From Methanomassiliicoccales archaeon (GTDB lineage: Archaea > Thermoplasmatota > Thermoplasmata > Methanomassiliicoccales > JAAEEP01), in the NCBI GenBank assembly GCA_035529155.1, contig DATKXF010000043.1, positions 1 to 43,732 of the forward strand: a stretch of 43,732 bases of DNA, given 5' to 3'. The translations under genes were made by a program, and so were the position numbers. The notes beneath the pieces were generated by a model. That model searched no databases and had not been told where the DNA came from. It saw only the letters and a list, made by a program, of their open reading frames with translations. The stretch's first letter is position 1; each line of letters opens with the position of its first letter. Below are positions 1 through 43,732 of the stretch, one piece after another.

Positions 1-2
1 AC

Positions 3-269
3 AAGAGAGGGAAGGCTGATGAAAGGCGCAGGGCTTCCCTCAAGTTGCTAAGGATATTGAGAGAATGGCTTCCCGTTTCCATTCCTAAATGGCTTGATGA
101 AGAAGTTGTCGCGGCCGCCCCGTCCGAGCTGAAATCGGTGACGGACAAGATCGATGCGGTAATCAGTGTACTCTGCGTGTACGGACATTGGATTTATGCT
201 GGGAAGATGACCAAGGTCTTGGGAGATGCCAGTGACGGGTTCATTCTCCTCCCACGACAGGTGGTCTAA
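3..269 (+). CDS. C-terminal fragment of an unidentified protein, truncated by the window edge
   Basis: The frame is open from nt 3 to the TAA at 267-269; the ORF track only begins it at a TTG at 45. I recognise no motif. Confidence 0.3.
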   Translation, partial: KRGKADERRRASLKLLRILREWLPVSIPKWLDEEVVAAAPSELKSVTDKIDAVISVLCVYGHWIYAGKMTKVLGDASDGFILLPRQVV

Positions 270-270
270 A

Positions 271-960
271 ATGGAAGCCAATGAGAACCAGGACATTCAG
301 GGAATATTCAAAGGAATGGGCAAGCAGCATGGCTACGATTTCGTAGAGGCTAACTTTTTCCCCTTCAAGGAACTGAAGAGCACTTGGCATCGAAATAGGT
401 GGAAGGTAGCATTCAGGATCTCGGACTACATGTCCGGTTGTGGTGAGGAGGTACTCACCGATTACTCCGGTGCTCTCTTCAAACGAATGGTAAATGGTGG
501 AAGGGTAACCTACAGCGACAATGTCATGTGCTGGCTCAAGTCCAGTAAATTCATTGAAATGAATCGGCCGTTATACCTGGACCGAAGCAGAAACCTTTCT
601 TTCAGTGCCCAGGGCGATCATCACGATCTACAATGTGCGATGGAAGGCCTCAGGGAAAAGGGGCTGATCGATGACATGGAGGATGTCTATCTCACCTGGA
701 CAAGGAGTGCCAACCGAAAGAGGGTGGGATACTGCAGCGTCCTGATGAAGGTTATAGCGGTGTCATCAGCTCTAGATTCTCCAGATCTCCCCCCCTTGGT
801 TCCAGAGTACGTTCTCTATCACGAACTGGTGCATCTTGAGATGGGACGCGAAACACTCTCGCCTCGGCACGGACGGGAGTTCAGGAGGAGGGAAAGACTC
901 TTCCCCCGTTGGGAGGAAGCGGAATCCTGGCTCAGGAGAGTGGCGTCTCACAGACTCTGA
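271..960 (+). CDS. DUF45/YgjP-like HExxH zinc metallopeptidase
   Basis: C-terminal 'YVLYHELVHLEMG...HGREFRRRERLFPRWEEAESWL' matches the DUF45/SprT-like HExxH...F..W pattern. I prefer the ATG at 271 (MEANENQ) over the ORF-track start at 226. Confidence 0.7.
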   Translation: MEANENQDIQGIFKGMGKQHGYDFVEANFFPFKELKSTWHRNRWKVAFRISDYMSGCGEEVLTDYSGALFKRMVNGGRVTYSDNVMCWLKSSKFIEMNRPLYLDRSRNLSFSAQGDHHDLQCAMEGLREKGLIDDMEDVYLTWTRSANRKRVGYCSVLMKVIAVSSALDSPDLPPLVPEYVLYHELVHLEMGRETLSPRHGREFRRRERLFPRWEEAESWLRRVASHRL

Positions 961-1025
961 TCTCTTCGATTGAAATGCGATAAGCATTTCAATCCATGAA
1001 GGCATACTAAGGTTGGTGCTATGAG

Positions 1026-1988
1026 ATGGCAAAGCGGCAGTTCCTGAAGGACCTCCAGGAGGGGGACGAGGTCGATGATGTCTTTTCGATCAGGTACAAG
1101 AAGCCACCTCGCGAGTACTCTAAGGGATACATGTTCGAGGTTCGGTTGAGCGATCGCTCCGGCAATATGAATTTGAAGTTTTGGGGACCAAGCGACGAGC
1201 GTCTGGTGGATAGGATATATGAACCTCTTGTCGCTGGTGGGGTGGTTCGGGTGAAAGGCAGGGTGAGCAGCTACAAAGACTCCCTTGAGATATCCGTCGG
1301 TGAGGATGATGGGATCGCGCTCATTGAGAGGTCTGGATATGACATCCGTGATTTCGTTCCCACCACGGAGAGAGACGTGGATCAGATGATGAGCCGACTC
1401 AACTCCTTCATCCGACAGGTGCAGGATCCGTTCCTCTCCAAGCTACTCAGGCACTTCTTTGCCGATGAGGAATTCGTGGTCAGATTCAAAGAAGCTCCAG
1501 CGTCGATTCAGAAGCATTCAAATTGCATAGGTGGGCTGCTTGAGCATACACTCTCTGTTGTGGAGATATGCGCAATGGTTCATTCCCTCAAGCCCAAGAT
1601 GGACAAGGACCTCCTTCTGACAGGGGCAATACTGCACGACATCGGTAAAATGAATGAGTACAGGATAACCACCAACATCGACATGAGTGAGGAGGGGATG
1701 CTTCTGGGACACATCTTCATCGGTGCCGAGAAGCTCAAGGAGGCCATTGATGGCATCGACGACTTCCCGCCAACTCTGGGATTCAAGCTCGTCCACATCG
1801 TCCTCAGCAGCCATGGAAGGTTGGAGTTCGGATCCCCTCGTTTACCGCAGTTCGCGGAAGCGGCGGCAATACACTACGCCGACGAGATAGATGCCAAGGT
1901 GGAGCGGTATGTAAAGGTCAAGGAGGAGGCCCGTACAGAGGATGACTGGACCTATGATTCGGACCTGAGACATATTTTCCTTCGTTAG
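1026..1988 (+). CDS. OB-fold plus HD-domain phosphohydrolase (YhaM-like 3'-5' exoribonuclease family)
   Basis: N-terminal OB-like segment (VFSIRYKK...GNMNLKFWG...VRVKGRVSSY) followed by HD-domain motifs (LLEHTLSV..., AILHDIGK, SHG). Confidence 0.75.
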   Translation: MAKRQFLKDLQEGDEVDDVFSIRYKKPPREYSKGYMFEVRLSDRSGNMNLKFWGPSDERLVDRIYEPLVAGGVVRVKGRVSSYKDSLEISVGEDDGIALIERSGYDIRDFVPTTERDVDQMMSRLNSFIRQVQDPFLSKLLRHFFADEEFVVRFKEAPASIQKHSNCIGGLLEHTLSVVEICAMVHSLKPKMDKDLLLTGAILHDIGKMNEYRITTNIDMSEEGMLLGHIFIGAEKLKEAIDGIDDFPPTLGFKLVHIVLSSHGRLEFGSPRLPQFAEAAAIHYADEIDAKVERYVKVKEEARTEDDWTYDSDLRHIFLR

Positions 1989-2272
1989 TCCTTGATGATT
2001 TCGAATGAGTAGGCGCACTTAGAAAGATGTCCTATCTGGTCAGGATGCCAGGGGAACCTCCTGCAATGGTCCGCCCTCCCAGTATGCATACTACAAATTC
2101 CTTTTCCTCCTGCGAATTGGAGGTACTGGCATTGCCCATCCACGGGAAGGCCATTCTCCAAGTAGAAATCTCTTGCCTCTTCGGAAATGGGGAACTTGGG
2201 TTTGCAGCACTCTCCACAAAGGTTGCAGTGCCCTCTCCTGAGATACTTGACCATCATCTGCCCGATTATCAT
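1985..2272 (-). CDS. YkgJ-family CxxCxxCC cysteine-cluster (Zn/Fe-S) protein
   Basis: 'HCNLCGECCKP' near the N-terminus, later 'GQCQYL...GICSMH...ADHCRRFPW'. This is the typical UPF0153/YkgJ layout. The 3' end overlaps the convergent gene by 4 nt. Confidence 0.7.
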   Translation of the reverse strand: MIIGQMMVKYLRRGHCNLCGECCKPKFPISEEARDFYLENGLPVDGQCQYLQFAGGKGICSMHTGRADHCRRFPWHPDQIGHLSKCAYSFEIIKD

Positions 2273-2623
2273 CGGATGCTTTCAATCTTTCCACGATCAG
2301 TTCGGACTTATCTCGATAAAAGGCAGTGTGCCCCGGCCGTAACAGATTGGCTCACAGACAGGCGGACGCCCTCTCCCCACACTGACCCTGGCCGGGACTT
2401 TAGTGTCGTGCACCGGGGTTGTCCTCCAGTCATTACGCGATGTCACATCGAAGTTCCTGCAGGGACCCATTGTAACGATGCACTGTTCACCCCCGTTGGT
2501 ATGAACGAATCACCGATCATCGCTACGTTGCTCGGGGGCGTTCTTATTAGGCGCCACTATATGATAATCTTTTCGATTCTCCACCGTCAGTAATTTACCT
2601 ACCGGGAACGCTTTCAAGCTGAT

Positions 2624-3157
2624 ATGTCCCACGATCTCGCCAAGAAGAATCTCTTGCTAACGGGACCGCCCAAGGTGGGAAAGACCACGGTCATTATGGC
2701 GGTGTCCAATGAGCTGGGCGACAGGGCTGATGGTTTCTACACTAAGGAGCTAATAGAGCTGGGCAAAAGGAAGGGATTTCTTCTGATCTCACTTCGGGGG
2801 AAGGAGGGTCTACTGGCCCATGTGAACCTTAAGCATGGACCTAAAGTAGGAAGATATACCGTCAATCTCGATGACATAGATTCTATTGGCGTGACCGCGC
2901 TCAGAAGAGCCAAGAAAGAGGGGGCGATCGTGATCATAGATGAGATAGGTAGGATGGAACTGCTTTCAAAAGCGTTCAAGAGCGAGGTCATCCGAATCCT
3001 CGACTCACCATCTCGTGTGCTGGCCACCATCCGTGAGGTCGAAGAACCATTCTGCGATTCGATCAAGGAGAGGGAGGACGCGGTGGTCATTCGAGTCACC
3101 ATAGCGAACAGGGATTCCCTTCCCAGCATCATAGTCAATGAACTCTTGCAAAAGTAG
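2624..3157 (+). CDS. THEP1-type nucleoside-triphosphatase
   Basis: Walker A 'LLLTGPPKVGKTT', Walker B 'IVIIDEIGRMEL', about 177 aa, as in archaeal THEP1/MJ1559-type NTPases. Confidence 0.8.
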   Translation: MSHDLAKKNLLLTGPPKVGKTTVIMAVSNELGDRADGFYTKELIELGKRKGFLLISLRGKEGLLAHVNLKHGPKVGRYTVNLDDIDSIGVTALRRAKKEGAIVIIDEIGRMELLSKAFKSEVIRILDSPSRVLATIREVEEPFCDSIKEREDAVVIRVTIANRDSLPSIIVNELLQK

Positions 3158-3200
3158 GCCTGCGAAGAGCATTTTATACTCATGATGTCAATGATAATTC

Positions 3201-4091
3201 GTGGTAGTGCTGATAGGAAGCAGCGGATGGTCATATGATGACTGGGTGGGGCGATTCTATCCCATAGAAATGGCCAAGAAGAAGGGCGAATGGTTCGCCT
3301 ACTATGCTCAGTACTTCAAGACTGTGGAGATAAACAGCACTTTCTACCGCGTGCCCAACGAGTTCACGGTTCGATCGTGGATCAAAAAAGCCTCAGAGGT
3401 GGAAGGCTTCGAGTACTCCGTGAAGCTTCCCAAGTTAATCACACATGAAAGCATGGTCAAAAGGAATTGCGAGACCGCTGCAAATCAGGCCAGATCATTT
3501 GAACAGATATGCATAGAACCGCTCGCCGAAAATGGAAATATGGGCTGCGCATTGATCCAGCTTTCCCCCTATTTCCGCAACGAGGAGATCTCGTTGACCA
3601 CGCTCTCTGAACTGCTCGAATCTGTCTCCTGTGATCGTTATCCCTACGCAGTGGAATTCAGACATGGGAGCTGGTTGGATAAGGAGAAGAAAGAGATAGT
3701 GGAAGAAGCAAGGGAAATCCTTCGTGAGCATGGAGTGGCCAGCGTGATGATCGACGGCCCTGGATCACCAATAACCAGGGCTCAGACCGCCGATCACTCG
3801 TACATACGGTTCCACGGTCGCAACTACGATATTTGGTTCAAGGACGAGGACGAAGATGACTACCGGATCAATAGGTACGATTATCTATATTCAATCGATC
3901 ATTTGAAGAGTTGGATACCGATAATTGACGAAGTTGGAGAAAAAACTAAGAATGTTAGATTATACTTCAATAACCACGGAAGGGCAAAAGCGGTAAAGAA
4001 TGCTATCCAGATGATGGACATGCTGTCCATCCCCCATAAGGAGAAGGAGATTAGATTGCAGGACCAGATGAAGCTGCGGATTTACGAATAA
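3201..4091 (+). CDS. DUF72 (YecE/UPF0759) family protein
   Basis: GTG start. 'IGSSGWSYDDWVGRFYP', 'FKTVEINSTFYR' and 'RFHGRN' are typical DUF72 motifs. Confidence 0.85.
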   Translation: MVVLIGSSGWSYDDWVGRFYPIEMAKKKGEWFAYYAQYFKTVEINSTFYRVPNEFTVRSWIKKASEVEGFEYSVKLPKLITHESMVKRNCETAANQARSFEQICIEPLAENGNMGCALIQLSPYFRNEEISLTTLSELLESVSCDRYPYAVEFRHGSWLDKEKKEIVEEAREILREHGVASVMIDGPGSPITRAQTADHSYIRFHGRNYDIWFKDEDEDDYRINRYDYLYSIDHLKSWIPIIDEVGEKTKNVRLYFNNHGRAKAVKNAIQMMDMLSIPHKEKEIRLQDQMKLRIYE

Positions 4092-4171
4092 CGAACATAT
4101 TGTCAAAGTTTGTTACGGATTAATACGACAATCTACAAATACAAGTAAGCAATCGAAGGCTCGTTGAGAAT

Positions 4172-6271
4172 ATGAAGGCTCTATTCGAACCTGAATCCAT
4201 TGCAGTTGTCGGGGCTGCTCGAGAGAAGGATAAATTGGGCAATATTATTCTGAGGAATCTGATCTCATCAGGATTCGAGGGGAGTCTATACCCAGTTAAC
4301 CCAAAGGCTGACCAGATACTCGGAATGAAGTGCTACAAGTCTCTCAGCGATATACCAGAGAAAGTGGAGCTCATCGTAGTCGTGGTCCCGAACTACATAG
4401 TACCCGCTGTCATCGAGGAGGCGGGGGAGAAAGGTGTCAAGTCTGCTATCATAATTACCGCTGGCTTCAAGGAGATCGGTCTTGAGGGAGCAGAACTTGA
4501 GAGAAAGGTAGGGAACCTGGCCAAGAAGTACAACATGAGGATACTGGGCCCCAACTGTCTAGGTCTCATCAACAGGCACCACAACATGAACGCTACCTTC
4601 ACTCGGAACTATCCCCAGAAGGGAAGGATAGCCATAACCTCTCAATCAGGTGCCATATGCACATCGATTCTTGATTGGGCGACCAGGACCAACGTGGGAT
4701 TCTCCAAGTTCATTAGCGTCGGTAACAAGGTTGACATCGACGAGGCTGATCTACTGGAGTATTTGAGAGAAGATGATGAGACCGCCGTTATAGGTATGTA
4801 TATTGAAGGGACGAATAGGGGAGAGCAATTCCTGAGACAGGCAACTGAAGCCACACGCCTCAAACCCATCCTCGCTCTCAAATCAGGAAGGACAAGTTCT
4901 GGTGCAAAGGCAGCTTCCTCTCATACAGGAGCCCTATCTGGAAGTGATGCGGTCTACGAAGCGGCGCTCCATCAGACGGGTGTGGTGAGAGCCCGCACCA
5001 TAGACGAGTTCTTCGATCTGCTTCTGATCTTCGGTCTCATGCCGCTTCCAGAGGGTGACGGAGTGGCCATCGTCACCAATGCCGGTGGCCTGGGAGTCAT
5101 GGCGGCCGACGCAACCTCGGACTTCGGACTGACCCTAGCGTCGTTCGACGGCGAGACCATCGAGAAGCTGAAGGAATATCTACCCGCAGAGGCGAACTTC
5201 TACAATCCGGTGGACGTGCTTGGAGACGCTCCTGCAGATAGATACGAGTTCGCCATCAAGACGGTCATGGATGATCCCAACGTCTCGATGGTTCTTGTGA
5301 TCCTTGCGCCCACTGACACTGTTGATATAATGTCAGTGGCGAAGATTGTCGCTAGTTTCGGGGGAAAGGTGGATATACCTCTTGTTGCGACCTTCGTGGG
5401 CGGTAAAGACTGCGAGGAGGGGATCGAGCTCCTCAGGGAAGCTGGAATTCCGAACTATGAATCCCCAGACCGGGCCATGAAGGCACTCAGCGCGATGGTG
5501 AATTACAGGAACATGCGGGATTCCAGAGGCGACATGGAGCCGGTCGTCGTTGACGGCGACAAGGAGCGGGTAAGGGAGATCCTCGACATAGTCAAGGCCG
5601 AGGACCGCCTGACATTGCGAGAGGACGAGGGCAAGGAGATCCTCAAGGCCTATGGTGTCTCAGTTCCCATTGAGGCAATAGCCAATACCGCTGAGGAGGC
5701 AGCAGAGATCGCCTGCAGGATTGGCTATCCTGTGGTAATGAAGATCGCATCACCTGATATCTTCCACAAGACCGATGTGGGTGGTGTCGCGGTCGGGGTG
5801 AGTAATGCCGAGGATGTCAGGACCAACTTCGATATAATCACCCGACGCAGTAAGGAGAGGATGCCCCAGGCAAGGATAGACGGGGTCTCCATCCAGCAGA
5901 TGCTTTCGGGCAGAGAGGTGATCGTTGGCATGGTCCGTGATGATCAATTCGGCCCAGTTCTCACCTTTGGTCTGGGCGGTATCTTTGTGGAGATAATGAA
6001 GGACGTATCGCAATGCATCGCGCCCCTCACCAAGAGCGATGTCAATACCATGATAAGCTCCATCAAGGCCTTCCCCATACTGTCCGGAGCTAGGGGAAGA
6101 AAACCAGCCGATATAAAAACCTTAAAGGAAATAATTTTCAAGGTAGCGCAGATTTCCGTAGACTTCCCGGAGATCTCAGAATTTGAGATCAACCCCGTAA
6201 TGGTTGGAGATGAGGGTGAAGGGGCAGGTGCGGTGGACGCGCTTGTAACAATAAGGAGGGAGAGTAAGTGA
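4172..6271 (+). CDS. acd: Acetyl-CoA synthetase (ADP-forming), fused alpha-beta form
   Basis: N-terminal CoA-binding 'PESIAVVGAS/AREKDKLGN', the succinyl-CoA-synthetase-like 'SQSGA' and 'SHTGALSGS' phosphohistidine loop, and a C-terminal ATP-grasp (EGKEILKAYGV...VVMKIASPDI.HKTDVGGV). Confidence 0.9.
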   Translation: MKALFEPESIAVVGAAREKDKLGNIILRNLISSGFEGSLYPVNPKADQILGMKCYKSLSDIPEKVELIVVVVPNYIVPAVIEEAGEKGVKSAIIITAGFKEIGLEGAELERKVGNLAKKYNMRILGPNCLGLINRHHNMNATFTRNYPQKGRIAITSQSGAICTSILDWATRTNVGFSKFISVGNKVDIDEADLLEYLREDDETAVIGMYIEGTNRGEQFLRQATEATRLKPILALKSGRTSSGAKAASSHTGALSGSDAVYEAALHQTGVVRARTIDEFFDLLLIFGLMPLPEGDGVAIVTNAGGLGVMAADATSDFGLTLASFDGETIEKLKEYLPAEANFYNPVDVLGDAPADRYEFAIKTVMDDPNVSMVLVILAPTDTVDIMSVAKIVASFGGKVDIPLVATFVGGKDCEEGIELLREAGIPNYESPDRAMKALSAMVNYRNMRDSRGDMEPVVVDGDKERVREILDIVKAEDRLTLREDEGKEILKAYGVSVPIEAIANTAEEAAEIACRIGYPVVMKIASPDIFHKTDVGGVAVGVSNAEDVRTNFDIITRRSKERMPQARIDGVSIQQMLSGREVIVGMVRDDQFGPVLTFGLGGIFVEIMKDVSQCIAPLTKSDVNTMISSIKAFPILSGARGRKPADIKTLKEIIFKVAQISVDFPEISEFEINPVMVGDEGEGAGAVDALVTIRRESK

Positions 6272-7272
6272 GATCCTTGTTTATCGGATCAGTTTCTGAA
6301 AGATCTGGAAAGACGATACTGTCACTTGGACTTGCGAAGAATGCGCCTGGTAAGGTAGGTTTCTTCAAACCGTTCAAGGAGACAATAGTGTATGCCAAGA
6401 ACCGCATTCTGGATCAGGATGCATACCTCATGAAGAAGGTCCTCAACCTCGAGGCTGAGGAGGAGATAATCTCACCGTGTTCCTATGATGTCTTCAGGCC
6501 GGTGAGCATGAACACCATGCTGGAATGCTGGGATAAGTTGAGAGAGGGTTGCGATACCATGATCGTGGAGGGTACCAGGGACATTACCACTGGGTACATC
6601 CATGATGTATCCGGTCCGGCCATCGCCCAGGCAATTGGCGCCGACATGGTTCTTATCGGAGATTCTAGCCCAGGGGCACTGGATAAGATTGCCGTGATAA
6701 AGCACCTCCTCGGAGATTACAACATCGAATTCAAGGGTGCTATCCTCAACATGGCAGATGATCCAGCGGTCGAGGTATTTCTCGAAGAGAAAGGAATCAA
6801 CGTTCTGGGTTCCATTCCCACTATCAACGAGCTTAAGCGGTTCCGTGTGAAGGAGGTAGCGGAGTCATTGGGAGCCGAGATCGTGGTCGGTGACGAGAAC
6901 CTAGACAGACCGGTCGAGGATGTCATGGTAGGAGCCATGACGCCCGAGAGTGCGATCAAATACATGAGGCGGGTTGGAAGAAAGGCCCTCATCACTGGAG
7001 GAGATAGATCCGATATTCAGATGGCCGCCCTTTCTACTGACACTTCCTGCCTAATTCTCACAGGCGGTCTTTACCCAGTAAAGACCGTGGTATCCAAGGC
7101 CTATGAGAAGGGAGTCCCTATCCTGCTAGTCAGGTATGATACCCTTACCACGGCAGAGATGGTCGAGCACCTCATCGCCAGAATAGATCCGGAGGATGAT
7201 GCCAAGATCAATCTGATCTGCGACACCATCAAGAACAACATAAACCTGGACGAGCTCTGGGGCGAGGAGTGA
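6268..7272 (+). CDS. BioD-like P-loop plus DRTGG domain protein (Pta N-terminal-like, no PTA catalytic domain)
   Basis: GTG start overlapping the acd TGA (GTGA at 6268-6271), with GGAGG upstream. 'GSVSERSGKT' P-loop and 'ALITGGDRSDIQMAAL' DRTGG motif. Confidence 0.75.
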   Translation: MRSLFIGSVSERSGKTILSLGLAKNAPGKVGFFKPFKETIVYAKNRILDQDAYLMKKVLNLEAEEEIISPCSYDVFRPVSMNTMLECWDKLREGCDTMIVEGTRDITTGYIHDVSGPAIAQAIGADMVLIGDSSPGALDKIAVIKHLLGDYNIEFKGAILNMADDPAVEVFLEEKGINVLGSIPTINELKRFRVKEVAESLGAEIVVGDENLDRPVEDVMVGAMTPESAIKYMRRVGRKALITGGDRSDIQMAALSTDTSCLILTGGLYPVKTVVSKAYEKGVPILLVRYDTLTTAEMVEHLIARIDPEDDAKINLICDTIKNNINLDELWGEE

Positions 7273-7319
7273 ATAATCGATTCTCCCCCTCCTGACTTAT
7301 TGGATGGGCATCAGGGGTT

Positions 7320-7988
7320 TCAGTGAAGGAACCCAAAGATACCCATTGCCTTTTTCTCTCCTATACCCGGCACCCTCTGCAGATCTCTTGCACTCGCCCG
7401 AATCAGATTCTCGATGGAACCGAATCGTTCAAGAAGACTGCTGGCGAGCTTATCACCGACGCCGGGGATCATTGAAAGGAACAGCACCCTCTGGTCCTTC
7501 ACAGGGAGTCCGGATGATACCCTCGGTGTAAACCACCTCGGGGGCGGAGTCCGGTCATTGAGACCTTCTGACTCCCTTCTGACGAGCACTCTTAGGAAGG
7601 AGCCCATGCCCTGCTGCCCCTGCACCTGGACAATTGGCACATGGTAGGTGTAGATGCATTCCATCTGAGCCCCAATGACGCTGGCCCAACCCCTTTCATC
7701 GAGAATTGAGTCATCATCATGGGATCTCTCGATCACCAGTATTCGCCTGACCACAGAGGCTCCATCGTACTCGTTCATCCTGGAGAGGGCAATTAATTGT
7801 TCCCACAGCCTTCCGTTCCTGAAGGACGAGATAAAATCCCCAAGGGTCTTTCTCTCGATGGCAATGGCAGTTTCCCCGACCTTTATGATGTAGTCCCCAG
7901 TCTCTAGATGAATAACCCTGATCTCGCCGAGGTCGCCGATGTAGGAAAGAAATCCACTCTCTCTTCTGTCAACGAAGATCTCTATCAT
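7320..7988 (-). CDS. ERCC4/XPF-family structure-specific nuclease, short form with C-terminal (HhH)2
   Basis: 'IFVDRRES', 'LETGDY', 'IAIERKTLGDFISS', 'GRLWEQ' (the GDxnERKxxxD ERCC4 signature). C-terminal tandem HhH 'IPGVGDKLASSLLERFGS...LQRVPGIGEKKA'. The ATG overlaps the rad50 stop (ATGA). Confidence 0.85.
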   Translation of the reverse strand: MIEIFVDRRESGFLSYIGDLGEIRVIHLETGDYIIKVGETAIAIERKTLGDFISSFRNGRLWEQLIALSRMNEYDGASVVRRILVIERSHDDDSILDERGWASVIGAQMECIYTYHVPIVQVQGQQGMGSFLRVLVRRESEGLNDRTPPPRWFTPRVSSGLPVKDQRVLFLSMIPGVGDKLASSLLERFGSIENLIRASARDLQRVPGIGEKKAMGIFGFLH

Positions 7989-10384
7989 GTCTCAAGGACC
8001 AGACCGCTTGAGCCGTCCTCCCCCTCCTTGACATAGATGACGTTTCCCATGAATTCCTTCACGTCGTCTATGTGGGTAATGAGAAATATCTGCTTGAACT
8101 TGTTGGACAACCGGTTCAAGGTGGACAATATGTTCCTTTTCCTGGTCTGATCCTGGGATCCGAAAATCTCGTCGAGTATGAGGAAATCTACGCTGCTTCC
8201 GGATCTATCAGCGATCACCCTTGAAATCGCAAGTCTCAAGCAGAGGTTGGCGAGATCCCCCTCCCCACCAGAATAGCGCTCCAGCCTGAACTTCTCCCCC
8301 CCGTCGAAGATGAAGACGTTGTAATCCTTGTCAATCTCCATGCCTCCGTACTTGGACTCGGTCATCTCGTTGAAAATGGATGACGATATCTCGGAAAGGG
8401 TGGGAACTATCCTGGAGATGAGATTTGACTTGAAGTCCCCCATGAGATTCGCCAAGGTGGTCATCATGAAGATCCTGCCCTCGTAATCTTTCTTGAGCTG
8501 AACCTTCTCCTTCAAAGCCTTCAGCTCGTTCTTCAGGGTCTCCTTTTTTCCATCGAGCACCCTAATCTCCCCGTTGAGTTCGGATATGCGAGCCCCGAGC
8601 TTGTCCCTGGAGGACAGCAGGGTCTCGTACCTTTCCCTCAAAGAGGCCAGCTTCTCCTCGTTATAACCTATGGATTCCAGTTTGATCGCGACCTCGTCCA
8701 TGCTACCTCGCTGGTCAGCCATCGCCTTGTCCAACCCGGTGATCTCCTCTGAAAGTCGAGGGAGCCGCTCGAGCCTGCCCCGTATCTCCCCATATCTCCT
8801 GGCAGGACCCTTCAGATTATCGATCTGCTGCTTGACATCCTCAAAGGACTTTTCATCAAAAGTGACGTCACCCAGCTCTTCAAGTCTGGAAACAAGATCA
8901 GAGATCTCATCGTTCAGCTCGCTCATCTTGTTCTGGCATCCTCTGATCCCTTCCCGCAGTTTGGCTAGTTCGAGTTGGGAAGCCCTGAGTTTCTCGAGGC
9001 GGCTCTCCAGCACCTCTTTCCTTTTGGTCTCCTTCTCCAGATCGATCTCAAGTCTCGATCTCTCCTCTGTGAATTTGTATATGCTCTCCTTGGACTTCTC
9101 TATCTCACTGTTCATCTTATCCAGTAGGAACTGGTGTTGATCCTCGAGCTTCCTCTCGCAAGTAGGGCAATTGCTCTCTGGACCCAATCGATTAATATCA
9201 TCCCACTTGGCAAGGGTTTCGTCCCTCTCCCTGGCTTTCCCTCTAATCTCGGCACCCAGTTCGCTGATCCTTCCCCGTATTCGGGAGATGGAATCCTCGG
9301 CTTGCTTAAGGGCTCCGCTCACCTTGGGGATACCGGTCTCAGGGTCCCCGATACCGGAGACCGATTCCTGACTCCGGCCGATCTTCTCTTCGATGGCTAA
9401 TACCTGGTCCCTGAGGGAGTCCAACCTTTGCTTGATCGACACCATCTCCTGGTATGGGGTCCGGGCTCCATCCATGGTCTCTTTGACCTCGACCAGCCTT
9501 TCCAGCAGTTCGCTCTTCTTCCTCAGGTCCTCCAGCTCACTATTGAGGGTTTCCAGGGTTTGCCTCTCTTTGAGAGCAGACAGCTTCCGATCCTCGAGAC
9601 CTTTGAGGTAGCTCCTCTTACCCGCAAGTTCTCTTTGCATCCTGTGGAACTCGCCTTCGATGGACACCAATGCATCCCTCTCCTCCCTTACCTCAGCGAT
9701 ATGCTTGTCCACCTGCTCTCTCTCGGCCTTTACCGATTCCATGTTATTTTTGTGAACATCCACGATTCGTTCGATCTCCTCGATGTCCACCATAATCTTC
9801 TGTGTTCTGTCCTTTCCCTCTCCATCCAGCAGCATGTCCGAATATGCCCTGACCTGGCTCTCCAGTCCTGATCTGTCGGTCCTGATCGAGCTGATGACCC
9901 TATCGAGGACGTCGATGTCCAACATTCTCAGGATGAGTTGCCTCCTCTCTCCTGGAGGAAGGATCGAAAGGGCGTCAAGGTCCTTCTGTCTAGCGAACAC
10001 CGAAATGAAGAATGCCTTGTAGTCCATTCCAAGTCTTTCCGCGAGAACCTGGATGACAGCCCTGTCACCGTCCGCCTGCAGTTGATTGTTGATGTCCAAG
10101 GTGACCATCATCTTCAGGTCCTTACCACGCATCTCCCGATGCACCCTATATTGATCGCCATCCATCTCAAATTCTAAGAGTACTGAGCACTCATCCCCCG
10201 GCGAAGCTCCGGTCCAGCGTACCTCTTCCTTGCTAGTCCTCTGGGCATCATTGCCGTACAAAGCCCATGAGATAGCCTCGATTAAGGTGCTCTTTCCAAC
10301 ACCGTTGGGGCCGATGATGCCTATGACTCCATCCGGGAACTCAACTGCCGCGTGTCTGAATTTACGGTAATTGTGAAGCTCCAT
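7985..10384 (-). CDS. rad50: DNA double-strand break repair ATPase Rad50
   Basis: Walker A 'GPNGVGKST', a long E/K/L-rich coiled coil, a central zinc hook 'CPTCERKL', the signature 'YSGGE', and Walker B 'FLILDE'. Confidence 0.95.
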   Translation of the reverse strand: MELHNYRKFRHAAVEFPDGVIGIIGPNGVGKSTLIEAISWALYGNDAQRTSKEEVRWTGASPGDECSVLLEFEMDGDQYRVHREMRGKDLKMMVTLDINNQLQADGDRAVIQVLAERLGMDYKAFFISVFARQKDLDALSILPPGERRQLILRMLDIDVLDRVISSIRTDRSGLESQVRAYSDMLLDGEGKDRTQKIMVDIEEIERIVDVHKNNMESVKAEREQVDKHIAEVREERDALVSIEGEFHRMQRELAGKRSYLKGLEDRKLSALKERQTLETLNSELEDLRKKSELLERLVEVKETMDGARTPYQEMVSIKQRLDSLRDQVLAIEEKIGRSQESVSGIGDPETGIPKVSGALKQAEDSISRIRGRISELGAEIRGKARERDETLAKWDDINRLGPESNCPTCERKLEDQHQFLLDKMNSEIEKSKESIYKFTEERSRLEIDLEKETKRKEVLESRLEKLRASQLELAKLREGIRGCQNKMSELNDEISDLVSRLEELGDVTFDEKSFEDVKQQIDNLKGPARRYGEIRGRLERLPRLSEEITGLDKAMADQRGSMDEVAIKLESIGYNEEKLASLRERYETLLSSRDKLGARISELNGEIRVLDGKKETLKNELKALKEKVQLKKDYEGRIFMMTTLANLMGDFKSNLISRIVPTLSEISSSIFNEMTESKYGGMEIDKDYNVFIFDGGEKFRLERYSGGEGDLANLCLRLAISRVIADRSGSSVDFLILDEIFGSQDQTRKRNILSTLNRLSNKFKQIFLITHIDDVKEFMGNVIYVKEGEDGSSGLVLET

Positions 10385-10389
10385 GTATC

Positions 10390-11511
10390 TCAGTCTGATT
10401 CTTCCAGCCCCCTCGTTAGGTATTCCAGACCCTTCTCCTGCAGAGAATCCTTATCCACTTTCTCCACTGGATAATGTTCAAGGAAGGTGACGAACTCGTG
10501 TTCCAGGGAGTCAATTCTGGAGCTGGTCCATTGGACCGAAATTCCATCCTGTTTCATCTCGAACCTACGCTCGAAGTGCATCGCGCCAGAGCTGAGCTGA
10601 TCGATGCGATGGAAGTCGAGCGCTCTGTAGGTGCTCGAGGGGATGTTCCTCACCACCAACCTCACTATCCTCCCCTGGAGTTCCTGGCCTTCTAATAGGT
10701 CAACTATCTCCTTCTGGAGGGAGGAATGGTCCATCTTGTTAGCGTCCAGGGGACCGAGGTCGAGCATGGGCCTTGTCCAGAGTTCATGGAACAACCTAGT
10801 TCCGCTCTCCAGGTCCACCTCCAAAAATCCCTTCCTCTGCCTTGCCTCGGAGAAGGAGAATCGCTCTGTGGATCCCGAGTAGCAGGCGTTGTACATTACC
10901 TCGCTGTACTCGTGAAAGTGCCCCAATGCTATGTAATCGAAATCAGGTCTGAGATATGACGTGTTGATTAACTGCTCGTTGAACTCATCCATCTTGAAGA
11001 CCCCGAGTCCGATCACGCCTCCATGTAGCATGGCCACATCGTACTTCTCCTTCCTTGAGGGCTTTAACAGCTGAAGCTGCTCGTGGAGGTTATCCCCCTC
11101 CGTATGGGGCATAGCGTGGATGGTCATATCCCCAATTTCGATTTGCTCTAACCTCCCGCGGAAGACTGGGTGAATGTCCCTGATGTAATCGAAAACCCTC
11201 ATAACCGACCCGGTCTCCCGGAGTCTAGGCGTTGAATGGTTCCCCGCGATCACCACCACGGGTATCCCCGATTCCGTCAGCCTTATCAGTTGGTCAAGTG
11301 CGAAGGTGAGCGCCCTATTCGTAGGCCTGACCGAGTCGAAGAGGTCGCCACTATGCAGGACCGCGTCGGGCTTTAATTCAATGGCCTTGTCGACGAACCG
11401 CTCGAAGGCGTTGTACACGTCGACCTCTCTCTGGTTTAGTCCGGTCTCCTCGTCGACCTTTCTATACGTCGTATAACCCAGATGCGTGTCTGAGACGTGG
11501 ACTATCCTCAA
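10390..11511 (-). CDS. mre11: DNA double-strand break repair nuclease Mre11
   Basis: Calcineurin-like phosphoesterase motifs 'HVSDTHLG', 'SGDLFD', 'AGNHS', 'MLHG' and 'GHFH'. It lies 5 nt upstream of rad50. Confidence 0.95.
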   Translation of the reverse strand: MRIVHVSDTHLGYTTYRKVDEETGLNQREVDVYNAFERFVDKAIELKPDAVLHSGDLFDSVRPTNRALTFALDQLIRLTESGIPVVVIAGNHSTPRLRETGSVMRVFDYIRDIHPVFRGRLEQIEIGDMTIHAMPHTEGDNLHEQLQLLKPSRKEKYDVAMLHGGVIGLGVFKMDEFNEQLINTSYLRPDFDYIALGHFHEYSEVMYNACYSGSTERFSFSEARQRKGFLEVDLESGTRLFHELWTRPMLDLGPLDANKMDHSSLQKEIVDLLEGQELQGRIVRLVVRNIPSSTYRALDFHRIDQLSSGAMHFERRFEMKQDGISVQWTSSRIDSLEHEFVTFLEHYPVEKVDKDSLQEKGLEYLTRGLEESD

Positions 11512-11672
11512 AATTCACCCCTCTCGTTCAACGATGCCTCAATCCCTAATGTCAATGCTTTTTAATATGATTATCAAGACCCCTCTGAAATTACCGTTGA
11601 GAATCTACTTCTCCTCTTGCCTTTTATCAATTCCGCAATTCCTGCAGTCCATTATGAAAGGGTCACGCACTC

Positions 11673-13217
11673 CTAGAAGAATCGGAAGTCCTTCTCCGAT
11701 GTCTTGATATCCTCTTTGCTATCGGCATTCGATGAAGATAGTTCTTTCCCAAGCCTCTCCTCGTAGAGATGGACCTTCACTGGTACGGCGAAGGGTGTGA
11801 ATGGCGAGGCGATCAGAGCCTCTCCTGGCATGAGCATCTGTATCTCGTTATCGAGTCGGGATACGTCCTGCTTGGCCGAGTCTCTGAGAATGCTCCTGTC
11901 CCTCTTATCGGCTAGTCCCAATATGAACAGCGTGTTGAACTGGGAGATGATTTCCTCATCTATCAGCTTGGGCTGCTGCGATACCGCGCAAAGGCCCACC
12001 TTGAACTTCCTCCCCTCCCTGGCGATCTGGGCGAAGACCGATCCTTTCGCCTCTGATAGGACACGCTGGGCCTCCTCCATGGCGATCAGCACTGGAGGGA
12101 TGCGGTCGAAGGCTCCCTTGTCGGAATACATCGACTTGTTCTTCTCGAAGACGGCCCTGGATAGAACTGTGGAAATCAGGAGTTCCTCTGCTTCGAACAT
12201 GTTCGAGGTATCCACCAGTACAACCTTACCACAATGGAGGCAGTCCATGATGTGTCTGGTCACCGATAGCTTGGGATCGGTGGTGATGAGCCCGAACTGG
12301 AATATGCTTTCCAGCCTCCTCTTGATGACGTTGATCGTCCCTTCGTGGAACCTTCCCGACAGATCTTCCGATATCTCTGATACTCCTTTCTCGTCAAGAT
12401 CGACCAACCAAGACTCGCCGTATTTGAACTGTGCCGCCTGCAGGCACTCCAGCTGTGGTTGCGTGAACTCGTAGAGGTTCTGCAGGTCGGCGATCTCGAT
12501 TTCCCTTGCAGCAATACGAAGGGAGTTGTAAGGGCCGTCCAGTGGTCGTGAGCTGAATACCTCCAGGGAATTCTTCACTTTCGCCTGAGAGAGTCCCATT
12601 TTGCCCTTCTCGCCTCCGTCGTAGTACTCGCCATGGGGATCCATGATCAGAAAACCGTATGTCTTAGAATGCATGCAGGAGAGGGCCAGGTTCTTCATCA
12701 GGTTGCTTTTGCCCATTCCGGTGGTGGCGAATATCCCGATGTGGTGTGGTATCGCCCTTCCGGATATGCCAACCGAGAAATCGAGAACGCTATCTCCAGA
12801 CCGAAGATTGCCCACCTCGATATCTCCAAGGAAACGCTCTAGGAAACGGTAGTCCTCCTCTGTCGCCCTTCTGACCTTCGAGAAGTGTGAAGGCAAACTC
12901 TTTGTCTTCCTGAAGACCTCCCCCTCGATGTACCCCAAAGGAACGCACACGCCAAGACGATAGAGCCGGTCTTGATAGAGGGACGGATCACCATGACCCC
13001 CGGCGTCCTTTGCCAAGAGCTCTCCAGCCTCCTTCTTCATCCAGTCATCTCGCTCGGCGTCCGCCCCGTACTCGATGTCCATGACCCTGATAAGGTACTT
13101 TGTTCCATTCCCATCATCGTCAACGATGAGCATCTCGCCGACCTGAAGAGGTTCATCACAGCCCGCTCTGAAACTGGTCTCGAGAACCCTGTTCCCCACT
13201 ACTCGGCCCATGTGCAT
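11673..13217 (-). CDS. herA: HerA-type (FtsK-HerA superfamily) hexameric helicase/ATPase
   Basis: N-terminal barrel-like segment, Walker A 'GIFATTGMGKSNL', Walker B 'VLIAMEEAQRV', and position upstream of mre11-rad50. Confidence 0.85.
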   Translation of the reverse strand: MHMGRVVGNRVLETSFRAGCDEPLQVGEMLIVDDDGNGTKYLIRVMDIEYGADAERDDWMKKEAGELLAKDAGGHGDPSLYQDRLYRLGVCVPLGYIEGEVFRKTKSLPSHFSKVRRATEEDYRFLERFLGDIEVGNLRSGDSVLDFSVGISGRAIPHHIGIFATTGMGKSNLMKNLALSCMHSKTYGFLIMDPHGEYYDGGEKGKMGLSQAKVKNSLEVFSSRPLDGPYNSLRIAAREIEIADLQNLYEFTQPQLECLQAAQFKYGESWLVDLDEKGVSEISEDLSGRFHEGTINVIKRRLESIFQFGLITTDPKLSVTRHIMDCLHCGKVVLVDTSNMFEAEELLISTVLSRAVFEKNKSMYSDKGAFDRIPPVLIAMEEAQRVLSEAKGSVFAQIAREGRKFKVGLCAVSQQPKLIDEEIISQFNTLFILGLADKRDRSILRDSAKQDVSRLDNEIQMLMPGEALIASPFTPFAVPVKVHLYEERLGKELSSSNADSKEDIKTSEKDFRFF

Positions 13218-13326
13218 TCAAGTGTTCCTCCTTTCGGTTGCGGAACTATGGGCCAATCGGTCTACTGTTTAAAATCGTTTCCTGGTGTGGACTGAAAATG
13301 AATTTACAAGAGAAATAGAAAATGGA

Positions 13327-13518
13327 TCAAGGGTTGGAATTTACTTCTAACCTCATGATCCTCTTTGCCATGTCCTCTAGGAGGGGCCATGACTTGTAAT
13401 CACAGACCATCGCAGGTAGGGGGCAGTTGTGGCAGGTGAGGCTATCTAGCATCTCTTTCTCCGCACCGTACATGTCAAAGTAGCAACCCTTAGGGCGCAT
13501 CTCGCAATCGTTCTGCAT
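13327..13518 (-). CDS. Small Cys-rich hypothetical protein (63 aa)
   Basis: ATG ORF with five Cys (including 'CHNCP'), on the same strand as herA and 109 nt upstream of it. Codon usage looks coding-like. No recognisable family. Confidence 0.35.
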   Translation of the reverse strand: MQNDCEMRPKGCYFDMYGAEKEMLDSLTCHNCPLPAMVCDYKSWPLLEDMAKRIMRLEVNSNP

Positions 13519-13717
13519 TTTATCGATTTGAAAATTAAAGACATCTAGTACTTAATCATGGCTGGGTAACCAAAATTCTGGGATGATTAGTTCAGCATTG
13601 GATTCCCATGGCCCAATCCTTATTAATCCAAATCGGGATTGACCCGACGTGTCGCGAAGGGGCGTCTCCTCACCGTTCTTCAAACAGTCGCAAATCACAG
13701 GCCCTGGGCAGTTCAAG

Positions 13718-14638
13718 ATGAGCGAGCCCGAGCTCCATCTGATGGGAGAAGATGAGCCCAGGAGAAAGCCGACCATAAAGGTCATTGGTGTGGGGGGAGC
13801 GGGATGCAATGCCATCACCGATTCACCTTTCAATAACATTGCAGTCTGCACCGCATTGGAGGACACTCGGGCGGTCAGGCTTGAATCACGTGTCCTGGTA
13901 AACCCCGACCATATAGATTTCATGAAAGAGACCCCGTTCAGGACAGTAAGGTCCATCAAGTTCGAATTCAAGGATTGGTTGGAGGAGGCGGTGGGCGAGC
14001 CAGACATCGTCTTCGTCTTTGCGGGTCTCGGGGGAGACACAGGTAGCTACATCGCGCCGGTGGTGGCTGACGTCTGTAAGAAGAAGGCAGGGCTATGCAT
14101 CTCCAGCGTTGCCCTTCCATTCTCAGTCGAGGGAAAAGACCGCAGATGCGTGGCCGACTGCTGCCTGACGAAAGTATGCGAAGCCTCGGATATCACCATG
14201 ACCTATCCCAACGACCATCTGCTAAAGATGGTCCCCAACCTTCCACTGGGAAAGGCATTCAATGTAATGAACCGGATCATGATGGTGCCTTTGTTGGAGC
14301 TGGAGAAGGTTCTTACGGTTGGAGACCTTGAGGTGGTGAGACGGGATTTCACTCGTTCCCATTCCTGCCGCCTTGGGGTGGGAACAGGATCCGGAGAACT
14401 CGGTGAACTGAGGGCTCTTGAAGAGGCGATAACCTCTCCATGGTTCGACTTTGATAAGGATCGCGTCATGTCCGCCCTGGTAACGATATCCTCAGGCGAG
14501 GTGGAGGAGGAGGCTGTGTGCAGGGTGCTCGATGAGCTGAGTAAGAGAATGCCCTATGCCCGAATCAACTACGCAGGAATATGCGACAAAGATCTGGGCG
14601 CCAAATACAAGGTCATGTTGGTTCTGGGATTCGCGTGA
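13718..14638 (+). CDS. Divergent FtsZ/tubulin-family paralogue with degenerate GTPase loops and no C-terminal tail
   Basis: 'IKVIGVGGAGCNAI' (T1), 'FAGLGGDTGSYIAPVVAD' (T4-like), 'ALPFSVEGK', 'YPNDHLLKMVPNLPLGKAF', 'LTVGDLEVV' (T7-like). I prefer the ATG at 13718 over the GTG at 13649. Confidence 0.8.
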   Translation: MSEPELHLMGEDEPRRKPTIKVIGVGGAGCNAITDSPFNNIAVCTALEDTRAVRLESRVLVNPDHIDFMKETPFRTVRSIKFEFKDWLEEAVGEPDIVFVFAGLGGDTGSYIAPVVADVCKKKAGLCISSVALPFSVEGKDRRCVADCCLTKVCEASDITMTYPNDHLLKMVPNLPLGKAFNVMNRIMMVPLLELEKVLTVGDLEVVRRDFTRSHSCRLGVGTGSGELGELRALEEAITSPWFDFDKDRVMSALVTISSGEVEEEAVCRVLDELSKRMPYARINYAGICDKDLGAKYKVMLVLGFA

Positions 14639-14639
14639 C

Positions 14640-16409
14640 TCATTTATGTTCCTCACTATCCTTCATTCCCTCCCTTATGGCATCACACACCCTGGTGTGA
14701 ACGGAGTGGAAAGTGCTCCAGAGTATGTAGACCGTTATTCCGCTGAGCACCACAAGTGCCAAGAGCAGGAACCACGGGACCCCTTCCGCCATGGAGATGA
14801 ATGGAAGTATCAGGAACAAAATGATCATTCCAGCTATGGCGGAGATTATACTTGCGAAGACCTTGTGAATTATTCTGGGATCACCTTCGCTGCATTCCTC
14901 CGATTCAACCGTCCAGGTTGTGAAGAGATCGGTGATTCTTCTCAAATGGCTCACCATGCTGGCGATGAGAGGGGCCAGCAGTATCAATGTGACCATCAAG
15001 AGCCCGATTGCCAGGAGACCCTCGTCGATTCCCGAAAGTGGTGGAAGGTTCCTCAGGCCGTAGACGAGGTTAGCCCCTATCACGATGACAACCAGGACTA
15101 TGACATCGATAAAAATCATGCCGATCTCGTGCCTCACCTCCGCGGTCCTGGTGGATGAGCTCGATATCCTCTTTCTGGTGATCGTCCTCATATCCTCGAT
15201 GCTGATGATGACGGATTTCATCGAGGGCGGCAGTCGTGATTTAATCCACTGGACGATCTTGGGGGAACGCCATTGTATTAGGGGATATACCAGCATAGTC
15301 ATGAGTGTCGCTGCAAGAACAGAGGAATAGAAACCTCCCCCAATGATGCCTGTGTCCAGGCCGACCTTGGCGATTATTATGGAAAACTCTCCCATGGTGA
15401 CCATGCTCAAGCCAGCGAGGAGAGAGTTCTCGGCACTTCTGTTCGCCACGTAGGCGGCGAAGGTCACGGCGAAGATACTAGCCATGATGAAGACCGCCGC
15501 GATGAGAACTGCCGTGGGAATGCTCTCCCCCAGGGTGGTCGGATCGATGATCATTCCCATGGAGACGAAGAATATGGCCACGAAAAGTATGTTGACGGGG
15601 CGCACATTGGACGCTACCATATCAGCCGATTTGGCCTGGGAGATTATGATCCCCATGATGAATGCCCCGATCGCCACTGACAGCTCGACCGCAAGCGATA
15701 ACAGCACCATGCCGAAGCAGAGTCCCAAAGAGACAAGGAGCACCGTCTCCTGCCTGAATTCCCTGCACATACGGTCTATTGCTCTTGGGACCACCAGCAG
15801 TCCTAAGGTCAATCCAACAGCTATGAAAAGTACTACCTTGAGGGCGATCTCGATCACCGGGAAGATATCCAGCGACGCATCGCTTGTCATTGGCGAGATG
15901 AGCGCGAGAACGATGATCACGAAGAAGTCCTCGATGATGAGCATTCCTATCACCGCGCTACCGCAGTCACTTCCCACAGTTCCCCGGTCTATTAGCGTCT
16001 TTGTGATGAGCGCTGTCGAGCTGATGGCCATTACCGATCCCAGCAGGAACGATTCAATCGTCCCCCATCCTAGCAGTGAGCCGAGGGAGTAACCGATCGC
16101 CATCATTATGGTTATCTCGATCGTACCTGCCACGGCCGCGAACAGTCCGATCTTTCGGAGCCGTTTCAGGTTGAACTCCAGTCCCAGAGAGAACATGAGG
16201 AGTATGATGCCCAGGTCGGCAAAGAACGACACCGAATCTGGATCCCTCACGGTAAGGAAGGGTATGACCCCAGCTCCCAGTATGAGTCCTCCAAGTAGGT
16301 ATCCGATGGCCGGAGGATATTTCAGCCGAGGTAGAATCAGGGCCGAGATGCCGACCACTATCATTATTACCGTAATATCTACGATGAAGTCCATCCCGAT
16401 CTCAGCCAA
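14640..16409 (-). CDS. Cation:proton antiporter (CPA2/Kef-like) membrane protein
   Basis: Multi-pass hydrophobic protein. The N-terminus 'LILPRLKYPPAIGYLLGGLILG' and 'LLMFSLGLEF' are typical of the Na+/H+ exchanger family. It carries an extra C-terminal membrane segment. Confidence 0.8.
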   Translation of the reverse strand: MAEIGMDFIVDITVIMIVVGISALILPRLKYPPAIGYLLGGLILGAGVIPFLTVRDPDSVSFFADLGIILLMFSLGLEFNLKRLRKIGLFAAVAGTIEITIMMAIGYSLGSLLGWGTIESFLLGSVMAISSTALITKTLIDRGTVGSDCGSAVIGMLIIEDFFVIIVLALISPMTSDASLDIFPVIEIALKVVLFIAVGLTLGLLVVPRAIDRMCREFRQETVLLVSLGLCFGMVLLSLAVELSVAIGAFIMGIIISQAKSADMVASNVRPVNILFVAIFFVSMGMIIDPTTLGESIPTAVLIAAVFIMASIFAVTFAAYVANRSAENSLLAGLSMVTMGEFSIIIAKVGLDTGIIGGGFYSSVLAATLMTMLVYPLIQWRSPKIVQWIKSRLPPSMKSVIISIEDMRTITRKRISSSSTRTAEVRHEIGMIFIDVIVLVVIVIGANLVYGLRNLPPLSGIDEGLLAIGLLMVTLILLAPLIASMVSHLRRITDLFTTWTVESEECSEGDPRIIHKVFASIISAIAGMIILFLILPFISMAEGVPWFLLLALVVLSGITVYILWSTFHSVHTRVCDAIREGMKDSEEHK

Positions 16410-16478
16410 CCGACACCCCTGCCATCAAGAATCCAAGGTTGCAAATAACGTGATTCTTTGATTTGGACCTATCGAATC

Positions 16479-17270
16479 TTAATCCTCAATGATGTCCTCT
16501 GGGGCTGAGGCGAAACTCACCAGGAACTTCGCTTCCATGAAGTGGAGCTTACCCGGTATCACCAGGCAATGAAGAGGGGACCCCATGTCCAATTTCGACA
16601 TCCGTTCTGGATACCCAGCTGACACCTTTTCACTCGAGGAACCCACCCTGGCCGCAGCGCAGATGAGCGTCTTCTCACGGATGAGTCCCTTCCCCACCCT
16701 GGTTTCTGCCTCCATCAACCACTTGACCGCCTCCATGGAACTCATGTACCTTCCCTCGTCCTGCTTGATGTCAAGTAGCACAAGAGTGTGCAGACCTCTT
16801 TCCATGTTCTCCACGATGTTATCATAGGGGCTGGTGGGAAAGTACCCGGGTTCATGGAGGGGCAGGGTCACAGTTCTACCGAACTTGTATGGCTGAAGAC
16901 CCAGGGCGGATGCCGCGGCAGTGAAGATAGATACCCCATGTATCAGTGTGGTCGGTATTCCACGCTCCTCCGCTCTCAACCTGATATCGACGTGGGTAGT
17001 GGCGGCCATGGTGTCCCCCGCCGTGATGAACGCCACCTTTCCCCTGCTGGCAGCCTCCACTATGAGATCCTGTTCCTCGACCTCCTTTCTCTTGAGCACG
17101 GTAATGGGCCTACCCAGTTCCTCTTCAAGCTCTTCCACGGAACAGTCTATCAGAGAAGAAGTGTAGAACTCAGCAAATACCTCGTCCGCCTCCTTCAGGC
17201 GCTCGAAAGCGCGTCTGCTCATGTCCTTTGGTCCGCCCAGTCCTAAACCGACAAATATCAATTCGCCCAT
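16479..17270 (-). CDS. dph5: Diphthine synthase
   Basis: 'LIFVGLGLG...', 'FAEFYTS', 'VAFITAGDTMAATTH' and 'LHCLVIPG' are tetrapyrrole-methylase-fold Dph5 motifs. I prefer the ATG at 17270 (MGELIF) over 17285. Confidence 0.9.
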   Translation of the reverse strand: MGELIFVGLGLGGPKDMSRRAFERLKEADEVFAEFYTSSLIDCSVEELEEELGRPITVLKRKEVEEQDLIVEAASRGKVAFITAGDTMAATTHVDIRLRAEERGIPTTLIHGVSIFTAAASALGLQPYKFGRTVTLPLHEPGYFPTSPYDNIVENMERGLHTLVLLDIKQDEGRYMSSMEAVKWLMEAETRVGKGLIREKTLICAAARVGSSSEKVSAGYPERMSKLDMGSPLHCLVIPGKLHFMEAKFLVSFASAPEDIIED

Positions 17271-17279
17271 GATACCACC

Positions 17280-18308
17280 GTGCACTCTTGGTGTGTGAAG
17301 GTTCCGAGAGAGGAAGGGGAGTCGACTCGTAAAAAGCTTTTAGAGGCAGGTCTCCTAGACATCTCACTGAGGATCAAGGGTGAAGAAGGATATCTCCTAC
17401 TTCCAGTTGGTGATCCCGAAGCTCTTGAGGGCTTTGATCTGATGCTCGCAGATTTTGAGGAGCGCGATGTCATCGAGACCGATTATCGTAGACTGGTCGA
17501 GATACCCAAGGATCTGATGAAGCTTTTACCAGCATCCTATGACGTGGTCGGGGACATCGCCATCGTTCGCCTGGATGACGAGTTGCTGACCTTCAGGCAC
17601 AGCATCGGCGAGGCGATGCGAGAGGCACTGCCAAGATTGAGAACGGTTGCGCTGGACAAGGGGGTGCAGGGTGAGTACAGGGTCAGGGACTTGGAGGTCA
17701 TCAGCGGAGAGCCTTCAACTATCACGCTGCATACCGAGTTCGGTCTCCGGTTCAAGGTGGACGTCTCAAAGGTCTACTTCAACCCGAGGCTGGCAAGCGA
17801 GAGGCGGAGAGTCTCAACACTAGTCAGAAAGGGGGAAGTGGTGGTGGACATGTTCGCCGGCGTGGGTCCCTTCTCCTTGATGATTGCCAAGTACGCTTCT
17901 GCCAAAGAGATATACGGGATCGACATGAACCCAGATGCGGTAGCGCTCATGAAGGAGAACATAGAAATCAACAAGGTAGAAGGCGTGAATCCCTTACTGG
18001 GAGACGCCCGGGAAGTAATTGGAAACCTGCCCCCTGCTGACAGGATCATTATGAACCTTCCCCATTCCGCGCATGAATTCCTAGAGGTCGCCACCATGAA
18101 TATCAATCCCATGGGTACCATCCATTTCTACACGATCTGTGAAAGGGAAGCGATAGACGGTTTCGTAAGAAATCTAGTTTCAGAACTAAGGGAGAAGGGA
18201 ATCGACCTTGACCTGGCGCGATTGGAAGAGTTGAAGACCTACTCCCCCACAATGAGCGTTTACTCCGCCGATCTAGTGCTCACTCATCGACCTTGTTCAC
18301 TGGTTTGA
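17280..18308 (+). CDS. trm5: tRNA (guanine37-N1)-methyltransferase Trm5 (Met-10+ family)
   Basis: 'VVDMFAGVGPFSL' SAM-binding motif and 'IIMNLPHSA' NLP motif. GTG start at 17280, with an alternative GTG at 17295. Confidence 0.85.
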   Translation: MHSWCVKVPREEGESTRKKLLEAGLLDISLRIKGEEGYLLLPVGDPEALEGFDLMLADFEERDVIETDYRRLVEIPKDLMKLLPASYDVVGDIAIVRLDDELLTFRHSIGEAMREALPRLRTVALDKGVQGEYRVRDLEVISGEPSTITLHTEFGLRFKVDVSKVYFNPRLASERRRVSTLVRKGEVVVDMFAGVGPFSLMIAKYASAKEIYGIDMNPDAVALMKENIEINKVEGVNPLLGDAREVIGNLPPADRIIMNLPHSAHEFLEVATMNINPMGTIHFYTICEREAIDGFVRNLVSELREKGIDLDLARLEELKTYSPTMSVYSADLVLTHRPCSLV

Positions 18309-18777
18309 GGGTGATTCCTCGCTGCCCCTGATAATGTCCGCTCCTCTTATCATAGGGAAGAGTCGGTGGAGAGCACAACTTCTCAAAGACGATCTGGACA
18401 AACCTGTCCCCGATGTCGATCTCGATGGGCGAATCCGAGAAGTTGAATCCCGAGAATGTAAGGGTACCCTGGAAACCTGCATCCACCTTGCCCAAACCCG
18501 CTACTATCCCTTTCCTTATCCAAGAGGTCCTGAGCCAGAGCTGGGCACTGACGTCATTTGGTAGTGCCACATACTCGATCGTGGAAACGAAGAATCGAGT
18601 CATGGGTGGAATGGTGGCCTTACCCTCACCAACAATCTCATCCGTTGAGGGAATAGAAATCTCTGATATCCGAAGGTCGTAACCATTAGGGGTAAGCGAT
18701 CGCTCATTGAAATCCTCAATTCTTAGATTTCCGTTTTCCATCCTTGATAGAATCTCGTGGTCTGGTAGGATGCACAT
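18280..18777 (-). CDS. dcd: dCTP deaminase family protein
   Basis: 'ILPDHEI...', 'LTPNGYDLR', 'ALPNDVSAQLWLRTSWIRKG' and 'VDAGFQG.LT' are dCTP deaminase/dUTPase-fold motifs. Confidence 0.85.
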   Translation of the reverse strand: MCILPDHEILSRMENGNLRIEDFNERSLTPNGYDLRISEISIPSTDEIVGEGKATIPPMTRFFVSTIEYVALPNDVSAQLWLRTSWIRKGIVAGLGKVDAGFQGTLTFSGFNFSDSPIEIDIGDRFVQIVFEKLCSPPTLPYDKRSGHYQGQRGITLKPVNKVDE

Positions 18778-18874
18778 CTTAGGTGGAATAGTGGTCCTCC
18801 TAGAACTTACTTTCTGGAATTGCGGTCGACCCTTCAGAATCCTTCGGGATTAGTCGAGCAATACTGAAAAAAGA

Positions 18875-18883
18875 TTTATATAT
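18875..18883. promoter_or_regulatory. TATA box (TTTATATAT) with an A-rich BRE-like flank; possibly bidirectional (dcd / btuF-like)
   Basis: 'gaaaaaagaTTTATATATcg' lies about 140 nt upstream of the btuF-like start and about 100 nt upstream of the dcd start on the other strand. Confidence 0.55.
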
Positions 18884-18901
18884 CGAGTCCATTAGACTAT
18901 C

Positions 18902-18990
18902 AGTTGGATAATTCATCCAACTCTAGATTGGACCCCAATTGGATGTATAATCCAATGTTCTCCAATCCCCAGCTGGATAGATTACCCAAC
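18902..18990. promoter_or_regulatory. Array of three 7-5-7 inverted repeats (consensus GTTGGAT-N5-ATCCAAC) plus two extra half-sites
   Basis: The repeats are AGTTGGAT-aattc-ATCCAACT (18902-18922), ATTGGAT-gtata-ATCCAAT (18938-18956) and GCTGGAT-agatt-ACCCAAC (18972-18990). Extra half-sites are ATTGGA (18927-18932) and TCCAAT (18961-18966). Confidence 0.7.
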
Positions 18991-19022
18991 ACCTAGGAAC
19001 TTGATTCCAGGGAGGAAATCAA

Positions 19023-20099
19023 TTGAAGTCAGCAACGAAGTCAATGATCCTCGTCGTGATACTGGGAATCGTAATTATCTCGATAAGTTACATGGTTCTC
19101 TTTTCACCAAAGGAGAATAGAACAGAATATCCAATTCCAGTCACGGATGCGCTTGGAAGGGAGATTACTTTCGAGGAGGTTCCAGAGAGGATAATATCCG
19201 CGGCTCCAGCAAACACCGAGACGGTCTTTGCCCTGGGGCTGGGTGAAAAGGTTATCGGAGTCACCGATTGGTGCGATTGGCCCTCAGAGATGGTCAGCAT
19301 GAGGGACAATGGAACGATAGAGTCCGTCGGCGACTACTGGGGACCAAATATTGAGAGGATCATCAACCTTGAACCTGATCTTGTTGTACTCAGCGAGGGT
19401 GTCCCCTCTCACGGGCAGGTCGCTGAACAGCTGGGTCATATGGGTATCAAATGTTTCGTTACCTGGAAGGGAGAGAACCTCACTGAGATCTACCAGAACA
19501 TAGAGACCCTAGGTGAGATTTGCGACCGAATAGATGCCGCGTCAGACCTGATAGAGTCCATGAAGGACAGGGTGGATGCTGTAGAAAATGCGATTGCCGG
19601 ACAGAGTCCCATAACTATGTTTCATGCGGTTTGGCTTACTCCAGTCTTTACCTGTGGAGGTGACACCTTCGTTTCAGAGGTCATCACGTTGGCAGGTGGA
19701 GAGAACATCTTTGCAGACCTGAACGGTTGGCCGACAGTTAGTATCGAACAGATCGTAGCCAGCCAGCCGCAGGTTATTACAATAACCGCGACGATGATGT
19801 TTTCCAACCCAGAGGATATCATACAGATGCTTGAGGATGACCCGCTTTGGAGTGAAGTACCAGCAGTTCAGAACGGCATGGTGTACATTCTCCTAGATCA
19901 GGGAGAGAACATCTTCAGCCGACAGAGCGTGAGGATTGTTGATGCCATGGAACTTCTTGCGGAGATACTATATCCAGAAGCTTTTGGGATTACGGTGCCC
20001 AATGTCATTGGCAATGATTACGTGGACTACTTATCCTCACAGACGTCAGGGTCAGTGACGACGGTTCTCGAAATGCAGGACAGCGTCGGATATGTATGA
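19023..20099 (+). CDS. btuF: ABC transporter substrate-binding protein, BtuF/FhuD (cobalamin/siderophore) class, N-terminal TM anchor
   Basis: TTG start 8 nt after GGAGG. N-terminal hydrophobic anchor, 'RIISAAPANTETVFALGLGEKVIGVTDW' and 'NLEPDLVV' are typical of the PBP type 8 family. The symbol is assigned from the cobamide gene context. Confidence 0.75.
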   Translation: MKSATKSMILVVILGIVIISISYMVLFSPKENRTEYPIPVTDALGREITFEEVPERIISAAPANTETVFALGLGEKVIGVTDWCDWPSEMVSMRDNGTIESVGDYWGPNIERIINLEPDLVVLSEGVPSHGQVAEQLGHMGIKCFVTWKGENLTEIYQNIETLGEICDRIDAASDLIESMKDRVDAVENAIAGQSPITMFHAVWLTPVFTCGGDTFVSEVITLAGGENIFADLNGWPTVSIEQIVASQPQVITITATMMFSNPEDIIQMLEDDPLWSEVPAVQNGMVYILLDQGENIFSRQSVRIVDAMELLAEILYPEAFGITVPNVIGNDYVDYLSSQTSGSVTTVLEMQDSVGYV

Positions 20100-20113
20100 A
20101 AACTGGTGTATGA

Positions 20114-21157
20114 ATGGCCAATTCCGTGATCGAGCAGAGACGACTACGATTGATATTGATCTCCATCATCGGAATCGTCGCCCTTTTCATTTTCTTCATT
20201 TCTTACCTCTCAGTCGGTGCGGTGGATTACGGCTTCTTCGAGGTCATGGACGCTCTGTTCAGTGCAATTGCAAAGGGCGGTCAGGATCTGACCCCAATCG
20301 AGGCTATCGTATACCATGCCAGGTTTCCCAGGGCTCTGGGAGTCATTGGGGTAGGGATAGGGCTATCCGTAGCCGGAGTGGTTCTTCAAGCGATCATAAG
20401 GAACCCCCTGGTGGACCCCTATATCACCGGGATATCATCCGGAGCAGGACTTGCCGCGGCAATCGCTATGTCATCGGGCATAACCTTCTTTGGGTCCCTC
20501 ATCTTCACGGTTCCCATCGCGGCTTTCATCGGAGCGATTGCGGCCTTTACCTGCACCATCCTTCTTGCGGAGGCATCGGGCGGTCGACCCATAACCTATG
20601 TTCTATCAGGAGTGGTTGTGGGTCTAGGGTTATCGTCGTTCACAACCATGATATTGGTGTTCTCAGGGGACCAGGTGCAAGGCATTCTTTTTTGGCTCTT
20701 CGGAAGCTTCACTGGAGTGTCGTGGAGCAACGTCTGGATCATTCTCATACCAATACTAGCCCTGACTCTTGGCATTGGATTGTATGCCAGAGAGCTGAAC
20801 CTCATCCTGCTGGGCGACGAGCAGGCTCGGCAGCTGGGCCTCAATGTCAAGAGATTCAAACTCCTGTGCATGGTGCTGACATCGATTCTGACAGCCTTCA
20901 GCGTTGCATTCACCGGTATCATAATGTTCCTGGGGCTCATCGTGCCCCACATCTCGAGGCTGATAGTGGGGAGCGATCACCGGATTCTACTACCCATGTC
21001 AATGCTCATGGGTGCAAACATCTTACTCCTGGCCGACATCATGGCCAGGGTGGCCGCAAGGCCCATGGAACTCCCAGTCGGTGCGATAATATCCCTGATT
21101 GGGGCTCCGTTCTTTGCATACCTCATGATACGGAAGGGGAAGGAATATGTCGGATGA
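20114..21157 (+). CDS. btuC: FecCD/BtuC-family ABC permease
   Basis: Polytopic membrane protein with 'RNPLVDPYITGISSGA', 'LGDEQARQLG' and 'VGAIISLIGAPFF', which are typical FecCD motifs. Confidence 0.85.
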   Translation: MANSVIEQRRLRLILISIIGIVALFIFFISYLSVGAVDYGFFEVMDALFSAIAKGGQDLTPIEAIVYHARFPRALGVIGVGIGLSVAGVVLQAIIRNPLVDPYITGISSGAGLAAAIAMSSGITFFGSLIFTVPIAAFIGAIAAFTCTILLAEASGGRPITYVLSGVVVGLGLSSFTTMILVFSGDQVQGILFWLFGSFTGVSWSNVWIILIPILALTLGIGLYARELNLILLGDEQARQLGLNVKRFKLLCMVLTSILTAFSVAFTGIIMFLGLIVPHISRLIVGSDHRILLPMSMLMGANILLLADIMARVAARPMELPVGAIISLIGAPFFAYLMIRKGKEYVG

Positions 21158-21953
21158 GAATGGCAATTCAGTCATGATCAAGATCGAGGGAGTTAGATTC
21201 TCCTATGGCAGTGTCGAGGCGCTCAGGGGACTGACCATCGAGGGCAAGAGAGGTCAGTTCATAGGGCTTATCGGCCCGAATGGATCGGGTAAAAGCACTC
21301 TGCTTCGCTGTATAAATGGCATCCTGAAACCGAATGCTGGATGCATATTGGTGAATGGTCATGATGTACGTAAGATGAAGATCTCAGAGATGGCCCAGAT
21401 GTGTTCGAACGTGCCTACGGAGTTCCCCGACGACTTCAATCTCACAGTTCAGGACCTCGTCTTCACGGGCCGTTACCCATATGTTCAGGCACTCTGGTGG
21501 GAGAAAAAAGAAGACGAGGACATAGTCATGAAAGCTCTCCACGACTTCCAAGTGCATCACCTCAAGGATCGCAAGATCAGCGAGATCAGCAGTGGTGAGA
21601 GGCAGCGTGCCCTACTGGCCAAGGCCGTTGTGCAGACCCCCAAGGTCATGCTGGTGGATGAGCCATCTGCCCATCTGGATCTCAAGCACAAACTGGAATC
21701 CATGGAGCATCTCCGCTCCCTGCTGGCCAATGGCATCTCGATCATAGCGGCATCTCATGACATCAACCTCCTTGCTAAGTACTGCGATAAGGTGATCATT
21801 CTCAGCAAGGGAGAGATAGTGGCCTTTGGTGATCCAAACGACGTGATCACTAAAGACCTGATCAGAGAAGTATACGGCGTGGAAGCAGATGTCATCAGGA
21901 ACAACGGGAGCATATTCATCATTCCCAAGAACACAGTGAAATCAGAGACCTGA
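21147..21953 (+). CDS. btuD: ABC transporter ATP-binding protein (BtuD/FepC-like)
   Basis: Walker A 'GPNGSGKST', signature 'SSGERQR', Walker B 'VMLVDEPSAHLD'. It overlaps the permease gene by 11 nt. Confidence 0.85.
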   Translation: MSDENGNSVMIKIEGVRFSYGSVEALRGLTIEGKRGQFIGLIGPNGSGKSTLLRCINGILKPNAGCILVNGHDVRKMKISEMAQMCSNVPTEFPDDFNLTVQDLVFTGRYPYVQALWWEKKEDEDIVMKALHDFQVHHLKDRKISEISSGERQRALLAKAVVQTPKVMLVDEPSAHLDLKHKLESMEHLRSLLANGISIIAASHDINLLAKYCDKVIILSKGEIVAFGDPNDVITKDLIREVYGVEADVIRNNGSIFIIPKNTVKSET

Positions 21954-21966
21954 AACAGTTGATATC

Positions 21967-23079
21967 ATGGATCCAAGTTCAATAGTCAGAAAGGAGATAC
22001 TATCACTTCAGAAACCTTTTCATGGGGGCACAGCCTGGAAGCTGGGCGAGATCGAGGACTTCAGCTCGAACCTGAACCCTCTCGGTCCACTACCGTGTCT
22101 GGGCGAATTGATTGCCGAATATGTGCACGAGGTGGATCACTATCCAGATGATCACTCCATGGATTTCAGGGAAGCCCTGTCCGATCATTACAAGGTGCCT
22201 ATCGACTGCGTGATCGCTGGAGCGGGATCCTCAGAGCTCATCAGGCTCTTCCCGGAGGTATTCATCTCTCCGGGGGACGAAGTACTCATTCCCCTGCCCG
22301 GTTTCTCCGAGTACACCTTTGGATGCAGGCTGATGGGTGCCAGCATCAAGAACTTCCATTTGACCGGGAATAACGACTTCAGGGTGAATTATGACGAAAT
22401 ACTCAGCAAGCTGGACGAAGGTCTGAAGGCGGTCTACCTTTGCAACCCCAACAATCCAACCGGCAGGCTGGAATCAAAGAAGAACATCCTTGAGCTCGCG
22501 GAGGAGCTAGAGAAGAGGAATGCGCTTCTCTTCCTCGACGAGTGTCTTCTGGAGCTTGTGGAGGGGAGTCAAAATCATACCTGTGCAGTTGAGGTCGAAT
22601 CTCATAGTAACATGTTCATCATCAACTCGCTGACGAAGTCCTTCGGGTTCCCTGGTCTCAGGGTGGGCTATGGCATCGGCAGCCTGGGGGTAATCGCTCA
22701 GATAGAGAAGGCTCGGCTATCATGGAATATGGGGGGAATCGAGCAGAGGGTCGCAGCCTCCTGCGTCAGGGATCACTATTCCCATGTGACTAAGGCAAGT
22801 AAGATCATCGATGGCGAGAAAAGAAGGATGTCCGAGGCGCTCAAGACAATGGGAATGTCAACAGCCTCAGTACCAGATTCGTTCTTCTTCTTCACCTCAC
22901 TTAGGGATTTTGGCTTCTCTTCGGCCGAGTTCAAAGACCAAATGCTGAAGCAGGGAATCATGGTAAGGGATTGCTCATCCTTCGGCAATGATTGCGAGAA
23001 TTACACCCGCTTCTCGGTCAGGACCAGGGAAAAGAACGACATATTCCTCTCCGCTTTCAAGAGGGTGTTGGAGAGCTGA
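21967..23079 (+). CDS. cobD: L-threonine-O-3-phosphate decarboxylase (class I/II aminotransferase fold)
   Basis: N-terminal 'HGG...DFSSNLNPLGP', 'NPNNPTG' and 'SLTKSFGFPGLRVGY' form a CobD-type pattern. The gene lies immediately upstream of cbiB. Confidence 0.8.
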   Translation: MDPSSIVRKEILSLQKPFHGGTAWKLGEIEDFSSNLNPLGPLPCLGELIAEYVHEVDHYPDDHSMDFREALSDHYKVPIDCVIAGAGSSELIRLFPEVFISPGDEVLIPLPGFSEYTFGCRLMGASIKNFHLTGNNDFRVNYDEILSKLDEGLKAVYLCNPNNPTGRLESKKNILELAEELEKRNALLFLDECLLELVEGSQNHTCAVEVESHSNMFIINSLTKSFGFPGLRVGYGIGSLGVIAQIEKARLSWNMGGIEQRVAASCVRDHYSHVTKASKIIDGEKRRMSEALKTMGMSTASVPDSFFFFTSLRDFGFSSAEFKDQMLKQGIMVRDCSSFGNDCENYTRFSVRTREKNDIFLSAFKRVLES

Positions 23080-23088
23080 GTTCGATGG

Positions 23089-24084
23089 GTGAGAACCATG
23101 TACGATATTGTCATTTACGGGATCATCATCGCTCTTGGCGCTCTTGCCCTCGATCTGGCCTTCGGTGAACCATCGAACAGGTTCCACCCAGTAGCTTGGA
23201 TGGGGTTATTCATAAGGGCCATCGATAACAGAATACCCCGGGGGAGTAAGGGCGAGAGGGCTTACGGTATTCTGCTGGCCTTTGTCACGATCCTTGTTTT
23301 CGTGCTCCTCTTCACGGTAGTTCTCGGGGCGGTGCGATTGTTCCTTAGCGCGACCCTCTGGGCAGTGCTGTGCATGATCGTTCTCAAGATGATGTTTGCC
23401 ATACACTCGCTCTCCGTTCATGTCAAACCGATCCAGAGCGCACTTGAGGCAGGAGATCTGGAAGGTGCGAGGAACGGTGCGAGAATGGTGGTGAGCCGCG
23501 ATGTTAGTGAACTCGATGCTCCGCATCTTATCTCATGTGCCTCCGAGACCGTGGCCGAGAATCTGGTCGACAGCATCATCTCTCCAATGTTCTTCATGGC
23601 TTTCGGGGGCGTACCCGCAGCCGTGGGACTCAGGGCGGTGAACACTCTGGATGCCATGGTGGGCTACGAGAATAAAAGAAACAAGGAGGTTGGATGGTTT
23701 TCTGCGAAATTGGATGATATCCTGCATTTCATTCCTGCTCGCCTTTCCATACCATTCATCCTTCTAGCATTGAAGCTAACGGGAAACGACTGGCATACTG
23801 GATGGAGAGCGGCCCGAAGAGACCATGTGAGGACCAAGAGCCCTAACAAGGGCTGGCCCATGTCTGCCGTTGCGGGAGGGCTTCGATTCCAGATGGAGAA
23901 AAAAGGCAACTACCTGCTAGGGGAAGGGAATCTACCTCAGAACCCCGAGATGATAATGGAAACCTATAGGGTAGTGAGGCTCACGGCACTAATCTTCTTC
24001 TTCGTGTTCGCCCTTCCCCTCTTCGTACTGATCGGAATACATGTTCAGATATTGATTGAGAATGTACTGCTTTCACCATTCTAG
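23089..24084 (+). CDS. cbiB: Adenosylcobinamide-phosphate synthase
   Basis: Membrane protein with 'GEPSNRFHPVAWMG', 'ESIAENlvDsiisPmFf'-like 'ETVAENLVDSIISPMFF', 'NTLDAMVGY' and 'SPNKGWPMSAVAG'. Confidence 0.9.
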   Translation: MRTMYDIVIYGIIIALGALALDLAFGEPSNRFHPVAWMGLFIRAIDNRIPRGSKGERAYGILLAFVTILVFVLLFTVVLGAVRLFLSATLWAVLCMIVLKMMFAIHSLSVHVKPIQSALEAGDLEGARNGARMVVSRDVSELDAPHLISCASETVAENLVDSIISPMFFMAFGGVPAAVGLRAVNTLDAMVGYENKRNKEVGWFSAKLDDILHFIPARLSIPFILLALKLTGNDWHTGWRAARRDHVRTKSPNKGWPMSAVAGGLRFQMEKKGNYLLGEGNLPQNPEMIMETYRVVRLTALIFFFVFALPLFVLIGIHVQILIENVLLSPF

Positions 24085-24096
24085 GAGGAACAGATA

Positions 24097-25212
24097 ATGG
24101 ACGTTAAGGTTGAATTTCATGTCATCGATGGCGGTGATGTCGCCGTCGTGCGCTTTCCATTCAAGATGAGAACATTGAGCTCCGCCATAGTTGGCGGCGG
24201 TCTCTCCACCGCGGAAGCCGCTGTGATCATGCAGGTTCCCACGAACTACACCGACGATGCTCCTGAGAGAAGGCTGGAGGAAGTTTGCGACCAGCTCGGA
24301 CTCGGGAAAGAGGTGGTGGGATTCATGACAGCAGCTCATGTCAAGAAGGTCTTCAGCGTCTCGAAGGAGGAGAAGGACGGTGCTGAGGCGGTTGTGGTGG
24401 CCACCGCTGGCCTTAGCAACGCGGTGGTGGCAGGAGAGATACTTCCCATGTACACCCTGGCGGACAGTTTCAAGGCGGGAACCATCAACATCCTTGCTAT
24501 GGTCAACATTCCCTTGGAGGATTCTGGGATGGCAAACGCCTTCATTCCCATCACCGAGGCCAAAACCTCGGCCATTCAGGAACTCGGTGCCCGGGCTACC
24601 GGAACAACTAGTGACGCGGTGATGGTGGCCTGTCCGGAAGGATCGACTTTCAAGTACGCGGGTACCGCCACTAATGTTGGTATAGCTCTGGCAAGGGCCA
24701 CCAAGAAATGTGTTTTGGAGTGTCTCACAAAGAACGGAGACGGTCCCAGGCCGACCGACTACGTGATGAGGTTGGAGGAGAGGGGAGTGACCTTCGAGGA
24801 CATGTGGGATGCCGCTCAGTCTCTCTACTATCCCAACCCGGATTGGGACACCGCGAAATTGAAGGAGATGTTCGAGTCCAGGATCAATGCGTTGAGGGAT
24901 GACATCAACGTCAACGCCCTGATACTCAGCGCCATCGCACTGGATGAGAGGGGAGAGGCCGGGAGATTGTACGGCCTTCCAAGAGCTCAGTACCTGGAGG
25001 ATCCAGTTCACCTGCTGGCGGATGAGATGATAGCCATGGCACTGGCACAGTACATCTCCGGTACCAAGGGTCTTTTTGAATATACACGATATGATAGGAA
25101 GAAACCAGGGATACTGGCCGAGCTTCCGCCTTTCCTTGACGACGTCGTTGCCGCATTGATCGGCGGGATCATGTCAGACATCTACACAAGGTTGCTGGAG
25201 GGAGGAGAATAG
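24097..25212 (+). CDS. cbiZ: Adenosylcobinamide amidohydrolase CbiZ fused to a C-terminal PgpA/CobZ-like phosphatase domain
   Basis: The N-terminal ~220 aa is CbiZ-like (RTLSSAIVGGGL..., TAA.V..., GTINI., TEAKT.A, TGTTSDAV). The C-terminal ~150 aa ends 'LPPFLDDVVAALIGGIMS', resembling the PgpA 'DDIVAG' motif. Confidence 0.75.
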   Translation: MDVKVEFHVIDGGDVAVVRFPFKMRTLSSAIVGGGLSTAEAAVIMQVPTNYTDDAPERRLEEVCDQLGLGKEVVGFMTAAHVKKVFSVSKEEKDGAEAVVVATAGLSNAVVAGEILPMYTLADSFKAGTINILAMVNIPLEDSGMANAFIPITEAKTSAIQELGARATGTTSDAVMVACPEGSTFKYAGTATNVGIALARATKKCVLECLTKNGDGPRPTDYVMRLEERGVTFEDMWDAAQSLYYPNPDWDTAKLKEMFESRINALRDDINVNALILSAIALDERGEAGRLYGLPRAQYLEDPVHLLADEMIAMALAQYISGTKGLFEYTRYDRKKPGILAELPPFLDDVVAALIGGIMSDIYTRLLEGGE

Positions 25213-25226
25213 GCGTAGGAAATGCA

Positions 25227-26045
25227 GTGAAGGCTCTGTTCTCGCTCTTCACCGTTGTCCCGGTGAACTCCAACATGGCAGATTTCGAGGACCTCTCCAG
25301 AAGATTCTGGCTTCTGCCTATCATCGGGGCATTCTTCGGCATCATCGCCTCTTTGGCCCTATTAGTTTCTTCAGAGGTATTCTCCCTATTCCTGTCAGCC
25401 GTCCTGGTGGTCTTCATTCTGCAGGCCGTCAACAGATTCCTACACTTCGACGGCCTGATGGACCTAGGAGATGGATTGGTTGCCCACGGCAATCAAGAGA
25501 AGAAGCTGGGAGCGATGAAGGACAGCTCGATTGGGGCTGGCGGGGTCGCCTTCGCCCTTTTCTTCACACTACTCTCGATCGCCGCCCTGGCATCGCTTCC
25601 TCCTCATCATCCGGCGCATATTCTGATAATCGCCCCCTTTGCTGCTGAGGTGCTCTCACGAAACGCCATGCTGGTCTGCACCTCGATGGGAAAACCCAGG
25701 CCAGGGCTTGGAAGCACCTTCGTGTCCAACACCTCACGGGGGGCCATCATCCCATCATTCGTGATATCTCTGGTCCTGCTGTCGGTCGGTTGGTACCTGC
25801 TTGTCGCTGGGTCGGAGGGGGCGTTCGCTCTCCTGGATTCGACCATGATATCACTTCCCCCGTACATCTGGACCACGGCGTTGTCCTTGATCCTCACTGC
25901 GGTATCCTTGCTGGTCGGGTGGGTGATGGCAAGGATCGCCCTGCGTAGTTTCGGCTGTGTCAATGGGGATGTTATCGGGGCAACCAACGAGATAACCAGG
26001 CCGGTGATTCTGATGGCGATCACTCTTCTGGTGGTGATCCTATAG
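25227..26045 (+). CDS. cobS: Adenosylcobinamide-GDP ribazoletransferase (cobalamin synthase)
   Basis: GTG start. Polytopic protein with 'FTVVPV', 'HFDGLMDLGDG' and 'GDVIGA', which are CobS motifs. Confidence 0.9.
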   Translation: MKALFSLFTVVPVNSNMADFEDLSRRFWLLPIIGAFFGIIASLALLVSSEVFSLFLSAVLVVFILQAVNRFLHFDGLMDLGDGLVAHGNQEKKLGAMKDSSIGAGGVAFALFFTLLSIAALASLPPHHPAHILIIAPFAAEVLSRNAMLVCTSMGKPRPGLGSTFVSNTSRGAIIPSFVISLVLLSVGWYLLVAGSEGAFALLDSTMISLPPYIWTTALSLILTAVSLLVGWVMARIALRSFGCVNGDVIGATNEITRPVILMAITLLVVIL

Positions 26046-26686
26046 CCGTCGATGCCATAATCACATCGGGAGGAAGGGGCACCCGAATAAAGGAGCTGGG
26101 CATCGAGAAGCCCATGATCAAGGTTCTGGAGAAAAGCATAATCGAGAGGGTGCTTGAGGCTCTCAAGGGGGCAAAAGGGGTCCGTGATATCTTCGTCTCG
26201 GTCAGCGACAACACTCCCTTGACCAAAAGGTTCGTGGATCATCTCGGTTACACTACCATACCCACATCCGGCAATGATTACGTCAAGGACCTAAGGGCTT
26301 CGATGAGGGAGCCATCATCCAGGGCCGTTCTGGTATGTCCTGCAGACCTTCCGCTGCTCACAAGCAGTTCAGTGGATAGTCTTGTATCGGAATACAAGAA
26401 GGCTGGATTTCAATCCTTGGCCGTTGCGGTTCCATCTCAATGCATCCTGTCAATTGGTCTGGAGGCGACCTTCGAGATGGAGGTCAATGGTAGTCCCGTC
26501 GTCATGTGCGGGGTCTCGGTCGTAGACAGGAAGGCAATGCTCTCAGGGAAGTATCTGAAAGAGGGATATTTCATCTCCCAGAAGATGGATTTTGCCCTCA
26601 ACGTGAATTCGGTCCAGGAGCTCAAGCTGGCCGAGCGAATCCTCGAGAAGAGGTTTCACTTTTCTAGATCAAGTATGCGAGCGTAG
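26042..26686 (+). CDS. cobY: Adenosylcobinamide-phosphate guanylyltransferase, archaeal CobY type (start codon unresolved)
   Basis: The frame is open from 25949. 'VDAIITSGGRGTRI..LGIEKPMIKV' is the nucleotidyltransferase GGxGxR loop and aligns by eye with the archaeal CobY N-terminus. It lies upstream of the first ATG (26114), with no ATG/GTG/TTG available. 26042 is an ATA. Confidence 0.7.
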   Translation: MAVDAIITSGGRGTRIKELGIEKPMIKVLEKSIIERVLEALKGAKGVRDIFVSVSDNTPLTKRFVDHLGYTTIPTSGNDYVKDLRASMREPSSRAVLVCPADLPLLTSSSVDSLVSEYKKAGFQSLAVAVPSQCILSIGLEATFEMEVNGSPVVMCGVSVVDRKAMLSGKYLKEGYFISQKMDFALNVNSVQELKLAERILEKRFHFSRSSMRA

Positions 26687-27825
26687 TTCTCGTCGATCTT
26701 CTCCAGGAGAGATCTGCATGTAATGGTTCCATTGGAGCCGAGGATTGCTGCCACCGATACCCCTCCGGCACCGGCACCCTCCTTCACCAAACCGGTCTCG
26801 TATATCCTGAGCCCATCGTACTTGGATTCGGAGAAATCAAGGTTCACGGCCAAAATCGGAACTTCTGCGGATTGGGCGACTAGCGAGATCATGTCCGACT
26901 GCTTGTCCTCGATGATCCAGCGGGTTGTCCCCAGGGCAATGTTCTTCAGCACCTCGGGTTTCATTCCCTTGATGACAGCGAGAACGGCCGCCATTTGGGT
27001 GCCTCCCGCCATGATGACCGGAACGCTCAAAGCCGCTCCCGCCACCAATCCTGCGGCGGCAGGCATCATTGGGTCGCCGACCACAGCCACAGCATCCAGG
27101 ACCCCTCGAATCTGTTTCCCATCCGCTTTAGCGGCGGTCAATCCCTCCCGTACCACATTGATCTTGAGATCGTGAGGGTTCTGAGGGAAGCTGCTACTCT
27201 CCTTTCCCTCTGCATCGTATCCGAGGGCCAGAAGTACTCCGAGAGCGGTGGTCGTCCCGCCAGGGGTGCTCTCTCCCACCACGAGGTAATCAACGGTCTT
27301 TGCCAAGTTCTTGCCAAGAAGGAAGGACTCCTCGAACACCTCCTTGGGATTCTCGACGGCTTTACCAGTCCGGATATCCCCCCCGGGTGTTCCTCCGACC
27401 TCGAAGTAGGGGGTGAATGGAAGTACCCTGCATCCTCCGTTGACAACGAAGATGGGCATTTCTGCCAGCTCCAGCGCGGACATGGTTATGATTGCAGGGG
27501 TGGGAATGCCATCCGGAGTGACCGGTACTCCGTCAATGACCTTGCACTTGCCGTAGTGCAGGAGCTCCATATCCGCAGCGGGGGTGTAATCCGTGAACTC
27601 TGGATTGGCACCTGCTGCTGAGATTCCTGGTATCTTAGCGGTCTCGGTGTTCCCGATGACACAAACAAAGGCGGGCTTCTTTCCCTGCACTTTCTTCACA
27701 AACTCTTCCGCCTTGCTCTGGTTTCCGCATATGATGATGTCCTTGGGGGCGCACATTTCAACATCTCCATAGAAAACCGTCTTGAAGCTCAAAGACAATT
27801 TTACAGTCTCATCCCGAGAGTACAT
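26656..27825 (-). CDS. cobT: Archaeal-type nicotinate-nucleotide--dimethylbenzimidazole phosphoribosyltransferase (UPF0284 family)
   Basis: 'FVCVIGNTETAKIPGISAAGANPEFTDYTPAADMELL' and 'VVGESTPGGTTTA' are typical of archaeal CobT. An alternative start is the ATG at 27756. Confidence 0.8.
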   Translation of the reverse strand: MYSRDETVKLSLSFKTVFYGDVEMCAPKDIIICGNQSKAEEFVKKVQGKKPAFVCVIGNTETAKIPGISAAGANPEFTDYTPAADMELLHYGKCKVIDGVPVTPDGIPTPAIITMSALELAEMPIFVVNGGCRVLPFTPYFEVGGTPGGDIRTGKAVENPKEVFEESFLLGKNLAKTVDYLVVGESTPGGTTTALGVLLALGYDAEGKESSSFPQNPHDLKINVVREGLTAAKADGKQIRGVLDAVAVVGDPMMPAAAGLVAGAALSVPVIMAGGTQMAAVLAVIKGMKPEVLKNIALGTTRWIIEDKQSDMISLVAQSAEVPILAVNLDFSESKYDGLRIYETGLVKEGAGAGGVSVAAILGSNGTITCRSLLEKIDENYARILDLEK

Positions 27826-27999
27826 ATTAAATTATCGTTGACATCGGTCCCTATCGCCGAAATAGCTCCACTCACATGCCGATTTATGACGATTCCAAGG
27901 CGGAAATGATCGAACAAGGTTGCCAATTCTGGGTTGAGGGAAACCATTGTCTCCAATCGTCGGATGGATAGAAATGCGTCGATCATACCGCGGCTTTTC

Positions 28000-29049
28000 C
28001 TACCATCCCATCAAAATATTGAGGAGTTCCTGTAGTGGAACATATCCCTGGCTTGTCTCCTGGAAGCTCCTTCCCGAAGATTCTCCCGAGAGGTCCTTGG
28101 ACACGGCGAAGGGGACGGGATTCTCATCATGCTCTCCGGTGAGCGAAGAGGCGCCATGGTCGACGATCAGCGAAAGCCTGACGTCCTTTTTGCCCTGGAA
28201 GTACTTCTTTAGCAGGATATCTACCTCTTCCAGGAACTCTAGCTTCTTCTGGGGTTCCCTCTTGTGGCTCATGTCGTCTATCTCCTCGATGTGAAGGAGG
28301 ACATCGGATTCGTTGACAACATTTGAGGCTTTCTCGATCCGCTCCTCAAGGTCGTCGATCCACATCTTTTTCATCCCCAGAAACGCTCCCACGCCAAGGG
28401 CTGAAGGGCTGTTGGAAAGAAAGGAAATGCCTCTGAGCTTCTTCCTGACATCCTTGTATTTCTCCACCAGGTCCCCTCTTCCCCCTTGCCAGGGTAAAAT
28501 TACCCATCCTCCGGTCTCGTCCCTTACGGCCTCAACCAGCTCTCGTAGAGGTCCAAGCCTTTCCAAATCGAACTCTGAATTCACGGGTGGTGATGGTAGG
28601 TCCAGCACATCATCGCTTTCGATGGTCATGACTCCCTTTCCCTCGCCGTAGTACCGTATCTCAGGCTTTAGATCGTCTATGAGCGGCAGATTTTTCTCGA
28701 AAGAGGCCCGGAGAACCTTGACCTCCTCCTCTGAGATGATGTAACCCCATTCCATCCAGCTGTCCACTAGAGTGGCTGGGCTGAGCCTATAGCCAATGCG
28801 TCCAGGAGGAACCTCAAGATTGAAACCAAGGGTCTCGATTAACCCCCTTGGAATATCCTCTTTCCGCTTGCTTAGAAGTTCCAGGAGGAAAAGATGCGTG
28901 TATCCGCAGGCATCAGTGCAGCCGAACCTCCCTGCGGTGGTGATGCTGTCAATGAAGGGCATCTCCGCGGCTTGCAACGGAGTCAGATTTCCCAAACTGG
29001 GTATCCTATCGTCGGTGGCCCCATCCAGCAGTATGATAATGCTATGCAT
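28000..29049 (-). CDS. ApgM-like metalloenzyme (cofactor-independent phosphoglycerate mutase / alkaline-phosphatase superfamily), short divergent form
   Basis: N-terminal 'IIILLDGATDDRIPSLGNLTPLQAAEMPFIDS' and C-terminal 'LIVDHGASSLTGEHDENPVPF' resemble the ApgM metal-binding segments. At 349 aa it is shorter than the ~400 aa I recall for ApgM. Confidence 0.65.
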   Translation of the reverse strand: MHSIIILLDGATDDRIPSLGNLTPLQAAEMPFIDSITTAGRFGCTDACGYTHLFLLELLSKRKEDIPRGLIETLGFNLEVPPGRIGYRLSPATLVDSWMEWGYIISEEEVKVLRASFEKNLPLIDDLKPEIRYYGEGKGVMTIESDDVLDLPSPPVNSEFDLERLGPLRELVEAVRDETGGWVILPWQGGRGDLVEKYKDVRKKLRGISFLSNSPSALGVGAFLGMKKMWIDDLEERIEKASNVVNESDVLLHIEEIDDMSHKREPQKKLEFLEEVDILLKKYFQGKKDVRLSLIVDHGASSLTGEHDENPVPFAVSKDLSGESSGRSFQETSQGYVPLQELLNILMGW

Positions 29050-29219
29050 CTAAACCGGCTTCGAGATTGAATGTCTTGATATTCAATACTTGCCATCACT
29101 CCACAGTAAAGGTGAACGGTTCTAGAGCGCTATAGCCTCAAATTTCTGATAATTTCTTCGAATATCCGGAAGAAAGTCAATGCCATTGGTGAAATGTCTT
29201 AAGAATGACAGTCTGAACC

Positions 29220-31403
29220 CTAAATCCGGGACAGTGCTATGGCCGCCTGGCCCGTGGATATTCCACCATCACCGTTGGGAACATTGTCGTGACCGATGTA
29301 GTTCATACCCCTTCTCCGCACCTCGTCCCTCACGATCCTGGATATCGTCCCGTTATAGGCTACGCCGCCGGTGAGGCCGATGTTCTTCGTACCTGATGAT
29401 TCCGCAGCCTCAAAGGCGATCTCCAGCATGCCCTTGAGAAGGTCGTGGACGAAGCTGACCGCAAGGTCCTCCCTTCGTCCTTTCATCTCGAACAGCTGAC
29501 CGAACATGGGAACGGTTCTGATCACCCCGTTCGAGATCTCCACCTCGAATTCGTGACTCTTCTTCCCCTTCTCAAGAAGAGCTTCCAGCTTCATGGCAGG
29601 CTCACCATCGTAGGAGCGGTATCTGCAGATGTCTAGGTAACATGATAGCGTGTCGAGAACCCTTCCAAAACTGCTCGTCAGGAGGCTGCTCGACATCATC
29701 TTCCTGAAGATAGCCGCCTCTTCCTCTTTGAAGAGGTCGCTGTCTCGCCCGTTCAATTCGCTGAAGGCGAAGACGAGTCTGCCAACGTCGCGAACCGCTT
29801 TCTCCCCTCCAAGGAGCGGGACCTCCTCCAGATGTCCCACCCTTTCCAATTCCTGGAATGTGGTGTGGAGAACCTCGCCCCCCCATGCCCTGCCGTCCTC
29901 GCCGTAACCGGTTCCATCCAATGTCAGCGCTATCAACTCATCTTCGGCCGCGTCGATCATGAGTGACGAGGCATGTGCCCAGTGGTGCTGGACCTCGATG
30001 ACCTCCGCTTCGTACTCCTCTCCCAGCGTCTTTCCCATTCTGCGGTTCGAATAGCCGGGATGAAGGTCCATGGCCACTACATCCAGCGAATCCAATCCCA
30101 GCAATCTGATCTGATACCTCACCGCCTGCTCCAGGAACTCTATCACTCCGATGGAGTCTCCCTCGCCCACATACTGGGTGGGGTAGATGCTTCCATCCAT
30201 CGCTATGGCTGCGGTCAGGTTCTCCTGGGCCCCGATTCCAATGGCCCTGCCCTTGAACGGGGACTCGATGCTCGACGGTATATGTCCCCTGGATTTTCGG
30301 ATAAAGTGCGTGTCCTCGTCGAAAGACCTCACCACGGAGTCGTCACAGCGGTTCACTATCCTTCGGTTGTGGAGCAGGTATGAATCTGCTCCGAGTGAAA
30401 GCACGTCCCGATCATCCAGTATCATAGGCTCTCCGGGGACGTTCGCCGAGGTCATCACAACCGCATCGGCGTCCAGGCGATGGAACAATATCTCGTGCAT
30501 CGCGGTGTAGGGGAGGAAAACCCCCACGTTGCTCAGTCCGGGTGAAGCCCAATCCATCCCCTTGGAGTGATTCTTGGCGATAAGGGTAACCGGCCTGTGG
30601 GTCGAGGTCAGAAGCTCGACCTCGTGGTCGGTTGGAAACCCGTATGCCTCAAGGGCCTTCAAGTCCCTTACCATGATGGCAAAGGGCTTATGTTTCCTCC
30701 CGTACCATTCCCTCAATCTTGGGATGGTCTCCATCGTGGAGCAGATGTGCATCCCGCCCCATGATTTGGCCACCCCTATCTCCCCCTCGTCGATACGGGC
30801 GGCAAATTCGGCGATCGGATCTCCATTTGTTACATTACCTTCTCTGTCCAGGAGCTGATATGCAGGACCGCACTGGGGGCAGGAGATCGTCTGGTGATGG
30901 AACCTCCTGTCATCGGGATCAGAGTACTCATCCCTGCAGGTCTCGCACATATGGAATTCCCGCATCGAGGTCTTGCCCCTGTCATAGGGAAGGTCTTCAA
31001 TGACAGTGAAGCGGGCACCGCAGTCGGTGCAGTTGGTGAATGGATAGAGATGCCGCCTGTCGTGCGGGTCGAAAAGCTCCTTTCTGCATGAATCACATAT
31101 GGCGACATCGTTGGGGATACCGATGCCTTTCTGCCCTTCCTTGCTGGGAACGATGATGAATCCCTCTATACCGTCGAGGGCTCCATCATCGCTTTCCTGA
31201 CGTTCTATCCGGTCTATTCGTGCCAAAGGTGGGAGTTTCGCTCTCAGTTCTCTCAGGAACATGTCCCCATCGCCATCGATTTCCACCACCACGTTGGAGC
31301 CGTTGTTCTGGACGTATCCCCTGAGGTCCAGAGACCTCGCGATCCTGTGGACCGTCGGTCTGAATCCGACCCCTTGGACAATTCCATGGATCACGAGTCT
31401 CAT
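29220..31403 (-). CDS. hypF: [NiFe]-hydrogenase maturation carbamoyltransferase HypF
   Basis: Acylphosphatase 'VHGIVQGVGFRP', two CxxC zinc-finger pairs (CDSC...CTDCG, CETC...CPQCG), and YrdC-like and Kae1-like C-terminal domains. I prefer the ATG at 31403. Confidence 0.95.
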   Translation of the reverse strand: MRLVIHGIVQGVGFRPTVHRIARSLDLRGYVQNNGSNVVVEIDGDGDMFLRELRAKLPPLARIDRIERQESDDGALDGIEGFIIVPSKEGQKGIGIPNDVAICDSCRKELFDPHDRRHLYPFTNCTDCGARFTVIEDLPYDRGKTSMREFHMCETCRDEYSDPDDRRFHHQTISCPQCGPAYQLLDREGNVTNGDPIAEFAARIDEGEIGVAKSWGGMHICSTMETIPRLREWYGRKHKPFAIMVRDLKALEAYGFPTDHEVELLTSTHRPVTLIAKNHSKGMDWASPGLSNVGVFLPYTAMHEILFHRLDADAVVMTSANVPGEPMILDDRDVLSLGADSYLLHNRRIVNRCDDSVVRSFDEDTHFIRKSRGHIPSSIESPFKGRAIGIGAQENLTAAIAMDGSIYPTQYVGEGDSIGVIEFLEQAVRYQIRLLGLDSLDVVAMDLHPGYSNRRMGKTLGEEYEAEVIEVQHHWAHASSLMIDAAEDELIALTLDGTGYGEDGRAWGGEVLHTTFQELERVGHLEEVPLLGGEKAVRDVGRLVFAFSELNGRDSDLFKEEEAAIFRKMMSSSLLTSSFGRVLDTLSCYLDICRYRSYDGEPAMKLEALLEKGKKSHEFEVEISNGVIRTVPMFGQLFEMKGRREDLAVSFVHDLLKGMLEIAFEAAESSGTKNIGLTGGVAYNGTISRIVRDEVRRRGMNYIGHDNVPNGDGGISTGQAAIALSRI

Positions 31404-31509
31404 CGGGGCATTTGACCAGATGATAGATATAAAAATCTTCTGTCTCGACCCGGACCTGCACAAGGTTTAAGGAAATCCTCATTGATACGCCCGAAGGAGC
31501 TGGATTCCG

Positions 31510-31893
31510 ATGAGCGAGGTCAGAGACGGTCTTCTTTACAGCGAGGAACACGAGTGGATAAAGGTGGAAGGGGATAGCGGAAAGGTGGGAATCACCGACC
31601 ACGCCCAGAAGGAGATGAACGATATTCTGTACGCCGAGGTTCCCATGGTGGGAAAGAAGGTCAAGAAGGGGGAGACAATCGGGGCGATCGAGAGCGTTAA
31701 GACCGTGGCCGATGTGTACTCTCCAGTCTCGGGGGAGATCGTTGAGATCAACTCCGAGCTTGAGGACTCACCTCAATTCATAAACGAGAGCCCTTACGAG
31801 AAGGGTTGGTTCGTTGTCATCAGGTTAGAGGACGAGGACGAGCTCGAAGAACTGATGGATACCGAGGATTACGCCGATTTCATCGGGGAGTGA
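31510..31893 (+). CDS. gcvH: Glycine cleavage system H protein (lipoyl carrier)
   Basis: 'YSEEHEWIKVEG...GITDHAQ' and the lipoyl-lysine motif 'ESVKTVADVYSPVSGEI'. Confidence 0.9.
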   Translation: MSEVRDGLLYSEEHEWIKVEGDSGKVGITDHAQKEMNDILYAEVPMVGKKVKKGETIGAIESVKTVADVYSPVSGEIVEINSELEDSPQFINESPYEKGWFVVIRLEDEDELEELMDTEDYADFIGE

Positions 31894-31894
31894 A

Positions 31895-32680
31895 TCAGGC
31901 ACCGGCCAGGTCCAAGGTGTGCGGGCAGTCGCAAATCTCTCTCTTGTCAGGTATCCTGGGCAAAGCCCTCTTAAGGAGTTCCCGGATCTTGTCGAGGTTT
32001 TCAGCCATGGTCGAGAGCACTGTGGCAGTGTCCACCGGATGATCTGCCCATGTATCATAATCGGTGATCATTGCTAGGCTCACGTAGCACATCTCTAGTT
32101 CCCTGGCGAGCTGACATTCCGGCACCAGGGTCATTCCGATGATGTCAGCGTAATTCTTGAACATTCTGCTCTCTGCCTTGGTGGAGAATCTGGGACCTTC
32201 GATGCAGATGTATGTCCCAGTTGAATGGTACTGCACGCCCATGGACTCCGCCTCTCGTATGAATATCTCCCTGAGCTCGGGACAGAAGGGGTCCGCCATT
32301 CCAACGTGAATTGTCTTGGGACCGTCGTAGAAGGTATAATTCCTATTCTTGGTGAAATCTATGAATTGATCCACGATGACCAGATCACCTGGCCTGAAGT
32401 CCTCTCTCTCGGAACCTACAGCACAAGGTGATATGACCCTGTCAACACCCAGTTCCTTGAGGGCCCATAGGTTTGCCCTTGAATTCACCATGTGGGGGGG
32501 AATCCTGTGACCCTTCCCATGTCTGGGAATGAAGGCAGCACCCACTCCTTCCAGTTCTCCCAGTATGATGTCATCCGAGGTGTTGCCATATGGCGTGGAC
32601 ATCTTTATCTCCTCCTTCACCTCGAATACCTCGGGATCGTAGACGCCCGATCCACCTATGATGCCTATCTTGACTTTCAT
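31895..32680 (-). CDS. mtnP: S-methyl-5'-thioadenosine phosphorylase
   Basis: '[11 protein letters not shown]', 'FIPRHG.GHRIPPH', 'N.WALKELGV' and 'IGMTLVPE' are MTAP/PNP-family motifs. Confidence 0.9.
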
Positions 32681-32809
32681 CTTCTCACTGGCCCTGGTAG
32701 ACCGAGAGGCACTTAAATGCTTGTCGCAATCATTGCCACCTACAATGGAACAGACCTTCCATGAAAGGATTTTTCTAGGCCTAGCTCCACTCTATTTTAA
32801 GGGTTTCGA

Positions 32810-33349
32810 ATGGAAGATCGCTATGAGAAGGTGGATATCGGGTGGTCCGACGCTATAATGATGCTGCCGCCATCACAGGTATTCCTGCTAGCAGTTGGGA
32901 AGGAGAGTCCAAACATCATTTCCATTGGTATGTTCGGGGTGTTCTCCTTCTTTCCCCTCACCGTAGGTATCGGCATTAAAACGGGAAGACATAGCTACAA
33001 ACTTATCGAGGAGACACCGGACTTCACTCTCAATGTCCCAGGCAAGGAGCTCTTGGAAGCAGTGAAGATCTGTGGCGAGAAGTCGGGCAAGGACATGGCC
33101 AAGTTCGATGAGACCGGCTTGACACCGGTTCCCGGGAAGAGGACTAAGTCACCTAAGATAAGAGAGTGCTTGATCAACATCGAGTGCAAGAAGAAGGAGA
33201 AGATGAGGATCGGGGATCACGAGTGGTTCCTGGCCGAGGTTGTTCACGCAGATATCGTGACCAAATACGACAAGAAGGACACCATCCTCTACTGGGGAGG
33301 TGAGTACTGGTCTCTGGGAGAGGTCATCGAGAGCACTGTCAATTACTGA
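32810..33349 (+). CDS. Flavin reductase-like (FMN-binding split-barrel, flavoredoxin-type) protein
   Basis: 'PDFTLNVPGKEL...CGEKSGKDMAKFDETGLT..., ECLINIECK..., GDHEWFLAEVVHA' forms the flavin reductase-like domain pattern. It is a paralogue of 33922-34443. Confidence 0.75.
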   Translation: MEDRYEKVDIGWSDAIMMLPPSQVFLLAVGKESPNIISIGMFGVFSFFPLTVGIGIKTGRHSYKLIEETPDFTLNVPGKELLEAVKICGEKSGKDMAKFDETGLTPVPGKRTKSPKIRECLINIECKKKEKMRIGDHEWFLAEVVHADIVTKYDKKDTILYWGGEYWSLGEVIESTVNY

Positions 33350-33723
33350 TCGCTATTTCCTTTCTCGCTTTGCTTTTTGCGCTCTCTCTCCTTTTTCTTA
33401 GTGCTGTACAGGAGAAGCGGATACGCCGTCACTGAGCCGACAATACCCATGGTCAGAGTTTCTGGAGCGTCGTCCTTGAGATGTCCAACCGGATCTTCCT
33501 TTGGGTCTATTCGATCCACATGAACGGCGTAATAATCATCCATATCGTGCATGTGCAGCCTCCCCTTCCTGTACGAGGCTTTGCTTCCTTCATGGGGTAT
33601 AGCAATAACGGCTTTGGTCCAGCCAATCAAGGGGTCTTTTACTTCACTCTTCTGAATGTGTATTTCCTCCCCTGGTTTGAGGTCCTTGACTCTCTCTTCG
33701 ATGACGCCCATTGCATGCACCAA
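33343..33723 (-). CDS. Hypothetical tail-anchored membrane protein
   Basis: 126-aa ORF with a soluble His/Asp-rich N-domain, one C-terminal hydrophobic helix (LTMGIVGSVTAYPLLLY) and a K/E-rich tail. No family recognised. Confidence 0.5.
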   Translation of the reverse strand: MVHAMGVIEERVKDLKPGEEIHIQKSEVKDPLIGWTKAVIAIPHEGSKASYRKGRLHMHDMDDYYAVHVDRIDPKEDPVGHLKDDAPETLTMGIVGSVTAYPLLLYSTKKKERERKKQSEKGNSDQ

Positions 33724-33921
33724 ACAATTGATTATCTAAGCACATATAAGATAAACATATCCATGCGAAATGTCCATTTCTCAATTGATTCATAAGCAAT
33801 CGTGTTCCATTAAATGAAATGTTTTTCGGATCAATTCAGCGAAATGAAAATATTTCGTTCCTTACAGATGTTAGAACAGAAAGGATTTTGAATGATTCAA
33901 TTTATCATCAAGTGGGATTTC

Positions 33922-34443
33922 ATGGAACAGAAGAACGAGGTCAATCCAGTCGAAGGCATAAGGAAATTCCCTTCATTTCCAGTAGTACTAGCAGCCGTCA
34001 GGGGAGAGGAAAACAATGTCATCACCCTTGGCCTTGTGCATGTTTTCTCGTTCCGGCCCACCATCATAGGCGTAGGTATTTCGCCTTCGAGGTACAGCCA
34101 TGAGCTGTTCCACTGCTCACCAGACTTCACGGTCAATTTGCCGACGAAGGATCTGGTGGAGGAGGCGATCTTCTGCGGTGTAAGCTCGGGCAGAAACATG
34201 GATAAGTTCCTGGAGTCCGGGCTGACCGCGCGAGAGGGAATGGGGGTGGCCTCACCCATCATCCTGGAGTGTCCAGTCAATTTCGAGTGCCGCAAGACCA
34301 ACGCCGTGGACATAGGGGACCATACCTGGTTCTTTGGGGAAGTGGTTCACGCCTGGGTAGACGCTGAATACGATAGGGAGAGGCTACTCATGTACTGGGG
34401 CGGCGACTTCAGAATGGTGGGGGACATCATCCGGAGGAGATGA
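33922..34443 (+). CDS. Flavin reductase-like (flavoredoxin-type) protein, second paralogue
   Basis: 'PDFTVNLPTKDL...CGVSSGRNMDKFLESGLT..., ECPVNFECR..., GDHTWFFGEVVHA' is colinear with 32810-33349. I prefer the ATG at 33922. Confidence 0.75.
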   Translation: MEQKNEVNPVEGIRKFPSFPVVLAAVRGEENNVITLGLVHVFSFRPTIIGVGISPSRYSHELFHCSPDFTVNLPTKDLVEEAIFCGVSSGRNMDKFLESGLTAREGMGVASPIILECPVNFECRKTNAVDIGDHTWFFGEVVHAWVDAEYDRERLLMYWGGDFRMVGDIIRRR

Positions 34444-35507
34444 TGAGGTTCGAACCCCTTGGGCTTGAGGAGTGGTTCCACAAGTGGAGAGGGGTGGGTA
34501 CCAACCTGGATGTGAGCGGAGCTCCCGTACCATTCGAGGAGTTCCACCCAGAATTTGAGGAAGAATCGGACCTGGTGGAGTTAGAGGAGGAACTCGTAGA
34601 GCTACTCGCCCAAATTTACAGTGTGGGAACTGAGAGAATAGCCCTCACCTGCGGCACTCAGAACGCCAATTCCCTGGTGCTCATCACCCAGCTGAACGAC
34701 GAAGACATCATTGCGGCAGAGCATCCCATATACGAGCCTTTGCAGAAGGTGGCGGAACAGGTGTGCCGCCTCAGGGATCTGCCTCGGACACTGGAGGATC
34801 AGTACAGGCCAGACATGAATCGCCTAACCGAGATACTCGATAGCGGGTCCAGAATGGTGATGCTCACCAACATCCACAACCCTAGCGGTGCTGCTCTCCG
34901 CGATGATGAAATGAGGGCCATCCTGGAAACCGCTGAGGAAAGGGAAGCATTGGTCCTCTGCGATGAGATCTACAGGGAGATGTGTTACTCTGAGCCCCCC
35001 AAGGGCGCTTTTGAGGTCGGGGATAACGCGATAGTGACCAACGGTGTGACCAAACTCTATGGGCTGGGTGACCTACGGGTGGGTTGGGTCATCGGCCCGG
35101 AGGATGTCGCAAGGGACGTGGAGCTCTGTAGACTGGCCATCTTATCTCACCTTCCCGCTTACTCCCTGGCCGTGACCATCCAGGCACTGAAGAGGAGACA
35201 ATGGTTCAGGAACCGGATGCTTTCACGAGCCCGGGAGAATCTGAAGATCCTTAATGAATGGGCAAGGGCTGAGACACGGGTTTCCTTCATGATGCCGGAA
35301 GGGGGACTCATGTTCCTCCTGCCGCTGCCGAAAGGAATAGACGACATGGAATTCAGCGAATTCCTGCTTGAGAATCATGATACCGCGGTTTGTCCCGGCA
35401 GGTATTTCGGGGTACGAGGCCAGATCAGGATCACCTTCAGCTGTCCCCCCGAGGAATTCACCAGAGGTCTTCGGAACGTATCGGCCGCCCTAGATCACTT
35501 CTCATAG
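34440..35507 (+). CDS. PLP-dependent class I/II aminotransferase (specificity unknown)
   Basis: 'NIHNPSGAAL', 'CDEIYREM' and 'VTKLYGLGDLRVGW' (Schiff-base Lys region). The start overlaps the upstream stop (ATGA). Confidence 0.8.
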   Translation: MMRFEPLGLEEWFHKWRGVGTNLDVSGAPVPFEEFHPEFEEESDLVELEEELVELLAQIYSVGTERIALTCGTQNANSLVLITQLNDEDIIAAEHPIYEPLQKVAEQVCRLRDLPRTLEDQYRPDMNRLTEILDSGSRMVMLTNIHNPSGAALRDDEMRAILETAEEREALVLCDEIYREMCYSEPPKGAFEVGDNAIVTNGVTKLYGLGDLRVGWVIGPEDVARDVELCRLAILSHLPAYSLAVTIQALKRRQWFRNRMLSRARENLKILNEWARAETRVSFMMPEGGLMFLLPLPKGIDDMEFSEFLLENHDTAVCPGRYFGVRGQIRITFSCPPEEFTRGLRNVSAALDHFS

Positions 35508-36343
35508 GGGCGATTTGCTCCCTTGTACGAGCCGAGCACCTTGACGAATGCGGCCCTTCTTACCAGATCTGCCATTGCCTTGCTGATGGTCTCGTCATCA
35601 GCATGTCCGTCGATGTCTACGAAGAAGACGTATTCCCAGAAGCGGTCCCTCCGGGGTCGGGACTCCAGCTTGGTCATGTTCACGCCTCGCTCCGCGAAGG
35701 CGCCAAGACAGTAATGCAGAGCCCCCGGCAGATCCTTGGTGGCGAAGATTAGTGAGGTCTTGTCCCCTTCCTTCAGGAACGAGGCTCTTCTCTCCAGGAC
35801 GAAGAACCTGGTGTAGTTGCGGTCGCTGTCCTGGATCCCCTCCCTGAGAACCTCCATGTCATATGCGGAAGCGGCTCTGCTGCTGGCCACCGCTCCCTCG
35901 TCCCTCAGATCCCGCTCCTTGAGCTGCTTGACCGCCCCTGCGGTGTCGTATGCTGGAATTTTCTCCCAATTGGGGTGCTTTTCCAGGAAGCTCCGACACT
36001 GGGCCAGCGCTTGTGGATGGCTGTACACCTTTCTGATATCTCCCATTGATGTACCGGGGTGTCCGATGAGGCAATGGACAACCTGGATTATCTCCTCTCC
36101 CACCACAGTGAGATCATTCTCAAGAAGCAGTGCATTCACCTGGCTCACGCTTCCTTCTATGGTGTTCTCGACCGGGACTATTCCGAAATCGACCTCGCCC
36201 CGTGCAACACGGTTGAAGACCTCGTTGAACTCTGCACACTGCACTGGGTCGACTCTATTTCCGAAGTAGCGGGACGCGGCATCCTCACTGAAGGCGCCTG
36301 GAACCCCCTGAAATGCCACGGTCACCTGTTCACTCATTATCAT
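35495..36343 (-). CDS. pheA: Prephenate dehydratase with C-terminal ACT domain
   Basis: 'VAFQGVPGAFSE', 'VPVENTIEGSV', 'YSHPQALAQC' and 'TRF' with ACT 'SLIF...PGAL...NMTKLESRP'. The start is at 36343 or 36337, overlapping the lysC end. Confidence 0.9.
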   Translation of the reverse strand: MIMSEQVTVAFQGVPGAFSEDAASRYFGNRVDPVQCAEFNEVFNRVARGEVDFGIVPVENTIEGSVSQVNALLLENDLTVVGEEIIQVVHCLIGHPGTSMGDIRKVYSHPQALAQCRSFLEKHPNWEKIPAYDTAGAVKQLKERDLRDEGAVASSRAASAYDMEVLREGIQDSDRNYTRFFVLERRASFLKEGDKTSLIFATKDLPGALHYCLGAFAERGVNMTKLESRPRRDRFWEYVFFVDIDGHADDETISKAMADLVRRAAFVKVLGSYKGANRPYEK

Positions 36344-37706
36344 CACCAAAGAACTCCAAGTGGATTGCCAGAGTCGCAGCTTCAATATCCATTTTCCTAA
36401 CGATAAAGCAGTATGCCACCATGGACGCCCCAGCTGAGATCATGCTGATGTTCACACCCTTCTCGGCCACGGAATTGCACACTCGAGCCGCCACCCCCTG
36501 ACTGTATCCGATGCTCTCTCCCACCACGCATACCAGGGCCATGTCCTCAATGATCTCGAAGCGATCAAGCACGCCCCTGGCCAGTGTTGAAAGGAAACCT
36601 CTCACCCTCTCGATATCCTTTCTGTTGATGAGGAGGGAGACGCAGGTCTGGGATGTCGCAGCAGAATATATGTTGACCCTCAGGTCGCGGAGGACTCCGG
36701 ATAACTCGGCCATGACTCCATACCGTGCCCCTATTCCCGCACCATATGCCTTGATGATCACCATGTCCTCCATGCACGAGATGCTCTTGATGGTGTTCGG
36801 GACATACTCTGCAGTACTATGGATGACGGTACCTTTACCGTCCGGTTTGAACACGTTCATGAGCCTGATCTCTATTCCCGCCTCTCTTGCTGGCTCAACG
36901 GTACGAGGATGAAGCACCCTCGCTCCGAAGTATGAAAGCTCTGCGGCCTCTTCATAGGACAGCTCGGCAATGGGCACGGCATCTGGAACGACCTTAGGGT
37001 CCACGCTCATGAAGCCGTCCACCTCCTTCCATATCTCCAAGGCGTCAGCCTCGATAGCGTACGCGATCACGCTGGCGCTGTAATCGGTACCGTTCCTCCC
37101 GAACACCGTGACGTGTCCGTCCTCGGTCACACCGTAGAATCCGGTGATCACAGGGACCTCATTATTCTCCAATATGGTCCTGATCTTGCCGCCCGCCTTC
37201 TTCCGGGTGGCTGAAAGGTTCGCACCGGCAGAGCCGTAATGACCGTCGGATATGATCCCTATCTCGTCTGCCATGAGGGGCACCGCGTTCACACCCATGT
37301 CCTGGAGCATCGCGGAAACAAGTATGACGGAAAACCTCTCCCCGAAGCTTTGCACCAGATCCATGGTCCTCGGTGTAAGCTCCTCCAGGTAGCAGATTCC
37401 GTAGAGCACCCTCTCCAGCTTGACCAGCTTCTCCATAAGCAGGGAGATGGTCTCCTGTTTGGTCTCCATGCTGTTGGCAATATCGCGGAGAAGCGAGATA
37501 TGCTTCTCCTTCAACATCCGGATGAATTCCTGGATATTCTGCTCCGAGCGCATCTCCGAGACGAAGTCGATGAGCATGTCTGTCACTGATTGGACCGCGC
37601 TGACCACCACCACCTTGGGCTCTGGGTCCGAGGTCACGATCTCGCCGACCCTGAGCATGGCCTCTGCGTCCTTCAGCGATGACCCACCGAACTTCATTAC
37701 CTTCAT
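36330..37706 (-). CDS. lysC: Aspartate kinase with C-terminal ACT domains
   Basis: 'VMKFGGSSL', 'VVVVSA', 'GRNGTDYSA' and a tandem ACT-like C-terminus. Confidence 0.9.
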   Translation of the reverse strand: MKVMKFGGSSLKDAEAMLRVGEIVTSDPEPKVVVVSAVQSVTDMLIDFVSEMRSEQNIQEFIRMLKEKHISLLRDIANSMETKQETISLLMEKLVKLERVLYGICYLEELTPRTMDLVQSFGERFSVILVSAMLQDMGVNAVPLMADEIGIISDGHYGSAGANLSATRKKAGGKIRTILENNEVPVITGFYGVTEDGHVTVFGRNGTDYSASVIAYAIEADALEIWKEVDGFMSVDPKVVPDAVPIAELSYEEAAELSYFGARVLHPRTVEPAREAGIEIRLMNVFKPDGKGTVIHSTAEYVPNTIKSISCMEDMVIIKAYGAGIGARYGVMAELSGVLRDLRVNIYSAATSQTCVSLLINRKDIERVRGFLSTLARGVLDRFEIIEDMALVCVVGESIGYSQGVAARVCNSVAEKGVNISMISAGASMVAYCFIVRKMDIEAATLAIHLEFFGDDNE

Positions 37707-38362
37707 CTGCTTCTTATCCTCCGCAAGATCTCCTTTGGATTGTCAATGACCGCCCGCTTCACCTCATCTTCCGACATTCCGGCTCCTTTGGCAACCTGCC
37801 TTGCCCTTTCCTCAGATATCAGGTCGGTGTCAGTGTGGGCGTCGGTGTTCACCACCGTCTTAGCTCCGACCTCACGCGCCACCAGAACCACATGCCCGTT
37901 GGTCAAACAGTGACCCCTCCGGGAGGAGATCTCAAGGGTTATGCCGTTGTCCTTGGCCAGCTGGGCTTCCTGGATAGTGATGAAACCAGGATGTGCAAGG
38001 ATATCTACCTCGGGGTTCTTCACAGCTGCCAGGTTGGTCCCGGGTTCAGTGGGTTCGGCCAATGATTCCCCATGGACCACAATGAGCTCAGCTCCCAATT
38101 TTCGGGCTCTGGAGACCAGGTCATCGATCCTATCCACAGGGACGTGGGTTACCTCCACTCCAAGCACGGTCTCTATCTCCCATGATCCAGCCAATTGGCA
38201 GTCCCTGGCTGTCTCCTCGATCACCCTGTCGATTGTGGAGAGGGAGACGTGGTCTGTGAACGCAATACCCCCAATGCCGATTACATCGGCCCTCCTGGCC
38301 AGTTCTATGGGGAGCAGCTCTCCATCGCTCAGCAGGGTGTGGGTGTGAAGGTCGATTCTCAT
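37703..38362 (-). CDS. PHP-domain metal-dependent phosphoesterase (candidate histidinol-phosphatase)
   Basis: '[12 protein letters not shown]', 'FTDH', 'HGES', 'LAHP' and 'NTDAH' are PHP motifs. Translationally coupled between hisIE and lysC. Confidence 0.7.
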
Positions 38363-38961
38363 TTCCGTCTCTCCGATAACTTCTCGTAAACCTTCTCCAG
38401 GGGGACGTCCTTTCCCTCAAGAAGCACGAGCAGGTGGTAAATGAGGTCCGCGGCCTCCCAGGCCACCTTCTCGGAGTCCCCGCCCTTGGCGGCGATGGCC
38501 AGCTCACCAGCTTCCTCAATGATCTTCTTCAGCATCTTGTCCTCGTCCCGGAACAGCTTGCAGGTGTAGCTACCCTCGACCGGGTTCTCCTTCCTGTCTT
38601 TGATGACCCTCTTGAGCTCAGGGATGATGGCCGCGGTCTGCTTGATGTCCCCGTAAAGGATCTCGGAGAAGCAGGAGGGGCGTCCGGTGTGACATGCATA
38701 TCCCGTTTGATCGACCCTTACCAGAAGGGTATCTTGATCGCAGTCCGTCTGTATGGAAGCTATATCCTGGACGTTGCCGGAGGTCTCTCCCTTCATCCAC
38801 AGCTCCTCCCTGGAGCGCGACCAGAAGTGGGTCTTCCCGGTCTCCAGCATGAGATCGAAAGACTCCTGGTTAGTGTACGCATGCATCAAGACCTCGTTGG
38901 TGAACATGTCCTGGACGATAACTGGTATAAGACCCTTATCGTCAAATTGGAGCATGGTCAT
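38359..38961 (-). CDS. hisI: Bifunctional phosphoribosyl-AMP cyclohydrolase / phosphoribosyl-ATP pyrophosphatase
   Basis: 'GLIPVIVQD...VLMHAYTN', 'FWSRSR..LW.KGETSGN.Q', 'DCDQDTLL..V...G.ACHTG..SCF' (HisI), then 'SYT.KLF...KKI.EEA.E' (HisE). The true start is the ATG at 38961 (MTMLQF); the long ORF-track N-extension is rejected. Confidence 0.9.
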
Positions 38962-39713
38962 AGTCTTACCCTCACTCCTCTGTCTTTGAGATACTCCTTG
39001 ACCTCGCCTACCGTGTGGGTGTCGTAGTGGAATATCGAGGCCGCTAGTGCGGCGTCTGCCCGGGTCTGGGCGAATACTTCGTAGATATGTTCGATGCTCC
39101 CGCACCCTCCTGAGGCGATCACGGGTATGTTGACCGCGTCCGCCACGGCCGCTGTTAGATCGATGTCGTATCCATTCTGGGTTCCGTCGGCATCCATTGA
39201 TGTTAGCAGGATCTCCCCTGCCCCAAGATCTTCCACCCGGCCGGCCCACTCGATGGCATCGATCTCGGTGCGTCTGGTACCTCCATGGGTCCAAACCTTC
39301 CAGGAGTTGCCCTCCCTCTTTCCATCGATGGCTACCACCACGCACTGGCTGCCGAAGTCCTCAGCGCACTCGGGGATGACCTCCGGCTCAGCGACCGCGA
39401 AAGAGTTTATGGATACCTTGTCCGCTCCCGCGTTCAAAGCGTCCCTCATATCTTCCTTGCTGCGGATTCCGCCTCCCACTGCAAGTGGTACGAAAAGCTT
39501 TTCAGCGGTCCTCTCCACGACCTTGAGCATGGTGCCTCTCTTCTCCAGAGAGGCAGAGATGTCCAGGAAGACGATTTCGTCCGCTCCCTGTCTCTCATAC
39601 TCCACGGCTCTTTCGGGAGGATCGCCCACTCCCTTGAGGTTCTTGAACTTGATCCCCTTGACCACTTTGCCGTCCTTCACATCCAGGCAAGGGATTATCC
39701 TTTTGGTTAGCAT
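38958..39713 (-). CDS. hisF: Imidazole glycerol phosphate synthase cyclase subunit
   Basis: '[17 protein letters not shown]', '[10 protein letters not shown]', 'PLAVGGGIR' and 'IASGG.G'. I prefer the ATG at 39713. Confidence 0.95.
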
Positions 39714-39714
39714 C

Positions 39715-40263
39715 TTAACTTCTCCTGGTGTCTGGGGCATCCTTGGTACTGAGCAGCTCATCCCTTGGAGCCAGGGCTTCCTTTAGGGCCAGGCCTAGGG
39801 CCTTGAATGTGGCTTCCACGACGTGATGTTCGTCGAAGCCTCTCTGGTGAATGGAGTGGATCGTGATATTCGAGGACATCGCGAAGCTCCTGAAGAAGTG
39901 GATGTACAGAGCATCTGGACACTCCACGTCCACGTAGGGGCGGTCGATGAGATCGACAGCCACCGTGACCAGGGCGTCATCCATGGGGACCATGGCGTGC
40001 GAGGTCCTCCTGATGGGGTTGTCGCCCATAGCATCCCTGAGGGCCATTCCCAGGACGATGGCCACATCCTCGATCAGGTGGTGGTCATTGTCCCCGAACG
40101 CGCTGACGCTCAGGTCAAAGGACGCGTACTTGGCCAGCGTCTCCAGCATGTGTCTGAGGAACTGGTCCTCGCACTCGATGTCCGCTTCTCCATTTCCGTC
40201 CAGAACTAGGGAGATCTCGATATCGGTCTCCCGTGTCCTCCTGCTCATCTCAGATTTCCTCAT
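39715..40263 (-). CDS. hisB: Imidazoleglycerol-phosphate dehydratase (monofunctional)
   Basis: 'RRTRETDI', 'F..HML', 'D.HH..ED' and 'G.N.HH..EA.FKA' are IGPD motifs. No N-terminal HAD phosphatase domain. Confidence 0.95.
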
Positions 40264-40970
40264 GGTCTTTCACCCCACAGCTGTTCGGGGTTCAGCTTTC
40301 CCGTGTAAAGGGCTATTCCGATGACAACGGCCTCCGCGCCCATTTCCTCCAAGGCAGCCAGATCCTCCATGCTGGAAATACCGCCGGAGGCGATCACTGG
40401 GCATGGACACCTTCGGATGAAATCCGCCGCATCCTGGGCGGCTATCCCTTCGGCCTTTCCCTCGACATCCACGTTGGTATGCAGCACCCCTGCCAATGGG
40501 AGGTCCTCGATCCTCCGGAACATCTCGTCCATGGAGATGCTCGAGTCCTCCTGCCATCCCCGGACCTGGATCATTCCACCCTTCACATCCAGGGCAAGCA
40601 CGATCCTTCCCGGATGCTCGTCAGCGTTCCTGGCCAGCCAAATGGGATCCTTGATGGCCTTGGTTCCCACCACGATCGTGCGGGCACCAACCTCCAGCAG
40701 GTCATCGACCAGCTGGTCGCTGCGGATCCCCCCGCCAACCTGGACTGGGATGGTAACATTCTCGATGATATCCTTAATGGATTCGATGTTGTTTCCCTTT
40801 CCCAGAGCTCCATCGAGATCGATCACGTGGAGTCCAGGTGCCCCCATCGACTCCCATTTGAGTGCCATCTCAACGGGATCTGGCAGGACTATCTTCTCCG
40901 TTCCAGGGACGCCGCCAACAAGCTGCACGACCTTTCCGTTCAGCATGTCGACCGCGGGTAGTATCCTCAA
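40260..40970 (-). CDS. hisA: ProFAR isomerase
   Basis: 'ILPAVDMLNGKVVQLVGG', 'LHVIDLDGA', 'VQVGGGIR' and 'ASGGIS'. Confidence 0.95.
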   Translation of the reverse strand: MRILPAVDMLNGKVVQLVGGVPGTEKIVLPDPVEMALKWESMGAPGLHVIDLDGALGKGNNIESIKDIIENVTIPVQVGGGIRSDQLVDDLLEVGARTIVVGTKAIKDPIWLARNADEHPGRIVLALDVKGGMIQVRGWQEDSSISMDEMFRRIEDLPLAGVLHTNVDVEGKAEGIAAQDAADFIRRCPCPVIASGGISSMEDLAALEEMGAEAVVIGIALYTGKLNPEQLWGERP

Positions 40971-41566
40971 ACGCAGCCCTCCGCGAACTCCACGAAGTTG
41001 CGCAGGAACCTCAGCCCCGAGGTGCTGCTCTTCTCCGGATGGAATTGGGTTCCAACGACATTTCTTTTTCTGAAGGCTGACGGGAATTCAACATAGTAAT
41101 CGGTTCTACCCGCAACCACGTCCTCATTAGGACTCCCGTGGAACGAGTGTGCGAAGTAGAAGTATCTCGAATCTATCGAATCGAAGATTGGATCTTGTGA
41201 TTTCACATGGTTCCAGCCCATGTGCGGTACCTTCTCCGCCTCCAAGCGTATGACCTTGCCCTTGAAGTAGCCCAGTCCGGGGGAATCACCCTCTTCGCTT
41301 CCCTCGAATAGGATCTGAGCTCCGATGCAGATGCCCAGGCATGGGGTGCCGTTGTTCAGCAGCTCCACGATCTGTTCCCGATACGGGATGAGCTTCTCCA
41401 TCGTTCTTGAGAAAGCGCCGACTCCCGGGAATACGATGCACTCCGCGTCCAACAGACTGCCCATATCCTTTTCCACCCTGGGGTTGGAGCCGCACAGTTC
41501 CAAAGCCTTTCGGATGGAGTGCAGGTTGCCCACACCGTAATCAGCGATGGCGATGTTCAAAGGCAT
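40967..41566 (-). CDS. hisH: Imidazole glycerol phosphate synthase glutamine amidotransferase subunit
   Basis: 'IAIADYGVGNLHS', 'FPGVGAF', 'LGICIGAQ', 'VPHMGWN' and 'QFHPEKS'. Confidence 0.95.
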   Translation of the reverse strand: MPLNIAIADYGVGNLHSIRKALELCGSNPRVEKDMGSLLDAECIVFPGVGAFSRTMEKLIPYREQIVELLNNGTPCLGICIGAQILFEGSEEGDSPGLGYFKGKVIRLEAEKVPHMGWNHVKSQDPIFDSIDSRYFYFAHSFHGSPNEDVVAGRTDYYVEFPSAFRKRNVVGTQFHPEKSSTSGLRFLRNFVEFAEGCV

Positions 41567-42609
41567 TCGGAGAGCACCTCCTCTATCCTCTCGACAAGCA
41601 ATTCGTTCAGCTCTTGAGTTCCAATGGTGGTCCTGATGCAGTCCTCCAGCATTCGCTTCGAACCGAAATCCCTTATGAGGACCCCTTTATCGGCCAAAGC
41701 GCTTGTGAGCCTGCTGGACGAAATCGGAGATCGAGCCAGCATGAAGTTGGTCTCCGAAGGGAAGACATCGAACCTCATCTTGGTGAGCGATGAGGCTAGT
41801 CTGGGTCTCTGCTCGTTGACCGTCCTCACGATGCGGTCAACGTACTCTCTTTCCCTAAGGGCAGCGATGGCCATCATCTCGCTGACCCTGTTGAGCGAGT
41901 AGGGAATCTTCACCCTGTTCATGATGTCGGTCAATTCCTCGCAGGCGATCAGGTATCCCACCCTCATCCCGGCCATTCCGTATGCCTTTGAGAATGTCCT
42001 GGTAACGATGAGGTTGTCGTGACTACCGATCAATGGGATGAATGACTCGCCAGCGAACTCCCCATAGGCTTCGTCCACAATTACGGGGCCGTCAAACTCG
42101 GCGATGATGCGCTCAATGTCCTTCCTGTTGAAACTGTTGGCCGTGGGATTGTTAGGGGTGCACAGAATGGCAACCTTCCCTGAAGCGGAAAGCATATCAT
42201 CGGTGATCAGCTGGAAGTCGGGTGTGAGATCGACCTCGTTAACCTTCCCACCGTTCACCTTCACGAACCAGGAATGCAAAGTGTACGAGGGATATGGCGT
42301 CACCACCTTCTCCCCCCACTCCAGGAATGATTTGAAGATCACATCCAGGACCTCGTCGGATCCGTTCCCAACTATGACCATGTTCGGGTTAATGTCATAG
42401 AATTGGGCTAGCTCCTCCCGAAGGCCATCGGAGTATGGTTTGGGGTACTGGTTGACATCCATGCTCGCGCATTCTTCGAGTACCTTGGCCGCCACTGGAT
42501 TCGGACCTAGCACGTTCACGCTGGTGTCCATTCTGACCACATTTTGGCACTTGGGGTCGTAGTACTGCCTAATATCCTTGAGGGTCGACCTCATCCATCT
42601 CTCGGGCAA
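41557..42609 (-). CDS. hisC: Histidinol-phosphate aminotransferase
   Basis: 'YP.PY', 'CTPNNPT', 'VIVDEAY.EF' and 'RTFSKAYGMAGMRVGY', plus the operon context. Confidence 0.9.
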   Translation of the reverse strand: MPERWMRSTLKDIRQYYDPKCQNVVRMDTSVNVLGPNPVAAKVLEECASMDVNQYPKPYSDGLREELAQFYDINPNMVIVGNGSDEVLDVIFKSFLEWGEKVVTPYPSYTLHSWFVKVNGGKVNEVDLTPDFQLITDDMLSASGKVAILCTPNNPTANSFNRKDIERIIAEFDGPVIVDEAYGEFAGESFIPLIGSHDNLIVTRTFSKAYGMAGMRVGYLIACEELTDIMNRVKIPYSLNRVSEMMAIAALREREYVDRIVRTVNEQRPRLASSLTKMRFDVFPSETNFMLARSPISSSRLTSALADKGVLIRDFGSKRMLEDCIRTTIGTQELNELLVERIEEVLSECL

Positions 42610-42621
42610 TCTTCACACCCC

Positions 42622-43497
42622 CTAGGGAACCATGCGATCAATGGGCATTATGAGGATGCCCGAAGCTCCCAGCTTCTTGAGCCTGGTGACGGATTCGTAG
42701 ACCTTGTCCTTGTCCACGACAACGTGGATGGCTACGCAGTCATCCCTTCCCATGATGTTCATGACCGTCGGTCCAGCTATGCCTGGAAGGAAGGATTTGA
42801 TCTCGTCGAGAGCCTCTTTTGGCACGTCCGCCATCAGGTATTTCTTCTCCTCGGCGTCCGTCACGCTTCTGATTGCTTCGGTGAGCTCTCTTATCTCTTC
42901 TTCCTTGGCCTTCAGGCTTTCCTTGTTCGCGACCACGACTGCCCAGGATTCCAGGATGGTGCCGATCTCCTTGAGCCTGTTGCCCTTGAGAGTGGAACCG
43001 CTGCTGACCAGATCGACAATGATGTCTGCCACCCCGATTCTTGGTGTGACCTCAGCCGCTCCAGAGACCGCGGTGATCTTCACCTTCTTCCCCTTGGATT
43101 CGAAGAACTCATTTGTCATGTGAGGGAACGAGGTGGCCACTACCGCTCCGTCGGGCACGTCGTCAACAGCGTCTATCCCGGACCCTTCTGGGGAGGCGAC
43201 GGACAGTCTGCAGTATCCATAGTTGAGGGTCTGGACGATCTCCATGTCCAGGCCAGATTCCATCACCAGATCCTTTCCGGTGATGCCAAGGTCGACCGCG
43301 CCGGTATGGACGAAGCGAACGATGTCCTGAGCCCTGAGGAACATGATCTCGAAGTCCATGTTCTTCACGGGCGCGTACAGCTTCCTCTCGCCCCCGTTCT
43401 CGATGTCCAGCCCAGCTCTCTTGAGGATCTCGACGGATCGGTCGCTGAGCCTTCCCTTGTTCGGCACGGCCAATCTCAATGTCATCTCTTCACCCAT
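42622..43497 (-). CDS. hisG: ATP phosphoribosyltransferase, long form with C-terminal regulatory domain
   Basis: 'LRLAVPNKGRL', 'DLGITGKD' and 'DLVSSGSTLKGN'. The ~290 aa length is consistent with the HisG-long form. Confidence 0.9.
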   Translation of the reverse strand: MGEEMTLRLAVPNKGRLSDRSVEILKRAGLDIENGGERKLYAPVKNMDFEIMFLRAQDIVRFVHTGAVDLGITGKDLVMESGLDMEIVQTLNYGYCRLSVASPEGSGIDAVDDVPDGAVVATSFPHMTNEFFESKGKKVKITAVSGAAEVTPRIGVADIIVDLVSSGSTLKGNRLKEIGTILESWAVVVANKESLKAKEEEIRELTEAIRSVTDAEEKKYLMADVPKEALDEIKSFLPGIAGPTVMNIMGRDDCVAIHVVVDKDKVYESVTRLKKLGASGILIMPIDRMVP

Positions 43498-43516
43498 GGA
43501 TGTGCTCCCAAACAGC

Positions 43517-43538
43517 TAATATATATTTATATATGTAT
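43517..43538 (-). promoter_or_regulatory. AT-only TATA-box region of the his operon promoter
   Basis: A pure A/T run 'taatatatatttatatatgtat' lies 20-41 nt upstream of the hisG ATG (43497). That spacing fits a leaderless or very short-leader archaeal mRNA. Confidence 0.55.
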
Positions 43539-43732
43539 GGACAGAACATCTGGTGCGACCTGCTTTTCGGAACAATCTGCAAATTCAAGGACCATCCTTG
43601 AGAAATTCGTTTACCTCTCACAATTCTTTCTGGCAGCATCTGATTTGATCTAGGTCGTTCGGTCGAATCGATCGGGCAATTGGTTCTGAATCTATTCGAG
43701 TTGATTACTGTCGAGCCATGGTCACGCGCATT

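Follow-up and report, generated by a model that had tools for sequence, protein, structure and literature searches.

The window, that is, the whole stretch of 43,732 nucleotides that was analysed, carries on its minus strand an ordinary chromosomal herA / mre11-rad50 DNA-end-processing region of an uncultured soil or sediment archaeon of the Methanomassiliicoccaceae. The features of the region are the following:

7320..7988, minus strand: xpf, 222 aa, predicted stand-alone short XPF/Hef-type endonuclease, with ERCC4 at about residues 1-140, a low-confidence linker at 152-162 and (HhH)2 at about 166-221
7985..7988, minus strand: ATGA start/stop overlap of rad50 and xpf, from ORF coordinates and junction comparison
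7985..10384, minus strand: rad50, 799 aa, with GPNGVGKST Walker A, CPTC zinc hook, YSGGE signature and FLILDE Walker B
10390..11511, minus strand: mre11, 373 aa, TTG start, with the phosphoesterase motifs DTHLG, GDLFD, GNHS and GHFH
11512..11672, minus strand: herA-mre11 spacer, 161 nt, with a TATA-like 'atattaaaaa' at about 11568-11559
11673..13217, minus strand: herA, 514-aa HerA/FtsK-type ATPase
13327..13518, minus strand: Cys-rich small ORF, 63 aa, directly upstream of herA

An earlier sequence-only reading of this DNA had reported the same coordinates of herA, mre11, rad50 and the 222-aa ORF, the same strand order, ATGA overlap, 161-nt spacer and TATA-like element, as well as a gap of 5 nt between mre11 and rad50, and all of these hold on the sequence. 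The genes herA, mre11 and rad50 are grouped on one strand, as in a resection cluster, and their identities are clear from profile searches. Indeed, the Rad50 ORF matched NCBIfam Rad50 PRK03918 (1.3e-60, 205 bits) and the Pfam families AAA_23, SMC_N and SbcC_Walker_B, and its translation holds the Walker A/B and signature motifs, with the zinc hook near residue 405 of 799. The Mre11 ORF matched Pfam Metallophos (3.3e-18) and NCBIfam Mre11_Sulfo (1.5e-37), and the mre11 ortholog of the related locus L029 has the same length and start. The HerA ORF matched Pfam DUF87 (1.7e-21) and NCBIfam HerA_Thermprot (9.6e-28); by synteny, it is the ortholog of the HerA encoded in nurA-herA-mre11-rad50 operons, with 43-54% identity. 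Besides the TATA-like element, the herA-mre11 spacer carries a Shine-Dalgarno-like GAGGGGTGA immediately 5' of the mre11 TTG, and it is likely an internal promoter for mre11-rad50-xpf, as predicted from these signals.

The small Cys-rich ORF sits where sister clades have nurA and is peripheral to the cluster. It is kept in L029 (83%), L040 (52%) and L041 (51%), with a dN/dS of 0.087, and it gave no match in Pfam or PADLOC.

The ERCC4 signature and the C-terminal (HhH)2 that had been noticed in the 222-aa ORF were confirmed by Pfam, by a full-length match to the Aeropyrum XPF and by the predicted fold. The profile-HMM comparison of ERCC4 with NurA that had been proposed assigns the ORF to ERCC4 (PF02732, 55 bits vs a cutoff of 24, 1.1e-14, residues 6-132), with no match or similarity to NurA (PF09376). 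Its C-terminus (residues 170-221) matched HHH_5 (47.9 bits, 1.9e-12) and HHH_2 (43.3 bits). The ORF contains the motifs VDRRE, GDY and ERKTLGD, and in a 20-sequence alignment the residues of the catalytic signature GDx(n)ERKx3D and the N-terminal acidic residues are invariant (D7, R9, E10, D32, E45, R46, K47, D51). The AlphaFold model (pLDDT 86.9, helices at 166-221) had as best Foldseek matches the Aeropyrum XPF (ApeXPF, 2bgw_A, 6.5e-15) and the Pyrococcus furiosus Hef nuclease (1j24, TMt 0.81, rmsd 3.0). The ORF is thus a catalytically intact ERCC4+(HhH)2 nuclease as predicted from sequence and model, an XPF and not a NurA, and it presumably forms a homodimer like other archaeal XPFs. Furthermore, xpf is under purifying selection: its dN/dS relative to L029 is 0.11, and that of rad50 is 0.13.

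Reviews assign the long Hef to Euryarchaeota and the short, PCNA-dependent XPF to Crenarchaeota and Thaumarchaeota, and the Sulfolobus XPF is a PCNA-dependent 3'-flap endonuclease. The window protein shares with the crenarchaeal short XPF of Aeropyrum pernix (2bgw/2bhn) the succession of ERCC4, linker and (HhH)2 within about 220 aa, the lack of a helicase, the intact catalytic motif and a full-length alignment (1e-14), in addition to being its top structural match. However, the identity is about 28%, the score against NCBIfam Arch_Xpf_endonucase (3e-16, 59.7 bits vs a cutoff of 300) stays below the equivalog level, and the PIP-box tail after (HhH)2 is absent: in the alignment, the window clade ends with '...FLH' at the last HhH helix, while the crenarchaeal-type P0035, P0032 and P0037 run 10-20 residues further (e.g., '...TTLDDFV'). 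A reading of the C-terminal '[IL]xx[FI][LF]H' as a PIP-like box was dropped, since it falls on the last structural (HhH)2 helix when aligned with ApeXPF. With Pyrococcus furiosus Hef, the protein shares the superposable nuclease domain, and the C-terminal region of Hef is the best-scoring match of its nuclease and HhH2 regions (NCBIfam Hef, profile positions 571-772, 4.9e-28, 97.7 bits vs a cutoff of 610). Unlike euryarchaeal Hef, it has neither an SF2 helicase nor a long disordered linker and is encoded by a separate gene after rad50; with no helicase domain in the ORF and a start that overlaps the rad50 stop, it is not a Hef fusion. The window XPF falls in a small clade of its own, whose linker carries a conserved R-W-[YF] motif. 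This helicase-less and PIP-less clade occurs in Thermoplasmatota, Methanocellales, Bathyarchaeia and Asgard MAGs.

The tight coupling of rad50 and xpf extends beyond the window. The 4-nt start/stop overlap is found in 5/6 xpf-positive genomes (ATGA in the window and L029, GTGA in L001, L002 and L034), and the sixth (L032) has a 5-nt gap. In compact archaeal genomes, four-base overlaps are common also where the genes are unrelated. The block mre11-rad50-xpf is contiguous in L029-31, L001, L002, L032 and L034, at XPF identities down to 46%, and it is unbroken in two deep sublineages of Methanomassiliicoccaceae. None of the xpf-positive loci compared has an insertion inside the block. Conversely, the junctions on either side, herA|mre11 and xpf|DRTGG, gained genes several times in relatives: unrelated genes are inserted at herA|mre11 in L032, L034, L037, L040 and L041, and in L032 and L034 herA is displaced while xpf remains with rad50. 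A metatranscriptome contig (7876-8135) crosses the rad50/xpf junction, which implies co-expression of the two genes, although this is one low-depth contig from a sample that may contain DNA. Further metatranscriptome contigs lie in rad50 and at the 5' end of mre11, and none was found on herA.

On this evidence, we consider it somewhat probable (roughly 55%) that xpf encodes a structure-specific nuclease which is particular to the lineage, dispensable and co-expressed with Mre11-Rad50, an accessory of these proteins and no stand-in for NurA.

The dispensability emerges from the distribution of the gene. At the syntenic locus, five Methanomassiliicoccales relatives, M. luminyensis-like and M. 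intestinalis contigs among them, carry herA and mre11-rad50 but lack both nurA and xpf. In the neighbor-joining (NJ) trees of HerA, Mre11 and Rad50, the xpf-negative L040 is sister to the window and L029 (100% bootstrap), and the xpf-negative L037 falls inside the other xpf-positive group (95-100%). Since the xpf-positive lineages do not form one clade in the HerA and Rad50 trees, we infer that xpf was ancestral to the family, vertically inherited and lost at least three times. The XPF identity matrix parallels the host tree, and a tblastn search of the xpf-negative loci for pseudogene remnants returned nothing at E<=10. Repeated loss means that Mre11-Rad50 and HerA function without XPF, and because it occurred in close relatives, xpf appears as a dispensable add-on and not as a NurA replacement.

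The same survey bears on a different reading, in which the adjacency is a matter of chance or history: xpf would be the stand-alone nuclease half of a 'split' Hef, active in fork or excision repair independently of Mre11-Rad50, and its position would be inherited synteny. Coherently with this reading, in 26 of the 28 species-level genome loci that carry this XPF clade the gene is not linked to rad50, and outside Methanomassiliicoccaceae it never adjoins rad50. In Methanocellaceae, the gene stands alone among housekeeping genes, and a Thermoplasmata MAG lineage has it within a PolX-LigA-NTP-transferase-XPF-PGM block; since the clade is found in such unrelated contexts, its core function would be independent of Rad50. 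Flanking synteny is also high across the family, with the convergent DRTGG/ACS/DUF72 genes conserved too, and because the whole neighbourhood is syntenic, conserved adjacency alone says little about function. The undisturbed state of mre11-rad50 after repeated loss of xpf goes in the same direction, as does the Hef of Thermoplasma acidophilum (taHef), which is a helicase only, with no nuclease domain (PMC4838364); the window organism also belongs to Thermoplasmatota. However, chance does not easily account for an overlap or 5-nt gap preserved in 6/6 xpf-positive loci, for a block free of insertions between two junctions that repeatedly gained genes, or for the co-expression implied by the junction-crossing contig. 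We therefore hold chance adjacency as a tentative alternative, possible but rather improbable. The rad50-xpf adjacency, whose distribution the sequence-only reading had proposed to profile, is kept in the six xpf-positive loci, but the linkage is missing in many related genomes.

That reading had also placed xpf in the position of NurA, possibly as its non-orthologous replacement: a nuclease that, in a NurA-less lineage, would resect ends together with the HerA hexamer and Mre11-Rad50. The comparison is with the archaeal herA-mre11-rad50-nurA end-resection operon of Sulfolobus and Pyrococcus (Constantinesco et al. 2002, 2004, as cited in PMC7776575 and PMC8708640). The window matches this operon in having herA, mre11 and rad50 on the same strand and in the same order, with a nuclease gene last, right after rad50. 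It differs in that the last gene encodes an ERCC4/XPF structure-specific endonuclease and not NurA, and in that a promoter-like spacer lies between herA and mre11; in relatives, herA is displaced.

The absence of NurA from the window was confirmed by a Pfam scan of all the roughly 44 substantial ORFs, which gave no PF09376, and by a sister-clade NurA HMM, which matched none of the stop-to-stop ORFs of at least 70 aa; as a positive control, the genuine NurA of L039 scored 29.6 bits vs a cutoff of 21 in the same Pfam test. Likewise, in none of the 11 Methanomassiliicoccales loci was a NurA found in the 10 kb or so around herA or rad50. A word-indexed search gave no Methanomassiliicoccales-like NurA, but it cannot show absence in this order because it returned only 17 close relatives of the probe. 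A metagenome scan with a NurA alignment, likewise of limited sensitivity, found nurA-herA only in high-GC lineages, none Methanomassiliicoccales-like.

These absences, together with the last position of xpf, which resembles that of nurA in the canonical thermophile order, are what a replacement would lead one to expect. The nearest NurA-bearing relatives are instead ordered nurA-herA-mre11-rad50, with nurA directly upstream of herA in nine loci (L039 and 8/8 informative metagenome loci), so xpf is last as in thermophiles but is not in the nurA position of its own relatives. Furthermore, the genomic partner of xpf is rad50 and not herA, with which a NurA-like gene would be coupled, and XPF does not resemble NurA, which is the 5'-3' nuclease that partners HerA. 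Since the five relatives mentioned above have neither gene, nurA, in the nearest relatives that bear it, lies at the other end of the cluster and xpf follows rad50, the absence of NurA at the locus is family-wide and independent of the patchy presence of xpf. The replacement claim is thus not borne out, and we consider it unlikely. Similarly doubtful is a physical recruitment of XPF by Rad50, Mre11 or HerA as the endonuclease of a NurA-less resection machine; this would amount to an as yet undescribed Mre11-Rad50-XPF complex of Methanomassiliicoccaceae, in which resection is joined to the cleavage of 3' flaps or forks.

An anti-phage or mobile module, suggested by the occurrence of HerA-type and SMC-type ATPases with nucleases in defence systems and by partial PADLOC matches (Rad50 to LmuB/PbeC/mad3, HerA to defence HerA/mad8), is effectively refuted, as these matches are generic to the ATPase domain and weaker than those to the Rad50 (205 bits) and HerA repair families, Mre11 and XPF have no PADLOC match, composition is uniform, and the locus is set in core-gene synteny conserved across the family.

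If xpf is indeed an accessory nuclease co-expressed with Mre11-Rad50, the three genes would be transcribed as a single unit from the herA-mre11 spacer. XPF would be co-produced with Mre11-Rad50 and act on the same intermediates. Most likely, it would trim 3' flaps or non-homologous 3' tails in annealing-type break repair; instead or in addition, it may cut stalled forks, the ends of which would then be processed by Mre11-Rad50 and HerA. A module joining end processing to flap or fork cleavage, the other option of the sequence-only reading, is plausible. A functional analogy is offered by eukaryotic XPF-ERCC1 (Rad1-Rad10), which, once MRN-dependent resection has taken place, cuts away 3' tails in single-strand annealing (PMC8708640). 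As proposed for the window XPF, it is a 3'-tail/3'-flap endonuclease working on intermediates made by Mre11-Rad50-dependent processing, in single-strand annealing and microhomology-mediated end joining. It differs in being a heterodimer, while the window XPF is presumably a homodimer, and in that its genes are not linked to MRE11/RAD50.

Our literature search returned no report of an mre11-rad50-xpf operon, nor of the NurA status of Methanomassiliicoccales. The reviews PMC7776575, PMC8708640 and PMC4838364 mention neither the helicase-less, PIP-less XPF clade nor the highly conserved Methanomassiliicoccales herA beside mre11-rad50 without an adjacent nurA, which raises the question of the nuclease partner of HerA in this order. 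The importance of the arrangement is limited by its patchy distribution and repeated loss, the module being clearly non-essential in the family. The relation between XPF and Mre11-Rad50 is known genetically in eukaryotes, where XPF-ERCC1 acts after MRN, and has not been seen as an operon. If co-expression reflects co-function, Methanomassiliicoccaceae would possess a natural prokaryotic 3'-flap/fork nuclease wired directly to Mre11-Rad50.

On re-reading the window, the four minus-strand ORF positions of the sequence-only reading, its ATGA overlap, 5-nt gap and 161-nt spacer all proved exact. The locus and further genes noted in the window are as follows:

7320-7988, minus: xpf, 222 aa, by ORF reading; Pfam ERCC4 and HHH_5/HHH_2
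7985-10384, minus: rad50, 799 aa, central CPTC hook (Pfam and NCBIfam)
10390-11511, minus: mre11, 373 aa, TTG start (Pfam and NCBIfam)
11673-13217, minus: herA, 514 aa (Pfam and NCBIfam)
13327-13518, minus: 63-aa Cys-rich ORF directly upstream of herA (C-x6-C ... C-x2-C ... C)
13649-14638, plus: tubulin/FtsZ-family gene, divergent from herA (Pfam Tubulin, 7e-16)
19023-27825: cobamide uptake and remodelling cluster (Peripla_BP_2 substrate-binding protein, ABC ATPase, CobD-like class I/II aminotransferase, CbiB/CobD, CbiZ fused to a PgpA-like region, CobS, MobA-like NTP transferase; on the opposite strand, a DBI_PRT-like gene)
20092-21177, plus: 361-aa ORF between the periplasmic-binding-protein gene (19023-20099) and the ABC ATPase gene (21147-21953)
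38359-43497, minus: histidine biosynthesis operon (hisG, hisC-like aminotransferase, hisH, hisA, hisB, hisF, hisIE)

The ATGA at 7985-7988 is common to the rad50 TGA and the xpf ATG, mre11 and rad50 are 5 nt apart, and in the 161-nt herA-mre11 spacer 'atattaaaaa' lies about 48 nt before the start of mre11, with a Shine-Dalgarno-like element (GAGGGGTGA) after it. Base composition is uniform along the whole window, in which no tRNAs were found. Among species-level genomes, Methanomassiliicoccaceae MAGs come closest; the window's HerA shares 68% identity with that of M. luminyensis and 61% with that of Ca. M. intestinalis. DNA nearly identical to the window's was seen in metagenomes from soil, estuary and subsurface. 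The 361-aa ORF occupies the place expected for a FecCD-type permease and had no Pfam match even at E ≤ 1. About 390 nt of the longest hisIE ORF (38359-39345) are shared with hisF (38958-39761), so hisIE probably begins at an internal start.

That the ORF after rad50 is ERCC4, not NurA, was upheld. It scored 55 bits against Pfam ERCC4 (cutoff 24), matched two NCBIfam models, each far under its equivalog cutoff (crenarchaeal Xpf, 3e-16; Hef, C-terminal 200 positions, 4.9e-28), and gave a full-length alignment with Aeropyrum pernix XPF (ApeXPF; 2bgw/2bhn, 1e-14). Residues D7, R9, E10, D32, E45-R46-K47 and D51 were invariant in 20 homologs. The AlphaFold model (pLDDT 86.9, poor only at linker residues 152-162) matched ApeXPF, FANCM/FAAP24, XPF-ERCC1, Mus81 and the Pfu Hef nuclease domain (TMt 0.81), with no NurA-type structure among the matches listed. 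By sequence, the protein's clade is small: it was the only representative above 50% identity in an exhaustive HMMER search, the 16 50%-clusters at E ≤ 1e-30 were all short, and below them scores drop to the region of 79 bits, which long Hefs share with other short XPFs. The low-confidence linker between nuclease and (HhH)2 (residues 144-165) carries a clade-wide motif, 'ND..P.ARW[YF]R' (N144, R151, W152, P162, K164, D165), which ApeXPF lacks and which may be a short linear motif for binding a partner.

We then compared the neighbours of 28 species-level genome loci of this clade. Upstream mre11-rad50 was found in 2/28, both Methanomassiliicoccaceae; the remaining 26 belong to Methanocellales, Thermoplasmata MAGs, Bathyarchaeia, Asgard and 'Thermococci' MAGs. 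The same arrangement is present in the family loci L029-31 (XPF 83% identical to the window's, full synteny), L034 (52%) and L032 (46%). The tight rad50-xpf coupling seen in the window is shared by its xpf-positive relatives: across the family the two genes overlap by ATGA or GTGA or lie 5 nt apart, and they stay joined in L032 and L034, where unrelated genes (methyltransferase, Na+/H+ exchanger, glycosyltransferase) part herA from mre11. Outside the family, one Thermoplasmata MAG lineage has XPF inside a block of PolX, NAD-dependent LigA, NTP-transferase, XPF and phosphoglucomutase (conserved in L005, L013, L014, L018, L023, L024 and L035), with two other DNA-repair genes close to a short XPF; in Methanocellaceae the gene stands alone amid housekeeping genes.

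The herA-mre11 junction is an insertion hotspot in L032, L034, L037, L040 and L041 (Na+/H+ exchanger, methyltransferase, glycosyltransferase, P-type ATPase with repressor, 1332-aa SdrD-like surface protein); inserts vary even among close relatives (L001 vs L034), and mre11-rad50(-xpf) is never interrupted in those five loci. In L001 (MAG CAVSJV01, Methanomassiliicoccaceae), Mre11 is broken into three reading frames (6427-7600), probably by indel errors of the assembly; the genes around it are intact, which speaks against a pseudogene. The pairing of herA with the tubulin-like gene recurs in every Methanomassiliicoccaceae locus examined with the window's flanks (L029, L037, L040, L041, L042).

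Five family loci lack xpf, with HerA 76% (L040), 70% (L041), 64% (L042), 68% (L037, M. luminyensis-like) and 61% (L038, M. intestinalis) identical to the window's. L040, L041 and L042 retain the full flanks (tubulin-like gene beside herA, convergent DRTGG and acetyl-CoA synthetase genes after mre11-rad50), L037 retains the upstream half, and L038 is flanked by other genes; no xpf remnants were detectable in these loci. In neighbour-joining trees of HerA, Mre11, Rad50 and HerA+Rad50, rooted on the more distant Thermoplasmatota contig L039, L040 is sister to the window plus L029 (100% bootstrap) and L037 falls within the other xpf-positive group (95-100%). XPF pairwise identities parallel this topology. 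On the simplest history, mre11-rad50-xpf would be ancestral and xpf would have been lost cleanly at least three times. Judging from dN/dS (xpf 0.11, rad50 0.13, mre11 0.075, herA 0.045), xpf is under constraint where it is retained.

Four small contigs of a soil metatranscriptome fall on the locus, one crossing the rad50/xpf junction (7876-8135), two inside rad50 and one at the 5' end of mre11 (11243-11500); none falls on herA. Given their low depth and possible DNA carry-over, they are weak evidence, consistent with a mre11-rad50-xpf transcript starting in the herA-mre11 spacer.

The best-supported reading makes XPF a structure-specific nuclease that is particular to this lineage, dispensable, and co-expressed with Mre11-Rad50. 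Its plausible task in the Mre11-Rad50 pathway would be the trimming of 3' flaps or tails, or the cleavage of forks, by analogy with XPF-ERCC1, whose action in single-strand annealing follows that of MRN (PMC8708640). In a serious rival reading, xpf is just the genome's stand-alone Hef-type nuclease and lies beside rad50 through inherited synteny, with no functional meaning; the helicase-only Hef of Thermoplasma (PMC4838364) speaks for it.

The proposal that XPF sits in NurA's position and replaces it fared worse, although the absence of NurA from the window was borne out. Pfam NurA matched none of the ~44 substantial window ORFs (positive control: L039 NurA, 29.6 bits vs cutoff 21), a sister-clade NurA HMM found nothing in the window or any Methanomassiliicoccales locus examined, and no nurA lies within ~10 kb in 11 Methanomassiliicoccales loci, xpf-positive or xpf-negative. 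In L039 (HerA 52% identical to the window's) the order is nurA-herA-mre11-rad50. A homolog search of limited reach returned 17 NurA proteins, six on contigs that appear to be those of HerA homologs at 52-55% identity, and a metagenome scan with the NurA alignment, also of limited reach, gave 11 loci, all at 65-73% GC; nurA was immediately upstream of herA, followed by mre11 and rad50, in 8/8 with enough flank. NurA of the nearest NurA-bearing relatives is therefore at the opposite cluster end from xpf, where the window has the 63-aa ORF and the divergent tubulin/FtsZ-family gene. Replacement of NurA is poorly supported because of this position, because xpf goes with rad50 and not herA, and because the lack of NurA at the locus is family-wide, whereas xpf has a patchy distribution. 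It is improbable that XPF forms a physical machine with Mre11-Rad50 or HerA that takes NurA's place.

The 63-aa ORF, placed where sister clades carry nurA, is kept in L029 (83%), L040 (52%) and L041 (51%), with dN/dS 0.087; no counterpart turned up in the other sublineage (L001, L032, L034, L037). It had no Pfam or PADLOC match and may encode a small zinc-ribbon protein. A defence-island reading of the cluster was rejected.

The herA-nurA-mre11-rad50 arrangement has been described in thermophiles and is absent from Haloferax (PMC7776575); our literature searches found no description of a mre11-rad50-xpf operon. As a variant of the Mre11-Rad50 locus of archaea, the arrangement is real and modestly novel; it is found in only part of one family, and xpf is evidently non-essential.

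Follow-up and report, generated by a model that had tools for sequence, protein, structure and literature searches.

The palindromic array upstream of the btuF-like gene in this Methanomassiliicoccales genome is best read as the DNA operator of a cobamide regulon that extends across the order, with a DUF4443 protein as its likeliest reader and a cobamide as the likeliest co-repressor, and we put the probability of this reading at roughly 0.75. The array lies in a 43,732-nt stretch of DNA, analyzed as a whole and referred to here as the window. Its three palindromes, O1 to O3, and two half-sites would be the DNA sites of a dimeric transcription factor, arrayed on and just 3' of the core promoter of btuFCD-cobD-cbiB-cbiZ-cobS. 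The elements of the array and the operon behind it are the following.

18875-18883, + strand: TATA box TTTATATAT of the btuF operon promoter, from sequence
18902-18922, no strand assigned: palindrome O1, AGTTGGAT-AATTC-ATCCAACT, whose arms pair at 8 of 8 positions
18927-18932, no strand assigned: half-site ATTGGA, 11 bp 5' of the left arm of O2, belonging to inverted repeat I1
18938-18956, no strand assigned: palindrome O2, ATTGGAT-GTATA-ATCCAAT, whose arms pair at 7 of 7 positions
18961-18966, no strand assigned: half-site TCCAAT, mirroring 18927-18932 about the center of O2
18972-18990, no strand assigned: degenerate palindrome O3, GCTGGAT-AGATT-ACCCAAC, with 2 mismatches to the 12-base core
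19011-19025, + strand: GGAGG ribosome-binding site (19011-19015) and TTG start (19023) of btuF, from sequence
19023-20099, + strand: btuF-like substrate-binding protein, first gene of the operon (Pfam Peripla_BP_2, 1.3e-37)
20114-21157, + strand: btuC-like permease (Pfam FecCD, 1.2e-88)
21147-21953, + strand: btuD-like ABC ATPase (Pfam ABC_tran)
21967-26686, + strand: cobD-like aminotransferase, cbiB, cbiZ, cobS, and MobA-like nucleotidyltransferase, for cobamide salvage and assembly (Pfam Aminotran_1_2, CobD_Cbib, CbiZ, CobS, NTP_transf_3)

A preliminary description of this DNA had listed the TATA box, three repeats spaced 34-35 bp apart, two interleaved half-sites, six exact copies of TTGGA/TCCAA, and a downstream GGAGG/TTG start. 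Each of these was recovered in a sequence check, with O3 proving imperfect and both of its changes non-compensatory. The start-to-start distances from O1 to O2 and from O2 to O3 are 35 and 34 bp, and the two half-sites are symmetric around O2, so that eight half-sites follow in series, one per 10-13 bp. The six copies of TTGGA/TCCAA fall within 101 bp, above chance when compared to 0.28 per 100 bp across the genome (Poisson 5e-7). In alignment, the relative G002 has an ATG in place of the TTG start.

The TATA 8-mer TTTATATA begins 29 nt 5' of the first T in the O1 core, and likewise in the orthologous leader of G001. The distance from TATA box to transcription start is well established in archaea, and on that basis btuF transcription is predicted to begin near 18905. 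O1 overlaps this predicted start, in keeping with the earlier proposal that the first repeat lies at the start site. With O1 in this position, a bound protein would exclude RNA polymerase from the promoter, which is how classical archaeal repressors work. From these placements we infer that the array probably acts in repression, with O1 as putative primary operator and O3 as putative auxiliary site. O2, O3, and the half-sites, spaced at about one helical turn, would supply cooperative binding.

The core TTGGAT-N5-ATCCAA is palindromic and occurs in five exact copies in the 1.79-Mb genome, compared to 0.09 (about 0.1) expected from composition, and the reversed control pattern gave no copies in this genome. 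Among all 4096 hexamer palindromes of the same form, the mean is 0.17 copies and just two reach five. All five exact cores fall outside listed open reading frames of at least 90 amino acids, the list being a crude one made without a gene call. The preliminary description had proposed a search for further copies at other cobamide genes, and one exact core indeed lies about 60 bp 5' of cobQ (GATase_3, CbiA, and zf-like domains). Sites with one mismatch are found 5' of the gene for a binding protein (SBP_bac_5) and in the interval that separates nadC from a Zn-dehydrogenase gene.

Across Methanomassiliicoccales, 35 of 41 genomes carry the exact core, at 1 to 11 copies each, and the reversed control is absent from all 41. 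The 21-bp motif common to the order is aRTTGGAT(G/w)WWW(C/w)ATCCAAYt. The 90 unique sites are biased even at positions outside the search pattern: 89% of them have G or A at position -1, A/T makes up 72% of the spacer, and C never adjoins the left arm. The spacer of O2, GTATA/TATAC, is the most frequent, occurring in 18 of the 90.

We fetched 60 site regions and classified their neighbors, calling genes crudely as longest open reading frames. By our classification, the neighbors in 37 regions are genes of cobamide, tetrapyrrole, or cobalt function or of BtuFCD type, represented by Peripla_BP_2/FecCD/ABC, CbiA/CobQ, CobD_Cbib, CbiZ, DBI_PRT, CobA_CobO_BtuR, CbiX, CbiK, CbiM/N/Q, TP_methylase, CobN, hemA-hemB-sirC, and B12-binding proteins. 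Seven regions flank two recurrent uncharacterized families, and the neighbors in the remaining 16 are other genes with no visible cobamide link, including a site 3' of a dehydrogenase stop codon in G000 and G001. A gene start lies within 320 nt of the site in 55 of the 60 regions and within 60 nt in 45. Where crude detection found a TATA-like 8-mer, it was 24-32 nt 5' of the site, abutting the site, or directly 3' of it, and some sites are placed between divergent promoters. Placement at promoters of the pathway is consistent across seven families of the order.

The array itself is conserved in part in orthologous btuF leaders, as the earlier proposal anticipated. O1 is the sole palindrome with an exact core in all three leaders compared (G000, G001, and G002). 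G001 keeps O1, O2, and O3, with O2 exact, and in G002 O1 is exact, O2 degenerate, and O3 lost. The recurrence of the core in 35 of 41 genomes, the 37 cobamide-related regions among 60, and the retention of O1 are what a regulon would be expected to leave in sequence. The cobQ site, the conserved btuF leaders, and the marking of cobamide genes over the order lend strong support to the protein-read operator that had been put forward as one of two candidates.

A generic dispersed repeat had been named beforehand as a refuting alternative, and we consider the probability of such a repeat, of a mobile-element remnant, or of a chance occurrence negligible. The pattern can arise incidentally, as in the anticodon arm of a tRNA gene (TTGGATTGCTAATCCAA; L015, L016, and L031), and outside the order 13 of 135 genomes lacking DUF4443 match it, close to what chance would give. 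The low copy number in this genome, the position of every copy outside the listed open reading frames, similarity that ends at about 21 bp, placement at promoters of one pathway in seven families, and the empty reversed control all contradict such an origin. A miniature mobile element was rejected in the same way, as there are only five copies, with flanks unbiased past about 21 bp.

Three further ideas about the sites were examined and set aside. Neighboring sites are spaced by 20, 23, 26, 30, 33-35, 44-46, and 66-74 bp, which fits helical phasing loosely; strict phasing was rejected because, despite clusters at 20-23, 33-35, and 66-74 bp, there are exceptions. The notion that "supplier" genes have the site downstream of the TATA box and B12-using genes upstream of it (the latter represented by a corrinoid protein in L034 and a ribonucleotide reductase in L081) was not retained, as a crude TATA scan found both placements in both groups. 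The sites are also unlike iron or metal boxes of the DtxR/IdeR or Fur type: their targets are corrinoid genes, only one of the 60 regions had a FUR gene beside the site, and no DtxR-family gene was seen.

The other candidate of the preliminary description was a switch in the leader RNA. That the palindromes act in the transcript, as a cobamide-sensing switch or a stability element, now appears very improbable. The leader from 18903 to 19030 folds to -40.6 kcal/mol (z = -3.5 versus shuffles), with O1 pairing to O3 and O2 as an apical hairpin, and O2 and O3 probably lie within the 5' untranslated region; however, a strong fold is expected from any set of like palindromes. Arm sequence is constant at unlinked loci and over 35 genomes without co-variation, the changes in O3 break pairs, and among the three orthologous leaders the O1-O3 pairing is absent in G002. 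Many sites end 1-20 nt 5' of a start codon or precede the TATA box, so that a full hairpin would often go untranscribed, and sites serve divergent promoters as well. Rfam returned no family at gathering score over the whole window, RF00174 included, and a search of 18780-19100 at E values up to 10 gave as sole match the plant microRNA model MIR827 (E 0.97). A DNA operator is therefore preferred over an RNA switch on the grounds of the missing Rfam match, the conserved arm sequence, the overlap of O1 with the predicted start, and the short distance from site to gene start at most loci.

We then considered which protein might read the operator. The statement that no regulator gene is visible in the cluster holds for the window, but not genome-wide: contig C94 carries at 8633-9217, after the SAM synthetase gene, a short gene encoding a winged-helix/DUF4443 protein. 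This order of SAM synthetase and short DUF4443 genes was confirmed by Pfam in G046 and seen by eye in G000. DUF4443 is present in 40 of the 41 genomes of the order. At 10 of 67 loci, an exact site lies 79-406 nt 3' of the short-paralogue gene, and G000, G001, G003, G007, G019, G031, and G035 also show this arrangement. The locus search was made with a DUF4443 alignment whose reach is almost confined to Methanomassiliicoccales.

A DUF4443 gene adjoins a site in other families as well (G045, G055, G066, G046, and G058), the site again being 3' of the gene, and such adjacency extends over several orders. In family f13 (G046 and G058), each genome has a single exact site, located between the DUF4443 gene and a β-propeller gene, and several families of the class share this succession of DUF4443 gene, site, and propeller gene. 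Outside the order, the exact site occurs in 30 of 40 genomes with DUF4443 compared to 13 of 135 without, a contrast inflated by kinship, so that a Fisher test overstates it. A long paralogue with wHTH-DUF4443-DUF2111 architecture is associated with its own palindrome, GATGGAT-N5-ATCCATC, which is found in 23 of the 41 genomes (control, none) and in 19 of those 23 at the long-paralogue promoter. This palindrome shares the core TGGAT-N5-ATCCA with the TTGGAT sites.

The N-terminal domain of the short DUF4443 protein matches the DNA-bound winged helix of CggR (by Pfam CggR_N, by profile at E 2.5e-7, and by Foldseek), and the whole protein matches PH0730 (PDB 2p8t; E 8.7e-19). The C-terminal domain is similar to the aspartyl-tRNA synthetase insertion domain and to no known B12-binding fold. 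We found no functional account of DUF4443 or PH0730 in the literature searched, where one paper lists PH0730. Because its gene adjoins sites, the family co-occurs with the motif, and a nearly identical palindrome occupies the promoter of a paralogue, the short winged-helix/DUF4443 protein is the likeliest reader of the array, an assignment we judge fairly probable.

Alternatively, the array may be a real operator of the same regulon that is read by another transcription factor, adjacency to DUF4443 being conserved synteny; we consider this unlikely, though it is the strongest competitor to a DUF4443 reader. Since the site is 3' of the short-paralogue gene and within the promoter of the next gene, the linkage may be mere synteny with the target gene, and the site is near only 10 of the 67 short-paralogue loci. 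The five genomes of the genera g9 and g3 have DUF4443 with the same GEGSxRT recognition helix as elsewhere, yet an exact site in none, and one-mismatch sites follow the DUF4443 gene in G004 (g3) and G027 (g9). With DUF4443 in 40 of 41 genomes, these five without an exact site included, a phyletic test inside the order does not discriminate. G021, which is 99% complete, has three exact sites and the long paralogue only, and G020 and G028 have 10-11 sites and the short paralogue only, so neither paralogue alone explains all genomes. Regulator-like neighbors of other kinds are occasional (FUR in one region, AbrB-PhoU in one, and Zn-ribbon proteins in three), but clustering of all proteins from the 60 regions gave no other recurrent regulator family. 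Against a different reader stand also the co-occurrence of DUF4443 and motif across the class, the conserved order of regulator gene, site, and propeller gene, and the related palindrome that the long paralogue has on its own promoter in 19 genomes. The eight PF02310 matches in this genome, judged by open-frame length only, showed no sign of a fused DNA-binding domain.

The genes marked by the operator would set the scope of the regulon as corrinoid uptake, cobinamide salvage, cobyric acid synthesis, lower-ligand activation, adenosylation, synthesis of the corrin ring and of the tetrapyrrole trunk, and cobalt uptake. A cobamide acting as co-repressor would provide feedback equivalent to that of bacterial B12 riboswitches, and from the target genes we lean toward a cobamide as effector. 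A real operator responding to cobalt or nickel, a tetrapyrrole intermediate, or S-adenosylmethionine is improbable by comparison, and slightly more so than a different reader. The regulon holds genes for CbiM/N/Q/O cobalt uptake, CbiK and CbiX chelatases, and CobN-like proteins, as well as hemA-hemB-sirC and an F430-like cluster (small CbiX and an Oxidored_nitro protein), so the effector could be other than a cobamide. The position of the short DUF4443 gene after that for SAM synthetase and the lack of likeness of its C-terminal domain to a known B12 fold would be in keeping with this. On the other hand, the commonest targets are corrinoid-specific (BtuFCD-type importers, CobQ/CbiA, CbiB, CbiZ, CobT-like proteins, and adenosyltransferase), and the target set matches what bacterial B12 riboswitches are well known to control. 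Where a genome has just one site, its target is a surface propeller or a DUF4430 protein, DUF4430 being the C-terminal domain of transcobalamins.

The cobamide operator proposed here parallels the regulons of the bacterial cobalamin riboswitch (RF00174) in covering btuFCD-type uptake, cobalt uptake, cobinamide salvage, and corrin synthesis, in the position of the element before operons, and in presumed feedback logic. It differs in being a 21-bp palindrome, putatively double-stranded DNA read by protein, rather than a folded RNA. Rodionov et al. (2003, JBC) reportedly predicted, in some archaea, a "CBL-box" as the binding signal of a hypothetical B12 regulator, with no protein named. That box is likewise reported to be a conserved DNA signal, standing 5' of cobalamin genes in archaea where bacteria would have the B12 RNA element. 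To our knowledge, no Methanomassiliicoccales genomes existed in 2003.

The archaeal repressors MDR1, LrpA, Phr, and TrmB bind at or after the TATA box. The array resembles their palindromic operators, which lie over the start or abut the TATA box and block RNA polymerase or TBP/TFB, and differs in protein family, motif, and regulon. In Halobacterium, TrmB is said to affect cobalamin genes too, within a global sugar response. Among bacterial proteins, CarH/LitR and AerR are B12-binding regulators with a PF02310 domain, mainly acting as light sensors; as proposed here, a protein rather than an RNA couples B12 to transcription. CggR reads direct repeats. Regulators of the CggR/SorC type (PDB 7oyk and 8r3g) have an N-terminal winged helix like that of the candidate, but CggR differs in its sugar-phosphate-binding SorC domain. 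PH0730 (PDB 2p8t) is a solved homologue of the whole candidate protein, and its function is unassigned. The archaeal riboflavin regulator RbkR is a winged-helix protein with palindromic sites that was found by comparative genomics (PMC5397151). It likewise represents archaeal protein control of a vitamin pathway that is under a riboswitch in bacteria, and it differs in its fused riboflavin kinase domain and in what its authors describe as an activation-deactivation mechanism (PMC5397151). The candidate instead has the DUF4443 domain, and the position of its site suggests repression.

A broader scenario, which we offer tentatively and hold at slightly less than even odds, is that DUF4443 proteins are ancient archaeal cobamide-sensing transcription factors with TGGAT-N5-ATCCA operators. 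The ancestral module may have consisted of the regulator gene, the operator, and genes for surface corrinoid capture (a secreted β-propeller and a transcobalamin-like DUF4430 protein), the regulon later growing to the whole pathway in Methanomassiliicoccales. The DUF2111-fused paralogue may have taken an operator differing only at the outer bases, with which it would control itself and probably the adjoining methyl-coenzyme M reductase activation genes.

In keeping with the earlier claim that the system is undescribed, no paper describing it turned up in the literature covered by our searches, in which the term CBL-box does not occur either. As far as we know, archaea are without the B12 riboswitches that eased the finding of bacterial B12 genes. 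The 21-bp operator serves as a marker for archaeal cobamide genes, including unannotated ones: the secreted β-propeller, DUF4430 proteins, uncharacterized proteins of 430-520 amino acids heading importer operons, and a dehydrogenase/phosphoribosyltransferase-like pair. It also makes the uncharacterized DUF4443 regulator family concretely and cheaply testable. Methanomassiliicoccales, methanogens of gut and soil, depend on corrinoid proteins for their methyl-reducing energy metabolism, and many appear to salvage the cofactor rather than synthesize it; the operator gives a handle on this corrinoid economy.

Behind the array, the salvage and assembly genes at 21967-26686 probably share one transcript with btuFCD because of the tight gene spacing. 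An overlapping open reading frame at 20092-21177 was rejected as the btuC frame, as it has no family match; the true frame is 20114-21157. Contigs from three metatranscriptome runs match parts of 19052-20100 (btuF) at 99-100% identity. No contig from these three RNA libraries lies over the leader or upstream region, and the contigs show neither start nor strand and are thus uninformative on the transcription start. In the g3 and g9 genomes, the regions upstream of BtuF-like genes carry other repeats, GTAACAC/GTGTTAC.

Examination of the window confirmed the arrangement given in the preliminary description, in which a TATA box, three regularly spaced palindromes (O1, O2 and O3; core TTGGAT-N5-ATCCAA), further half-sites and a GGAGG/TTG start were all found in place ahead of btuF. 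The features are as follows.

18875-18883: TATA box, TTTATATAT
18902-18922: O1, AGTTGGAT-AATTC-ATCCAACT, arms 8/8 complementary
18938-18956: O2, ATTGGAT-GTATA-ATCCAAT, arms 7/7 complementary
18972-18990: O3, GCTGGAT-AGATT-ACCCAAC, an imperfect palindrome
18927-18932 and 18961-18966: two extra half-sites, mirror images about O2
19011-19015: GGAGG, downstream of the array
19023: TTG start, aligned with the ATG of one relative
Downstream of the array, same strand: btuF (Peripla_BP_2)
20114-21157, same strand as btuF: btuC (FecCD permease, real frame)
Downstream of the array, same strand: btuD
Downstream of the array, same strand: gene for a CobD-type aminotransferase
Downstream of the array, same strand: cbiB, cbiZ and cobS
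Downstream of the array, same strand: gene for a MobA-like nucleotidyltransferase
Upstream of the array, divergent: dCTP deaminase gene

The palindromes are spaced 35 and 34 bp apart, start to start, and because the two extra half-sites are mirrored about O2, eight half-sites follow one another at steps of 10-13 bp. TTGGA/TCCAA occurs 6 times within 101 bp here versus 0.28 times per 100 bp of the genome. As had been noted earlier, no regulator gene was present in the btu/cob cluster among the window genes examined, and the whole window yielded neither tRNA genes nor Rfam families. The ORF at 20092-21177 was rejected as btuC, since it overlaps the FecCD ORF in a different frame and has no family match. 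The CbiZ protein (24097-25212) carries a PgpA-like C-terminal extension, a fusion also found in G006 (L012). Beside the start of the dCTP deaminase gene, at 18784-18827, the units of a direct repeat (TGGAATAGTGGTC / TGGAATTGCGGTC) stand at a distance of 31 bp.

The core is present in 5 copies in the 1.785-Mb assembly of the source genome, where 0.09 are expected from base composition and the reversed control pattern has none; the 4096 possible hexamer palindromes with arms 5 bases apart averaged 0.17 copies, and only two reached a count of 5. None of the three exact sites beyond the window falls within an ORF of at least 90 aa in a crude ORF list made without gene calling: one is about 60 bp upstream of a CobQ gene (612 aa, with a Cys-rich N-terminal domain), one directly after a winged-helix/DUF4443 gene (194 aa), and one beyond a Zn-dehydrogenase gene, after its stop codon. 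Allowing one mismatch, sites with spacers rich in A/T were found 47 bp upstream of the gene for an SBP_bac_5+PKD binding protein and in the stretch separating a Zn-dehydrogenase gene from nadC.

Within the order Methanomassiliicoccales, the exact core was found in 35 of 41 genomes, each carrying between 1 and 11 copies, and the reversed control in none of the 41. The core is missing from the five genomes belonging to g9 and g3 (two genera) and from a further genome of 66% completeness. A few matches, exact but unrelated, proved to be the tRNA anticodon arm (TTGGATTGCTAATCCAA; L015, L016, L031) and are to be dropped from site counts. The 90 unique sites gave a consensus of about 21 bp, aRTTGGAT(G/w)WWW(C/w)ATCCAAYt, with strong base biases at positions outside the searched pattern. 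Of the orthologous btuF leaders, that of G001 keeps all three palindromes and that of G002 has only O1 exact.

We then compared the genes flanking 60 site regions from 19 genomes in five families against Pfam, using crude gene calls; 33 more were scanned besides. By our own classification, 37 of the 60 lie beside genes that are cobamide-related in a wide sense: corrinoid uptake (Peripla_BP_2, FecCD, ABC), cobyrinate and cobyrate amidation (CbiA, CobQ), CobD-CbiB and CbiZ, a CobT-like phosphoribosyltransferase, adenosyltransferase, corrin methylases, chelatases (CbiX, CbiK, CobN), sirC-hemA-hemB, CbiMNQO, and a corrinoid protein. Another 7 adjoin two recurrent families whose role is unknown, a Zn-dehydrogenase (often with Glycos_transf_3) and secreted PQQ-type beta-propellers, and 16 lie beside other genes. 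A gene start falls within 320 nt of the site in 55 regions and within 60 nt in 45. No description of the motif or of a DUF4443 function was found in the literature searched. For some archaea, Rodionov and colleagues (JBC, 2003) reportedly described a "CBL-box" belonging to a hypothetical B12 regulator. The analysis supports assigning the array to a regulon of archaeal cobamide genes that is absent from the literature searched.

The motif repeatedly marks a Zn-dependent dehydrogenase gene (L046, L064, L073, L074, L050; source contig C5:1-520), which in four genomes is followed 3' by a Glycos_transf_3 (TrpD-like) gene; the pair may constitute an unassigned step of cobamide metabolism (lower ligand or linker). 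At L059:108-2886 of G028, genes for a small CbiX, a 431-aa protein and a nitrogenase-like (Oxidored_nitro) protein resemble the F430 (cfb) cluster. They diverge from sirC-hemA with a site in between, and the regulon may thus extend past cobamides.

The palindromes had been proposed to act either as a protein operator or as a leader-RNA switch. The predicted leader fold is good (-40.6 kcal/mol, z = -3.5), but any array of like palindromes would give such a fold, and at E up to 10 the only Rfam match of the leader region was a plant microRNA model at E 0.97. Moreover, the arms are invariant at unlinked loci, the O3 changes are non-compensatory, O2 and O3 are lost in G002, and divergent promoters share sites. 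Relative to the core promoter, sites are placed over the predicted start, right beside the TATA box or ahead of it. The RNA reading was thus not supported. The protein-operator reading was supported, the motif being rare, kept in relatives and located largely at promoters of cobamide-related genes. In the window, the TATA 8-mer begins 29 nt before the O1 core; with the usual archaeal TATA-to-start spacing, transcription is predicted to begin near 18905, within O1's left arm, and a protein bound to O1 would block polymerase recruitment. A repressor-type operator array, of known kind, is the supported reading of the element. Among worked examples in which a protein takes the place of a vitamin riboswitch in archaea, RbkR is the closest (PMC5397151). 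At the G017 ribonucleotide reductase gene (L081:2951-3040; Ribonuc_red_lgC + TSCPD), probably of the B12-dependent class, and at the G001 corrinoid protein gene (L034:2936-3017), the site lies just upstream of a TATA-like box, not after it; B12-using genes might be activated by the same site-reading protein.

The regulator likely belongs to a family of no known function. The candidate is a winged-helix protein (Pfam CggR_N/PH0730-like_N + DUF4443) with a solved homologue, 2p8t. In its structural model (pLDDT 86.5), the predicted N-terminal domain superposes on DNA-bound CggR and the C-terminal domain resembles the AspRS insertion domain. We consider it probable, at roughly two chances in three, that this protein reads the motif. 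At 10 of 67 loci an exact site lies 79-406 nt past the gene of the short paralogue, and an exact site follows this gene in G000 (the source genome), G001, G003, G007, G019, G031 and G035; the next gene, where present, encodes a secreted beta-propeller. In G046 and G058, from another family of the class, the only exact site of the genome lies between the DUF4443 gene, itself following an AdoMet synthetase gene, and the propeller gene. Gene and site are also adjacent by coordinates in G045, G055 and G066, from other families. Over 201 genomes of the class, of which related ones are not independent, those outside the order had an exact site in 30 of 40 cases with DUF4443 versus 13 of 135 without, the latter rate being about chance; among 11 of those 13 genomes, 10 had spacers without A/T bias and only G102 looked motif-like.

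Three points speak against DUF4443 as the reader: the site lies after the short-paralogue gene, not before it; the protein, with its recognition helix unchanged, occurs in genomes without an exact site; and TTGGAT sites occur in G021, which has only the long paralogue, and in G020 and G028, which have only the short one. One genome each of g3 and g9 has one-mismatch sites after the gene. No other recurrent regulator family was found near the sites, which lends weak support to DUF4443. G000 (C94:9261-9476) and G001 (L035:2837-3017) both retain the TATA box and the site behind their DUF4443 gene but have no propeller gene next; the two genomes also share a conserved stretch of about 70 nt beyond the site, perhaps a remnant or a small transcript.

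The long paralogue (wHTH-DUF4443-DUF2111) has a palindrome of its own. GATGGAT-N5-ATCCATC was found in 23 of the 41 genomes of the order (control, 0), and in 19 of the 23 it lies at the long-paralogue promoter, between a TATA-like box and the paralogue's own start (L117-L135). This palindrome ties the DUF4443 family to a TGGAT-N5-ATCCA core, with the short and long paralogues presumably reading different outer operator bases. In the source genome the long paralogue, split over contigs C3 (1-301) and C40 (9-716), is divergent from a double-ABC (atwA-like) gene and a McrC-like gene. This suggests a further DUF4443 regulon, one connected with methyl-coenzyme M reductase activation.

By analogy, a cobamide is the natural guess for the signal, because the gene set marked by the motif mirrors that of bacterial B12-riboswitch regulons. 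It would also fit what the site marks in single-site genomes, namely a surface propeller and a protein with DUF4430, the domain found at the C-terminus of transcobalamins (PMC4350170). Alternatively, the signal may be cobalt, a tetrapyrrole intermediate or SAM.

Secreted PQQ_2-type beta-propellers of 500-700 aa, often with PKD, are a recurrent target (L039:3042-5455 in G003; L230 and L231 in G046 and G058; L216:3153-5273; L047:1109-2998). Their genes directly follow the DUF4443 gene in several families, and one is followed by a DUF4430 gene. They may be surface corrinoid-capture proteins, perhaps resembling BtuG, a propeller of Bacteroides. In families f6 and f7, several FecCD/ABC operons preceded by the motif (L055, L057, L085, L092, L017, L024, L026) begin with a gene for a secreted protein, 427-517 aa long, that has no Pfam family or in some cases a weak Dockerin_1 match; a BtuF-type binding protein would be expected at that place. 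BtuF-like genes of g3 and g9 (L094, L095, L096; G004, G015, G023) have other upstream inverted repeats, GTAACAC ... GTGTTAC and relatives, which may belong to a different regulator or an iron-type importer.
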